Under the pieces are notes generated by a model. It saw nothing but the letters and a program-made list of their open reading frames with translations. It was not told the DNA's origin and did not search any database. Shown here in pieces: positions 1 through 29,449 of a stretch of 29,449 nucleotides of DNA. The stretch covers positions 1 to 29,449 of the forward strand of contig DATGGC010000052.1 of NCBI GenBank assembly GCA_035308745.1, written 5' to 3'. The position numbers and the translations under genes were made by a program. Within the stretch, counting starts at the first letter, position 1. The number at the start of each line of letters is the position of its first letter. Origin of the DNA: Candidatus Limnocylindrales bacterium. GTDB taxonomy: Bacteria; Chloroflexota; Limnocylindria; Limnocylindrales; CSP1-4.

Positions 1-66
1 GAGGAGGACGATCGCCAGGAGCCAAAGCCCGCTTCCCGCCCGGTTGGCGGCCCTCACTCCCCTCAT
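1..66 (-). CDS. 5' end of a probable secreted or membrane protein (partial, runs off the left edge)
   Basis: ATG at 66-64 reads MRGVRAANRAGSGLWLLAIVLL..., a basic N-region followed by a hydrophobic stretch, and stays open to the window edge. Confidence 0.45.
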   Translation of the reverse strand, partial: MRGVRAANRAGSGLWLLAIVLL

Positions 67-167
67 CGGCTGAGCATCCACCCGCCAGACGGCGGGCACA
101 AGCCTTGGGTGCATACTCGGACCGTACCGCTGGAGGTACCACTGTGGTTGCTCGAGGGGGACCGGTC

Positions 168-602
168 GTGCGTCGTTGGTTGGCAGCAGGACTGCTGGCT
201 CCGTTCTTGATCGCCGGGTGCATCGGGTACGCCCCCGACGGCGATGGATGGTTCCGCAATGAGTCGGCCCAGCCGGTAACGATCACCATCGAAGAACCCC
301 CCTCGGGGTTCTTCGGGAGCTCCATCACCACGGTCCAGGAGATTCCGCCCTGGCAAAAGGGGTGGTGCTACGCCGGCGGCATCTTCTTGGGTGGCGGGCC
401 TGGGGAGATGGCCATCTCGGTGACCGGAAGCGGGTTGCCCTCGCCCGCATCAACAACCATCCCGACTCCGATCGTTCCCCCGACGAACGTCGGCGTGCTC
501 ATCGATGCGTCCGGTGTCGTCCACTTCACCTCGGCGACGCCAAAACCCGACAAGGGCTCCTGCCAGATGTACCGGGAGATCTTTCCGACGAGCTCGCCTT
601 AG
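168..602 (+). CDS. Hypothetical lipoprotein (~144 aa)
   Basis: GAGGGGG SD at 154-160, then in-frame GTG at 168. MRRWLAAGLLAPFLIAG-C gives a lipobox-like IAGC. The ORF-track start at 105 is probably too long. Confidence 0.6.
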   Translation: MRRWLAAGLLAPFLIAGCIGYAPDGDGWFRNESAQPVTITIEEPPSGFFGSSITTVQEIPPWQKGWCYAGGIFLGGGPGEMAISVTGSGLPSPASTTIPTPIVPPTNVGVLIDASGVVHFTSATPKPDKGSCQMYREIFPTSSP

Positions 603-611
603 GGGGTCAGG

Positions 612-1298
612 TCAAGAACGTTGTCTGCCGCCGTCGCCCTCCGGGGGTGACGACCCGGACCCTCGGCGGCGGGCGACGGTCGGGACCTCGAGCCACCCCT
701 CCGCGACGGCTCTTGCGGAGAGCTCCGCACGCGACTCAATGCCGAGGCGCTCGAACATGCGCCGCAGGTGGCCCTCAACGGTCTTGGTCGTGATCGCCAG
801 CGCCGCGCCGATCTCGCCGTTCGAGCGGCCACCGACGACGAGTCGGGCGATCTCTTGCTCGCGGGTCGTGAGCGTCGGGTCGATTGTCCTGGCGCCGGGT
901 GAGGCCGGGACGGCCTCGCCGAGGCCGGCCGCTCGGATGGCGGCCACGAGCTCCGACATCGGCGCGGTCTTGAGCACGAGCGAGGTCGCGCCCAGCCGAT
1001 ACGCCGCTGCCGCGTACTCGGCCTGCGCGAACGCGGTGAGCACGACAATCGCCGGTCGCCGGGCCGCGCCGCGATGGCGCTCCAGGAGTTGGAACCCGGT
1101 CTCCTGCCCGAGGCGAATGTCCAGGAGCAACACGTCCACGAGAGCAGGGTCGAGGAGCGGCTCGGCCAGGCCAAGCGATGCAGCCGTTCCGGCAATCTCG
1201 ATCCCCGGGTACTCGCGGAGGAGCGCAGCCATCCCGTCGCGGACGACAGGGTGGTCGTCCACGATCGCGACACGAATGGGGCGGGGCTCGGCCGTCAT
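612..1298 (-). CDS. NarL/FixJ-family response regulator (REC + LuxR HTH)
   Basis: IRVAIVDDHPVVRDG, LLLDIRL (phospho-Asp), LVLKT; C-terminal LTTREQEIARLVVGGRSNGEIGAALAITTKTVEGHL. ATG at 1298 lies 11 nt after the kinase stop. Confidence 0.95.
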   Translation of the reverse strand: MTAEPRPIRVAIVDDHPVVRDGMAALLREYPGIEIAGTAASLGLAEPLLDPALVDVLLLDIRLGQETGFQLLERHRGAARRPAIVVLTAFAQAEYAAAAYRLGATSLVLKTAPMSELVAAIRAAGLGEAVPASPGARTIDPTLTTREQEIARLVVGGRSNGEIGAALAITTKTVEGHLRRMFERLGIESRAELSARAVAEGWLEVPTVARRRGSGSSPPEGDGGRQRS

Positions 1299-1309
1299 GT
1301 CGCCGCGGC

Positions 1310-3004
1310 TCAAGCGCCCTGGGTCGCTGGGCTGCCTGCGCCCGTGGACCACACGACGCGGACCCGCGTCCCGCCCCCGGGTCGGTCGGCGACCGTTAGC
1401 TCGGCCCCGAGCTTCGCCGCGCGCTGCGCCATGGTGAGGAACCCGAGGTGGCCGGGGCTGGCCGGTCTCGCCAGGGCGTCCGCGCCGACGCCAGAACCGT
1501 GGTCCTCGACCTCGAGTTCGGCCGAGCCTGCCTGGGCGTGGAGACGGACCGTGATCGGAGGCCGGCCGTGCTTGATGGAGTTAGCGACGGCTTCCTGCGC
1601 GATTCTGAACAGCCCGAGCTCGACGTCGTAGGGCAAGCGCTCCTCTCCTTCGTGCCGGAGTTCGATGTCGATCCCCGCCGCGGCCCGTACCTCGCCGACA
1701 AGCGCCTCGAGCGCAGCGGCGAGCCCGAGGTCGTGGATGACCGGCAAGCGGAGGTCCGCGCAGATCGCCCGCAGCCGGTCGATCGCGCCACGCAGCGAGG
1801 AGGCGGCGTCGTCCTCGCCCGCCCGATCGAGCCGGTGGACCAGCATTGAGAGGTCCTGGATCACGTCGTCATGGATGTCCGCGGCGATTCTCGCTCGCTC
1901 TGACTCGCCCTCGTCCACCACCAGACTCCGGTCGCGCGCTTCCCGGGCGGCCTCGCGGGCGACGGGCAGGACGGCGACGACCCGGGTGATGCCCACGACT
2001 ACGAACCAGACGACGAGCGGCTGGACCAACGGCGTCCTCGTGACAGCCGCGAGCGGGGTGAGCGTCACCGCGGGCAGCGTCGCGGTAACGGCGGTGTCCC
2101 CGGCGCGGAGCACCGCCGCGAGCCGGCTCGAGCTGGTCAGGCGGCCGGCGTCGCGCCGGAGCTGCGCCGCGAGGACGAGCGCAGGCACGAGGAGAATCGC
2201 CGAGGCAAGGGCCCAACGCAGGATGGAAACGACACCGCGCTCCATGCCCGTTGTGGCCGCCACTGCGCCGACTAGGGCGGCGGCCAAGGCGAGGACCGTG
2301 GACGCCAGGATCGACCGGCGCCGAGTCTGGGGAGTAGCAATGAGCTGGGCGAAGGCCACGGCGCCCACGAGCGCGGCGGCGGCGACCAGCACGCTCGTCA
2401 GCACGACGAGTACCGGGGTCAGCGTGAGGTACGCGGGCAGCAGGAATAGCGGCGAGGCCGCGGCCGCGAGGAGCGGCAACGCAACGGCCAGGGCCGGCTT
2501 TCGGGCAAGCCTGCGGTAGCCGAGCCAGCAGAGGCCCACGAGGCAGAACAGGCCGGCCGCGGTGAGCGCCAACCCGCTCTCCCCGAGGCGGTCCATGGCC
2601 CAATTGGACTGAAAGACCTGCGACCCCGTGCCGAGGTACTGCGGCGGGAGCGGCGACGGCAGCTCGCCCGGCTTGGCCATGTAGATGAAGTACGGCAGCG
2701 CCGCCGCGGCGGTCTGCTGGGCGTCGTCCGCCCCGGGCGCGGTGTAGACCTGCTCATCCGGCCCGTCCCTGTTCACGAACACGTCTGCGGCGACGACGAT
2801 GAAGCCAGGCTCGATGCCCTCGAACCAAGCGAGGCCGCCGGGATGCACGGAGGCGACCACCAGCATCTGCCTGCCGGCGCCGTCGTGCGAGAACCCGTAG
2901 GTGAACCCCGGGTCCACAACCCCTGCTTCATATGCCGCGACGCCCGCGATCCCCGAGGCGGCGAGGATCGCCAGCGCCAGCAGGCTGAGGCTGCGCACGT
3001 TCAT
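1310..3004 (-). CDS. NarX-type (HisKA_3) membrane sensor histidine kinase with N-terminal PDZ-like extracytoplasmic segment
   Basis: ERARIAADIHDDVIQDL H-box, FRIAQEAVANSIKHG N-box, EDHGSG, HLGFLTM, GGGTRV; about 7 hydrophobic segments; LVVASVHPGGLAWFEGIEPGFIVV resembles a PDZ strand-helix. Start MNVRSLSLL at 3004. Confidence 0.9.
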   Translation of the reverse strand: MNVRSLSLLALAILAASGIAGVAAYEAGVVDPGFTYGFSHDGAGRQMLVVASVHPGGLAWFEGIEPGFIVVAADVFVNRDGPDEQVYTAPGADDAQQTAAAALPYFIYMAKPGELPSPLPPQYLGTGSQVFQSNWAMDRLGESGLALTAAGLFCLVGLCWLGYRRLARKPALAVALPLLAAAASPLFLLPAYLTLTPVLVVLTSVLVAAAALVGAVAFAQLIATPQTRRRSILASTVLALAAALVGAVAATTGMERGVVSILRWALASAILLVPALVLAAQLRRDAGRLTSSSRLAAVLRAGDTAVTATLPAVTLTPLAAVTRTPLVQPLVVWFVVVGITRVVAVLPVAREAAREARDRSLVVDEGESERARIAADIHDDVIQDLSMLVHRLDRAGEDDAASSLRGAIDRLRAICADLRLPVIHDLGLAAALEALVGEVRAAAGIDIELRHEGEERLPYDVELGLFRIAQEAVANSIKHGRPPITVRLHAQAGSAELEVEDHGSGVGADALARPASPGHLGFLTMAQRAAKLGAELTVADRPGGGTRVRVVWSTGAGSPATQGA

Positions 3005-3175
3005 GTCGTTGGACGCTAGCACCCCAGCGTCCGCTCGAAACGACGGGAGAACCCGCAACAGGATCCCGCTCGTCCCGACGGGGCGAGACGGGCTCCGTGG
3101 CTGGCGAGCGACGGTCATCTGAGCCTGTCGCGCACGGACCCTGAATTTCGGCGACCGGCGAGCCAGAATGCAACG

Positions 3176-3676
3176 ATGACGGCTGGCGCTTCGGGCTGGC
3201 AGAACTTCTACCTGATGGTTGGCGGAGCCGCGGCCGCGCTGACCGGGCTGATCTTCGTCGCCGTGTCGCTCCACACCCGCTCGATCATGGGCAACCAGCT
3301 CCATCGCGACCGGGCCTGGGCCAGCGTCGTATCGCTGATCTCACAGCTGTTCGTGGCCGTAGCGGTGCTCGTCCCGGCCCAGCCATCGTGGGCCCTCGGC
3401 ATCGAGGTCGAGCTGGTGGCGCTCTTCTGGGTCTATCGGACCGCATGGGTGGCACGGTCGTTCGGTCCATCGATGCGCACGGTTGACCGACCCAATACCC
3501 GCTGGCAGCTCGAGTGGGTCGTCTGGCTCACGTGGCTCGTGGCGCTGGTTGCCAGCGGCCTCGTCGTGCTGGCTGGGGGCGAGGTTGGGTTCGATCTCCT
3601 GGCGCTGGCGATGGTCGGGATGTTCCTGTCCGCCGTCTGGAACGCCTGGGTGCTCATCTCCGAGGTGGCTGACTAA
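3176..3676 (+). CDS. Conserved-type small integral membrane protein (4-5 TM), function unknown
   Basis: WQNFYLMVGGAAAALTGLIFVAVSL N-terminus and several TM helices; CAGAAT -10-like hexamer 6 nt before the ATG. Confidence 0.75.
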   Translation: MTAGASGWQNFYLMVGGAAAALTGLIFVAVSLHTRSIMGNQLHRDRAWASVVSLISQLFVAVAVLVPAQPSWALGIEVELVALFWVYRTAWVARSFGPSMRTVDRPNTRWQLEWVVWLTWLVALVASGLVVLAGGEVGFDLLALAMVGMFLSAVWNAWVLISEVAD

Positions 3677-3678
3677 CG

Positions 3679-5862
3679 ATGGCCCCGCTCGGGCACCCGC
3701 GGCACCGTGACCCAGCACGACGGCTGGTCACCCTGGTAGCCGCCCTGGCCCTCGTGGTCGCCTGTGGCCCGAGCCAGACAATCGTCAGCGCGTCGATCCC
3801 CGGCCCCAGCCAGGCTTCGGGCGCTCCGTCGACGACCCAGACCCTGCCAACAAATGCCGAGGGACCGACGGAATCACCCGAGCCCACCAGCCCGCCCGAG
3901 CCGCCGACGGCCGAGCAGCTGATCGAAGCCGACCTGGCGTCGGGCGCGATCGACGAGCCGACCAGCCTGCTGTACCGCATCGAGGCGATGTTCGGGGCGC
4001 CGGAGCTGCCCGCGAAGTACGCGGCAGGTACCCAGGAGGAGGATTCCGCGGCGCTGAACACGGCCAAGCTGGAATTCGATCAGTTCCCGGCCGCCATCCA
4101 GCAGCAGGTCAAGCCGTTCATCGTCCGTCCGACAGATCCCGAAAGCGTGTTCTCGCCGAGCGGGGCCGCGGCCTCGCGGGCGGTCGGCCTCGGACCGCCT
4201 GAACACGCAGCTGCAGTTGGTGGACGAGGCGTCGCCACGGACCAGCCCGCGTGCGGCTCGGACGGCTGGGCGTCGCTCGTGGACGCCCAGGACAACGTGA
4301 CCGTCTGGGGCGTCTGTGCGAACGGCCGCAGCACCGCCGACCTGGCCACGGCTGTCGCTGCCATCCAGCAGGTCTACCCGGACGAGGTGGAGCTCATGGG
4401 CGACCCCGTGCCCGACACCGGGACGGAAGACGCCGGCGGTGACAGCAACATCGACATCTACCTCGTGGACCAGTGCCACACGCGAGGCGGTCAATGCCAG
4501 GAGATCAGTACCGACGCTGCGGCGGACGCCGTAGCGGACGCGCCGTACGACGGCAGCTCGTCGAGTGGCTACATCGAGATGTATCGAAGCTACACCGACC
4601 CCGTCGACCAGAAGGACATCCTGGCCCACGAGTTCATGCATATCCTCGAGTTCGCCCACGATTTCGCCGGCCTCTACCAGGGTGGCCAGTCGTATTGGAT
4701 GGTGGAGGCCACGGCCAAGTGGGCCGAAGAGTATTTCGTGCCCGAGGGCCGGGCGAAGTGGGTGTACCGCTACATCCCGATCTACCAGTTCTCGCCGTAT
4801 GGCCTGACCACCACCGATGGACACAATGAGTACGCCTCGTTCATCTGGCCGTACTTCCTCGACCAGGTGAACGGTGCCCAGGCCGTGGCCGACGCCTGGA
4901 ACGCGTTCGACGGCGTGAGCGGGTTCGGCGCCCTCAACGACGCGTTGAACGGTGTGCTCTCGTTCCAGGCCAACTTCAAGATCTTCGCCGCGCGCGCCTG
5001 GAACGCGGAGCTCCCGGGCGGCAACGGTGCCAGCGACCCGATCGACCCGCGCTTCCAGGCAGTGGATCCCAGCCTGCCCCAGAAGGACCCCCAGAATCCC
5101 AACAAGCGGTCCCTGGCGCCACTCATCAGCGGCGCGCCGGCGCCCGGCAACAAGTACACGGTGCCCGACACCATCCCGCCGCTCGGAGCGCGCTATCGCA
5201 TCCTCAACGTGCCCCAGGACGTGCACAAGCTCGTCGCGGACTTCTCCGGCATGCAGCCCGCCGGCAGTCTGGACGTCCAGGCATTCATCCACGACAAGAG
5301 CGCCCACACTTGGACGCTCAAGCCCCTGCAGACCGGCCAGAACACCTGGTGCATCCCTTCGGACGGGGACATCGACCAGATCCTCTTCGTGCTGGACGAC
5401 CACGGCTATGTGGCGAACGGCGACGTCGCCGGACAGTGGACCCTCCAGGCGGTCAGTGACCCGTGCACGCCCACGGCCTGGAAGGTGGACGTGGAGAACA
5501 AGCCGGGCATTCCCGACCCGCGACCCGCGGCCGGCGCCTATTCGGGACCGGGAGACGTCGAATGCGATGAAATCTCGAGCCCGACCGCCAATCAATGGCA
5601 TGCCTCCTTCGGCACGGGCTCCCAGGCGGTCAACGGCGTGAACTCGATCGACATCACCACCGGCCCGCCCGCGATCGTCAGCGCCATCGTCTCCGGGGAC
5701 ACCTTCAACCTGGGCGACTGGCAGGTGTCCGCAATCGAAGGCAACGTGCAGGTCAACGTCCAGGACCACGGGGGGCAGAACGTGACCATCAGTGCCCATG
5801 GCGACAATTTCGAGGAAACCATCGACGCGACGCTCGTCTGCTCGGTGGTCCAGCGCTTCTAG
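3679..5862 (+). CDS. Lipoprotein zinc metallopeptidase (HExxH...E gluzincin-like; resembles MXAN_6640-type)
   Basis: Signal peptide with lipobox-like LVVA-C and a P/S/T-rich linker; ILAHEFMHILEFAH followed by WMVEATAKWAEE; beta-rich C-terminal domains. Confidence 0.8.
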   Translation: MAPLGHPRHRDPARRLVTLVAALALVVACGPSQTIVSASIPGPSQASGAPSTTQTLPTNAEGPTESPEPTSPPEPPTAEQLIEADLASGAIDEPTSLLYRIEAMFGAPELPAKYAAGTQEEDSAALNTAKLEFDQFPAAIQQQVKPFIVRPTDPESVFSPSGAAASRAVGLGPPEHAAAVGGRGVATDQPACGSDGWASLVDAQDNVTVWGVCANGRSTADLATAVAAIQQVYPDEVELMGDPVPDTGTEDAGGDSNIDIYLVDQCHTRGGQCQEISTDAAADAVADAPYDGSSSSGYIEMYRSYTDPVDQKDILAHEFMHILEFAHDFAGLYQGGQSYWMVEATAKWAEEYFVPEGRAKWVYRYIPIYQFSPYGLTTTDGHNEYASFIWPYFLDQVNGAQAVADAWNAFDGVSGFGALNDALNGVLSFQANFKIFAARAWNAELPGGNGASDPIDPRFQAVDPSLPQKDPQNPNKRSLAPLISGAPAPGNKYTVPDTIPPLGARYRILNVPQDVHKLVADFSGMQPAGSLDVQAFIHDKSAHTWTLKPLQTGQNTWCIPSDGDIDQILFVLDDHGYVANGDVAGQWTLQAVSDPCTPTAWKVDVENKPGIPDPRPAAGAYSGPGDVECDEISSPTANQWHASFGTGSQAVNGVNSIDITTGPPAIVSAIVSGDTFNLGDWQVSAIEGNVQVNVQDHGGQNVTISAHGDNFEETIDATLVCSVVQRF

Positions 5863-5913
5863 CACTGACAGGCCCGCTGAACGCCAGCGCCCATTCGCAA
5901 CACAATGGCGGCG

Positions 5914-6768
5914 ATGGCGGACAGCAATATCGAGATCCGGGCAGCGACGCTTGACGACGTGCCGGCGATCCGGAGTCTCCTTGCCGCCCACGGCGATGAC
6001 GGACCGGCGACCACCGTCGATATCGTTGGGCCCTATCTCGGCCACCTGATCGAGCACGCCACGGCGCTGGTCAGCGCGCGAGCCGGCGAGATCCTCGGGT
6101 TCGGGGCGGCGGTCGATACCGGCTTCAGCCGCCACCTGGCGGACCTGTTCGTCCGGCCCGAGCACCTGGGAGAGGGCATCGGTCGGCCGCTGCTGGCGGC
6201 GGTTCTGGGGGAGGCGTTCCCGAGGACCACCTTTGCCTCGGCCGATCCGCGAGCGTTGCCACTCTATGTCCGGGCGGGCATGACCCCGCTCTGGCCGTGC
6301 TTCTATCTCGAGGGCCGACCCGAGGAGCTGCCCGCGCCAGGCCCGGCGATCACGGTCGCCGCGGCGGCTCCGGCGACCCTCGCTGACCTCGAACGATCCT
6401 GGACCGGAGCGAACCGTCCGATCGACCATGCCTTCTGGGCGAGCCAGGCCGACGCCGATCCGTTCGTCGTTTCCGATGGCGGGCAGCCGGTCGCCTTTGG
6501 CTACGCTCGCGCTCGGCAGGCCAGCCCGGCCCGGGTCATCGATCGGATGGTGGTTCGACCCGGATCCGCGCCGATCGCGCCGGTCCTGGCGGCGATCCGC
6601 TTCGGCGCCCGTGGCTCGGCGATCGTGGTCACCATCCTCGGCCCACATCCGGTCCTGCCGATCCTGCTCGAGGCCCGTTTTCGGATCATCGATCGGGACC
6701 AGTTCATGGCGTCCGATCCGGCACTCGTCGATCCGACCCGGCTGCTGCCCAACCCCGGAATGCTCTAG
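5914..6768 (+). CDS. GNAT-family N-acetyltransferase (probably tandem GNAT fold)
   Basis: IEIRAATLDDVPAI start; LADLFVRPEHLGEGIGRPLL acetyl-CoA motif A. The second ATG (5914) is preferred because CACAAT lies 7 nt upstream. Confidence 0.85.
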   Translation: MADSNIEIRAATLDDVPAIRSLLAAHGDDGPATTVDIVGPYLGHLIEHATALVSARAGEILGFGAAVDTGFSRHLADLFVRPEHLGEGIGRPLLAAVLGEAFPRTTFASADPRALPLYVRAGMTPLWPCFYLEGRPEELPAPGPAITVAAAAPATLADLERSWTGANRPIDHAFWASQADADPFVVSDGGQPVAFGYARARQASPARVIDRMVVRPGSAPIAPVLAAIRFGARGSAIVVTILGPHPVLPILLEARFRIIDRDQFMASDPALVDPTRLLPNPGML

Positions 6769-6781
6769 GGACGAGATCGCG

Positions 6782-7879
6782 TCAGCGGCGAGCGCGCCTC
6801 GCCAGATTGACCCAGGCACCGGCCAGGCCAGTTGCTCCAGCGACGCTCAGGACCACGAGGTAGGTCAGTGATGCACTGCCCTCGGTGGGCGCTGCCATGT
6901 TCGTGGGTGGCGCGGTAGGTGCCGGCAACGCGACACGGAGCTTCGGGGTCGCGGTTGGTCCTGACAAGGCGGCAGGGGTTGGGGTCGGCGCAGCCGTTGG
7001 CGCCACGGTCTGCGTGGGCGTCGGCGTGGGCGTGGGCGTCGGCGTGGGCGTCGGCGTGGGCGTGGCCGTGGGCGTTGCGGTCGGGGTGGGCGTCGCAGTC
7101 GGTGTCGGCGTGGGTGTCGGCGTCGGCGTGGGGGTCGGCGTCGGCGTGGGGGGCGGCGTCGGCGTGGGTGTCGGCGTCGGAGCGGCGGCGCAATCCGCGC
7201 GCGTGATCGCGTTTGTATCCATCGTGACGGCGCCATCGAGGGCGAGCGCTCGGCCATCGATGTTCACGCCGGTCGTGGCGGTGATCGAAGTCAGGGCGAG
7301 GATGTTGCCCGCGAAGCTCGAGTTGGTGCCAAGCGTCGCCGAGCTCCCGATCTGCCAGAACACGTTGCACGACTGAGCCTCGTTGGTGAACAGGACACTG
7401 CTCGAGGAGGCCGTGGTCAGGGTCGAGCCGATCTGGAAGACCCAGATCGCATTCGGGTCACCGTGGGCGTCGAGCGTCAGGATTCCGGTCAGGCCGATCG
7501 AGCTGGGTGCCCTGTAGACCCCCGGGCCCAGGGTGAGGCCGCCGAGGTCCCCGGCAATGCCCGCGTCGGGCGCCTGACCGACCGCTTCGTTGTAGGCCGC
7601 CCTCAGGTCATTCTGGGCCTGGGCAGCGTTCGGATCAGCGGTCGCGATGGTTCCGTTCACCACACCGGGCGGGAATCCAGTGACCGCACTGCCCGGGCTG
7701 ACGCCGAGGTCGCCGGTGACGAACGTCGAGCCGGTATTTGTGGCAGTCGTCGCCGCGAGCACGGCGAAGGACGATGCCGTACCGAGGTTGATGGTCGTCG
7801 CAATCGCCTTGGCCGTCGCTGGCAGGACGATCGTCGTGAGGGCGACGGCCGCTACGGCGATCCGCTGGATCTTGAGCAT
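6782..7879 (-). CDS. DUF3494 ice-binding-like protein with signal peptide, Pro-Thr stalk and C-terminal membrane anchor
   Basis: [97 protein letters not shown] is the typical DUF3494 signature; then (PT)n, a TM helix and an RRARR tail. Confidence 0.93.
7008..7182 (-). repeat. Imperfect 6-bp-unit tandem repeat (GTCGGC/GTGGGC on +) encoding a Pro-Thr linker
   Basis: Directly visible; translates to [14 protein letters not shown]... in the DUF3494 CDS. Confidence 0.9.
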
Positions 7880-8097
7880 CCCAATCGGCTCTCTTCCGTG
7901 GCGTGGGAGCGTGGCTCGACTGACTCAGACTCACCGGCGCCACGGACCGCACGGCCCGCCGAACGAAGAGGATGTCTAACCTGGGCGGAGGCTACTCGCG
8001 CCGTGGCGGTGGACGCTATGGCTCATTCGGACCCGGGGATCCGGAATTAGCCGGGACTCGAGGCCCGCTGGCCTTCGGCGGTCTCGATCCTGCCTGG

Positions 8098-10140
8098 CTA
8101 CTTGAGCACGATCTCCGTGGGCCAGGACTTGGCGCCCAGGCTGTCCTGCGGCCGGCCCAGCAGGTAGCCCTGGCCGTACGGGACCGCGAGGGAGCGAAGC
8201 GTCTGGAGTTCGGCCGTCGTTTCGATTCCCTCGGCGATGAGGCGAATTGAGCGCTTCCTGGCGAAGTACGACATCCCGGCAATCAGTGCCTGCCTGGCAG
8301 GATCCCCGTCGATTCCCCGAACGAGACCGATATCGAGCTTCACGAGGTCGGGTGCGAGCTCGAGGATGTGGCGGAAGCTGGCGTAGCCGGCCCCGGCATC
8401 ATCAACTGCGAGGCGGACCGTTGATCCAAGCGCTCGGAGCTCCGCCCGAAGGGTCGCGTAGTCATCGATCGCCACGTGCTCGGTGATCTCGATGACGATC
8501 GAACGGCCATTCCCTGCAAGGAGCGGCTGGAGCGATCCAGAGCCGATGAACGCCGGCGACGCGTTGAGGCTCAGGTACGCCTCGCGCGGCAGGCATCGCG
8601 CTGCGGCGTCCAGGGCCGCCCGCAGCGTCGCGGTCTCGAGCTCGATCGCGAGGCCAGCCCGGTTGGCCGCGGCGAACCGGGCGTCAGGCGGGACACGGTC
8701 GGCAAAGCGGGTGAGTGCCTCGTAGCCGGCGACGGCGCCGTTCTCGAGCTCGACGATCGGTTGGAAGAACGGCCGAAAAGCCGCCGTGTCGAGGACGGCC
8801 TGGATCACCGCCCGGCCCTCGGCGTCGCGTCGCCGGCCCTCGAGCTTCGGCGCCAGCTGGGCGCCCAGGATTGAGGCGAACGTGGCGAGGGCCGGGACGT
8901 GCTCCACGAGCGCGGCGGCGGTCAGCGGATCATGGCTCCCGATGCCCACGACCCCGACGATCCCTCGAGCGCCGCGCAGGGGCGCGTAGGCCATTGAGCG
9001 CAGCCCCGTCGAAGTCACGGCCTCGCTCCAGAACCCATCTTCCGGTTGAGGCCGCCAGTCCTCGAACCAGGGGCCGCCAGAGCCTCGCTCGAGGAGGTAA
9101 GTGAGCCGGCTCGGAGGGATCGCCCGGCCGGGCATGAAGGTCGGCCGGAGGCGCCCGGTCGCCGCCAGGATCGCCCCTTCGGTCTCATCGAGCCACGCGG
9201 CCCAGGTGGACTCGACGCCCGGGAGCTTGCCGATCACGGCGCAGGCCTCCGCCGCGGCCTCTTCCACCGAACCAGCAGGATCGATCTGCGCGAGCGCTGA
9301 TTCGATCGCTTCGCGCTCGTGGGCATCCCGGGCGCTTGAACGCTCGAGCGCGCGCTCGTGGGTGACATCGCGCTCGACCTGGACGTAGCTGGCGACCTGG
9401 CCAGCGCTGTCATGGATCGCGGAGATCACCGCCTCGATCTCGATCAGGGTGCCGTCCTTGCGCCGGTTGACGATCGTCCCGGTCCATGTCCTACCCGCGG
9501 CCGCCGACGTCCTGATGGCGACGAAGAAGGACGGCGGGTGCTCGCCGCTGTCGATCATCCCGCCGTGTCGTCCGACGATCTCTGCCGGCTGGTAGCCATA
9601 GGAGCGGGTGAAGGCGGCGTTGACGTAGGTCACGCGGCCGTCAAGGCTATGCATCGAGACGGCCTCGGCGGTCTGTTCGACTGCCGAGACGAGGCGGGTC
9701 CGTTCTTCCTCGGCGGCCCGGCGGACGCTGATGTCGCGGATCGCCGCGGTCACGAGGATTCCTTCGGCACTCTCGAGCGGGCTGAGCATGATCTCGATCG
9801 GGAACGTGCTGCCGTCCTTGCGCCGGGCGACGAGCTCCAGCCCGGAGCCGATCTGCTGGGCCAGCGCCTCGGCTGCCGACCGCAGGTCATCGGCGATCAG
9901 ACGCTCGGCGAAGCCCGCGGGGATGATGCTGGTGACCGGCTGGCCGAGCAGCTCGTCGCGTTGATACCCGAACTGCTTCTCGGCCTGGAGATTGACGAGG
10001 ACGATGTCGCCGGCGGCATCGACCACGACGATCGCGTCCGGGGCGGCCTCGAGGAGCCCGCGATATTTCGCGTCCGAACCGAAATCGAGGGCGCCCGGCC
10101 GCGGCTGGACGAGGACCGATCCGGAGGTCTGGGGTTTCAG
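8098..10140 (-). CDS. PAS-PAS(PAC)-GAF-EAL c-di-GMP phosphodiesterase, no GGDEF (start codon uncertain)
   Basis: YEALTRF, SLNASP, IEITE, AVDDAGAGYAS, VKLD and IAEGIET EAL motifs; two PAS domains with RKDG PAC motifs. The frame stays open upstream of GTG 10026 and encodes KYRGLLEAAPDAIVV. The only upstream NTG in frame is CTG at 10140. Confidence 0.88.
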   Translation of the reverse strand: MKPQTSGSVLVQPRPGALDFGSDAKYRGLLEAAPDAIVVVDAAGDIVLVNLQAEKQFGYQRDELLGQPVTSIIPAGFAERLIADDLRSAAEALAQQIGSGLELVARRKDGSTFPIEIMLSPLESAEGILVTAAIRDISVRRAAEEERTRLVSAVEQTAEAVSMHSLDGRVTYVNAAFTRSYGYQPAEIVGRHGGMIDSGEHPPSFFVAIRTSAAAGRTWTGTIVNRRKDGTLIEIEAVISAIHDSAGQVASYVQVERDVTHERALERSSARDAHEREAIESALAQIDPAGSVEEAAAEACAVIGKLPGVESTWAAWLDETEGAILAATGRLRPTFMPGRAIPPSRLTYLLERGSGGPWFEDWRPQPEDGFWSEAVTSTGLRSMAYAPLRGARGIVGVVGIGSHDPLTAAALVEHVPALATFASILGAQLAPKLEGRRRDAEGRAVIQAVLDTAAFRPFFQPIVELENGAVAGYEALTRFADRVPPDARFAAANRAGLAIELETATLRAALDAAARCLPREAYLSLNASPAFIGSGSLQPLLAGNGRSIVIEITEHVAIDDYATLRAELRALGSTVRLAVDDAGAGYASFRHILELAPDLVKLDIGLVRGIDGDPARQALIAGMSYFARKRSIRLIAEGIETTAELQTLRSLAVPYGQGYLLGRPQDSLGAKSWPTEIVLK

Positions 10141-10217
10141 AAGGTCAGGGATGGCGGGCCGCGTAGGATTCGAGTGCCACGTGGGTCCGATCTGGGCCGC
10201 GGTGCGCTCGGGTCGTG

Positions 10218-10245
10218 ACTATGGGCGCGTATCCGAGCGCGTCAA
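10218..10245 (-). promoter_or_regulatory. Putative sigma70-type promoter for the EAL gene
   Basis: TTGACG (10245-10240)-N16-CATAGT (10223-10218) on the minus strand. Confidence 0.5.
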
Positions 10246-10277
10246 GCCCTACCTGTGGTGCACGACGGGCTGTTCGC

Positions 10278-10306
10278 TTGACGCACCCACGGGCCGCGGC
10301 TAGTGT
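10278..10306 (+). promoter_or_regulatory. Sigma70-type promoter for the MFS gene
   Basis: TTGACG (10278-10283)-N17-TAGTGT (10301-10306). Confidence 0.7.
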
Positions 10307-10308
10307 CT

Positions 10309-10322
10309 TGCAATCGGTTGCA
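10309..10322. promoter_or_regulatory. LacI-family/cre-like operator
   Basis: TGCAATCGGTTGCA is a near-perfect 14-bp palindrome matching TGNAANCGNTTNCA and overlaps the predicted transcription start. Confidence 0.65.
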
Positions 10323-10344
10323 CAGGCGCCGGGTCGATCGAGCA

Positions 10345-11628
10345 ATGGACGAGCGTCGAATGGAAGGACCTGCGTCGCCGCTCGTCCCACCGGCCAATGA
10401 GGGCATCTTCGCCTCGCTGCGCCTGACCTCGTTCCGCTGGCTGTGGGCCTCGGGCCTGCTGAGCGGCTTTGGGATGTACTCGAGTGTGCTCGTGCTCAGC
10501 TGGCTGGCCCTGAGCACGCAAGGCTCAACCCTGGCCGTCGGCGTGCTGCTCGCGGCCCGCGTCCTGCCTCAACTCCTCTTCGGTCTTCAGGCTGGGGCAC
10601 TGGCGGACCGATTCTCGCGGTCGCACCTCGTGCTGGCGGCCAACGCCGGCTCGGGCGCGGTCATCGGGCTGCTCTGCCTCGCCTCGGTCGGGGGTGCCGT
10701 CGGCCTGCCGATTCTCGCCGGAGGCGCCTTCCTGGTCAGCATCTGCGATGCCATTCGAGTGACGGCGGCATCGGCGATGGCGTTTGACCTGGTCGGGCGC
10801 CGATCGGCGACGAATGCGATCGCCTTGAGCAACCTCGCAGCCCAGGTGTCCGGGATCTTTGCCGGAATCGTCGGCGGCTATGGGCTGGCTGCCCTTGGCC
10901 CGACCCCCACGTTGCTCCTGGCCGCGGTGGCCTACCTGGCCGGCGCCGTGCTCGTGCCGCGCGGCGTCCTGCCTGCCGCCGCCAAGGTCAGTGGAGCGCC
11001 CGTGTCCTTTGGCCGGGCCGCCGCCACGATCATCCGCAACCGGACGGTCGCCCTGATCGCGATCGTCGTCGCGGGGTCCGAGCTGTTCGCGTTCTCGAGC
11101 ATGACGCTCCTCCCGAGCTTCGCCCGCGACGTGTTCGGGATCGGCGCCGCCGGCCTGGGCTGGCTGTTGAGCGCACGGGCGGTCGGCGGCAGTGTCGGGC
11201 TCCTGGCGATCGCGACGACGTCGTCGCGCTGGCGAACGGTCGGCTCCTTCGCACTGCTCGCCGGAGTGTTCGGTGTCGCTCTCATCGCCTTCGCCGTCAC
11301 GCCGTTCCTGGGCGTCGCCCTGATCCTGGCTGCCGTCATCGGTGCCGCCGGTGGGGCGGTGGATGCGGTCGGGCAGGCGCAGCTGCAGCACGCTGTCTCC
11401 GCGGAGCAGCGGGGCTCGGCGATGGGCGTCTGGATGTTCTGCGTCGGGCTTGGCCTGGCCGGGCACATCGAGACCGGACTCCTCGGTGGATTCCTGGGCG
11501 CTCCGTTTGCACAGGGCCTGAACGGGTCCGTTCTGGTCGTGCTCGCTCTGATCGTCGGTGCGGCGCTGCCCGCGATCTCGTCACGCCGCCTGGGATCCGC
11601 CAACCTCGGACCCGACTCGACCGGGTGA
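10345..11628 (+). CDS. MFS transporter (12 TM, EntS/DHA3-like)
   Basis: IFASLRLTSFRWLW N-terminus, GALADRFSRSHL motif A, 12 hydrophobic segments, EQRGSAMG. Start is ATG 10345 or 10360. Confidence 0.92.
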   Translation: MDERRMEGPASPLVPPANEGIFASLRLTSFRWLWASGLLSGFGMYSSVLVLSWLALSTQGSTLAVGVLLAARVLPQLLFGLQAGALADRFSRSHLVLAANAGSGAVIGLLCLASVGGAVGLPILAGGAFLVSICDAIRVTAASAMAFDLVGRRSATNAIALSNLAAQVSGIFAGIVGGYGLAALGPTPTLLLAAVAYLAGAVLVPRGVLPAAAKVSGAPVSFGRAAATIIRNRTVALIAIVVAGSELFAFSSMTLLPSFARDVFGIGAAGLGWLLSARAVGGSVGLLAIATTSSRWRTVGSFALLAGVFGVALIAFAVTPFLGVALILAAVIGAAGGAVDAVGQAQLQHAVSAEQRGSAMGVWMFCVGLGLAGHIETGLLGGFLGAPFAQGLNGSVLVVLALIVGAALPAISSRRLGSANLGPDSTG

Positions 11629-11702
11629 CAAGCCTCGACCCACCACCACGGGCTACCCGACGCCGTTCCGGGTATCGCACCGAGGTTGGCCCGATCTGAA
11701 TG

Positions 11703-12542
11703 TCAGGCCGCGGGCGGCCCTGCCTCGATGCGCCTTCGGAGCGACTCGACGGTGGCGTCTTGCCAGTCGGCCTCGATCCACCACGTGGCCCCGGCCTCGA
11801 TCCATGGCCTGACGGTGGCCGCGGCGGCTTCGCGATCACTCGCCGACGAGGTGCCCTGGGCGATGATTTCGAACGGCCGGCCGTGCTCGCCGGCGGGTCG
11901 TTCTCGCGTCGCGTAGGCCGCGATCGCCTTGATGTGCTCTGGTCGAAGGTCGACTGGGCCGCCGGTGTCGTCGTGGGCCTGGGGAATGATCCCGTCCCAC
12001 CGAATGGCCCGGTGCATCGATCGCTCCCGGGGCCACGCCGCGACAACCCAGATGGGCACCCTGGGGCGCTGGATGGGTGTGGGCAGGAACGTCATCTCTG
12101 GGAACGAGAAATGACGCCCGGCGAAGCTGAACGGCCGGCCCGACCACAGGCCCGTCAGGATCTCGAGGGATTCATCGAGAAGCTCGGCTCGGGTCCGGAC
12201 GTCGGTCGGTTCGCCGACCGGACCGAAGCCCGCATCGTCGAGCACCCCAAGGCCCACCGGTAGGACCAATCGGCCGCTCGAGAGTCGGTCGAGGGTCATC
12301 GCCTCTCGGGCCAGCTTCCACGGGCGCCGCCGCGCCGGCGGGGTGATGATCGCGCCAAATCGGACCCGGCTGGTCCGCTCGGCCACCGCGGCCATCACGA
12401 CCCAGGGGTCATACAGCTCCATCGACCCGATCGCGATGGCGTCGAAGTAGAACACGCCATCCCAGCCCGCAGACTCGGCCGCGGCCGCCAATTCGGCAAC
12501 GGTTCGTGGATCGCCGACCGTGAGGATCACTCCGTAGTGCAT
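11703..12542 (-). CDS. LLM-class (luciferase-like) flavin/F420-dependent oxidoreductase
   Basis: AAESAGWDGVFYFD, DPWVVMAAVAERTSRVRFG, RRPWKLAREAMTLDRLSSGRLVLPVGLG, PIQRPRVPIWV. Confidence 0.92.
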   Translation of the reverse strand: MHYGVILTVGDPRTVAELAAAAESAGWDGVFYFDAIAIGSMELYDPWVVMAAVAERTSRVRFGAIITPPARRRPWKLAREAMTLDRLSSGRLVLPVGLGVLDDAGFGPVGEPTDVRTRAELLDESLEILTGLWSGRPFSFAGRHFSFPEMTFLPTPIQRPRVPIWVVAAWPRERSMHRAIRWDGIIPQAHDDTGGPVDLRPEHIKAIAAYATRERPAGEHGRPFEIIAQGTSSASDREAAAATVRPWIEAGATWWIEADWQDATVESLRRRIEAGPPAA

Positions 12543-12739
12543 CCAGGAATCTTATCGGGGTGCCGGGCCGTTCTTTCCGGCTCGCCACCGTTGAGGCCGG
12601 CCAGCCAGGTCGTCGCAACGAGTTGGACCGTATAGTGAAAACAGGCGGTCCTGACGGGTGCCCAGGTGCGGCCCGGCGGCCCGACCCGCCGGCGCACCCA
12701 CCACCCAGCGACCACCTGAAGCCACAGAGGACTCGAGCC

Positions 12740-13048
12740 ATGCCGACGAAGATCACGGTGATCTACGAGAACCCCCAGGATGCGGATGCCTTCGAGGCCG
12801 GGTACCCCGAACAGCGCGCACTCGCGCTCCAGATCCCCGGGGTCCAGCGGGTCGAGAGCGCGAAGGTGTGGCCCAAGGAGGACGGCAGCCCAACCCCGGC
12901 CTACCGCCTCTTTGAGATGTACTTCACGGGCTACGACGAAGCCAGTCAAGCCGTCAGGACGGCACAGGCAGGTGCGTTTGTTGGCAAGGTCCGCGAGCTT
13001 GCGACAGGCGGCATGCGGATTGTGTTCGCGGACATCGAGGAGTCTTGA
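12740..13048 (+). CDS. EthD-family small dimeric alpha/beta-barrel protein
   Basis: AGAGGA SD before ATG 12740; KITVIYENPQDADAFEAGY..LALQIPG..YRLFEMYF pattern. Confidence 0.85.
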   Translation: MPTKITVIYENPQDADAFEAGYPEQRALALQIPGVQRVESAKVWPKEDGSPTPAYRLFEMYFTGYDEASQAVRTAQAGAFVGKVRELATGGMRIVFADIEES

Positions 13049-13092
13049 GGGGTCCTGATCCTGTCCGATCGGACTAGCATCTCGCGGATGAT

Positions 13093-14592
13093 GTGACCGT
13101 AGCCCAGGCATCCGCACGCTGGCGCATCAGGTTGAGCGTCCCCTGGCCGGTCCTCCTCGTCGCGGGCCTGATGGTCGCGCTCCTGCTCGCGGTGTCGAGC
13201 GCTTACGGCTTCCACGGCGACGAGATGTACTTCGTCGTCGCGGGCCAGCACCCTGCCTTCGGCTACGTCGACCAGCCGCCGCTGACGCCGCTGCTCTCGG
13301 CTGCCTCAGTCGCGATCCTGGGCGTCTCGCCGACCGCCGTCCGAGTCCTGCCCGCGCTCGAGATGGGCGTGATCTCGGTGCTGATCGCGCTCATCGCCCG
13401 GGACCTGGGCGGTTCGCGCCGAGCCCAGGTCCTTGCAGCGATCACGGCAGCGATCTCGGGCTATCTCGGGGCCGGCCATCTGGACACGACCACCGACCCT
13501 GACTTGCTGGCCTGGGCGCTCATCCTGTGGCTGCTGGTCGAGCTGCTCGCCGGTGGTGATCGACGGCTTTGGCTGGGTGTAGGGGTGGTCGCCGGGATCG
13601 GCCTCGAGAACAAGGACACGCTCCTGTTCCTGGGCGCGGGGTTGGCGGTCGGGCTTCTCGTCAGCAGGCGATGGGATGTCGTGCGCTCGCCGTGGGCCTG
13701 GGCGGCGGTCGGCATCGCCCTCCTCCTTTGGGCGCCGAACCTCGCCTGGGAGGCGCTGAATGGCTGGCCGCAATTGACGATGGCCCAGGCGATCTCCGGC
13801 TACGCCGGCGACAACCGCTCGCAGTTCATCCCCCTCCTGTGGCTGTTCACCGGCCCGCTCCTCTTCCCGGTCAGCGCCGCGGGTCTGGTTTGGGTGTTCC
13901 GAGCCAAGGACGCGGCGCCCTGGCGCTCGATTGGGATTGGAGCGCTGGTCGCACTTGCCCTGGTCTACGCGAGCGGCGGCAAGGCCTACTACGTGATCGG
14001 GAGCGTGCCGATCTTCATTGCCGCTGGCGCGACCGTCACGGACCGCTGGCTCGCCCGGGGGCATTTCCGCCTCAAGCTCGGAAGCTTCGCCGTTGCAGCC
14101 GCCCTGTCGGGCGCCCTCATCGCCCTGTTGACCCTGCCCGTGCTGCCGGTCGCGACGTTCGCGACGTCCTCGCTTCCGGCAACCGTGCCTGACACGGCCA
14201 ACCAGATCGGCTGGCCGCAGTTCGTGGCGACTGTAGAAGGCGTCGTCGCCGCACTGCCGGCGGACGAACAGGGCCGGGCGGTCATCTTGACCAACGACTA
14301 CAGCGAGGCCAGCCCGCTGATCCTGCTCGGCCATGACCTGCCGCCCGTCTACTCGGGCCACAACGGGTACTGGGCGTGGGGGCCACCGCCGGCCGATCGA
14401 ACGGTCGTGATCCACGTCGGCGACTGGCGGCCGGCCGACTACAGCCAGTTCTTCACGGGCTGCACGGTCGCCGCGACGATCGACAACGGCCTCGGCATCG
14501 TGAACGGCGAGCAAGGCGAAGCCGTGACCGTGTGCACGGGCCTCCGTGCGCCATGGACCTCGATGTGGCCCGCGCTGAGGACGATCTCCTAG
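13093..14592 (+). CDS. GT-C glycosyltransferase, GT39/ArnT (PMT_2)-like
   Basis: GFHGDEMYF..GYVDQPPL first-loop motif, about 11 TM helices, GGKAYY, and a C-terminal extracytoplasmic domain (NDYSEA..SGHNGYWAWGPP). Confidence 0.88.
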   Translation: MTVAQASARWRIRLSVPWPVLLVAGLMVALLLAVSSAYGFHGDEMYFVVAGQHPAFGYVDQPPLTPLLSAASVAILGVSPTAVRVLPALEMGVISVLIALIARDLGGSRRAQVLAAITAAISGYLGAGHLDTTTDPDLLAWALILWLLVELLAGGDRRLWLGVGVVAGIGLENKDTLLFLGAGLAVGLLVSRRWDVVRSPWAWAAVGIALLLWAPNLAWEALNGWPQLTMAQAISGYAGDNRSQFIPLLWLFTGPLLFPVSAAGLVWVFRAKDAAPWRSIGIGALVALALVYASGGKAYYVIGSVPIFIAAGATVTDRWLARGHFRLKLGSFAVAAALSGALIALLTLPVLPVATFATSSLPATVPDTANQIGWPQFVATVEGVVAALPADEQGRAVILTNDYSEASPLILLGHDLPPVYSGHNGYWAWGPPPADRTVVIHVGDWRPADYSQFFTGCTVAATIDNGLGIVNGEQGEAVTVCTGLRAPWTSMWPALRTIS

Positions 14593-14631
14593 GTCCCCGT
14601 CGGCATGGTGGCGGAGCCCCGGGGCGAACGA

Positions 14632-15624
14632 TCAGTAGCTGATCGGCTCGCGAGCGCAGGCGCCGGCGAGGCAGGGTAGCCCCAGAACGTCCTCGATCGT
14701 GCGCAGCAGACTCAGATGGTCGGCGTAGGCATTGGTTCTGAACCCGGCTGGCATCCCCGGCGCGATGATCAGGGTGGCGATGTGGCCGCCGTCATCGCCG
14801 AACGAGCCGGCATTGGTCGATCCTTCGTCGAAGGTGATGAACAGCGCCGAACCGGGGACAAACGCCGGGCTCGACGTGATGCCCGGGATGAAGGCCCGCA
14901 GGAACGCATCGCCCTGGGCGATCGTCCCGTTGTGCATGTCGTTGGTCAGGTTCGGCACGATCAGCTCGAACCGCGCGGCGGTCGGATCGAACAGGCGCAG
15001 GGGCTGGATATTCGCGCACTGGGCGGGATCACTCGAGATCGCGCTGAAGTTGATGGCGGGATTGTGGCGTCGGACGTACGTGCCCGGGCTCCCGGGTCCG
15101 TCCGCGCCGCCAGTCGCCTCGACGCCGGTGTAACAGCCGGACGGATCGTCCTGGGCGAACACCCGCCACGGTTGGGCGTTGTCGTTGAGCTGGCTGAAGA
15201 TGGTGGGACCAGCCAGGTTGTAGGGCGAGTCGGTGGTCACACCGAGCGTTGACCCGGCCACGAGGGCGACGTAGTTCAGGAGCGAATGGTGGCCGGTGGC
15301 GAAGAAGTTGGTTGCCAATCCGTACGTCGCGGCCAACCCATTGAGATACGGCGCATCGGGGCTGCCAAGGACCGTCGAGTCCTCCTTGTTCTCCATGATG
15401 ATCAGCCACGCGCGATGAACGACACCGGAGGGCAGCGGGGCGGCGCTGGCGGGCAGTGGCGATGCGGCCACCGGCAAGGATGGTCCCACCGCGATACCCG
15501 ACGGTGATCCGCGGTCGGCGGGCGCGAACGGGGGCAAGGACGCGACCAGGAGGCCCAGGATCGCCGCCAGGATGACGACACCCACGAACGGCCCCAGGCG
15601 GCGGTAGGCGGGCGGCCTATCCAT
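14632..15624 (-). CDS. Membrane-anchored extracytoplasmic phosphoesterase (acid phosphatase/phospholipase C family, SapM/AcpA-like)
   Basis: N-terminal TM and PS-rich linker; IIMEN, HSLLNYVAL (Ser nucleophile region), RRHNPA, NDMH, ITFDE, HLSLLRTIED. Confidence 0.87.
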   Translation of the reverse strand: MDRPPAYRRLGPFVGVVILAAILGLLVASLPPFAPADRGSPSGIAVGPSLPVAASPLPASAAPLPSGVVHRAWLIIMENKEDSTVLGSPDAPYLNGLAATYGLATNFFATGHHSLLNYVALVAGSTLGVTTDSPYNLAGPTIFSQLNDNAQPWRVFAQDDPSGCYTGVEATGGADGPGSPGTYVRRHNPAINFSAISSDPAQCANIQPLRLFDPTAARFELIVPNLTNDMHNGTIAQGDAFLRAFIPGITSSPAFVPGSALFITFDEGSTNAGSFGDDGGHIATLIIAPGMPAGFRTNAYADHLSLLRTIEDVLGLPCLAGACAREPISY

Positions 15625-15666
15625 GGCAGTAGCGCAGATTGGCCTCTTCCTTGGGGATTGGTCGCG

Positions 15667-15698
15667 AGGCTACCGGCGGAACCTGAGCGCCACATGAA
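15667..15698 (-). promoter_or_regulatory. OmpR-family direct-repeat box plus -10 for the phosphoesterase gene
   Basis: Minus strand: TTCATGT-ggcg-CTCAGGT-tccgccgg-TAGCCT. Confidence 0.72.
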
Positions 15699-15711
15699 CG
15701 GACCTGCCCGG

Positions 15712-15743
15712 CTCAGGTAACCCTCAGGTTCAGCGCCCAGTCT
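15712..15743 (+). promoter_or_regulatory. OmpR-family direct-repeat box plus -10 for the GT87-Kelch-YVTN operon
   Basis: CTCAGGT-aacc-CTCAGGT-tcagcgcc-CAGTCT. Confidence 0.75.
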
Positions 15744-15751
15744 CGGCGTGG

Positions 15752-17164
15752 ATGGCAGCAAGCGGATCTACGTGGGGGCCGCCCCGCACGGCCGCGATAC
15801 GAGGCCTGACCTGGCTCCTGCCTGTCGTCGGCCTGGTCGTCGCGAGCGTAGGGGCGACAGGCCGTCCATTGGGCATGCCGGCGGCGCTGGCGCCTGTCGC
15901 AATTGCCGGGCCGGTCGTCCTTGCCGGAGCAGCCTGGCTGCTCGGCCTCAGGCTGGGACACGCAAGGTGGCTGCCTCTCGCCGTGCTTGGCATTGCCGTG
16001 CTCGGCATCATCGCGGCCCTGATCCTGCCAGGGCTCCTGGCGGACGTCACGCGGACGCGCGCACGACTCGAGCTGGATAGCGCGGCGGCCGGGGTCGTCG
16101 CCGTGGGCATCGTGATCGGCCACGTCCGCGGGAGGCGGCCCAGCTCGCTCGATCTTCTCGTCGGGATCGCCCTCGTTGCGATGGTGATCACGGACCTCGC
16201 GATCGTCCATTCGGTCTATCAACGGGACCTCAACCTGTACCTCGATGCCGGGCACGACTTCCTCGCTGGTCGGCCGGTCTACGCCCAGGTTCCACTGACG
16301 GTCGCGCCGGCCGACCTCACCCAACTGCCCTTCGTCTATCCGCCGGTCACGCTGCCGCTGTTCGCCGCCCTGGCTGCGTTGCCGCAGCCCCTGGTCTCCG
16401 TTTTCTGGCTCGTCCTGCAACTGCTCGCGGCCTTCGCGGCGATCCGGCTCGTCGGGGTGCCCTCGCGCTGGGCGGGCGTGCTGCTCCTGTGGCCGCCCTT
16501 TGTGCAGGGTGTCTGGGTCGGCAATGTGGCGATCTGGATGGTTCTGATCTTTGCCCTCGTTCCATTTCGTCGATTCGTCGTGGGGCTGCCCGCGATGTTC
16601 AAGTTCCAGGCGGGCGTCGCCGGCCTGTGGCTGATCAGGGAGCGGGATTGGAACGCGCTCGGTGGGGCCATCGGGCTCGTGATTGCACTTGTGCTGATCA
16701 CCCTTCCGCTCGTCGGGATCGGGGCCTGGTCCAACTGGTATCACGGGTTGCTCGCGTTTCAACGGACGACCGTCAATATTCCGGGGATCCGCGGGCTGGC
16801 ACTCTCGCGCTGGATCGGTGAGCTTCTCGCCCTGACGCTCGCGGTCGCGATCGCCGGGATCAGCCTGTGGGCCGGACGCCGGGCCAGCCTCGCCAACCTT
16901 GGATTGGCTGGCGTCGCGGTGTCACCAACGCTGTACCTCCATGGCCTGACCCTCGCGCTGCCAGGATTCCTGCAGCTTCGGGCTGCGGTGTTCTGGTTGC
17001 TCCTCATCGGCACGTTCAGCACGGGTCTGAAGGGCTGGCTCTGGCTGATCCTCCTGGTGGCGGCGCTCGCGCCGGTCATTCCGCAATTGCGGCACCAGCC
17101 GTCCGAAGCCGAATCGGATTGGCAGCCACTCGGCCGGTCGGACGGCCCGTGGCCGGCTTCGTGA
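15752..17164 (+). CDS. GT-C glycosyltransferase family 87 (DUF2029)-like
   Basis: RDLNLYLDAGHDFLAGRPVY..PFVYPP loop motif, GNV..W, K-F-Q motif, multiple TM helices, and an extra N-terminal 4-TM region. Confidence 0.85.
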   Translation: MAASGSTWGPPRTAAIRGLTWLLPVVGLVVASVGATGRPLGMPAALAPVAIAGPVVLAGAAWLLGLRLGHARWLPLAVLGIAVLGIIAALILPGLLADVTRTRARLELDSAAAGVVAVGIVIGHVRGRRPSSLDLLVGIALVAMVITDLAIVHSVYQRDLNLYLDAGHDFLAGRPVYAQVPLTVAPADLTQLPFVYPPVTLPLFAALAALPQPLVSVFWLVLQLLAAFAAIRLVGVPSRWAGVLLLWPPFVQGVWVGNVAIWMVLIFALVPFRRFVVGLPAMFKFQAGVAGLWLIRERDWNALGGAIGLVIALVLITLPLVGIGAWSNWYHGLLAFQRTTVNIPGIRGLALSRWIGELLALTLAVAIAGISLWAGRRASLANLGLAGVAVSPTLYLHGLTLALPGFLQLRAAVFWLLLIGTFSTGLKGWLWLILLVAALAPVIPQLRHQPSEAESDWQPLGRSDGPWPAS

Positions 17165-18207
17165 GAGCCTCATCTGGACGACGCAGCGGGTGGCTCGGCG
17201 TCGTCCTGTCGGCAGCCTTCGTGCTCGCGTCGTGCGCCAGCCAGCCGATCTCGCCGGCGCCCTCGATCGCCGGCCCGCTCGCCTCGTCGGCTCGTCCAAG
17301 TGCCGAGCCGGCTGTAGCCGAGAGCCCGTCTGCGAGCCTTGGCACGCCGCCGGTGCCCGCCGCGCGAGGTCTGCGCATCGAGCGATCGGCCATCCGGCTG
17401 CCGGCCGGCCGCAGCCGATCGGTAGCCCTGCTCCTCGGATCGGAGATCCTCGTATGCGGCGGGCTCACGGCGGCCGGCACGACCGATTCGATCCTCCGGA
17501 TCAACCTGCCAGCCGGCGCGATCGAGGCCCACGGCACGTTGCCGGCACCTGTCCACGATGCCGGCGGCGCCGTCCTCAACGGGGTCGGGTTCATCTTCGG
17601 CGGTGGAAGATTCGGACCGGGCGCAACCGTCCAGCGCGTCGGAGCCAACGGGAATGCGGCCTCCAGCGGGCGCCTGCCGGCCGATCGGGCCGACCTCGTC
17701 GCCGTCGCCATTCCCGGCAGCCTGGCACTGGTCGGTGGAGGAACCACCACCTTCTACGACCGGCGCGTGCTGGCGACCAGTGACGGCCTGCACTTCACCC
17801 AGATCGCGACGTTGCTCGTCGGGGTCCGCTATCCGGCCGTGACGTTCGACGGCGGCCGCATCTACGTGATCGGTGGCAGCACGGCGTCCGGCGACACGAC
17901 CGCCATCCAGGCGATCGATCCCGCGACCGGCCGGGTCCAATTGATCGGACGCCTGCCTCGGGCCCGGTCCCATGCTGCCGCGTTCGTCGTCGGCGGAGCC
18001 CTGCTGATCGCCGGTGGTCGGGTCGCTGGCCAAGCCCAGGACAGCGTCCTCCGGCTCGATCCTGCGACTGGGACCGTCCGCCAGGTGGGCCGCCTGCCGT
18101 ACCCGGTCTCGGACCTGGCCGTGGCCGTGGTCGGGACGACGGCCTACCTGATGGGCGGCGAGTCGGCGGCGCCGCTCGCGTCGGTCGTCACGGTCTCCAT
18201 GACCTGA
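17161..18207 (+). CDS. Kelch-repeat beta-propeller lipoprotein
   Basis: GTG overlaps the GT87 stop (GTGA); MRASSGRRSGWLGVVLSAAFVLAS-C lipobox; six repeats with GG (LVCGG, FIFGGG, ALVGGG, IYVIGG, LIAGG, AYLMGG). Confidence 0.85.
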   Translation: MRASSGRRSGWLGVVLSAAFVLASCASQPISPAPSIAGPLASSARPSAEPAVAESPSASLGTPPVPAARGLRIERSAIRLPAGRSRSVALLLGSEILVCGGLTAAGTTDSILRINLPAGAIEAHGTLPAPVHDAGGAVLNGVGFIFGGGRFGPGATVQRVGANGNAASSGRLPADRADLVAVAIPGSLALVGGGTTTFYDRRVLATSDGLHFTQIATLLVGVRYPAVTFDGGRIYVIGGSTASGDTTAIQAIDPATGRVQLIGRLPRARSHAAAFVVGGALLIAGGRVAGQAQDSVLRLDPATGTVRQVGRLPYPVSDLAVAVVGTTAYLMGGESAAPLASVVTVSMT

Positions 18208-18217
18208 TGGATCGCCG

Positions 18218-19525
18218 GTGACAGACGCCCCGCGGCCGCGCCAGAATCAGCGCTCACAGGCTCATCGCCGACGGGCTCAACGGATTCCGCCGCGCTGGCT
18301 GGCCGCGGTCGGCCTCATTGGCCTGGCGGCGCTGATCACGGTCGGGTCGATGCTGGGCGGCCGATCCGGCCTGCCGGCCAGCTCAGGCAACATTGCGGAG
18401 GCGATCTCTCCGGCCGGCTCGGCCCCGACGCTTGCACCGATGACTCCGCCAAGCCTGGGGCCAATCAGCAGTGTCGGACCGACGGCAAGTCCGTCGCTCG
18501 CCTCGAGCGGACCCACGGGCAGCTCGTCGAATATCTATGCGGCTGCCGGGGTGGGCATGTTCTCCCCGACGGTTCGAGCCTTTCCACCACGGGTGTACGT
18601 GCCCGATGAGCTGACCGGGACGGTGATCGTCATCGATCCGCTCACGTTCAAGATCCTGTTCCGCTACCCGGTCGGGGCCTCGCCTGAGCATGTCACGCCC
18701 GACTGGGACCTCCAGCGCCTGTACGTGGAGGCCGCCTTCGGCAACCGGCTGACCGTCATCGATCCAGGGACCGGTCGGGTCATCGGCTACCACTCGGTCC
18801 CAGGCCCGTACAACCTGTACTTCACGCCCAACGGCAAGTTCGCGATCGTGGTCCGCGATGCCGCGCAGGCCTACGGCGGCCAGCACCAGCTCTACTTCTA
18901 CGACCGACGGACCTGGCACCTGATCAAGGCGGTTCAGATCCCCTGGGCGGGCGCCGACCACCTCGACTTTTCGGCCGACGGGAGCTACTTCCTGCTCAGC
19001 ACGGAGTACGCGGGCTGGGTGGCCAAGGTGAGCGTCGCGAAGATGCAGGTCGTTGGCGCCCTGTACGTGGGCGGGCACCCGATCGATGTCCGGCTGGCGC
19101 CCGACGGCAAGACGTTCTTCGTGGCCGACTATGTGAGTGGCGGAGTCTCGGTCGTCGACCCGGTAGCCATGCGTGTCGTCGCCTTCATCAGGACCGGACG
19201 GGGCGCCCACGGCCTGTCGCTCAGCCGGGACGACAGGTCGCTCTACGTGACCAATCGGCTGGCCGGCTCACTGTCCGTGATCGACCTTCGGACCCGGCGG
19301 GTGGTGCACACCTGGTCGATCGGCGGAACGCCCGACATGATCGCCGTCTCGCCCGACGGCAGCCAGCTGTGGATCTCGAACCGCTACAGCGGCAGCGTCA
19401 CGGTCATGAACGCCCACACCGGGCACGTGATCATCGTCATCCACGTGGGCGGCCACCCCCACGGCCTGGCCTACTTCCCCGAGCCCGGCCGCTACAGCCT
19501 GGGCCACAACGGCATCTATCGCTGA
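18218..19525 (+). CDS. Membrane-anchored YVTN/YncE-type beta-propeller protein
   Basis: TM helix and S/P-rich linker; repeats VYVPD..VIVIDP, YFTPNGK, FSADGSY, LAPDGKTFFV, LSRDDRSLYVTNR, VSPDGSQLW; C-terminus PEPGRYSLGHNGIYR. Confidence 0.88.
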   Translation: MTDAPRPRQNQRSQAHRRRAQRIPPRWLAAVGLIGLAALITVGSMLGGRSGLPASSGNIAEAISPAGSAPTLAPMTPPSLGPISSVGPTASPSLASSGPTGSSSNIYAAAGVGMFSPTVRAFPPRVYVPDELTGTVIVIDPLTFKILFRYPVGASPEHVTPDWDLQRLYVEAAFGNRLTVIDPGTGRVIGYHSVPGPYNLYFTPNGKFAIVVRDAAQAYGGQHQLYFYDRRTWHLIKAVQIPWAGADHLDFSADGSYFLLSTEYAGWVAKVSVAKMQVVGALYVGGHPIDVRLAPDGKTFFVADYVSGGVSVVDPVAMRVVAFIRTGRGAHGLSLSRDDRSLYVTNRLAGSLSVIDLRTRRVVHTWSIGGTPDMIAVSPDGSQLWISNRYSGSVTVMNAHTGHVIIVIHVGGHPHGLAYFPEPGRYSLGHNGIYR

Positions 19526-19549
19526 GGCAGAACGGTGGACTGGCCGGGG

Positions 19550-19581
19550 CTCAGGTTGGCTTCATGTCCGCTGCCCACGCT
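19550..19581 (+). promoter_or_regulatory. OmpR-family direct-repeat box plus -10 upstream of the sORF-RR-HK-GT operon (probable autoregulation)
   Basis: CTCAGGT-tggc-TTCATGT-ccgctgcc-CACGCT. Confidence 0.72.
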
Positions 19582-19665
19582 GGCCATGGATGGCTCCTGG
19601 TTTCGGAGACCGCATCCCGCGGGAGCCATCCGCTTGACCACCATGCGGCGAGCTCGGAGGGCAGC

Positions 19666-19785
19666 GTGTCAGCGATCGTCTTCCTGGGGATCAACCTCGC
19701 AGGCAAGCAATTGGTCGTCGTCGTCGTGGTGATGGCCGTCGTCATCATTGCCGGCTTCTGGCTTCTGCTGCGCCGTCGCCGATAG
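19666..19785 (+). CDS. 39-aa single-pass membrane peptide
   Basis: GGAGGG SD at 19656-19661, then GTG 19666. MSAIVFLGINLAGKQLVVVVVVMAVVIIAGFWLLLRRRR has a TM helix and a poly-Arg tail. Confidence 0.65.
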   Translation: MSAIVFLGINLAGKQLVVVVVVMAVVIIAGFWLLLRRRR

Positions 19786-19872
19786 CGGATTGACGTCGAT
19801 GATGCACCTGACCGGTCGGACAGGGTGGTCATGTCGGCCTGCCCCGGGCGCCTCTCCTGACGCGGATTCACG

Positions 19873-20622
19873 ATGGGATTAGGATCGCGTGCGGCGGATC
19901 CGGTCGCTGAAGGAGCCGGGCCGGGGAGGACCCAGCTGCGCATCTTGGTCGTCGAGGACGAGTCTGCGATCGCCGATGGCCTCAAGGTTGTCTTGAGCTC
20001 AGATGGGCATGCGGTCGACGTGGTTGGCGACGGACTCGACGCGCTGCGCTGGGCGGAGACCTACCCGTATGACCTGGTCATCCTCGATGTCGTGCTGCCG
20101 AGCCTGGACGGCTTCGAGGTGTGCCGGCGGCTTCGGGCTGCCCGATTTGTTGCACCGATCCTGATGCTCACGGCCCGGGACAGCGTCGAGGACCGGGTGA
20201 ACGGGCTCGACCAGGGAGCCGACGACTACCTCGCCAAGCCTTTCGCCGTTGCCGAGCTGCGGGCCCGGCTCCGGGCACTGCGCCGACGAGTCGGGACCGA
20301 GCGGGCAGGGTCGCTGACGGTCGGGGACCTGACCCTCGATCCGCCGACCATGCGGGTGACCCGGGCAGGCCGGGAGATCCGGCTCACGACCCGAGAGTTC
20401 GCGTTGCTCGAGCTGCTGGCCCGACACCCCGGCCAGCTCTTCACCCAGGAGCGCCTGCTGGATGCCCTCTGGAACGCCGACTTCGTGGCCGAGTCGAACG
20501 TCGTGGAGGCCTTTATCCGGAGCCTTCGGCGCAAGGTGGACGACGGTCGGCGCAACGGGCTCATCGAGACCGTCCGCGGCGCTGGATACCGCTTGCGTGT
20601 CGTTCCCGAGGCAGCGGCCTGA
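19873..20622 (+). CDS. OmpR/PhoB-family response regulator (MprA/CssR-like)
   Basis: ILVVEDE, VILDVVLP, ILMLTARDSVEDRVNGLDQGADDYLAKPF; winged helix LTTREFALLELL..SNVVEAFIRSLRRKV..IETVRGAGY. Confidence 0.96.
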   Translation: MGLGSRAADPVAEGAGPGRTQLRILVVEDESAIADGLKVVLSSDGHAVDVVGDGLDALRWAETYPYDLVILDVVLPSLDGFEVCRRLRAARFVAPILMLTARDSVEDRVNGLDQGADDYLAKPFAVAELRARLRALRRRVGTERAGSLTVGDLTLDPPTMRVTRAGREIRLTTREFALLELLARHPGQLFTQERLLDALWNADFVAESNVVEAFIRSLRRKVDDGRRNGLIETVRGAGYRLRVVPEAAA

Positions 20623-21584
20623 TGTTCCAGCGGGCTCGTCGTCGTCTGACGGTCCTCTACGTCGTCCTCTTCGCCCTGGTATTCGCGGTCTTCAGCGTCG
20701 TCTTCTATGTCGCCTTTCGGACCGTCCTGGGTCCGGCATTCGACATCGCCCCCGACCTCTCGTCCAGCCAGGCCGCCGGGCTTGCCTACCAGGTGGCACT
20801 CGAGCGAGTTGGGATCGCGCTGATCGTCGCCAACCTGCTGACGATTGGGCTGGTCGCCGTTGCCGCGTGGGTCCTCGCCAACCGAACCCTGCGGCCGATC
20901 CGTGATGCGCACGCCCGCCAGCGGCGGTTCGTGGCCGACGCCTCGCACGAGATGCGGACCCCGCTTGCGGCGATCCGGGCGACGGCTGAAAGCAGTCTCG
21001 AGCCGGCCGTCCGGGTCGACGACCTCAGGGCCGACATGGTCCGGATCATCGAAGCGGCCGAGCGCCTGACGAAGATCACCAACGACCTGCTCATCCTGGC
21101 CAGCGCCGACGACCGCTTGATCGAGCCGGCAAAGGAGCCGTTTGACCTGTCCGTCGCGGTGGCTGAGGCGATCAGCACATTCCGGGTCGCCCATCCGGGC
21201 ACCGACCAGATCCGGGTGAACCTGGTGCCCGACCTGCGCGTGCGGGGCGAGCCCGAAGGATGCGATCGAATCGTGACCAACCTGCTCGACAACGCTGTTC
21301 GCTACGGTGGTCCGGCAGCGGCGGTCCAGGTCACGATGTCGGCGACGGATCACGAGGGCGTCGTCGAGGTGGCCGATCACGGGCCGGGGATCGATTCACA
21401 GGACCTCGATCGCATCTTCGAACCCTTCTATCGGGTCCGCGCCGATACGGGCGGTCCCTCCGGCAACGGCCTGGGCCTCGCGATCGCGCGCAGCCTGGCG
21501 GAGCGTTCCGGAGGCCACCTGAGCGTGACGAGCCAGGCCGGATCCGGTGCGACGTTCCGCCTGGCCCTGCCGCGCGTCAGCTAA
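20622..21584 (+). CDS. Membrane sensor histidine kinase (HisKA + HATPase, short extracytoplasmic loop)
   Basis: ATG overlaps the RR stop (TGATG); 2 TM helices; FVADASHEMRTPL, NLLDNAVRYG, DHGPGI, IFEPFYRV, GLGLAIA. Confidence 0.95.
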   Translation: MFQRARRRLTVLYVVLFALVFAVFSVVFYVAFRTVLGPAFDIAPDLSSSQAAGLAYQVALERVGIALIVANLLTIGLVAVAAWVLANRTLRPIRDAHARQRRFVADASHEMRTPLAAIRATAESSLEPAVRVDDLRADMVRIIEAAERLTKITNDLLILASADDRLIEPAKEPFDLSVAVAEAISTFRVAHPGTDQIRVNLVPDLRVRGEPEGCDRIVTNLLDNAVRYGGPAAAVQVTMSATDHEGVVEVADHGPGIDSQDLDRIFEPFYRVRADTGGPSGNGLGLAIARSLAERSGGHLSVTSQAGSGATFRLALPRVS

Positions 21585-21590
21585 CGAAGG

Positions 21591-23075
21591 ATGAGGCGGA
21601 GCCGATGGGCCGCATCGGCAGCCGGTCTCTTGCCCGGGGTCAGTGCGGCCGTCGCGATCGGGTTGCTCCTCGTCGTGTTCGTGCGGGTCGATCCGCCAAG
21701 CGGCGTCACGGCCAGCGCCAGCCCATTCACCGATGAGGCCTGGCACGTCCTCAATGCCCGCAACCTCGTGCTCTTCGGCCAGTTCTCGACCGATGACTAC
21801 AACCTCCACTTGCTCACGGCGCCGTTCAGCGTCGCGGTCGCCGCGGTCTTCAGCGTGCTCGGGGTTGGAATGGCCCAGGCTCGGCTGGTCGCCATCCTGG
21901 CGACGGGCCTGACGGTCGGACTGCTGGCGATCGGCCTGCGCTCGATCGTCGGCCGCTGGCCGGCGCTCGTTGCCGGACTTGCCTTCGGCACGTCGGCACT
22001 GGTCCTCTACTACGGCCGCCTGGCATTCCTCGAGCCGCTCGAAGGGCTGTTCCTGGTGACCGCGCTGGTCCTGGTGGTTCGCGACGGTGAGCATCACCGA
22101 TTCGTGCTCGGCTTGGTTGCCGGGATCGCGCTGGCCCTGGCGATCGGGACGAAGGCCAGCGCGGCCATCCCCGCCGCGGGGATCGTTGCCGGACTGGCGG
22201 TGGCACATGTCAGGGAGCGGCGAGATTGGCGCCTGGTCACCGGGTGCATCAGCGGCCTGGGCCTGTCCGCCGCCGGCTGGCTGGTCGCCGTGGGCTTGCC
22301 CAACATGCACGCCCTGCCCGCCGTGCTCTCGACGCTGCCGCCCGAACCACTGCCCGGCTCGGTTGATGAGCTCCTGAAGCGCGTTGCCGGGTACGTCGTC
22401 CACAGCGACGGGGCATGGCCCATGGCCGGGCCGTTGATCGTCGGGACGCTGATCGCTGGTGCAATCGGAGTCGCGGCGCGGTCGCGCCTGAGTGCGCCGC
22501 AGCGAACGCTGCTGCTGGTGGCGACCGGCTGGGCCGTCGCCGGCTTCGCGATCCTGTTCCTCGTCCCCTACCGGCCGAACCGCTACGTCGTCCCGCTGCT
22601 CCCGGCGCTGGCCGGTATCGTCGGAGTCGGCCTCGCCCTACTGGCTGGCTTCGAGGTCCGCCGGCGCGTTCAGCAGCTCAGCCTTGTCGCCGTCGGGGTG
22701 CTCGCCGTGGCTGGCCTCACGGCACCAGGGCTGGTGCTGGACGCTCATTGGATGGCAACGACCCCGAGCACGCTGCCGGGCATCCAGGCGCGGGTTGCCG
22801 GATTGCTGCCTCCGGGAGCTACGGTTCAGGGTGCGTATGCGCCTCTCCTGGCGATGACGGCGCGGGTCACCGCCATCGTGGTCTGGCCCGGCGGCAAGGT
22901 GAACGCGGGCGACCTCTATGCCAGCCGTGGGGTTCGGTGGGTCGTGGGGACACCCGGGCGAGCCGCCGATGTTCCGAGCTGGGTCAGCCTCCACCCGGGC
23001 GCCTGGGCCGTCCGGCGAACGGTCGACTGCGTGCCCTGGGGTGGCGACCAGGTCTGCCTCTGGGCCGTGCCCTGA
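21591..23075 (+). CDS. GT-C glycosyltransferase, ArnT/GT39/GT83-like
   Basis: FTDEAWH acidic first-loop motif; about 12 TM helices; YYGRLAFLEPL; GTKASA; PNRYVVPLLP. Confidence 0.8.
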   Translation: MRRSRWAASAAGLLPGVSAAVAIGLLLVVFVRVDPPSGVTASASPFTDEAWHVLNARNLVLFGQFSTDDYNLHLLTAPFSVAVAAVFSVLGVGMAQARLVAILATGLTVGLLAIGLRSIVGRWPALVAGLAFGTSALVLYYGRLAFLEPLEGLFLVTALVLVVRDGEHHRFVLGLVAGIALALAIGTKASAAIPAAGIVAGLAVAHVRERRDWRLVTGCISGLGLSAAGWLVAVGLPNMHALPAVLSTLPPEPLPGSVDELLKRVAGYVVHSDGAWPMAGPLIVGTLIAGAIGVAARSRLSAPQRTLLLVATGWAVAGFAILFLVPYRPNRYVVPLLPALAGIVGVGLALLAGFEVRRRVQQLSLVAVGVLAVAGLTAPGLVLDAHWMATTPSTLPGIQARVAGLLPPGATVQGAYAPLLAMTARVTAIVVWPGGKVNAGDLYASRGVRWVVGTPGRAADVPSWVSLHPGAWAVRRTVDCVPWGGDQVCLWAVP

Positions 23076-23088
23076 GCCGGTCGCCCGC

Positions 23089-23871
23089 TCATCGGGCCCG
23101 GTCCGGTTCGGTGCGACCGATGCTTTGGGACACGACCAGGGCCACGATCAGGAGGGTGAGCGCCAAGCTCACCGATCCCGTTCCCAGTCCCAGGCCGCTC
23201 AGCGTCCTGGGTCGTCCGATCCAGTCGGCGAACGAGGCGCCGAAGGGCCGGGTCAGGATGTAGGCCGACCAGAATGCGACGACGGCATTCAAGCCCGCCA
23301 GCCGATACCCGAGGGCCGGGACGATGAACAGGCCTGCGAACAGGATCCCCGAAGCCAGGTAGCCCAGCCGGAGGGTGCTGGCGGTCATGTCACCCGTCGC
23401 GGTTCCAAGGGCGAACGTGGCCAGGACCGTGGCCCAGTAGAAGAGCTCGCGTCGGCGGCTGTCGATGGCATGGATCGAGAGGGTGCCTTCGCTGGACCGC
23501 CAGACACCAAAGACGACGGCGAGCACGAGGGCGAAGAACACGGTCGAGACGAGATACGGGACGCCCAGCTCGATGTGCAGGACATCGGCGGCCATCGTCC
23601 CGAAGATCGCGACCATCGCGACCACCAGCCAGTAGATCCCAGGGATGAACCGGTTGGCTCGGAGCTGCACGAGCAGCGCAAGGCCGAGGGCGACTGCCGT
23701 GACCGGAACGACCACCAGCGGGTTGAATGTTCGGACCAGGTAGTCGGAGGTCACCTCGCCCATCGCGGTCGTGAGGATCTTGATGACCCAGAAGCTGAGC
23801 GTGATTTCGGGGACTTTGCGCCTGGTCAGATCGGTTGGCCTGCGTCGGGCCAGGTCCATCGTCCGGGTCAA
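23089..23871 (-). CDS. DUF347/COG4705 membrane protein (internal repeat)
   Basis: KVPEITLSFWVIKILTTAMGEVTSDYL; YWLVVAMVAIFGTMAAD; RRRELFYWATVLATFALGTATGD; FWSAYILTRPFGASFAD. Start is TTG 23871 or ATG 23859. Confidence 0.9.
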   Translation of the reverse strand: MTRTMDLARRRPTDLTRRKVPEITLSFWVIKILTTAMGEVTSDYLVRTFNPLVVVPVTAVALGLALLVQLRANRFIPGIYWLVVAMVAIFGTMAADVLHIELGVPYLVSTVFFALVLAVVFGVWRSSEGTLSIHAIDSRRRELFYWATVLATFALGTATGDMTASTLRLGYLASGILFAGLFIVPALGYRLAGLNAVVAFWSAYILTRPFGASFADWIGRPRTLSGLGLGTGSVSLALTLLIVALVVSQSIGRTEPDRAR

Positions 23872-23940
23872 GGAACCTTGAGCCCTCGTGTGCTTCGGCT
23901 GGATGGGCCCACCTGCGCGGGGGCCGAGAGGCGGTTCTTG

Positions 23941-23972
23941 ACCGTAGCGCCTGAACCTGAGAGCCCGCTGAG
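23941..23972 (-). promoter_or_regulatory. OmpR-family direct-repeat box plus -10 for the DUF347 gene
   Basis: Minus strand: CTCAGCG-ggct-CTCAGGT-tcaggcgc-TACGGT. Confidence 0.72.
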
Positions 23973-24008
23973 AATCCGAGCGAGCTGGATATGCCTGTTG
24001 ACCTTGCC

Positions 24009-24467
24009 CTAGGCGCCCCGATCCTCATCGTTCAGGGTCGGCAACACCGATACCGCGCGTTCGAGCGCTGCCAGCTCGCCATCGGAAAGCTCGAGGAGCT
24101 CCGGTGGCGGAGCGTAGATGCCCGCGATGAGCGCCCGCTTGGTGGCGACGCCATGCGGCGTCAGCACAACCAGCTTGACCCGCCGGTCGGTGGCGTGGGC
24201 CCGGCGTTCGGCAAGGCCCTTGGCCTCGAGTCGATCGACCGTCCAGGTCGCAGTCGACGCATCGCAGCGCCATTCGGCCGCGAGCGAACGCATCGTTCGC
24301 CCTCCGCCCTCGAGTCCCGGAGTCTGGAGCGCCCGACTGTCGTTGGGCGTCAGCCCATGGCGGGCGAGCAGCTCGATCCGCAACGGCGAGGTGGCAACGA
24401 TGAAGTCGAAGATCCGCCGCCAGGTCGAGGCTGCGAGTTTGGTCGTCCGGGCTGACGGTTCGGGCAT
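24009..24467 (-). CDS. MarR-family transcriptional regulator
   Basis: HGLTPNDSRAL..TMRSLAAEWRCDASTATWTVDRLEAKGLAERRAHATDRRVKLVVLT winged-helix signature. Confidence 0.93.
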   Translation of the reverse strand: MPEPSARTTKLAASTWRRIFDFIVATSPLRIELLARHGLTPNDSRALQTPGLEGGGRTMRSLAAEWRCDASTATWTVDRLEAKGLAERRAHATDRRVKLVVLTPHGVATKRALIAGIYAPPPELLELSDGELAALERAVSVLPTLNDEDRGA

Positions 24468-24483
24468 CGCGCCATTCTAGCGG

Positions 24484-24528
24484 TTGACCACAGGTTGTTT
24501 GATCGGTACGATAGTTGTAGTAATCAAA
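24484..24528 (+). promoter_or_regulatory. Sigma70 promoter with overlapping inverted repeat (candidate MarR operator)
   Basis: TTGACC (24484-89)-N17-TACGAT (24507-12); AT-rich TTTGAT (24498-503)...ATCAAA (24523-28) inverted repeat. Confidence 0.65.
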
Positions 24529-24588
24529 GGATGGTGGACAGATGGATCCGGACTCGGGCCACGGCTTCGCGCTCTTCCTGGATCGCCG

Positions 24589-25470
24589 ATGAAGATCGGC
24601 CTCCACGTCCCGGCCACGTCCTGGTCCGGTGGGCCGGCCAGCCTGGGTACGACACTCGCGACCATCTGTGCGGCAGCCGAGGCGGCCGGGTTCGCCTCGA
24701 TCGATGTCGCCGACCACCTCTGGCAGCACCCGATCATGGGTGGCCCGACCGAGAGCCAGCTCGAGGCGTACACGACGCTCGGGTTCATCGCGGCGCATAC
24801 CCAGCGCGTGCGGTTGTTGGCGCTGGCGACTGCCGTCAGCTTCCGGCCGGCGGGCTTGCTGGCCAAGATGGTCACGACACTCGACGTGCTCTCAGGCGGC
24901 CGGGCGATGCTCGGGATCGGAGCCGGCGACTACCCGGACGAGGCCGCTGGTCTGGGCTTGCCCTACCCGCCGCTCGGTGAACGGTTCGATCTGCTCGAGG
25001 AGACGGTCCAGGCGTGCCTCGCCATGTGGGCGGGCAGCCAGGGCGATGAGCGGCCATTCCAGGGCAAGCACATCGCGCTCGGGCGCCCGCTCAACTCGCC
25101 CCAGAGCCTGACCCGTCCGCATCCGCCGATCCTGATCGCCGGCAGTGGCGAGCGGCGGACGCTGCCCCTCGTCGCTCGATACGCCGACGCCTGCAACCTG
25201 CGACCAGGGCCGGAGATCCCGCGCCAGCTCGATCTCCTGGGTCGCCTGTGTGACGAGGAGAAGCGCGACTACGACGCGATCGAGAAGACCGTGCCGTTCG
25301 GCTTCGACGTTGGCGAGGATGGATCGAAGTCTGGAGCCGTCATCGACCAGCTCCGCTGGCTGGCCGGCCTGGGGATCCAGACCGTGTTCGGCTGGGTCGT
25401 GGGCGTTGACCGGATCACCCCACTCGAAGTGATGGGCCGCGAGGTCATTCCGGCAGTGATGGATCTCTGA
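24589..25470 (+). CDS. LLM-class F420-dependent oxidoreductase (Rv1855c-like)
   Basis: MKIGLHV..AAEAAGFASIDVADHLWQHP..EAYTTLGFIAAHTQRVRL..GLLAKMVTTLDVLSGGRAMLGIGAG; PHPPILIAGSGERRTLPLVARYADACN. Confidence 0.92.
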   Translation: MKIGLHVPATSWSGGPASLGTTLATICAAAEAAGFASIDVADHLWQHPIMGGPTESQLEAYTTLGFIAAHTQRVRLLALATAVSFRPAGLLAKMVTTLDVLSGGRAMLGIGAGDYPDEAAGLGLPYPPLGERFDLLEETVQACLAMWAGSQGDERPFQGKHIALGRPLNSPQSLTRPHPPILIAGSGERRTLPLVARYADACNLRPGPEIPRQLDLLGRLCDEEKRDYDAIEKTVPFGFDVGEDGSKSGAVIDQLRWLAGLGIQTVFGWVVGVDRITPLEVMGREVIPAVMDL

Positions 25471-25521
25471 GCGCGTAGGCCGTCCGTCGACAGCGCGAGC
25501 GGCACGTTCTAGGCTGCCGCC

Positions 25522-25683
25522 ATGGCTCACCCGCTCGTTCGCCGATTCCTGACGGTCGTCGTGGTGCTCGTGCTCCTCACTGCGATGGCCGTTGCGGCGG
25601 ATCCCGTCTTTGGTCGTCCAAACACGTGCCCGGACCTGGGCCAGCTCCTTCCGCTCATCGCCGGGTGCCCGCCCGGTCGGTGA
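25522..25683 (+). CDS. 53-aa secreted or membrane peptide with two Cys (absent from ORF track)
   Basis: TAGGCT -10 (25510-15) 6 nt before the ATG; MAHPLVRRFLTVVVVLVLLTAMAVAADPVFGRPNTCPDLGQLLPLIAGCPPGR; it fills the intergenic gap. Confidence 0.62.
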   Translation: MAHPLVRRFLTVVVVLVLLTAMAVAADPVFGRPNTCPDLGQLLPLIAGCPPGR

Positions 25684-25706
25684 CGGGACGTGCCATCGTG
25701 TGGTGC

Positions 25707-26090
25707 GTGACTGATCCCATCACGACCGACGACACGCGGATTGATCGCTGGCTGTGCGCTGTGCGCCTCGTGAAGACCCGCCCCCTCGCGACCCAGCTGT
25801 GCGAGGCCGGCCACGTCGTCGTGAATGGATCGCCGGCCAAGCCGTCAACGAAGGTTCGGGCAGGCGATCGGATCGAGGCGTACATCGCCGATCGCCGGCG
25901 CATCGTCGAGGTGATTCGGCCGATCGAGTCGCGGGTCGGAGCCATCGTCGCCGTGACCTGCTACCTGGACAACAGTCCGCCCGTCGTGCCCGAGGCCAGG
26001 CCAGGGACGGTCCTCGTGCGCGGGGAGGGCCGGCCGAGCAAGCGTCTCCGGCGCGAGTTCGAGCGCCTGCGCCGGGCTGCCGACGCCTGA
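25707..26090 (+). CDS. hslR: RNA-binding S4-domain protein (Hsp15/HslR-like)
   Basis: TRIDRWLCAVRLVKTRPLATQLCEAGHVVVNGSPAKPS..VRAGD; C-terminal RGEGRPSKRLRREFERL. Confidence 0.88.
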   Translation: MTDPITTDDTRIDRWLCAVRLVKTRPLATQLCEAGHVVVNGSPAKPSTKVRAGDRIEAYIADRRRIVEVIRPIESRVGAIVAVTCYLDNSPPVVPEARPGTVLVRGEGRPSKRLRREFERLRRAADA

Positions 26091-26106
26091 GCGCCGGCCT
26101 GGCGAC

Positions 26107-27057
26107 TTAGCGGAGAGCCGCCAGCACAGGCTCCACGACGTCGTCCGCGAGCGCCTGGGGAGACAGGAACCCGACCGGCGCCAGGACGAAGTGACGCGCG
26201 CCGGCCTCGATCAGCCCGTGGATCAGATCCTGGGTCGCGGCAGGGTCGAAGAACCGCGGCAGGACGTCGGCGTTTGGCGAGGCGCCGCCGGCCGCCGTCG
26301 TGGCAACGAGGATCTGGACCGAACGGGTGATCTCGCCGGGATCCCGGCCGATCGCAGCGCAGTGGTCATCGAGGACTGCGCTCTTGCGGCGGAACTCGGC
26401 GATGTCGCCGCGGGTGGGGCAGTTCCAGATGTCGGCCTGCTCGGCGACAACCCGGAGGGCCAGCCGTTCTCCGCCGGCGCCGATCGTGATCGGCGGGCCG
26501 GGCCGCTGGACGGGCTTGGGCTCGCAGATCGCGCCCTTCAGCTGGTAGTAGCGGCCCTCGAAGTCGAATGGCGTGTCCTCGGTCCATAGGCGCTTGATGA
26601 TCGTGCACGCCTCGCCCAGCGCACCGACGGCCTCGCCAGGGGCGACGACCTCGATGCCGTAGGCGTCGAGCTCGCGGTGGACCAGGGCCAACCCGGCAGG
26701 ATCGGCGACGGCGCTGCCGCCGGCACCAATCCCGAACTCGAGCCGGCCGCCGGCAATGATGTCGACGGTCGCCGCCATCTTGGCCAGGACCGCGGGCTGG
26801 CGGATCCGGTTGTTGGTCACGATGATTCCCAGCCGGAGGCGGGTCGTCTGTGCCGCCAGTGCCGCCAGGAGGGTCCAGGCCTCGAGGGCTGGGCCGGTGA
26901 CGTCGCCCCGCAACGGAACGAGGTGGTCCCATAGCCAGGCGTGCTCGAAGACCGCGACCTGGTCCGCTTCCCGCCAGATTCGCTGGATCTCGGCGTACGT
27001 CGTGTTTGCCTGGCTGGTCTTGATTCCAAAGCTGACCCGAGGCCTAGTGACAGCCAT
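26107..27057 (-). CDS. LLM-class F420-dependent oxidoreductase
   Basis: AGGAGGT SD before ATG 27057; FEHAWLWDHL, LEAWTLLAALAAQTTRLRLG, RQPAVLAKMAATVDIIAGGRLEFGIGAG, PKPVQRPGPPITIG. Confidence 0.92.
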   Translation of the reverse strand: MAVTRPRVSFGIKTSQANTTYAEIQRIWREADQVAVFEHAWLWDHLVPLRGDVTGPALEAWTLLAALAAQTTRLRLGIIVTNNRIRQPAVLAKMAATVDIIAGGRLEFGIGAGGSAVADPAGLALVHRELDAYGIEVVAPGEAVGALGEACTIIKRLWTEDTPFDFEGRYYQLKGAICEPKPVQRPGPPITIGAGGERLALRVVAEQADIWNCPTRGDIAEFRRKSAVLDDHCAAIGRDPGEITRSVQILVATTAAGGASPNADVLPRFFDPAATQDLIHGLIEAGARHFVLAPVGFLSPQALADDVVEPVLAALR

Positions 27058-27127
27058 GTGACCTCCTGCGACCATGATATTGGCGACGCGCTCGGGCGAC
27101 GAGCTGGACCAGGGAAGGAGATCGACA

Positions 27128-27511
27128 ATGCTCTCGGACAGTCGGACGCACACAACCCTGCCGAGTGCCGACCTGGCTCGAGCCCGGGCGTTCTATGAAG
27201 GCGTCCTGGGGCTGGTTCCAGAGTTCGCCGAGCCGGGCGGCGTCATGTATGCCACGGCTGGCGGCACCCACTTCCTCGTCTTTCCGTCGAGCGGCCGGGC
27301 ATCCGGTGCCCACACCCAGATCGGCTTTGCCGTTGCCGACATTGGAACGGCGGTCGCCGAACTCAAGGCACTGGGCATCGCCTTCGAGACGTACGACTTC
27401 GATGGCTTCGACCCGGCGAGCTCGATCGCCACGAATGGCGACATCCGGGCGGCCTGGTTCAAGGACCCGGACGGGAATCTCCTGAGCGTCGTCCAGGGCG
27501 CTTCGGTGTAG
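27128..27511 (+). CDS. VOC/glyoxalase-family protein
   Basis: AAGGAG SD before ATG 27128; TLPSADLARARAFYEGVLGL; AAWFKDPDGNLLSV. Confidence 0.92.
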   Translation: MLSDSRTHTTLPSADLARARAFYEGVLGLVPEFAEPGGVMYATAGGTHFLVFPSSGRASGAHTQIGFAVADIGTAVAELKALGIAFETYDFDGFDPASSIATNGDIRAAWFKDPDGNLLSVVQGASV

Positions 27512-27523
27512 CCGGCCCGATTC

Positions 27524-27931
27524 CTACGGGGAGAGCAGCTCGGTGCATGCCGCCATGAGCGCGGCCGGCAGGTACGGCTTCGCCAGGAACTGATCGGCAC
27601 CAGCCGCCAGCGCCGCGTCTCGCTCCGCGGGCAGCACGCTCGCACTCAGGATCAGAACCTTTGGTCGCCGGGAGCCTGCGCGTTCCCGGAGCAGCCTCGC
27701 CACGTCGAGCCCGTCGCCGTCCGGGAGGCGGATGTCGAGCAGGACGAGGTCGTAGTCGGCTCCAGCCAATGCGCCGTACGCGGCGCCCAACGAGCGTGCC
27801 TCGACGACGACCGCCCCGCGCACGCGCGGATCGGGAGCTCGAGCCAGGACGGCCCGCAACAGGAGCAGATTCGTCGGGTCATCCTCGACGACCAGGACTC
27901 TCGGCAGGCTGAGCGGTGCGTCAGGCGGCAT
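27524..27931 (-). CDS. Stand-alone CheY-like receiver protein
   Basis: VLVVEDD, LVLLDIRLPDGDG, ILSAS, FLAKPY; overlaps the upstream kinase stop. Confidence 0.9.
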   Translation of the reverse strand: MPPDAPLSLPRVLVVEDDPTNLLLLRAVLARAPDPRVRGAVVVEARSLGAAYGALAGADYDLVLLDIRLPDGDGLDVARLLRERAGSRRPKVLILSASVLPAERDAALAAGADQFLAKPYLPAALMAACTELLSP

Positions 27932-29449
27932 CACGGGCCCGGCGCGGTCTGGCTGGGATGGCCTGGACGAGCCAGTCGCGGAGTCCGCTCGTTGCGTCCG
28001 GGCCCTTGGTGATGATCCCCAGGATGTGATTGCCGAGACGGGCGCGGTCGGCTTCGGACAGCTTCTGGGCCGTGAGGATCAGGATTGGTGTCGCCTGCGA
28101 CTGGCCGTTGTCCTTCAAGGCGGCGACCACCTCGAAGCCGCTCACCTCGGGCATCACGAGGTCGCAGATCACAAGATCAAATCGGTTGCTCTGGCCAAGC
28201 TCGATCGCCCGCCGCCCGGTCTCGACGCACTCCACGGTGAAGCCTTCCGGGACCAGGGCGGCCTCGACCAGCGCGAGTGCGGCGGGGTCGTCGTCGACGA
28301 CGAGCACCTTGATCGGGCCGGCCTTGACCTTGGTCATGAAGGTGTAGTGCCCGAGACGCTCGAGCAGGGCCGCGCGATCGACCGGCTTGAGGAAGTAATC
28401 CACCGCCCCCAGGGCCAGCCCCACCTCGCGCTCATCGATCACCGTCACGATGATGACCGGTACATCGCGCAGCTCGGCGTCGTCCTTGAGCTGGCGCAGG
28501 ACGTCCCAGCCATCGACCTCGGGCAGGAGCACGTCGAGCAGGATGGCGTCCGGTCGCTGGCGCCTGGCCTCGGCCAATCCCGACGCGCCGTTCGCGGCGA
28601 CCCGGACCGCGTAGCCGTCCGACTCGAGGTACTCGCGCAGCAGGCGAACGGCCCCGAGGTCGTCCTCGATCACGAGGATGCCCGAGCTCGGCGGTCGCTC
28701 ATGGGCGCGTCGCTCGACCCGCAGGTTCGCGCCGCTGGGAGCCGGCGACGGCTGACGCTCGCTGGCGTTTCGTGCCGCTTCGAACAACGTGAAGACGAAG
28801 CGGCTCCCGACAGCGACCGTCGACTCAACGTGGATCGTGCCGCCGTGCGCTTCGACCAGTCGACGGGTCAGGGCCAGTCCGAGTCCGGTTCCGGGCTCCC
28901 GGCCGGCCTGGTCGCCGACCTGCCGGAACTCCTCGAAGACCGCGTGCTGATCCTCTGGGGCAATCCCGACGCCGGTGTCGGTCACCGTGACTTCGAGCAG
29001 GTCCCCGGATCGGCGGCCCTCGACGGTCACGGTCCCGCCATTGGGCGTGAACTTGATCGCGTTCGAGAGCAGGTTGTAGAGGATCTGGCGGAGGCGGCCA
29101 GGATCGGCATTGGCACGCAGCGGCTCGATCCTCGACTCGAGGGTGATGGCCTTTCGGTCGGCGAGCGGCTGGAGGCCAGCCAGCGATTCGGCAACCGCGG
29201 CAGCCAGGTCAACCGGCTCGCAGGCGAGCTCAAGGCGGCCCGCTTCGACCTTGGCCAGGTCGAGCACATCGTTGATCAATCCCAGGAGATGCTGGCCACC
29301 GCGCTTGACGTGGCCAACCCATTCGACCGGCACCGCGACCCGGCCATCGGCCTGGGGTTCGGCATCCATCAGCTCGCTGAAGCCGATGATCGCGTTGAGC
29401 GGCGTCCGCAGGTCGTGGCTCATGCTCGCCAGGAAGTCACTCTTGGCGG
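27921..29449 (-). CDS. Hybrid histidine kinase with two C-terminal REC domains (5' partial)
   Basis: AKSDFLASMSHDLRTPLNAI continues to the window edge; RQILYNLLSNAIKFT, DTGVGI, GTGLGL; REC1 ILLDVLLP..LKPV; REC2 VICDLVMP. Confidence 0.95.
   Translation of the reverse strand, partial: AKSDFLASMSHDLRTPLNAIIGFSELMDAEPQADGRVAVPVEWVGHVKRGGQHLLGLINDVLDLAKVEAGRLELACEPVDLAAAVAESLAGLQPLADRKAITLESRIEPLRANADPGRLRQILYNLLSNAIKFTPNGGTVTVEGRRSGDLLEVTVTDTGVGIAPEDQHAVFEEFRQVGDQAGREPGTGLGLALTRRLVEAHGGTIHVESTVAVGSRFVFTLFEAARNASERQPSPAPSGANLRVERRAHERPPSSGILVIEDDLGAVRLLREYLESDGYAVRVAANGASGLAEARRQRPDAILLDVLLPEVDGWDVLRQLKDDAELRDVPVIIVTVIDEREVGLALGAVDYFLKPVDRAALLERLGHYTFMTKVKAGPIKVLVVDDDPAALALVEAALVPEGFTVECVETGRRAIELGQSNRFDLVICDLVMPEVSGFEVVAALKDNGQSQATPILILTAQKLSEADRARLGNHILGIITKGPDATSGLRDWLVQAIPARPRRARDAA

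Follow-up and report, generated by a model that had tools for sequence, protein, structure and literature searches.

A probable envelope-stress regulon of a Limnocylindrales bacterium linking a two-component system, DUF347 and an outward-facing phosphoesterase through a shared promoter box

Gene content of the locus

The window analysed here comprises positions 1 to 29,449 of contig DATGGC010000052.1 of a Candidatus Limnocylindrales bacterium (assembly GCA_035308745.1). The locus within it carries the following features, given in window positions.

13093-14592, plus strand: PMT_2 GT-C protein, 499 aa (Pfam, 84.1 bits)
14632-15624, minus strand: PF04185 phosphoesterase, 330 aa (Pfam, 65.5 bits)
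15681-15698, minus strand: box 1, TTCATGT-N4-CTCAGGT, 56 nt upstream of the phosphoesterase start
15712-15729, plus strand: box 2, CTCAGGT-N4-CTCAGGT, 22 nt before the GT87 ATG
15752-17164, plus strand: GT87-family GT-C glycosyltransferase, polytopic, 470 aa (Pfam, 46.5 bits)
17161-18207, plus strand: Kelch beta-propeller lipoprotein with a LASC lipobox (Pfam)
18218-19525, plus strand: TM-anchored YncE/YVTN seven-bladed beta-propeller (Pfam, 101 bits)
19550-19567, plus strand: box 3, CTCAGGT-N4-TTCATGT, heading the micropeptide-regulator-kinase-GT-C operon
19588-19631, plus strand: leader hairpin (stem of 10-12 bp) that separates box 3 from the micropeptide gene
19666-19785, plus strand: 39-aa single-TM micropeptide with a basic tail (sequence reading)
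19873-20622, plus strand: OmpR/PhoB-family response regulator (Pfam; alternative start possibly at 19945)
20622-21584, plus strand: short histidine kinase, HisKA/HATPase, 320 aa (Pfam)
21591-23075, plus strand: PMT_2-type GT-C protein, 494 aa (Pfam, 30.9 bits)
23089-23859, minus strand: DUF347 (PF03988) membrane protein, four repeats, eight helices (Pfam, 156 bits)
23955-23972, minus strand: box 4, CTCAGCG-N4-CTCAGGT, 95 nt upstream of the DUF347 ATG

Pfam upholds the Kelch lipoprotein, the YVTN/YncE propeller, DUF347 and the two-component system (TCS) named in a preliminary description of this DNA. Both PMT_2 proteins and the GT87 protein score above the gathering cut-offs (26.1 and 25 bits, respectively), and both PMT_2 proteins carry a DE motif after TM1, the acidic motif of the first outer loop, placing all three in the GT-C class. 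The GT87 label stands; the labels "GT39-like" and "ArnT-like" first given to the PMT_2 proteins were looser than the data, which support the PMT_2 level. An identity as GT39 protein O-mannosyltransferase or ArnT was dropped, the protein O-mannosyltransferase equivalog giving 24.9 bits against a cut-off of 800 and the PDB holding no sequence match to solved GT-C structures at E values up to 1. The phosphoesterase, originally described as an extracytoplasmic SapM/AcpA-type enzyme, is well above the PF04185 cut-off of 23 bits, although the match spans HMM positions 104-356 only. Hydropathy predicts an N-in anchor at residues 10-28, followed by a Pro/Ala/Ser linker, in line with an extracytoplasmic enzyme. 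Its SapM/AcpA subtype is not established because the solved AcpA is unmatched by sequence.

Two couplings tie genes together. The Kelch GTG start overlaps the GT87 stop (GTGA), indicating translational coupling, and the PMT_2 gene at 21591 begins 6 nt past the kinase stop as the last gene of the TCS operon. DUF347 has a single match in the whole genome; its AlphaFold model has a pLDDT of 92.7, and comparison with solved carrier flippases found no structural relative.

A direct repeat precedes four transcription units

The boxes are 18-nt direct repeats of the form YTCAKGT-N4-YTCAKGT with 11-bp spacing, found at four promoters. All are intergenic and each is oriented toward a transcription unit. 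The box had been said to lie upstream of every unit except the gene at 13093, and this is what we find: four repeats were located, and the 13093 gene lacks one. The position of box 3 implies autoregulation of the TCS operon, while the short distance from box 2 to the GT87 start suggests a leaderless or near-leaderless transcript. The degenerate pattern has 3 matches in the window against 0.13 expected, the regular expression has 5 across the 2.82 Mb genome (4 at the locus), and agreement at 12 or more of 14 positions occurs at 10 sites genome-wide (4 at the locus), against a background of 0.07-0.18 sites per 20 kb; these within-genome statistics are partly circular because the box was defined on the same window. 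Over 47 nt the GT87 promoter aligns with the TCS promoter at 70% identity, as a copy of it (repeat family D7). Boxes 1 and 4 have the heptamers alone in common with the duplicated promoter.

The box is kept at orthologous promoters of other genomes, at TCS loci that are orthologous or paralogous to this one. On sequence grounds, the proposal of co-regulation through a single box is sound. In the congener G006 the orthologous box upstream of the TCS operon matches at 14/14 positions, and back-to-back boxes keep the same 13-nt gap, with a degenerate counterpart of box 1. A box stands 22 nt ahead of an SRPBCC-DUF347 unit in the congener G011 and 83 nt ahead of Kelch-YncE in L134; L135 has boxes ahead of the micropeptide, Kelch and regulator genes. 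At G021, G005:C62 and L152 a box lies directly past the kinase stop and is followed by an ABC-FtsX operon. Several of the relatives' boxes are degenerate and agree at no more than 10-11 of the 14 positions. In other genera, position and spacing are conserved though the sequence on either side has diverged.

The two-component system and its micropeptide

The kinase has two predicted TM helices (about residues 14-32 and 63-81) joined by a loop of about 30 aa, with HisKA and HATPase as its sole domains; HAMP or PAS was not found. As predicted from sequence, this is the layout of an intramembrane-sensing kinase, which has two helices with a short loop and lacks any additional sensor domain. Of 40 related genomes, 7 encode a kinase orthologue, at 51-84% identity. 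The best NCBIfam matches of the response regulator, RppA (233 bits, cut-off 250) and the heavy-metal response regulator (223 bits, cut-off 279), both fall under their cut-offs, and the PmrA model gives 184 bits against a cut-off of 330. In a tree it groups with the G006 and G011 regulators (99% support), and a clade uniting it with DUF347-linked regulators has only 87% SH-aLRT support and includes three paralogues of the same genome.

Homologues of the micropeptide are encoded in G006 (L021, 15735-15854, minus strand) and L135 (6585-6707), both adjoining a box. Both arms of the leader hairpin are kept in G006. It folds at -36.6 kcal/mol with a z score of only -1.5, and a search of Rfam gave no family match.

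Relatives keep the TCS and box and exchange the cargo

Most of the comparative evidence derives from a single genus and from related metagenome contigs, and these samples are not independent of one another. Relatives retain the TCS and box and exchange what accompanies them: phosphoesterase and PMT_2, DUF347 and Kelch-YncE, an ABC-FtsX transporter, BacA, or MurT/GatD. Besides this genome (G000), the TCS is linked to the phosphoesterase in G006 (a 75% orthologue) and in the L135 operon (58%), to DUF347 in G011 and L135, to the micropeptide in G006 and L135, and to Kelch-YncE in G011, L135 and L152, with a YncE-like gene alone in L174. Kelch and YncE are conserved as a pair in G011, L134, L135, L138, L146, L148, L149, L151 and L152, and other contigs have YncE homologues of 77-80% identity downstream of Kelch. 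The metagenome contig L135 unites the micropeptide, Kelch, YncE, DUF347, the phosphoesterase and the TCS, with DUF347, PF04185, Kelch, YncE and the TCS inside 6 kb, and without a GT-C gene. The co-occurrence of these families in other genomes that the preliminary description had proposed as a check is thus seen in L135, and pairwise with the TCS in G006 and G011.

The glycosyltransferases behave differently. GT87 lies beside the TCS in this genome only, its congeneric relatives being 36-48% paralogues of which none adjoins the TCS. The PMT_2 gene at 21591 has a 66% orthologue at the same place in G006 and is TCS-linked in these two genomes alone. The box-less PMT_2 gene at 13093 is a core gene of the genus, its full-length matches having 74-86% identity; it lies at variable distance from the TCS, is present also where a TCS orthologue was not found, and is probably a neighbour only, outside the regulon. 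A single fixed pathway with three GT-C enzymes, as first envisaged, does not survive this comparison. The cluster is not a fixed system, since its content varies in every genome examined; the GT-C genes have been recruited in a lineage-specific way and do not define the regulon.

Beyond the lineage, DUF347 shares 52-66% identity with homologues of many phyla. At 80 DUF347 loci from other lineages, neither GT87 nor PMT_2, Kelch or YncE turned up as a neighbour; the expected association of DUF347 with GT-C and propeller genes does not extend to these loci. An adjacent OmpR regulator and kinase, present at 19 of the 80 loci, is the only recurrent specific neighbour, and PAP2, BacA or PF04185 is also present at 7 of those 19. 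The link between phosphatase and DUF347 is real and recurrent (see also PMC4531530 and PMC4914505). Similar sets occur in Leifsonia (PAP2-regulator-kinase facing DUF347), in Solirubrobacterales (regulator-kinase-BacA-DUF347) and on a Bradyrhizobium plasmid.

Interpretation

We consider it likely that the locus is the box-defined local regulon of an envelope-stress TCS, with a core resembling the mmf cassette compared below (TCS, DUF347, outward-facing phosphatase). Because the kinase has only two helices and a short loop, it would respond to a perturbation within or at the membrane, perhaps with the aid of the co-transcribed 39-aa membrane peptide. It would phosphorylate the OmpR-family regulator, and we infer that this protein binds the tandem heptamers over the -35 region of the four promoters and that binding activates transcription of the TCS operon ending in PMT_2, the phosphoesterase, the GT87-Kelch-YncE operon and DUF347. 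The output would be cell-surface remodelling, because all products either sit in the membrane or are anchored to its outer face; any substrate assigned to the enzymes is putative. The signal may be metal-cation or oxidant stress; somewhat less probable are a disturbance of the polyprenyl-phosphate carrier cycle and, to the same degree, something else.

Several other explanations bear on the same observations. Unrelated neighbours in a variable chromosomal region, with the box as a relic of local duplication and not a working operator, might account for a GT87 promoter demonstrably duplicated from the TCS promoter and for cluster content that differs in every genome. We find this highly improbable: boxes 1 and 4 match the duplicated promoter in their heptamers only, box position and spacing persist in other genera with diverged flanks, and cargo of the same families joins the TCS repeatedly in differing arrangements. 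Also unlikely, in our judgement, is an integrated surface-glycosylation route, close to the original proposal, in which GT-C enzymes use outer polyprenyl-phosphate donors, recycling or translocation of the carrier falls to the phosphoesterase and DUF347, and DUF347 is a translocase family beside DedA and DUF368. Such a route would suit the three phosphatase families found beside DUF347 and a TCS, BacA and PAP2 being undecaprenyl-pyrophosphate phosphatases; the Bce-like ABC-FtsX operons, BacA and MurT/GatD under or beside the same box at sister TCS loci; and the LCP ligase, PF00953 polyprenyl-phosphate sugar-phosphate transferase and GT4 genes among Kelch-YncE neighbours elsewhere. However, we know of no PF04185 enzyme active on polyprenyl pyrophosphate, the cluster has no sugar-donor synthase gene, GT-C genes are missing both near the 80 DUF347 loci of other lineages and from L135, the most complete sister locus, and the DUF347 model is unlike solved carrier flippases. 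Plasmids bearing mmfA and mmfB confer a higher bacitracin MIC (PMC4914505), which again favours the route, whereas metal induction of a diatom DUF347 gene, if it holds as relayed from a study cited in PMC4531530, makes an undecaprenyl-specific role unlikely. It seems quite improbable that DUF347 and an outward phosphatase (PAP2, BacA or PF04185) form a conserved two-part, TCS-controlled device for polyprenyl (pyro)phosphate, with DUF347 as a hitherto undescribed carrier-lipid translocase family, wired here to GT-C enzymes for stress-induced glycosylation.

A metal-stress module of the mmf/pbr type, in which DUF347 moves a cation, phosphate freed by the outward-facing phosphatase immobilises metal at the surface, and the propellers and GT-C enzymes lower metal binding, is a possible though doubtful explanation. 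Its logic is analogous to PmrAB inducing ArnT, and both mmf (Pb and Zn; PMC12029693) and the UppP-DUF347 operons of Frankia (lead; PMC4531530) are metal-induced. Heavy-metal families are the best curated matches for these regulators and kinases, if under cut-off, and the three phosphatase families, which can stand in for one another, have a single property in common, extracellular phosphate release. In L095 and L107 DUF347 has ZIP transporter genes in its vicinity, cupredoxin or SoxE genes are found beside or near Kelch or Kelch-YncE in G011, L138 and L141, and related boxes ahead of a ferric-reductase/FMN-binding/ApbE operon accompany a paralogous TCS in the same genome. An invariant acidic residue closes each DUF347 repeat, and the sequencing runs that match the locus, DNA only, include mine metagenomes among the weaker matches. 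Against it, the kinase loop offers no His, Cys or Met ligands, a recognised metal exporter, metallochaperone or MerR/ArsR-type regulator is absent from the cluster, the ABC-FtsX, MurT/GatD and BacA contexts suit cell-wall stress better, and comparisons in Cupriavidus gilardii did not obtain a clear metal phenotype of mmf (PMC12029693).

Read as a box-defined regulon, the locus and its relatives offer DUF347, a very widespread and very conserved membrane family without known function, a defined operator, a small regulon, and displacement among phosphatase families (PAP2, BacA, PF04185) beside DUF347 and the TCS. They also narrow the mmf cassette, long without an explanation, to two alternatives that can be tested: metal immobilisation and lipid-carrier handling. 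In a poorly known soil lineage, an envelope-stress regulon appears to grow by promoter duplication ahead of newly recruited surface enzymes.

Comparison with known systems

The preliminary description knew of no pathway with this composition, overlooking mmfABC1DC2RS ("multiple metal response") on Tn6048 of Cupriavidus metallidurans CH34, also on pMOL98 and pHB44, which has the same core of TCS, DUF347 and phosphatase. This cassette of unknown function encodes a PepSY protein, a PAP2 undecaprenyl-pyrophosphate phosphatase, two DUF347 proteins, a TCS and a secreted protein (PMC12029693). Common to both are an OmpR-type regulator, a kinase, DUF347 (here 1.5 kb from the kinase and under the same box), an outward-acting phosphatase and small secreted or membrane proteins. 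Where mmf has PAP2 (MmfB), the locus has PF04185, and no window gene scanned matches PAP2 (PF01569) in Pfam; the genome has one DUF347 gene rather than two (including MmfC2); and the locus is without a counterpart of the PepSY protein MmfA, Pfam giving no PepSY match in the window. Unlike that of mmf, its kinase is without a periplasmic sensor domain. The 39-aa membrane peptide, the Kelch-YncE pair and two GT-C glycosyltransferases are additions, and the locus is chromosomal whereas mmf is transposon-borne. We therefore describe a variant of the TCS-DUF347-phosphatase kind already known from mmf, within an envelope-stress regulon that is real and probably co-regulated.

In the Bce/Psd modules of Firmicutes, the kinase is of the intramembrane-sensing kind and is joined by an OmpR regulator and by an ABC transporter whose permease is of the FtsX type. 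The kinase here resembles theirs (two helices, short loop, no sensor domain), but no ABC-FtsX transporter was found in the window or in the searched 90% of the genome. Sister loci come closer: G021 (with BacA upstream), G005:C62, L152 and L174 have an ABC-ABC-FtsX operon directly after the kinase, though a preceding box was not found for L174. Their permease of about 905 aa, accompanied by two ATPase genes, differs from the Bce/Psd form. The likeness does not imply a response to peptide antibiotics.

The PmrAB (BasRS) regulon of Enterobacteria, comprising ArnT, EptA, PmrG and PmrR, responds to metal cations. The logic is similar, a TCS inducing a GT-C glycosyltransferase, a phosphatase and a small membrane peptide to alter the cell surface, but orthology is at family level only, the GT-C enzymes here are not ArnT, and the host is of the Chloroflexota type, without a demonstrated lipid A target.

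Gene content of the regulon

The locus is a real envelope-stress regulon and, judging by its regulatory sequences, probably autoregulated. The source metagenome-assembled genome (MAG) comprises 2.8 Mb in 419 contigs, is about 90% complete and has a GC content of 0.71; the window is its complete contig C52. A sequencing-run search found 95% of window words in one soil metagenome run, with weaker matches in mine and soil metagenomes. All matching runs were DNA runs, none RNA. A codon-usage gene call and Pfam agree on every gene named in the preliminary description.

Genes of the cluster (codon-usage gene call and Pfam)
13093-14592, +, PMT_2 GT-C enzyme
14632-15624, -, PF04185 phosphoesterase
15752-17164, +, GT87
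17161-18207, +, Kelch protein with a LASC lipobox, its GTG start overlapping the GT87 stop
18218-19525, +, YncE propeller
19873-20622, +, OmpR-type regulator (RR)
20622-21584, +, kinase (HK), its ATG overlapping the regulator stop by one base
21591-23075, +, second PMT_2 GT-C enzyme, starting six bases past the kinase stop
23089-23859, -, DUF347

By hydropathy, the phosphoesterase and YncE each carry a single N-in anchor followed by a Pro/Ser/Ala linker, and therefore all non-regulatory products would act in or outside the membrane. Three luciferase-like monooxygenase genes flank the regulon (11703-12542, 24484-25470 and 26107-27153), as does a MarR gene (24009-24467) that is co-directional with DUF347, the gap between these two containing box 4. 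Farther away, 6782-7879 (-) encodes an ice-binding-like protein (PF11999), a strong match at 223 bits.

A shared box precedes four transcription units

Four 18-nt sites have the form YTCAKGT-N4-YTCAKGT, a heptamer pair one helical turn apart, an arrangement typical of sites bound by OmpR/PhoB-family regulators. All four are intergenic, each facing a gene start 22-98 nt away.

Boxes located in the window sequence
15681-15698, -, box 1, before the phosphoesterase
15712-15729, +, box 2, before GT87
19550-19567, +, box 3, before the operon of the two-component system (TCS)
23955-23972, -, box 4, before DUF347

A degenerate form of the pattern gave 3 sites where shuffles predict 0.13. Genome-wide, four of the five sites found with the box regex and four of the ten with at least 12 of 14 matches lie in the window. 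All of these statistics are partly circular because the motif was defined on the window itself. Support independent of that definition comes from boxes in other genomes, where sites resembling the box have a background rate of 0.07-0.18 per 20 kb. A consensus promoter and terminator scan of the window was uninformative in DNA of 69% GC. The designation "MprA-like box" was dropped, as the Corynebacterium glutamicum MprA motif TKTTAAGAAM (PMC12113857), the one motif compared, is unlike the box. Elsewhere in the genome, on contig C191 (locus L179, 5300-5330), three CTCAGGC heptamers with 11-bp spacing lie 54-65 nt 5' of a GNAT/FemAB-like gene. This gene may also belong to the regulon, or the resemblance may be coincidental.

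Origin of the GT87 promoter

The TCS promoter has been copied before GT87 (47 nt, 70% identical; 15710-15756 against 19548-19594). In the alignment, the copy stops partway through the 5' arm of the hairpin in the TCS leader; this remnant contains the GT87 ATG. In the related genome G006, the phosphoesterase gene is divergent from the TCS operon, and two back-to-back boxes with a 13-nt gap lie between them. Boxes 1 and 2 of the window keep the 13-nt gap, yet box 2 heads the GT87 operon. On the simplest reading, an insertion of GT87-Kelch-YncE separated the divergent promoter from the TCS operon and duplicated the promoter as it did so. Promoter duplication would thus be how the regulon acquired an operon. 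The leader hairpin (19588-19631, +; stem of 10-12 bp) follows the TCS box and precedes the micropeptide gene, and both arms are kept in G006 (locus L021, 15880-15925, -). Its fold z-score is just -1.5, and Rfam returned no family match for the cluster or the hairpin. A role in attenuation, or as a site of processing, is possible.

The TCS and box persist while the cargo changes

A search of 40 related genomes gave kinase orthologues in seven (E ≤1e-60; 51-84% identity), and their neighbourhoods differ.

Gene order at loci of related genomes (G) and metagenome contigs (L); percentages are identities
G006: phosphoesterase (75%) divergent from micropeptide-RR-HK-PMT_2 (66%)
G011: HK-RR facing box, SRPBCC-DUF347 (71%); cupredoxin-Kelch-YncE adjoining
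G010: RR-HK, then weak box and MurT-GatD
G021 (another genus): BacA-RR-HK-box-hypothetical-ABC-ABC-FtsX
G005, contig C62: box-RR-HK-box, then ABC operon as in G021
L135: box, micropeptide, box, Kelch, 139-aa gene, YncE, DUF347, PF04185; convergent with HK and RR; no GT-C gene
L134: box 83 nt 5' of Kelch-YncE
L152: HK-box-ABC operon-box-GT4-Tad-Kelch-YncE
L174: RR-HK-ABC operon, then YncE-like gene

The box 3' of the kinase stop has an identical position in three loci, and the 39-aa peptide is kept in G006 and L135. In short, the TCS and box are stable across relatives, and the cargo is recruited repeatedly from a limited set of envelope genes. A 48-aa remnant of the phosphoesterase C-terminus just 5' of a DUF347 gene (71% identical) in G010 (C103:2664-2807, locus L039) looks like a decayed phosphoesterase-DUF347 pair. 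On contig C109, the source genome carries a paralogous TCS (regulator 49% identical to that of the window; kinase of 455 aa), with related boxes (CTCAG-N6-CTCAG) at positions 829 and 2977 of locus L178, before the paralogous operon and a ferric-reductase/FMN-binding/ApbE operon. Cross-talk between the two systems is possible.

The individual cargo genes have separate histories. The PMT_2 gene at 13093 has full-length matches in seven congeners (74-86% identity) and two partial or interrupted congener copies (66-79%), is also found in genomes where the search gave no TCS orthologue, and has no box upstream. It is a core gene and a chance neighbour of the regulon, not a member. GT87 is represented elsewhere by just 36-48% paralogues, none of which, among those examined, adjoins the TCS. 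Phosphoesterase homologues in 16 further places (46-65% identity) have neighbourhoods without any other cluster gene, and the named Kelch homologues belong to Candidatus Limnocylindrales and Dormibacterota. The source organism is accordingly more likely a Limnocylindria-type member of the Chloroflexota than an actinobacterium. The interpretation first proposed is supported in part. Regulon members reappear alongside the TCS in relatives, but they do not form a fixed pathway of three GT-C enzymes, and the 13093 gene is outside the regulon. The labels "GT39-like" and "ArnT-like" were also too strong, with the Pmt equivalog scoring 25 bits where its cut-off is 800. Among solved structures, sequence searches gave no match for the three GT-C enzymes or the phosphoesterase.

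DUF347 and its partners

We surveyed 80 DUF347 loci (≤10 kb per side, 52-66% identity) from Chloroflexota, Actinomycetota, Firmicutes, Cyanobacteria, Patescibacteria, Proteobacteria and others. By tblastn, GT87, PMT_2, Kelch and YncE were found at 0 of 80 and PF04185 at one. In an unbiased clustering of the neighbours (1,329 proteins), an OmpR regulator with kinase was the sole specific recurrent partner (19 of 80 loci, usually <1.5 kb away); the remaining recurrent neighbours are generic (ABC ATPase, MFS, MMPL, SDR). Phosphatases belonging to three unrelated families recur among the 19 TCS-bearing loci. PAP2 occurs in three Leifsonia-type loci (order PAP2-RR-HK, facing DUF347) and at two more, BacA in a Solirubrobacterales MAG (RR-HK-BacA-DUF347), and PF04185 next to HK/RR/DUF347 in Actinoplanes. 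In the regulator tree, the window regulator groups with those of G006 and G011 (99% support), nested in a weakly supported larger group (87%) that comprises the 13 DUF347-adjacent regulators of OmpR type, a single non-adjacent one and three of the 13 own-genome paralogues. On the Enterobacter hormaechei plasmid pEh60-7 (6001-6645 of locus L143), an unannotated DUF347 frame lies directly 3' of the colistin-resistance gene mcr-10.1, another DUF347 beside an envelope-modifying enzyme.

The DUF347 model (m4c6039557135) is confident (pLDDT 92.7) and has eight helices, with an invariant Asp closing each repeat. Compared with solved structures, it showed no convincing likeness (best Foldseek match, E 0.16). 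The best VIA-align matches, to four-repeat cation-channel pore domains (NALCN and Cav1.2; ~200 residues aligned, Z 6-7, at best 7.3), are within helical-bundle noise. The match is suggestive because DUF347 has four two-helix repeats, each with a terminal invariant Asp; channel-pore likeness would be a weak lead from the model. Complex prediction of kinase residues 1-125 with DUF347 scored 0.00, which speaks neither for nor against binding.

Candidate signals

Several observations point to metal or oxidant stress as the signal. Pb and Zn inductions are reported in the literature, the first or second best model is one of a heavy-metal family, though below cut-off, and ZIP genes occur near DUF347. 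Cupredoxin/SoxE, ApbE and ferric-reductase genes lie near Kelch homologues, and the related boxes of the paralogous TCS on C109 precede the ferric-reductase/FMN-binding/ApbE operon. Other observations point to the carrier-lipid cycle: BacA and PAP2 adjoin DUF347 and the TCS, ABC-FtsX operons follow kinases with intramembrane-sensing architecture, and MurT/GatD genes are present, as are LCP, PF00953 and GT4 genes near Kelch-YncE. The GT-C genes themselves and a bacitracin phenotype of mmf plasmids point the same way.

Relation to the mmf cassette

The preliminary description knew of no pathway with this composition; the conserved core does resemble a described cassette. In Tn6048, the cassette mmfABC1DC2RS combines genes for a PepSY protein, a PAP2 undecaprenyl-pyrophosphate phosphatase, two DUF347 proteins and a secreted protein with those for a TCS; Pb and Zn induce it strongly, and its function is unknown (PMC12029693). 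Plasmids with mmfA and mmfB raise the bacitracin MIC (PMC4914505), and Frankia has three lead-induced UppP-DUF347 operons (PMC4531530). A Bradyrhizobium plasmid has the order HK-PAP2-PilZ-PepSY-hypothetical-DUF347. The window and mmf have three elements in common: a TCS, DUF347 and a phosphatase. The window has neither PAP2 nor PepSY and no second copy of DUF347, and the propeller pair, the peptide and the GT-C genes are extras. The conserved core of the locus is a variant of mmf, a cassette that has been described but not explained.

What the first reader, a model, noticed from the sequence alone, without database searches (positions are those of the whole stretch)
15667..23972. Four promoters share one direct-repeat architecture, defining a local OmpR/MprA-like regulon
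Seen: the four non-coding gaps that could start transcription units each carry an 11-bp-period heptamer repeat exactly 8 nt upstream of a -10 hexamer. Phosphoesterase (15698-15667, minus): TTCATGT-N4-CTCAGGT-N8-TAGCCT. GT87 operon (15712-15743): CTCAGGT-N4-CTCAGGT-N8-CAGTCT. sORF/RR/HK operon (19550-19581): CTCAGGT-N4-TTCATGT-N8-CACGCT. DUF347 (23972-23941, minus): CTCAGCG-N4-CTCAGGT-N8-TACGGT. None has a good TTGACA -35. Established: OmpR/PhoB regulators bind tandem 11-bp-period repeats over the -35 region, and as I recall the M. tuberculosis MprA box has TCTCAG repeats (worth verifying). Inference: the 19873 regulator activates all four units, including its own.
Basis: partly seen in the sequence, partly recalled or inferred. 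Interest (0 to 1): 0.85.

Follow-up and report, generated by a model that had tools for sequence, protein, structure and literature searches.

The report
Shared regulator boxes at four promoters
Four promoters around a two-component signalling gene pair in a soil actinobacterial genome carry the same 18-base tandem repeat, which is conserved next to the same gene pair in many related genomes, so it is almost certainly that regulator's binding site: a sound but ordinary example of a small self-regulated cell-envelope regulon.

Summary
The four sites read exactly as reported: heptamer, 4 nt, heptamer, 8 nt, then a -10-like hexamer. In the window's own 2.8-Mb, ~90%-complete genome, YTCAKGT-N4-YTCAKGT occurs three times. 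A version loosened to admit the fourth site occurs four times. All lie in this window, and they are the four best genome-wide matrix scores.

The box is conserved. HK orthologues occur in 37 of 251 sampled genomes of the same family. The 30 loci scanned hold 38 box hits in 115 kb, where about one is expected. Hits sit upstream of the regulator or exactly at the kinase stop, facing a conserved lipoprotein or a phosphoesterase. Remote boxes in relatives precede GT87, Kelch/YncE, DUF347, phosphoesterase, MurT, PAP2 and methyltransferase genes. An A ten bases after the proximal heptamer, not used to pick sites, is present in 42 of 46 sites.

Best reading: the phosphorylated OmpR/PhoB-family regulator (19873-20622) binds as a tandem dimer over -38 to -21 and activates four units, including its own operon. 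This is the 7-4-7 pho-box geometry. Binding and transcription starts are untested. The MprA-box resemblance could not be checked, and the pair is not an MprAB orthologue by context or kinase architecture. It is a new member of a known kind, of modest interest.

The parts
15681..15698 (-). Box 1 (TTCATGT-GGCG-CTCAGGT), facing the phosphoesterase gene
   Evidence: Read. Strict pattern match. Matrix score 24.1. A comparable box facing the phosphoesterase homologue occurs in G006 and in G255, G075, G181, G128 and G245.
15667..15672 (-). -10-like hexamer TAGCCT, 8 nt after box 1
   Evidence: The fixed N8 spacing and the conserved A at hexamer position 2 are seen in 42 of 46 family sites.
15712..15729 (+). 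Box 2 (CTCAGGT-AACC-CTCAGGT), facing the GT87-Kelch-YncE unit
   Evidence: Score 24.6, the best in the genome. Boxes precede GT87 homologues in G010 and G013 and a Kelch-YncE pair in G005.
15738..15743 (+). -10-like hexamer CAGTCT, 8 nt after box 2 and 8 nt before the GT87 ATG at 15752
   Evidence: The same hexamer follows a box in G010.
19550..19567 (+). Box 3 (CTCAGGT-TGGC-TTCATGT), facing the sORF-RR-HK-PMT_2 operon (autoregulation)
   Evidence: Score 24.1. Boxes lie upstream of the orthologous RR in G006, G005, G017 and many family loci.
19576..19581 (+). -10-like hexamer CACGCT, 8 nt after box 3
23955..23972 (-). Box 4 (CTCAGCG-GGCT-CTCAGGT), facing DUF347; the weakest of the four
   Evidence: Two mismatches to the strict pattern. 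Score 18.5, still fourth in the genome. A strict box heads an SRPBCC-like ORF plus DUF347 unit in G011.
23941..23946 (-). -10-like hexamer TACGGT, 8 nt after box 4
14632..15624 (-). Phosphoesterase-family gene (PF04185), target of box 1
   Evidence: Pfam E 6e-18.
15752..19525 (+). GT87 glycosyltransferase, Kelch propeller and YncE-like propeller genes; presumed operon under box 2
   Evidence: Pfam hits. Same strand with short or overlapping junctions.
19666..19785 (+). 39-codon membrane-peptide ORF between box 3 and the regulator
   Evidence: GGAGG lies 6 nt before the GTG. The ORF and its leader are conserved in G006.
19873..20622 (+). OmpR/PhoB-family response regulator, the proposed box-binding protein
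   Evidence: Response_reg plus Trans_reg_C. Acidic pocket E28/D29, D72, T100 and K122 are present. The recognition helix is nearly invariant in 27 orthologues and different in 12 own-genome paralogues.
20622..21584 (+). 320-aa histidine kinase with two membrane helices, a ~32-aa outer loop and no HAMP; H109
   Evidence: HisKA plus HATPase_c only. Sequence read. Orthologue alignment.
21591..23075 (+). PMT_2 (GT-C) glycosyltransferase, 6 nt after the kinase; last gene of the autoregulated operon
   Evidence: Pfam. Same order in G006.
23089..23871 (-). DUF347 membrane protein, target of box 4
   Evidence: Pfam E 3e-46, four repeats.

Best explanation
The four 18-bp elements are binding sites for the response regulator encoded at 19873-20622. 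The adjacent small membrane kinase senses an unknown, probably cell-envelope, signal and phosphorylates the regulator at Asp72. A head-to-tail regulator dimer then occupies the two heptamers, spaced 11 bp apart, at about -38 to -21. There it stands in for the missing -35 element and recruits RNA polymerase to a weak nAnnnT -10 placed 8 nt downstream.

This switches on four units. They are the phosphoesterase gene, the GT87-Kelch-YncE operon, the regulator's own sORF-RR-HK-PMT_2 operon (positive feedback), and DUF347.

Shown here: the sequence, its rarity, its conservation, and its linkage to the orthologous RR/HK pair and to homologous target genes. Inferred: which protein binds, that binding activates, where transcription starts, and what the signal is.
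For: The sites are exact and unique to this locus in the genome. No canonical promoters lie in the gaps.

HK orthologues occur in 37 of 251 family genomes. The 30 loci scanned carry 38 box hits in 115 kb, where the own-genome rate predicts about 1. The hits sit in stereotyped places: upstream of the RR, and at the HK stop facing a lipoprotein or a phosphoesterase.

Family-wide, the looser pattern is found 1.7 times per HK-positive genome, and about half of those hits lie within 2 kb of the pair. It is found 0.42 times per HK-negative genome, and the reversed control pattern 0.2 times per genome. Five near-complete genomes hold only 1-3 copies each, and in four of them a copy sits at the pair.

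Remote boxes precede homologues of the window's targets: GT87, Kelch/YncE, phosphoesterase and DUF347.

A column not used to select sites is A in 42 of 46 sites, 10 nt after the proximal heptamer. This fixes the geometry relative to the -10.

The regulator has intact phospho-acceptor residues. Its recognition helix is conserved among orthologues only.

The 7-4-7 tandem geometry is that of PhoB (PMC4971064) and of M. tuberculosis PhoP (PMC4832192).
Against: There is no binding, expression or transcription-start data. No RNA run holds this DNA.

The genome encodes about 16 OmpR-family regulators, so assigning the box to this one rests on adjacency and co-occurrence.

The scoring matrix was built from the four sites themselves. 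Related genomes are not independent samples.

Some HK-negative genomes carry good boxes. At least one of them (G125) turned out to have the pair after all.

Box 4 is degenerate. Many family boxes in front of the lipoprotein gene are followed by GATAAC- or GATACC-type hexamers that lack the final T of a standard -10.

A site covering -38 to -21 could also serve repression.
Confidence: 0.8

Rival explanations
1. The same regulator binds the boxes but represses. By covering the -35 region it blocks RNA polymerase, and the signal relieves or imposes this block.
For: The box spans about -38 to -21, where bound proteins can occlude polymerase.
Against: None of the four gaps has a recognisable -35 or a full canonical promoter that could fire unaided. 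The fixed distance between box and -10 across unrelated genes is the signature of activator-dependent promoters such as pho-box promoters.
Confidence: 0.12
2. The boxes are bound by a different regulator, such as a paralogous OmpR-family protein, and the local RR/HK pair is merely one of its targets.
For: The genome has about 16 OmpR-family regulators. The closest paralogue (49% identity) has a weakly similar repeat, CTCAGGT-TGTT-CTCAGAA, 66 nt before its own start. In G017 a paralogous RR also has a TTCACGT-N4-TTCATGC repeat upstream.
Against: The box co-occurs with the orthologous pair and usually lies within 2 kb of it. The paralogues' recognition helices differ. The paralogue-associated repeats score far lower.
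Confidence: 0.05
3. The repeats are chance or leftover duplicated DNA with no regulatory role.
For: All four sites lie within 8.3 kb, so local duplication of promoter segments is conceivable.
Against: Flanks and spacers differ while only the heptamers and the -10 adenine are kept. Composition predicts about 0.05 strict matches in this genome, and 3 are seen. The box is conserved across genera in front of different genes.
Confidence: 0.02

Closest known systems
E. coli PhoB and the pho box
   Same: Both have two 7-bp direct repeats separated by 4 bp, an 11-bp period bound by a tandem dimer. Both lie close upstream of the -10 and replace the -35 (PMC4971064). The regulator belongs to the same OmpR/PhoB family.
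   Different: The half-site here is TTCAKGT rather than CTGTCAT. The PhoB equivalog model scores 205 bits against a cut-off of 296. The kinase has no PAS domain. PhoU lies on another contig with no OmpR-type regulator on it. The regulon is small and local rather than global.
M. tuberculosis PhoP (PDB 5ed4), direct repeat TCACAGC-N4-TCACAGC
   Same: Both use strict 7-4-7 geometry with a tandem dimer (PMC4832192). Both half-sites contain TCA in their 5' part. PhoP is one of the best solved-structure sequence matches to this regulator (E 5e-50).
   Different: The 3' half of the half-site differs. Identity to PhoP is no higher than to MtrA or PrrA, so orthology is not indicated. The target genes are different.
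M. tuberculosis MprAB
   Same: By general knowledge, both are actinobacterial OmpR-family pairs that regulate themselves and are linked to envelope functions. The recalled MprA box has an 11-bp period (my recollection, unverified).
   Different: No PepD/HtrA protease gene is adjacent. The kinase is 320 aa with a ~32-aa loop and no HAMP. By recollection, not checked here, MprB is a much larger kinase with a large outer domain. The box sequence of MprA could not be retrieved.
Two-component pairs with a dedicated lipoprotein gene (MtrAB-LpqB, CseABC) and PmrAB/BasRS, which control ArnT-type lipid-modifying enzymes (comparisons from general knowledge)
   Same: In most family members a lipoprotein gene directly follows the kinase. 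The regulon contains a PMT_2/ArnT-like GT-C enzyme and, in relatives, lipid-phosphate phosphatases.
   Different: The lipoprotein has no Pfam family and was not found in this genome. The MtrA, CseB and PmrA equivalog models all score far below their cut-offs.

Membership tests
OmpR/PhoB-family response regulator | N-terminal receiver domain with phospho-acceptor Asp, plus C-terminal winged-helix Trans_reg_C domain | tested here: met
   PF00072 at 3.6e-29 and PF00486 at 1.6e-25. E28/D29, D72, T100 and K122 are present.
OmpR/PhoB-family response regulator | Binds tandem direct repeats with a period of about one helical turn | tested here: inconclusive
   A conserved 7-4-7 direct repeat is linked to the gene in many genomes.
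Pho-box-type (class II, -35-replacing) activator promoter | Box abuts the -10 at a fixed distance, and no -35 is present | tested here: met
   N8 spacing at all four sites. The A at hexamer position 2 is kept in 42 of 46 sites. No canonical promoter in the gaps. Transcription starts are not mapped.
PhoB/PhoP phosphate regulator (orthologue) | Scores above the PhoB equivalog cut-off; linked to phoU/pst; PAS-containing kinase | tested here: not met
   204.9 bits against a cut-off of 296.2. PhoU is on contig C114, which holds no OmpR-type regulator. The kinase has only HisKA and HATPase_c.
MprAB (M. tuberculosis) orthologue | mprA-mprB-pepD gene order | tested here: not met
   The kinase is followed by a PMT_2 glycosyltransferase here and by a lipoprotein or phosphoesterase in relatives. 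No protease gene is present.
MprAB (M. tuberculosis) orthologue | Kinase with large extracytoplasmic domain and HAMP linker (a feature recalled from memory) | tested here: not met
   The kinase is 320 aa. TM2 ends near residue 86 and the phospho-His is at 109, which is too short for a HAMP. The loop is ~32 aa.
MprAB (M. tuberculosis) orthologue | Box sequence matches the published MprA box | not testable with these tools
   The defining papers (PMC538824, PMC1428128) are not held. Text searches did not yield the sequence.
Intramembrane-sensing histidine kinase (architecture class) | Two membrane helices with a very short outer loop and no cytoplasmic sensor domain | tested here: inconclusive
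   The layout was read from the sequence and the orthologue consensus. The ~32-aa loop is at the upper edge of the class as I recall it. No topology predictor was run.

The most novel reading that the evidence does not exclude
The RR/HK pair, its box and the kinase-adjacent lipoprotein may form a previously undescribed, family-wide envelope circuit in uncultured soil actinobacteria. A minimal membrane-embedded kinase would monitor the polyprenyl-phosphate / lipid II supply line. It would adjust GT-C glycosyltransferases, lipid phosphatases (PF04185, PAP2), the MurT peptidoglycan amidation ligase and DUF347. That would give DUF347 its first regulatory and functional context.
Probability: 0.3. 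Interest if true: 0.55.

Novelty: new member of a known kind. Interest (0 to 1): 0.33.

Why it matters
The box links genes of unknown role to one signal in an uncultured actinobacterial family known only from metagenomes. Those genes are DUF347, two beta-propellers, a 39-residue membrane peptide and an unclassified lipoprotein. The same signal also controls recognisable envelope enzymes: GT87 and PMT_2 glycosyltransferases, phosphoesterases, and in relatives MurT and PAP2. The result is a short, testable target list and a defined 18-bp operator for in-vitro work. It does not reveal a new regulatory principle.

Tried and rejected
Retrieving the published MprA box failed. The two defining papers are not held, and five text searches gave no sequence. 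The C. glutamicum MprA motif (TKTTAAGAAM, PMC12113857) is unrelated to this box.

The search for related loci with the kinase alignment used generic kinase peptides and returned almost only distant paralogues, so it did not help.

I tested whether the closest paralogue on contig C109, which has a weak CTCAG repeat upstream, is the MprAB-PepD locus. It is RR-HK-ferric reductase-FMN_bind, and no equivalog model passes.

Lower-scoring own-genome candidates were judged unconvincing. These are C122:4627 before a GNAT and a GDSL lipase, and C191:14327, a triple CTCAGGC repeat before a GNAT/FemAB-like gene.

No RNA sequencing run holds this DNA, so transcription starts could not be examined. Rfam found nothing in the window.

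I considered explaining the half-site from recognition-helix residues by analogy with PhoP. I dropped it because the same N-V-V-E/D helix start is common across the family.

No complex prediction was run, because jobs with DNA receive no verdict.
Full report
**What is in the sequence.** Each has a heptamer of the form YTCAKGT, four bases, a second heptamer, eight bases, and a hexamer with A at position 2 and T at position 6.
- Boxes 1 and 2 lie back to back, 13 bp apart, in the 127-bp gap between the divergent phosphoesterase gene (14632-15624, minus) and the GT87 gene (15752 onward, plus).
- Box 3 starts 25 bp after the stop of the YncE-like gene. It heads a 39-codon membrane-peptide ORF, the response regulator (19873-20622), the histidine kinase (20622-21584) and a PMT_2 glycosyltransferase (21591-23075).
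- Box 4 lies in the 137-bp gap upstream of the DUF347 gene (23089-23871, minus).

Gene identities come from Pfam. The gene map comes from third-position GC content. A simple consensus scan finds no canonical -35/-10 promoter in any of these gaps. The upstream PMT_2 gene at 13093 has its own gap without a box.

**More than chance.** The window holds four matches at up to two mismatches, against 0.79 expected from shuffles. The window's genome is a soil-metagenome assembly of 2.82 Mb in 419 contigs, about 90% complete, with 71% G+C.
- The strict pattern occurs three times in that genome, and a version loosened to admit box 4 occurs four times. All are these sites. Base composition predicts about 0.05 strict matches.
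- A half-site matrix ranks the four sites first to fourth genome-wide.
- When the spacing of the two half-sites is varied from 7 to 24 bases, only spacing 11 places more than one pair in this contig: four pairs, against single pairs at 17 and 22.
- The matrix was built from the sites themselves, so its ranking is partly circular. The plain pattern counts are not.

**Conservation with the regulator and kinase.** Clear orthologues of the regulator (63-84% identity) stand out from roughly 50%-identical paralogues in related genomes.
- A wider search with the kinase found orthologues in 37 of 251 sampled genomes of the same family, in 15 of 49 genera. One of the 37, G111, is an unpublished genome. 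It is included in these tallies and in the scan, but was left out of the site compilation.
- The 30 loci scanned total about 115 kb. They carry 38 matrix hits at a threshold that yields roughly 24 hits in the whole own genome, so about one would be expected.
- The hits fall in two stereotyped places. One is upstream of the regulator. The other begins at or just after the kinase stop codon and faces the next gene.
- That next gene is usually a 210-230-residue lipoprotein with no Pfam family. It is present in at least 14 loci and was not found in the window's genome. In one genus it is a phosphoesterase homologue.
- Five near-complete genomes each hold only one to three copies of a looser pattern, and in four of them a copy sits at the pair.
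- Across the 251 genomes the looser pattern occurs 63 times in the 37 kinase-positive genomes, about half within 2 kb of the pair. It occurs 90 times in the 214 others. The reversed control pattern occurs about 50 times in all (tallies made by hand from the table).
- At least one 'negative' genome, G125, does carry the pair, so the contrast is understated.
- Related genomes are not independent, so I give no P value.

**Conservation with the target genes.** Boxes far from the pair in relatives precede homologues of the window's targets.
- GT87 in G010 and G013, and Kelch-YncE in G005.
- Phosphoesterase in G245, and a propeller gene followed by a phosphoesterase in G093.
- An SRPBCC-like ORF (my reading of its N-terminus; no family search was run) followed by DUF347 in G011.
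- Other recurrent downstream genes are a MurT-type ligase (G010 twice, G012), a SAM-dependent methyltransferase (G203; G116, where it sits between the box and the regulator), a PAP2 phosphatase divergent from the regulator (G125), and BamB-like propellers.
- The common theme is the cell envelope and its lipid-linked intermediates.

**Promoter geometry.** I compiled 46 non-redundant sites scoring 15 or more. The consensus is TTCAGGT-GRGA-TTCAKGT. The window and its nearest relative G006 prefer C at the first heptamer position. Columns outside the matrix are unbiased by the selection. Among them one stands out: A in 42 of 46 sites, ten bases after the last T of the proximal heptamer. Four bases further on there is T or C (21 and 22 sites). 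If that A is the -11 adenine of the -10 element, the heptamers occupy -38 to -32 and -27 to -21. This covers the place of a -35 element that is not there. Many lipoprotein-facing boxes are followed by GATAAC or GATACC, which lack the final T of a standard -10. I cannot explain this.

**The proteins.** The regulator has receiver and winged-helix domains and all phospho-transfer residues. No curated equivalog model reaches its cut-off; the best is RppA at 233 bits against a cut-off of 250. The best solved-structure matches are T. maritima DrrD and M. tuberculosis PhoP, MtrA and PrrA, all about equally distant.
- The recognition helix reads ESN(V/I)VEVYIRSLRRK in 27 orthologues and differs in the 12 own-genome paralogues compared.
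- The window's copy alone has A-F in place of V-Y in that helix.
- The kinase is minimal. It has two membrane helices, a loop of about 32 residues, no room for a HAMP linker, and the phospho-His at residue 109.

**Mechanism and comparison with known systems.** The layout is that of PhoB at the pho box: two 7-bp repeats with a 4-bp spacer, close to the -10 and substituting for the -35 (PMC4971064). It is also that of M. tuberculosis PhoP, which binds 7-4-7 direct repeats as a compact tandem dimer (PMC4832192).
- I therefore propose that the phosphorylated regulator binds as a tandem dimer and activates the four units, with positive feedback on its own operon.
- This is inference from anatomy and co-occurrence.
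- Repression by the same protein is the main rival.
- Binding by a paralogue is unlikely, given the linkage data and the divergent helices.

**Is it MprA-like?** The recalled resemblance to the MprA box could not be tested, because the defining papers are not in the library. By gene order and kinase architecture the pair is not an MprAB orthologue. It is also not the phosphate regulator: it scores below the PhoB cut-off, and PhoU lies elsewhere without an adjacent OmpR-type gene.

**Verdict.** The kind of system is well known, so this is a new member of a known kind. Its main value is a concrete operator and a short target list for an uncultured lineage, including DUF347. The scan's other first-reader notes on this window were seen. 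They cover the envelope gene cluster, the micropeptide and DUF347, and they are consistent with what I found.

Noticed in passing
window 19588-19631 (+): The leader between the -10 of box 3 and the small ORF folds into a 12-13-bp stem (GGAUGGCUCC...GGGAGCCAUCC). Its energy is -26.8 kcal/mol, z -3.6 against shuffles. Both arms are conserved in G006. No Rfam family matches.
   Followed up: partly
window 19666-19785 (+); L031 about 10335-10455 (-): The 39-codon membrane-peptide ORF, with a GGAGG ribosome site, is conserved in G006 at the same place. In several other orthologous loci the box lies too close to the regulator gene to leave room for it.
   Followed up: partly
L140 2545-3177, L142, L136-L138, L144, L146-L150, L153, L168: A conserved 210-230-residue lipoprotein with no Pfam family follows the kinase under its own box in most orthologous loci. 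Atlas look-alikes include PsbP-like and Lpp-LpqN-like clusters. It was not found in the window's ~90%-complete genome.
   Followed up: partly
window 20500-20520 (RR residues ~214-215): The window's regulator has Ala-Phe in the recognition helix where all 27 compared orthologues have Val-Tyr. The window and G006 also prefer CTCAGGT over the family's TTCAGGT, but G006 keeps Val-Tyr, so the two changes do not simply go together.
   Followed up: partly
G000 contig C109:829-846 (L126): The closest paralogous regulator (49% identity) has a weaker repeat of the same period, CTCAGGT-TGTT-CTCAGAA, 66 nt before its start. Its operon continues with a 482-aa kinase, a ferric-reductase-like membrane protein and an FMN_bind protein.
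   Followed up: partly
L119 (G018:C309) about 6600-6730: An array of 11-bp units, TTCAGGTCGAG, gives several overlapping box matches in a genome without a detected orthologue of the pair. Its context was not examined.
   Followed up: no
L033 (G011:C7) 11762-11779 (-): A box-like site just after the YncE homologue points into the 3' end of a convergent DUF347 gene. A strict box on the other strand heads that DUF347 unit. This looks like a rearrangement that separated the regulator operon from its original promoter.
   Followed up: no
L038 (G010:C125) 9769-10339: The orthologous regulator gene in G010 aligns in two overlapping pieces in different frames. This suggests a frameshift or an assembly error.
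   Followed up: no
window 15738-15754 (+): The GT87 ATG at 15752 lies only 8 nt after the proposed -10, so this transcript may be leaderless or nearly so. Several phosphoesterase homologues in relatives have ATG 6 nt after their hexamer.
   Followed up: no
G000 contigs C162, C396, C329: The genome has further phosphoesterase paralogues (61-64% identity) and a GT87 paralogue (41%). None has a box scoring 13 or more nearby. Only the copies beside the RR/HK pair appear to be under this control.
   Followed up: partly

What the first reader, a model, noticed from the sequence alone, without database searches (positions are those of the whole stretch)
19666..19785. 39-aa membrane micropeptide at the head of the TCS operon
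Seen: strong SD (GGAGGG), GTG start, a long Val-rich TM helix and an RRRR stop-transfer tail, located between the regulator box (19550) and the response regulator. Established: small TM proteins such as MgrB and SafA modulate their cognate kinases. Inference: this could be a feedback modulator of the 20622 kinase, whose very short extracytoplasmic loop suggests intramembrane sensing.
Basis: partly seen in the sequence, partly recalled or inferred. Interest (0 to 1): 0.62.

Follow-up and report, generated by a model that had tools for sequence, protein, structure and literature searches.

The report
Small membrane protein, glycosyltransferase-linked
The 39-codon reading frame ahead of the two-component system is a real, conserved gene for a one-helix membrane protein, but its relatives point to a partnership with cell-envelope glycosyltransferases (GT87/PimE type) and not with the sensor kinase.

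Summary
Window 19666-19785 (+) is a GTG-started 39-codon ORF with a GGAGGG ribosome-binding site, one long hydrophobic helix and an RRRR tail. It lies between a CTCAGGT-N4 direct-repeat box and an OmpR-type regulator.

It is far more than chance. Its codon usage is typical of genes. Only 13 of 840 intergenic regions in this genome hold a comparable ORF, and none of 16,800 shuffled regions does.

It belongs to an undescribed family of 37-48-aa proteins. I recovered 33 further genomic copies from 9 genera of one Chloroflexota family. Almost all have their own ribosome-binding site and start codon. No Pfam or NCBIfam model matches.

The kinase-modulator reading is not supported by comparison. Only this genome and one sister species (G006) place the gene next to a regulator and kinase.

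Within the genus, the gene instead travels with a GT87 / Kelch / YncE / phosphoesterase envelope cluster:
- In G007 its stop overlaps the start of a GT87 gene.
- In G010, and in 42 of 121 database homologues, the same module is fused as an extra N-terminal helix to a PimE-like GT87 enzyme.

Best reading (about 0.45): it is a detachable accessory helix of GT-C glycosyltransferases, co-regulated here with the two-component system. The function itself is untested.

The parts
19550..19567 (+). Direct-repeat box CTCAGGT-N4-TTCATGT, the presumed binding site of the OmpR-type regulator and so the operon's control region
   Evidence: matches with at most 2 mismatches occur only at 15681(-), 15712(+), 19550(+) and 23955(-), all in promoter gaps; a perfect repeat sits at the same distance in G006. 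That the regulator binds here is inferred.
19588..19631 (.). Inverted repeat GGATGGCTCC - 24 nt - GGAGCCATCC with a conserved loop core GAGACCGCATCCC
   Evidence: It is single-copy and conserved in G006. It can also be read in the N-terminal over-extensions of database proteins P0123-P0125, in a shifted frame, so it is non-coding. It is absent upstream of the other 31 family members. No Rfam hit. Function unknown.
19656..19661 (+). Ribosome-binding site GGAGGG
   Evidence: A GGAG-type site 5-12 nt before the start is seen in almost all of the 34 family loci.
19666..19785 (+). sORF: a 39-aa single-helix membrane protein (P0001) with a conserved N-terminal LG-x4-G motif, a hydrophobic helix, a Trp and an RRRR tail
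19786..19872 (+). Spacer between the sORF and the regulator; no terminator or stable fold
   Evidence: no terminator-like site. (fold z-score +1.6). In G006 the spacer is 58 nt shorter and not alignable.
19873..20622 (+). OmpR-family response regulator. The ATG at 19873 is shared with G006; a public gene call starts 24 codons later.
20622..21584 (+). Histidine kinase: two transmembrane helices, a loop of about 31 aa, HisKA + HATPase_c, no HAMP
21591..23075 (+). PMT_2-type GT-C glycosyltransferase, the last gene of the operon
   Evidence: Conserved (66% identity) after the kinase in G006 only.
15752..17164 (+). GT87 glycosyltransferase heading the adjacent GT87-Kelch-YncE operon. Its relatives sit next to the sORF in G007 and G010.
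18218..19525 (+). YncE-like beta-propeller directly upstream. The Kelch-YncE-sORF order is shared with G010.

Best explanation
The ORF at 19666-19785 is a real gene for a 39-aa single-pass membrane protein. Its N-terminus faces outward and its Arg tail lies in the cytoplasm.

It belongs to an undescribed family confined, among the genomes searched, to one Chloroflexota family. The family is homologous to an extra N-terminal helix ('TM0') that many PimE-like GT87 glycosyltransferases carry ahead of their canonical GT-C core.

The most likely function is a detachable accessory helix. It would dock in the membrane onto a GT87-type (or other GT-C) glycosyltransferase of the local envelope-modification cluster and tune its stability or activity.

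In this genome and in G006 the gene has come to lie first in a box-controlled sORF-regulator-kinase-GT-C operon. The two-component system therefore probably co-regulates it with its glycosyltransferase effectors.

Shown: the gene is real; the family exists; the module is homologous to the fused form; the synteny holds. Inferred: topology, physical docking, co-transcription, and regulation by the box.
For: The gene is real:
- Codon usage is typical of genes.
- Comparable ORFs are rare in real intergenic regions and absent from shuffled ones.
- Against G006, the peptide shows two in-frame 3-nt indels, a stop at the same position, loss of alignment right after the stop, and upstream indels that are not multiples of three.
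- dN/dS is 0.34, against 0.12 for the regulator and 0.09 for the kinase.

The family exists:
- A profile search of 1.84 billion proteins found 7 members.
- A six-frame profile search found full-length members in about 33 genomes of 9 genera, and in none outside that family among 301 genomes of the phylum.
- The 33 further genomic copies fetched are 37-48 aa. Almost all have a GGAG-type ribosome-binding site.
- One Gly is invariant; a second Gly and two of the tail Arg are nearly invariant.
- AlphaFold2 gives a single helix over residues 2-38, mean pLDDT 84.

The link to glycosyltransferases:
- In G007 the sORF stop overlaps the GTG start of a GT87 gene (GTGA).
- In G010 the module is fused in frame to a GT87-like protein that follows Kelch (59% identity) and YncE (74% identity) and precedes a box plus a second GT87 gene.
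- Of 121 database homologues of that protein, 42 (all but one of them 360-380 aa) carry the module at residues 1-37, with E-values down to 1e-11. The forms of about 335 aa lack it.
- The fused form models confidently (pLDDT 88, pTM 0.82). It matches PimE at Z 22.7 from residue 59 onward, so the module lies outside the GT-C core.
- G000 has the short form on contig C59; its GT87 score is 26 bits against a cut-off of 25.
- G005 has copies near a GT87-like gene and near the phosphoesterase.
Against: - Outside genus g1 the family shows no glycosyltransferase neighbour. The 143 neighbouring genes fall into 131 Pfam families. The commonest are DMFA2_C (5) and ECF sigma, kinase and GT87 (4 each).
- GT87 genes are numerous (12-19 per genome), so some adjacency is expected. 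The g1 cases are related genomes, not independent events.
- Homology to a fused helix shows common origin. It does not show that the free peptide binds a glycosyltransferase.
- In the fused model the module is only moderately confident (pLDDT 45-80).
- There is no expression or interaction data.
Confidence: 0.45

Rival explanations
1. Kinase modulator. The peptide binds the transmembrane region of the kinase at 20622 and feeds back on signalling, as MgrB does on PhoQ.
For: It is probably co-transcribed with the regulator and kinase under a box conserved in G006, which is a feedback-capable layout. The kinase has only two helices and a short loop, so any input probably comes within or at the membrane. 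Small membrane proteins that act on kinases are well documented (PMC8404706, PMC12648545).
Against: Only 2 of 34 family loci have a TCS downstream. Kinase orthologues at 51-71% identity in G005, G010, G011, G012, G017 and G021 have no such ORF upstream of the regulator, wherever that region is on the contig. Kinases within 3.5 kb of other members occur at about the chance rate. The family's fusion partner is a glycosyltransferase, not a kinase.
Confidence: 0.13
2. Free-standing housekeeping micropeptide. Its partner, or its membrane role, is encoded elsewhere and is neither a glycosyltransferase nor the kinase. Its place in this operon is an accident of gene order.
For: Neighbourhoods across 9 genera are highly variable. 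At least 8 loci have a convergent gene downstream, so the gene can stand alone.
Against: The repeated coupling, fusion and synteny with GT87 cluster genes within genus g1 is more than expected from the GT87 copy number.
Confidence: 0.3
3. Cis-acting upstream ORF or leader peptide. Its translation, not its product, controls expression of the regulator. The run of six Val codons suggested attenuation.
For: It lies in the 5' part of the transcript, 87 nt before the regulator. A conserved inverted repeat lies upstream.
Against: The Val run is not conserved, even in G006. The peptide sequence is under purifying selection and is conserved across genera. Many members have no same-strand downstream gene. 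The spacer has no terminator or stable fold.
Confidence: 0.03
4. Chance ORF in a conserved non-coding leader, never translated.
For: At 71% G+C, a 39-codon open frame is common. The frame is open for 138 codons.
Against: All the coding evidence.
Confidence: 0.04
5. Type I toxin-like or holin-like membrane-damaging peptide.
For: It is small, hydrophobic and has a charged tail. One family member has a sub-threshold holin hit (E 0.0016).
Against: It is single-copy, with a distribution that looks vertical across 9 genera. It has a strong, exposed ribosome-binding site. It occurs fused to an enzyme. No antisense or antitoxin feature was seen (not specifically tested).
Confidence: 0.03

Closest known systems
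Ost4, the 36-aa single-helix subunit of the eukaryotic oligosaccharyltransferase, whose catalytic subunit STT3 is a GT-C enzyme (from my own knowledge)
   Same: A micropeptide of one transmembrane helix that is thought to pack against a GT-C fold glycosyltransferase in the membrane.
   Different: No sequence relationship. Ost4's binding is shown experimentally, whereas here it is inferred from gene fusion and synteny. Here the same helix exists both free and fused to the enzyme.
MgrB (47 aa) and SafA (65 aa), small membrane proteins that inhibit or activate the kinase PhoQ (PMC8404706, PMC10576120, PMC12648545)
   Same: A small single-pass membrane protein whose expression is probably controlled by a two-component system.
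   Different: No Pfam or NCBIfam match. MgrB and SafA act through a periplasmic C-terminal region; this peptide has a cytoplasmic Arg tail and at most about 13 outward-facing residues. They are not encoded in the kinase operon. This family is generally not kinase-linked.
PmrR of Salmonella, a PmrA-activated 29-aa membrane peptide that inhibits the lipid A-modifying enzyme LpxT (from my own knowledge; not found in the paper read)
   Same: The logic proposed here: a small membrane peptide controlled by a two-component system that acts on an envelope-modifying membrane enzyme, and so could feed back on the sensor indirectly.
   Different: Unrelated sequence and a different enzyme class. Nothing here has been tested.
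PimE (GT87 mannosyltransferase; PDB 9dm5 and 9dm7)
   Same: The fused relatives of the peptide have a PimE-like core (Z 22.7, rmsd 3.7 over 280 residues).
   Different: The PimE alignment starts at model residue 59. The peptide-like helix and its linker are an N-terminal addition that PimE lacks.

Membership tests
New micropeptide family (free 'TM0' peptides of this Chloroflexota family) | Own start codon 6-9 codons before the invariant LG, with a GGAG-type ribosome-binding site; length 37-48 aa | tested here: met
   Window: GGAGGG, then 4 nt, then GTG; 39 aa. Family.
New micropeptide family (free 'TM0' peptides of this Chloroflexota family) | Motif: hydrophobic N-terminus with LG-x4-G, a polar pair, a helix of about 20 hydrophobic residues, Trp, then an Arg-rich end | tested here: met
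   Profile E 2e-22 per genome. One Gly is invariant; a second Gly and two tail Arg are nearly invariant (alignment A4).
N-terminal module of long-form PimE-like GT87 proteins | Sequence homology between the free peptide profile and residues 1-37 of the fused proteins | tested here: met
   42 of 121 homologues match at the N-terminus over the whole profile, with E down to 1e-11. The other helices of these proteins do not match.
N-terminal module of long-form PimE-like GT87 proteins | Physical association of the free peptide with a GT87 enzyme | not testable with these tools
   No multimer prediction is available. Natural fusions and the GTGA overlap in G007 are indirect evidence only.
MgrB / SafA-type kinase-modulating small proteins | Sequence membership (Pfam or NCBIfam model) | tested here: not met
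   No hit for the window peptide or for any of the 34 members.
MgrB / SafA-type kinase-modulating small proteins | Consistent genomic or regulatory link to one kinase across relatives | tested here: not met
   A TCS lies downstream in 2 of 34 loci.
MgrB / SafA-type kinase-modulating small proteins | Binding to the kinase and an effect on its output | not testable with these tools
   Needs co-folding, two-hybrid or reporter assays.
LPXTG-type C-terminal sorting signal | Sorting motif before the helix, and a score above the model cut-off | tested here: not met
   TIGR01167 scores 14.0 bits against a cut-off of 15.9, covering only the helix and tail. There is no LPXTG-like motif, and the protein has its own start codon.
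Leader peptide / attenuator | Always followed by a regulated same-strand gene, with alternative RNA structures in between | tested here: not met
   At least 8 loci have a convergent downstream gene. The spacer has no stable fold and there is no Rfam hit.
Intramembrane-sensing histidine kinase (the neighbouring kinase at 20622) | Two helices joined by an extracytoplasmic linker of under about 25 residues and no other input domain (criterion recalled from my own knowledge) | tested here: inconclusive
   The loop is about 31 residues by reading the translation. Only HisKA and HATPase_c are found. No dedicated topology predictor was available.

The most novel reading that the evidence does not exclude
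The two-component system controls the supply of a detachable transmembrane helix. That helix completes or activates 'short-form' PimE-like GT87 glycosyltransferases encoded elsewhere in the genome. Envelope glycosylation would then be switched at the level of enzyme assembly. The resulting surface change could feed back on the kinase, as in the PmrR circuit. This would be the first bacterial GT-C enzyme with a regulated micropeptide subunit.
Probability: 0.12. Interest if true: 0.72.

Novelty: new variant of a known kind. Interest (0 to 1): 0.42.

Why it matters
Small membrane proteins are routinely missed or mis-started by gene callers. This one is on public record only as a 73-aa product read from a wrong upstream ATG.

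The case shows a whole family that exists both free and fused to a PimE-like glycosyltransferase. That is a rare, testable lead to the partner of a bacterial micropeptide. It suggests that GT-C enzymes in bacteria may have micropeptide subunits, as the eukaryotic oligosaccharyltransferase does.

It is also a caution. Position at the head of a two-component operon is not, on its own, evidence of kinase modulation.

The organisms are uncultured Chloroflexota, so any test would have to be heterologous.

Tried and rejected
- **Word-indexed protein search with the peptide.** A 41-aa in-frame extension found nothing. The window's own record is 73 aa, just outside the 22-72 aa range searched.
- **Metagenome scan with the two-sequence alignment.** 597 pattern hits, none confirmed.
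- **Metagenome scan with the regulator.** 80 loci. The closest (62-79% identity) have no hydrophobic sORF upstream.
- **DNA search of 400 family genomes.** Only G006 gave a true hit. The rest were GTC-repeat noise.
- **Scan of genome contigs with five sequences.** Only G006.
- **The look-up of encoding contigs was closed.** The contigs of P0123-P0128, and of the closest regulator homologues P0003 and P0004, could not be read. Whether the metagenomic members that carry the inverted repeat also precede a TCS is therefore unknown. Contig lengths gave no clue either.
- **Library searches.** Rfam found nothing on 19400-20000. A PDB profile search gave only generic transmembrane helices at E of 0.16 or worse. 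The ESM Atlas gave only unnamed 41-42-aa clusters at 0.83.
- **Promoter and terminator scan.** Nothing found.
- **Val-codon attenuation.** Rejected, because the Val run is not conserved.
- **Relic of a C-terminal anchor of the upstream propeller gene.** Rejected: the frame differs, the ORF has its own ribosome-binding site, and G006 has a different upstream gene.
- **Fusion in G010 as an assembly error.** Rejected, because 42 independent database proteins share the fused architecture.
- **Unpublished genomes.** G111, G165, G217, G223 and G376 were among those searched. G111's locus (L144) was seen but left out of alignment A4 and of the 34 loci analysed.

Full report
**1. What is in the sequence**

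Window 19666-19785 (+) reads GTG ... TAG, 39 codons, kept as protein P0001. GGAGGG lies 4 nt upstream of the start.

The product has four parts: a 13-residue hydrophobic N-terminus, a Lys-Gln pair, about 20 hydrophobic residues rich in Val, then Trp-Leu-Leu-Leu and four Arg.

Gene order around it:

| Coordinates | Strand | Feature |
|---|---|---|
| 16867-18207 | + | Kelch-repeat protein |
| 18218-19525 | + | YncE-like propeller |
| 19666-19785 | + | the sORF |
| 19873-20622 | + | OmpR-type regulator |
| 20622-21584 | + | HisKA/HATPase kinase |
| 21591-23075 | + | PMT_2-type GT-C glycosyltransferase |
| 23089-23871 | - | DUF347 protein, convergent |

The genome is a 2.8-Mb, 71% G+C metagenome-assembled genome. 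Names attached to close regulator homologues, and to the sister genome, place it in Chloroflexota, possibly Limnocylindrales.

**2. Is it more than chance?**

ORF length is no evidence at this G+C content. The frame is open for 138 codons. Three tests show it is coding.

- *Codon usage.* A codon log-odds model trained on this genome's long genes gives +22.3 bits. That is typical of true coding windows, and only 1.4% of off-frame windows reach it. The other five frames are negative.
- *Rarity.* Of 840 intergenic regions, only 13 hold a 25-70-codon ORF that combines a ribosome-binding site, gene-like codon usage and a transmembrane-grade hydrophobic stretch. The other twelve look like real small proteins, for example Flp-type pilins. 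None of 16,800 dinucleotide-shuffled regions passed.
- *Comparison with G006,* the closest species, whose kinase and regulator are both 84% identical to the window's.
  - A 39-aa homologue, 61% identical, has an ATG start and a GGAG site.
  - Two 3-nt indels fall inside the ORF. The stop is at the same position, and the alignment collapses directly after it.
  - Upstream indels of 1, 1, 5 and 7 nt destroy the frame there, so the start at 19666 is the real one.
  - dN/dS is 0.34, against 0.12 for the regulator and 0.09 for the kinase.

**3. A family**

An exhaustive profile search of 1.84 billion proteins found seven records, all matching at their C-terminal ends. One is the window's own ORF, on record as a 73-aa product from a wrong upstream ATG.

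A six-frame profile search of 401 genomes of the same taxonomic family gave full-length matches in about 33 genomes of 9 genera. In a sample of 301 genomes of the phylum, the only full-length matches were in this family.

I fetched 33 loci.
- Almost all have a start codon 6-9 codons before an invariant Leu-Gly, preceded by a GGAG-type site.
- They encode 37-48 aa.
- The consensus is LLAxTxLGxxFSG, a polar pair, a hydrophobic helix, Trp and RRR (alignment A4).

No Pfam, NCBIfam or PDB relative exists. AlphaFold2 predicts one helix over residues 2-38, pLDDT 84.

**4. Is it tied to the two-component system?**

Locally, yes.
- The CTCAGGT-N4 direct repeat at 19550 recurs in the window only in the four promoter gaps of this cluster.
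- It is perfect, and at the same distance, in G006.
- The spacer to the regulator has no terminator or stable fold.

The sORF is therefore plausibly the first cistron of sORF-regulator-kinase-GT-C, an order shared with G006.

Family-wide, no.
- None of the other 32 loci has a regulator and kinase downstream.
- Kinase orthologues at 51-71% identity in other genomes lack the sORF. So do regulator loci from metagenomes.
- The 143 neighbouring genes fall into 131 Pfam families.
- At least 8 loci have a convergent gene downstream, which also rules out a general leader-peptide role.

**5. What it does travel with**

Within the genus, the gene keeps company with the envelope cluster.

| Genome | Arrangement |
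|---|---|
| G006 | phosphoesterase (76% identity), divergent from sORF-regulator-kinase-PMT_2 |
| G007 | the sORF stop overlaps the GTG start of a GT87 gene (GTGA) |
| G010 | Kelch (59%) - YncE (74%) - sORF module fused in frame to a GT87-like protein - box - GT87 |
| G005 | one copy 2 kb from a GT87-like gene, another near the phosphoesterase |

The fusion is not an artefact.
- Of 121 database homologues of the G010 protein, 42 carry the module at residues 1-37, with E down to 1e-11. All but one of them are 360-380 aa.
- Most forms of about 335 aa lack it.
- The long form models well (pLDDT 88, pTM 0.82).
- It matches the GT87 mannosyltransferase PimE at Z 22.7 over model residues 59-354. The module and a linker helix are therefore an N-terminal addition to a canonical GT-C core.

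The fusion also gives the topology by inference. An invariant Asp lies in the loop that follows the first core helix (alignment A6). In GT-C enzymes that loop is extracytoplasmic. The Arg-rich link after the module must then be cytoplasmic, and the conserved N-terminal motif faces outward. This agrees with the positive-inside rule.

G000 itself has a short-form gene on contig C59 and only one copy of the free peptide.

**6. Reading**

The gene is real (about 0.95). Its most likely role is a detachable accessory helix for GT87-type or other GT-C glycosyltransferases, co-regulated with the two-component system in this lineage (about 0.45).

A kinase-modulator role is possible only as a lineage-specific addition (about 0.13). 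An unrelated housekeeping role remains open (about 0.3).

Caveats:
- GT87 genes are abundant, at 12-19 per genome.
- The genus-level cases are not independent.
- Outside the genus there is no glycosyltransferase neighbour.
- No interaction could be computed.

**7. Comparison with known systems**

It works, if the inference holds, like Ost4 with STT3, or like PmrR with LpxT. It is not a member of the MgrB or SafA families (PMC8404706, PMC12648545).

It is a new family within the known kind 'small membrane-protein partners of membrane enzymes'. Its unusual feature is that free and fused forms coexist.

Noticed in passing
window 19588-19631: Perfect 10-bp inverted repeat with a 24-nt loop holding a conserved core GAGACCGCATCCC. 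It is single-copy, conserved in G006, and readable in the mis-extended N-termini of three metagenomic records. It is absent upstream of all other family members. It may overlap the promoter or be an operator. Function unknown.
   Followed up: partly
window 15681-15698(-), 15712-15729(+), 19550-19567(+), 23955-23972(-): CTCAGGT-N4-CTCAGGT direct repeats (at most 2 mismatches) occur only in the four promoter gaps of this cluster. The same box precedes the sORF in G006 and a GT87 gene in G010. This fits a local regulon of the OmpR-type regulator.
   Followed up: partly
G000 contigs C415, C241 (two), C148; C24 and C336; C253, C194, C103, C32, C305, C392, C57: Twelve other intergenic sORFs pass the same filter (ribosome-binding site, codon usage, hydrophobic helix). 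Four look like Flp-type pilins. Two are near-identical 28-29-aa peptides with a Gly/Ile/Val-rich helix. They were found in regions that my own crude gene mask left uncovered; public annotation was not checked.
   Followed up: no
G000, G005, G006, G007, G010 (whole genomes): The GT87 glycosyltransferase family is strongly expanded, at 12-19 copies per genome of about 3 Mb, several of them in tandem clusters.
   Followed up: no
window 19873-19945: The regulator's start is ambiguous. The ATG at 19873 is shared with G006 but has no clear ribosome-binding site. A public gene call (P0002, 225 aa) starts 24 codons later.
   Followed up: partly
L157, L177, L180, L183 (loci of G158, G256, G178, G312): An ECF-type sigma factor lies on the opposite strand near the sORF in four loci from three genera. 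It is directly upstream and divergent in three of them and downstream in the fourth (L180). In three other loci (G189, G204, G216) the sORF is followed within 25 nt by an Rrf2-like regulator.
   Followed up: no
L186 (G012:C82), around the start of the fused GT87-like gene: The long-form gene in G012 has no ordinary start codon in frame at the head of the module. An ATG lies one frame off. This may be a sequencing indel or an unusual start.
   Followed up: no
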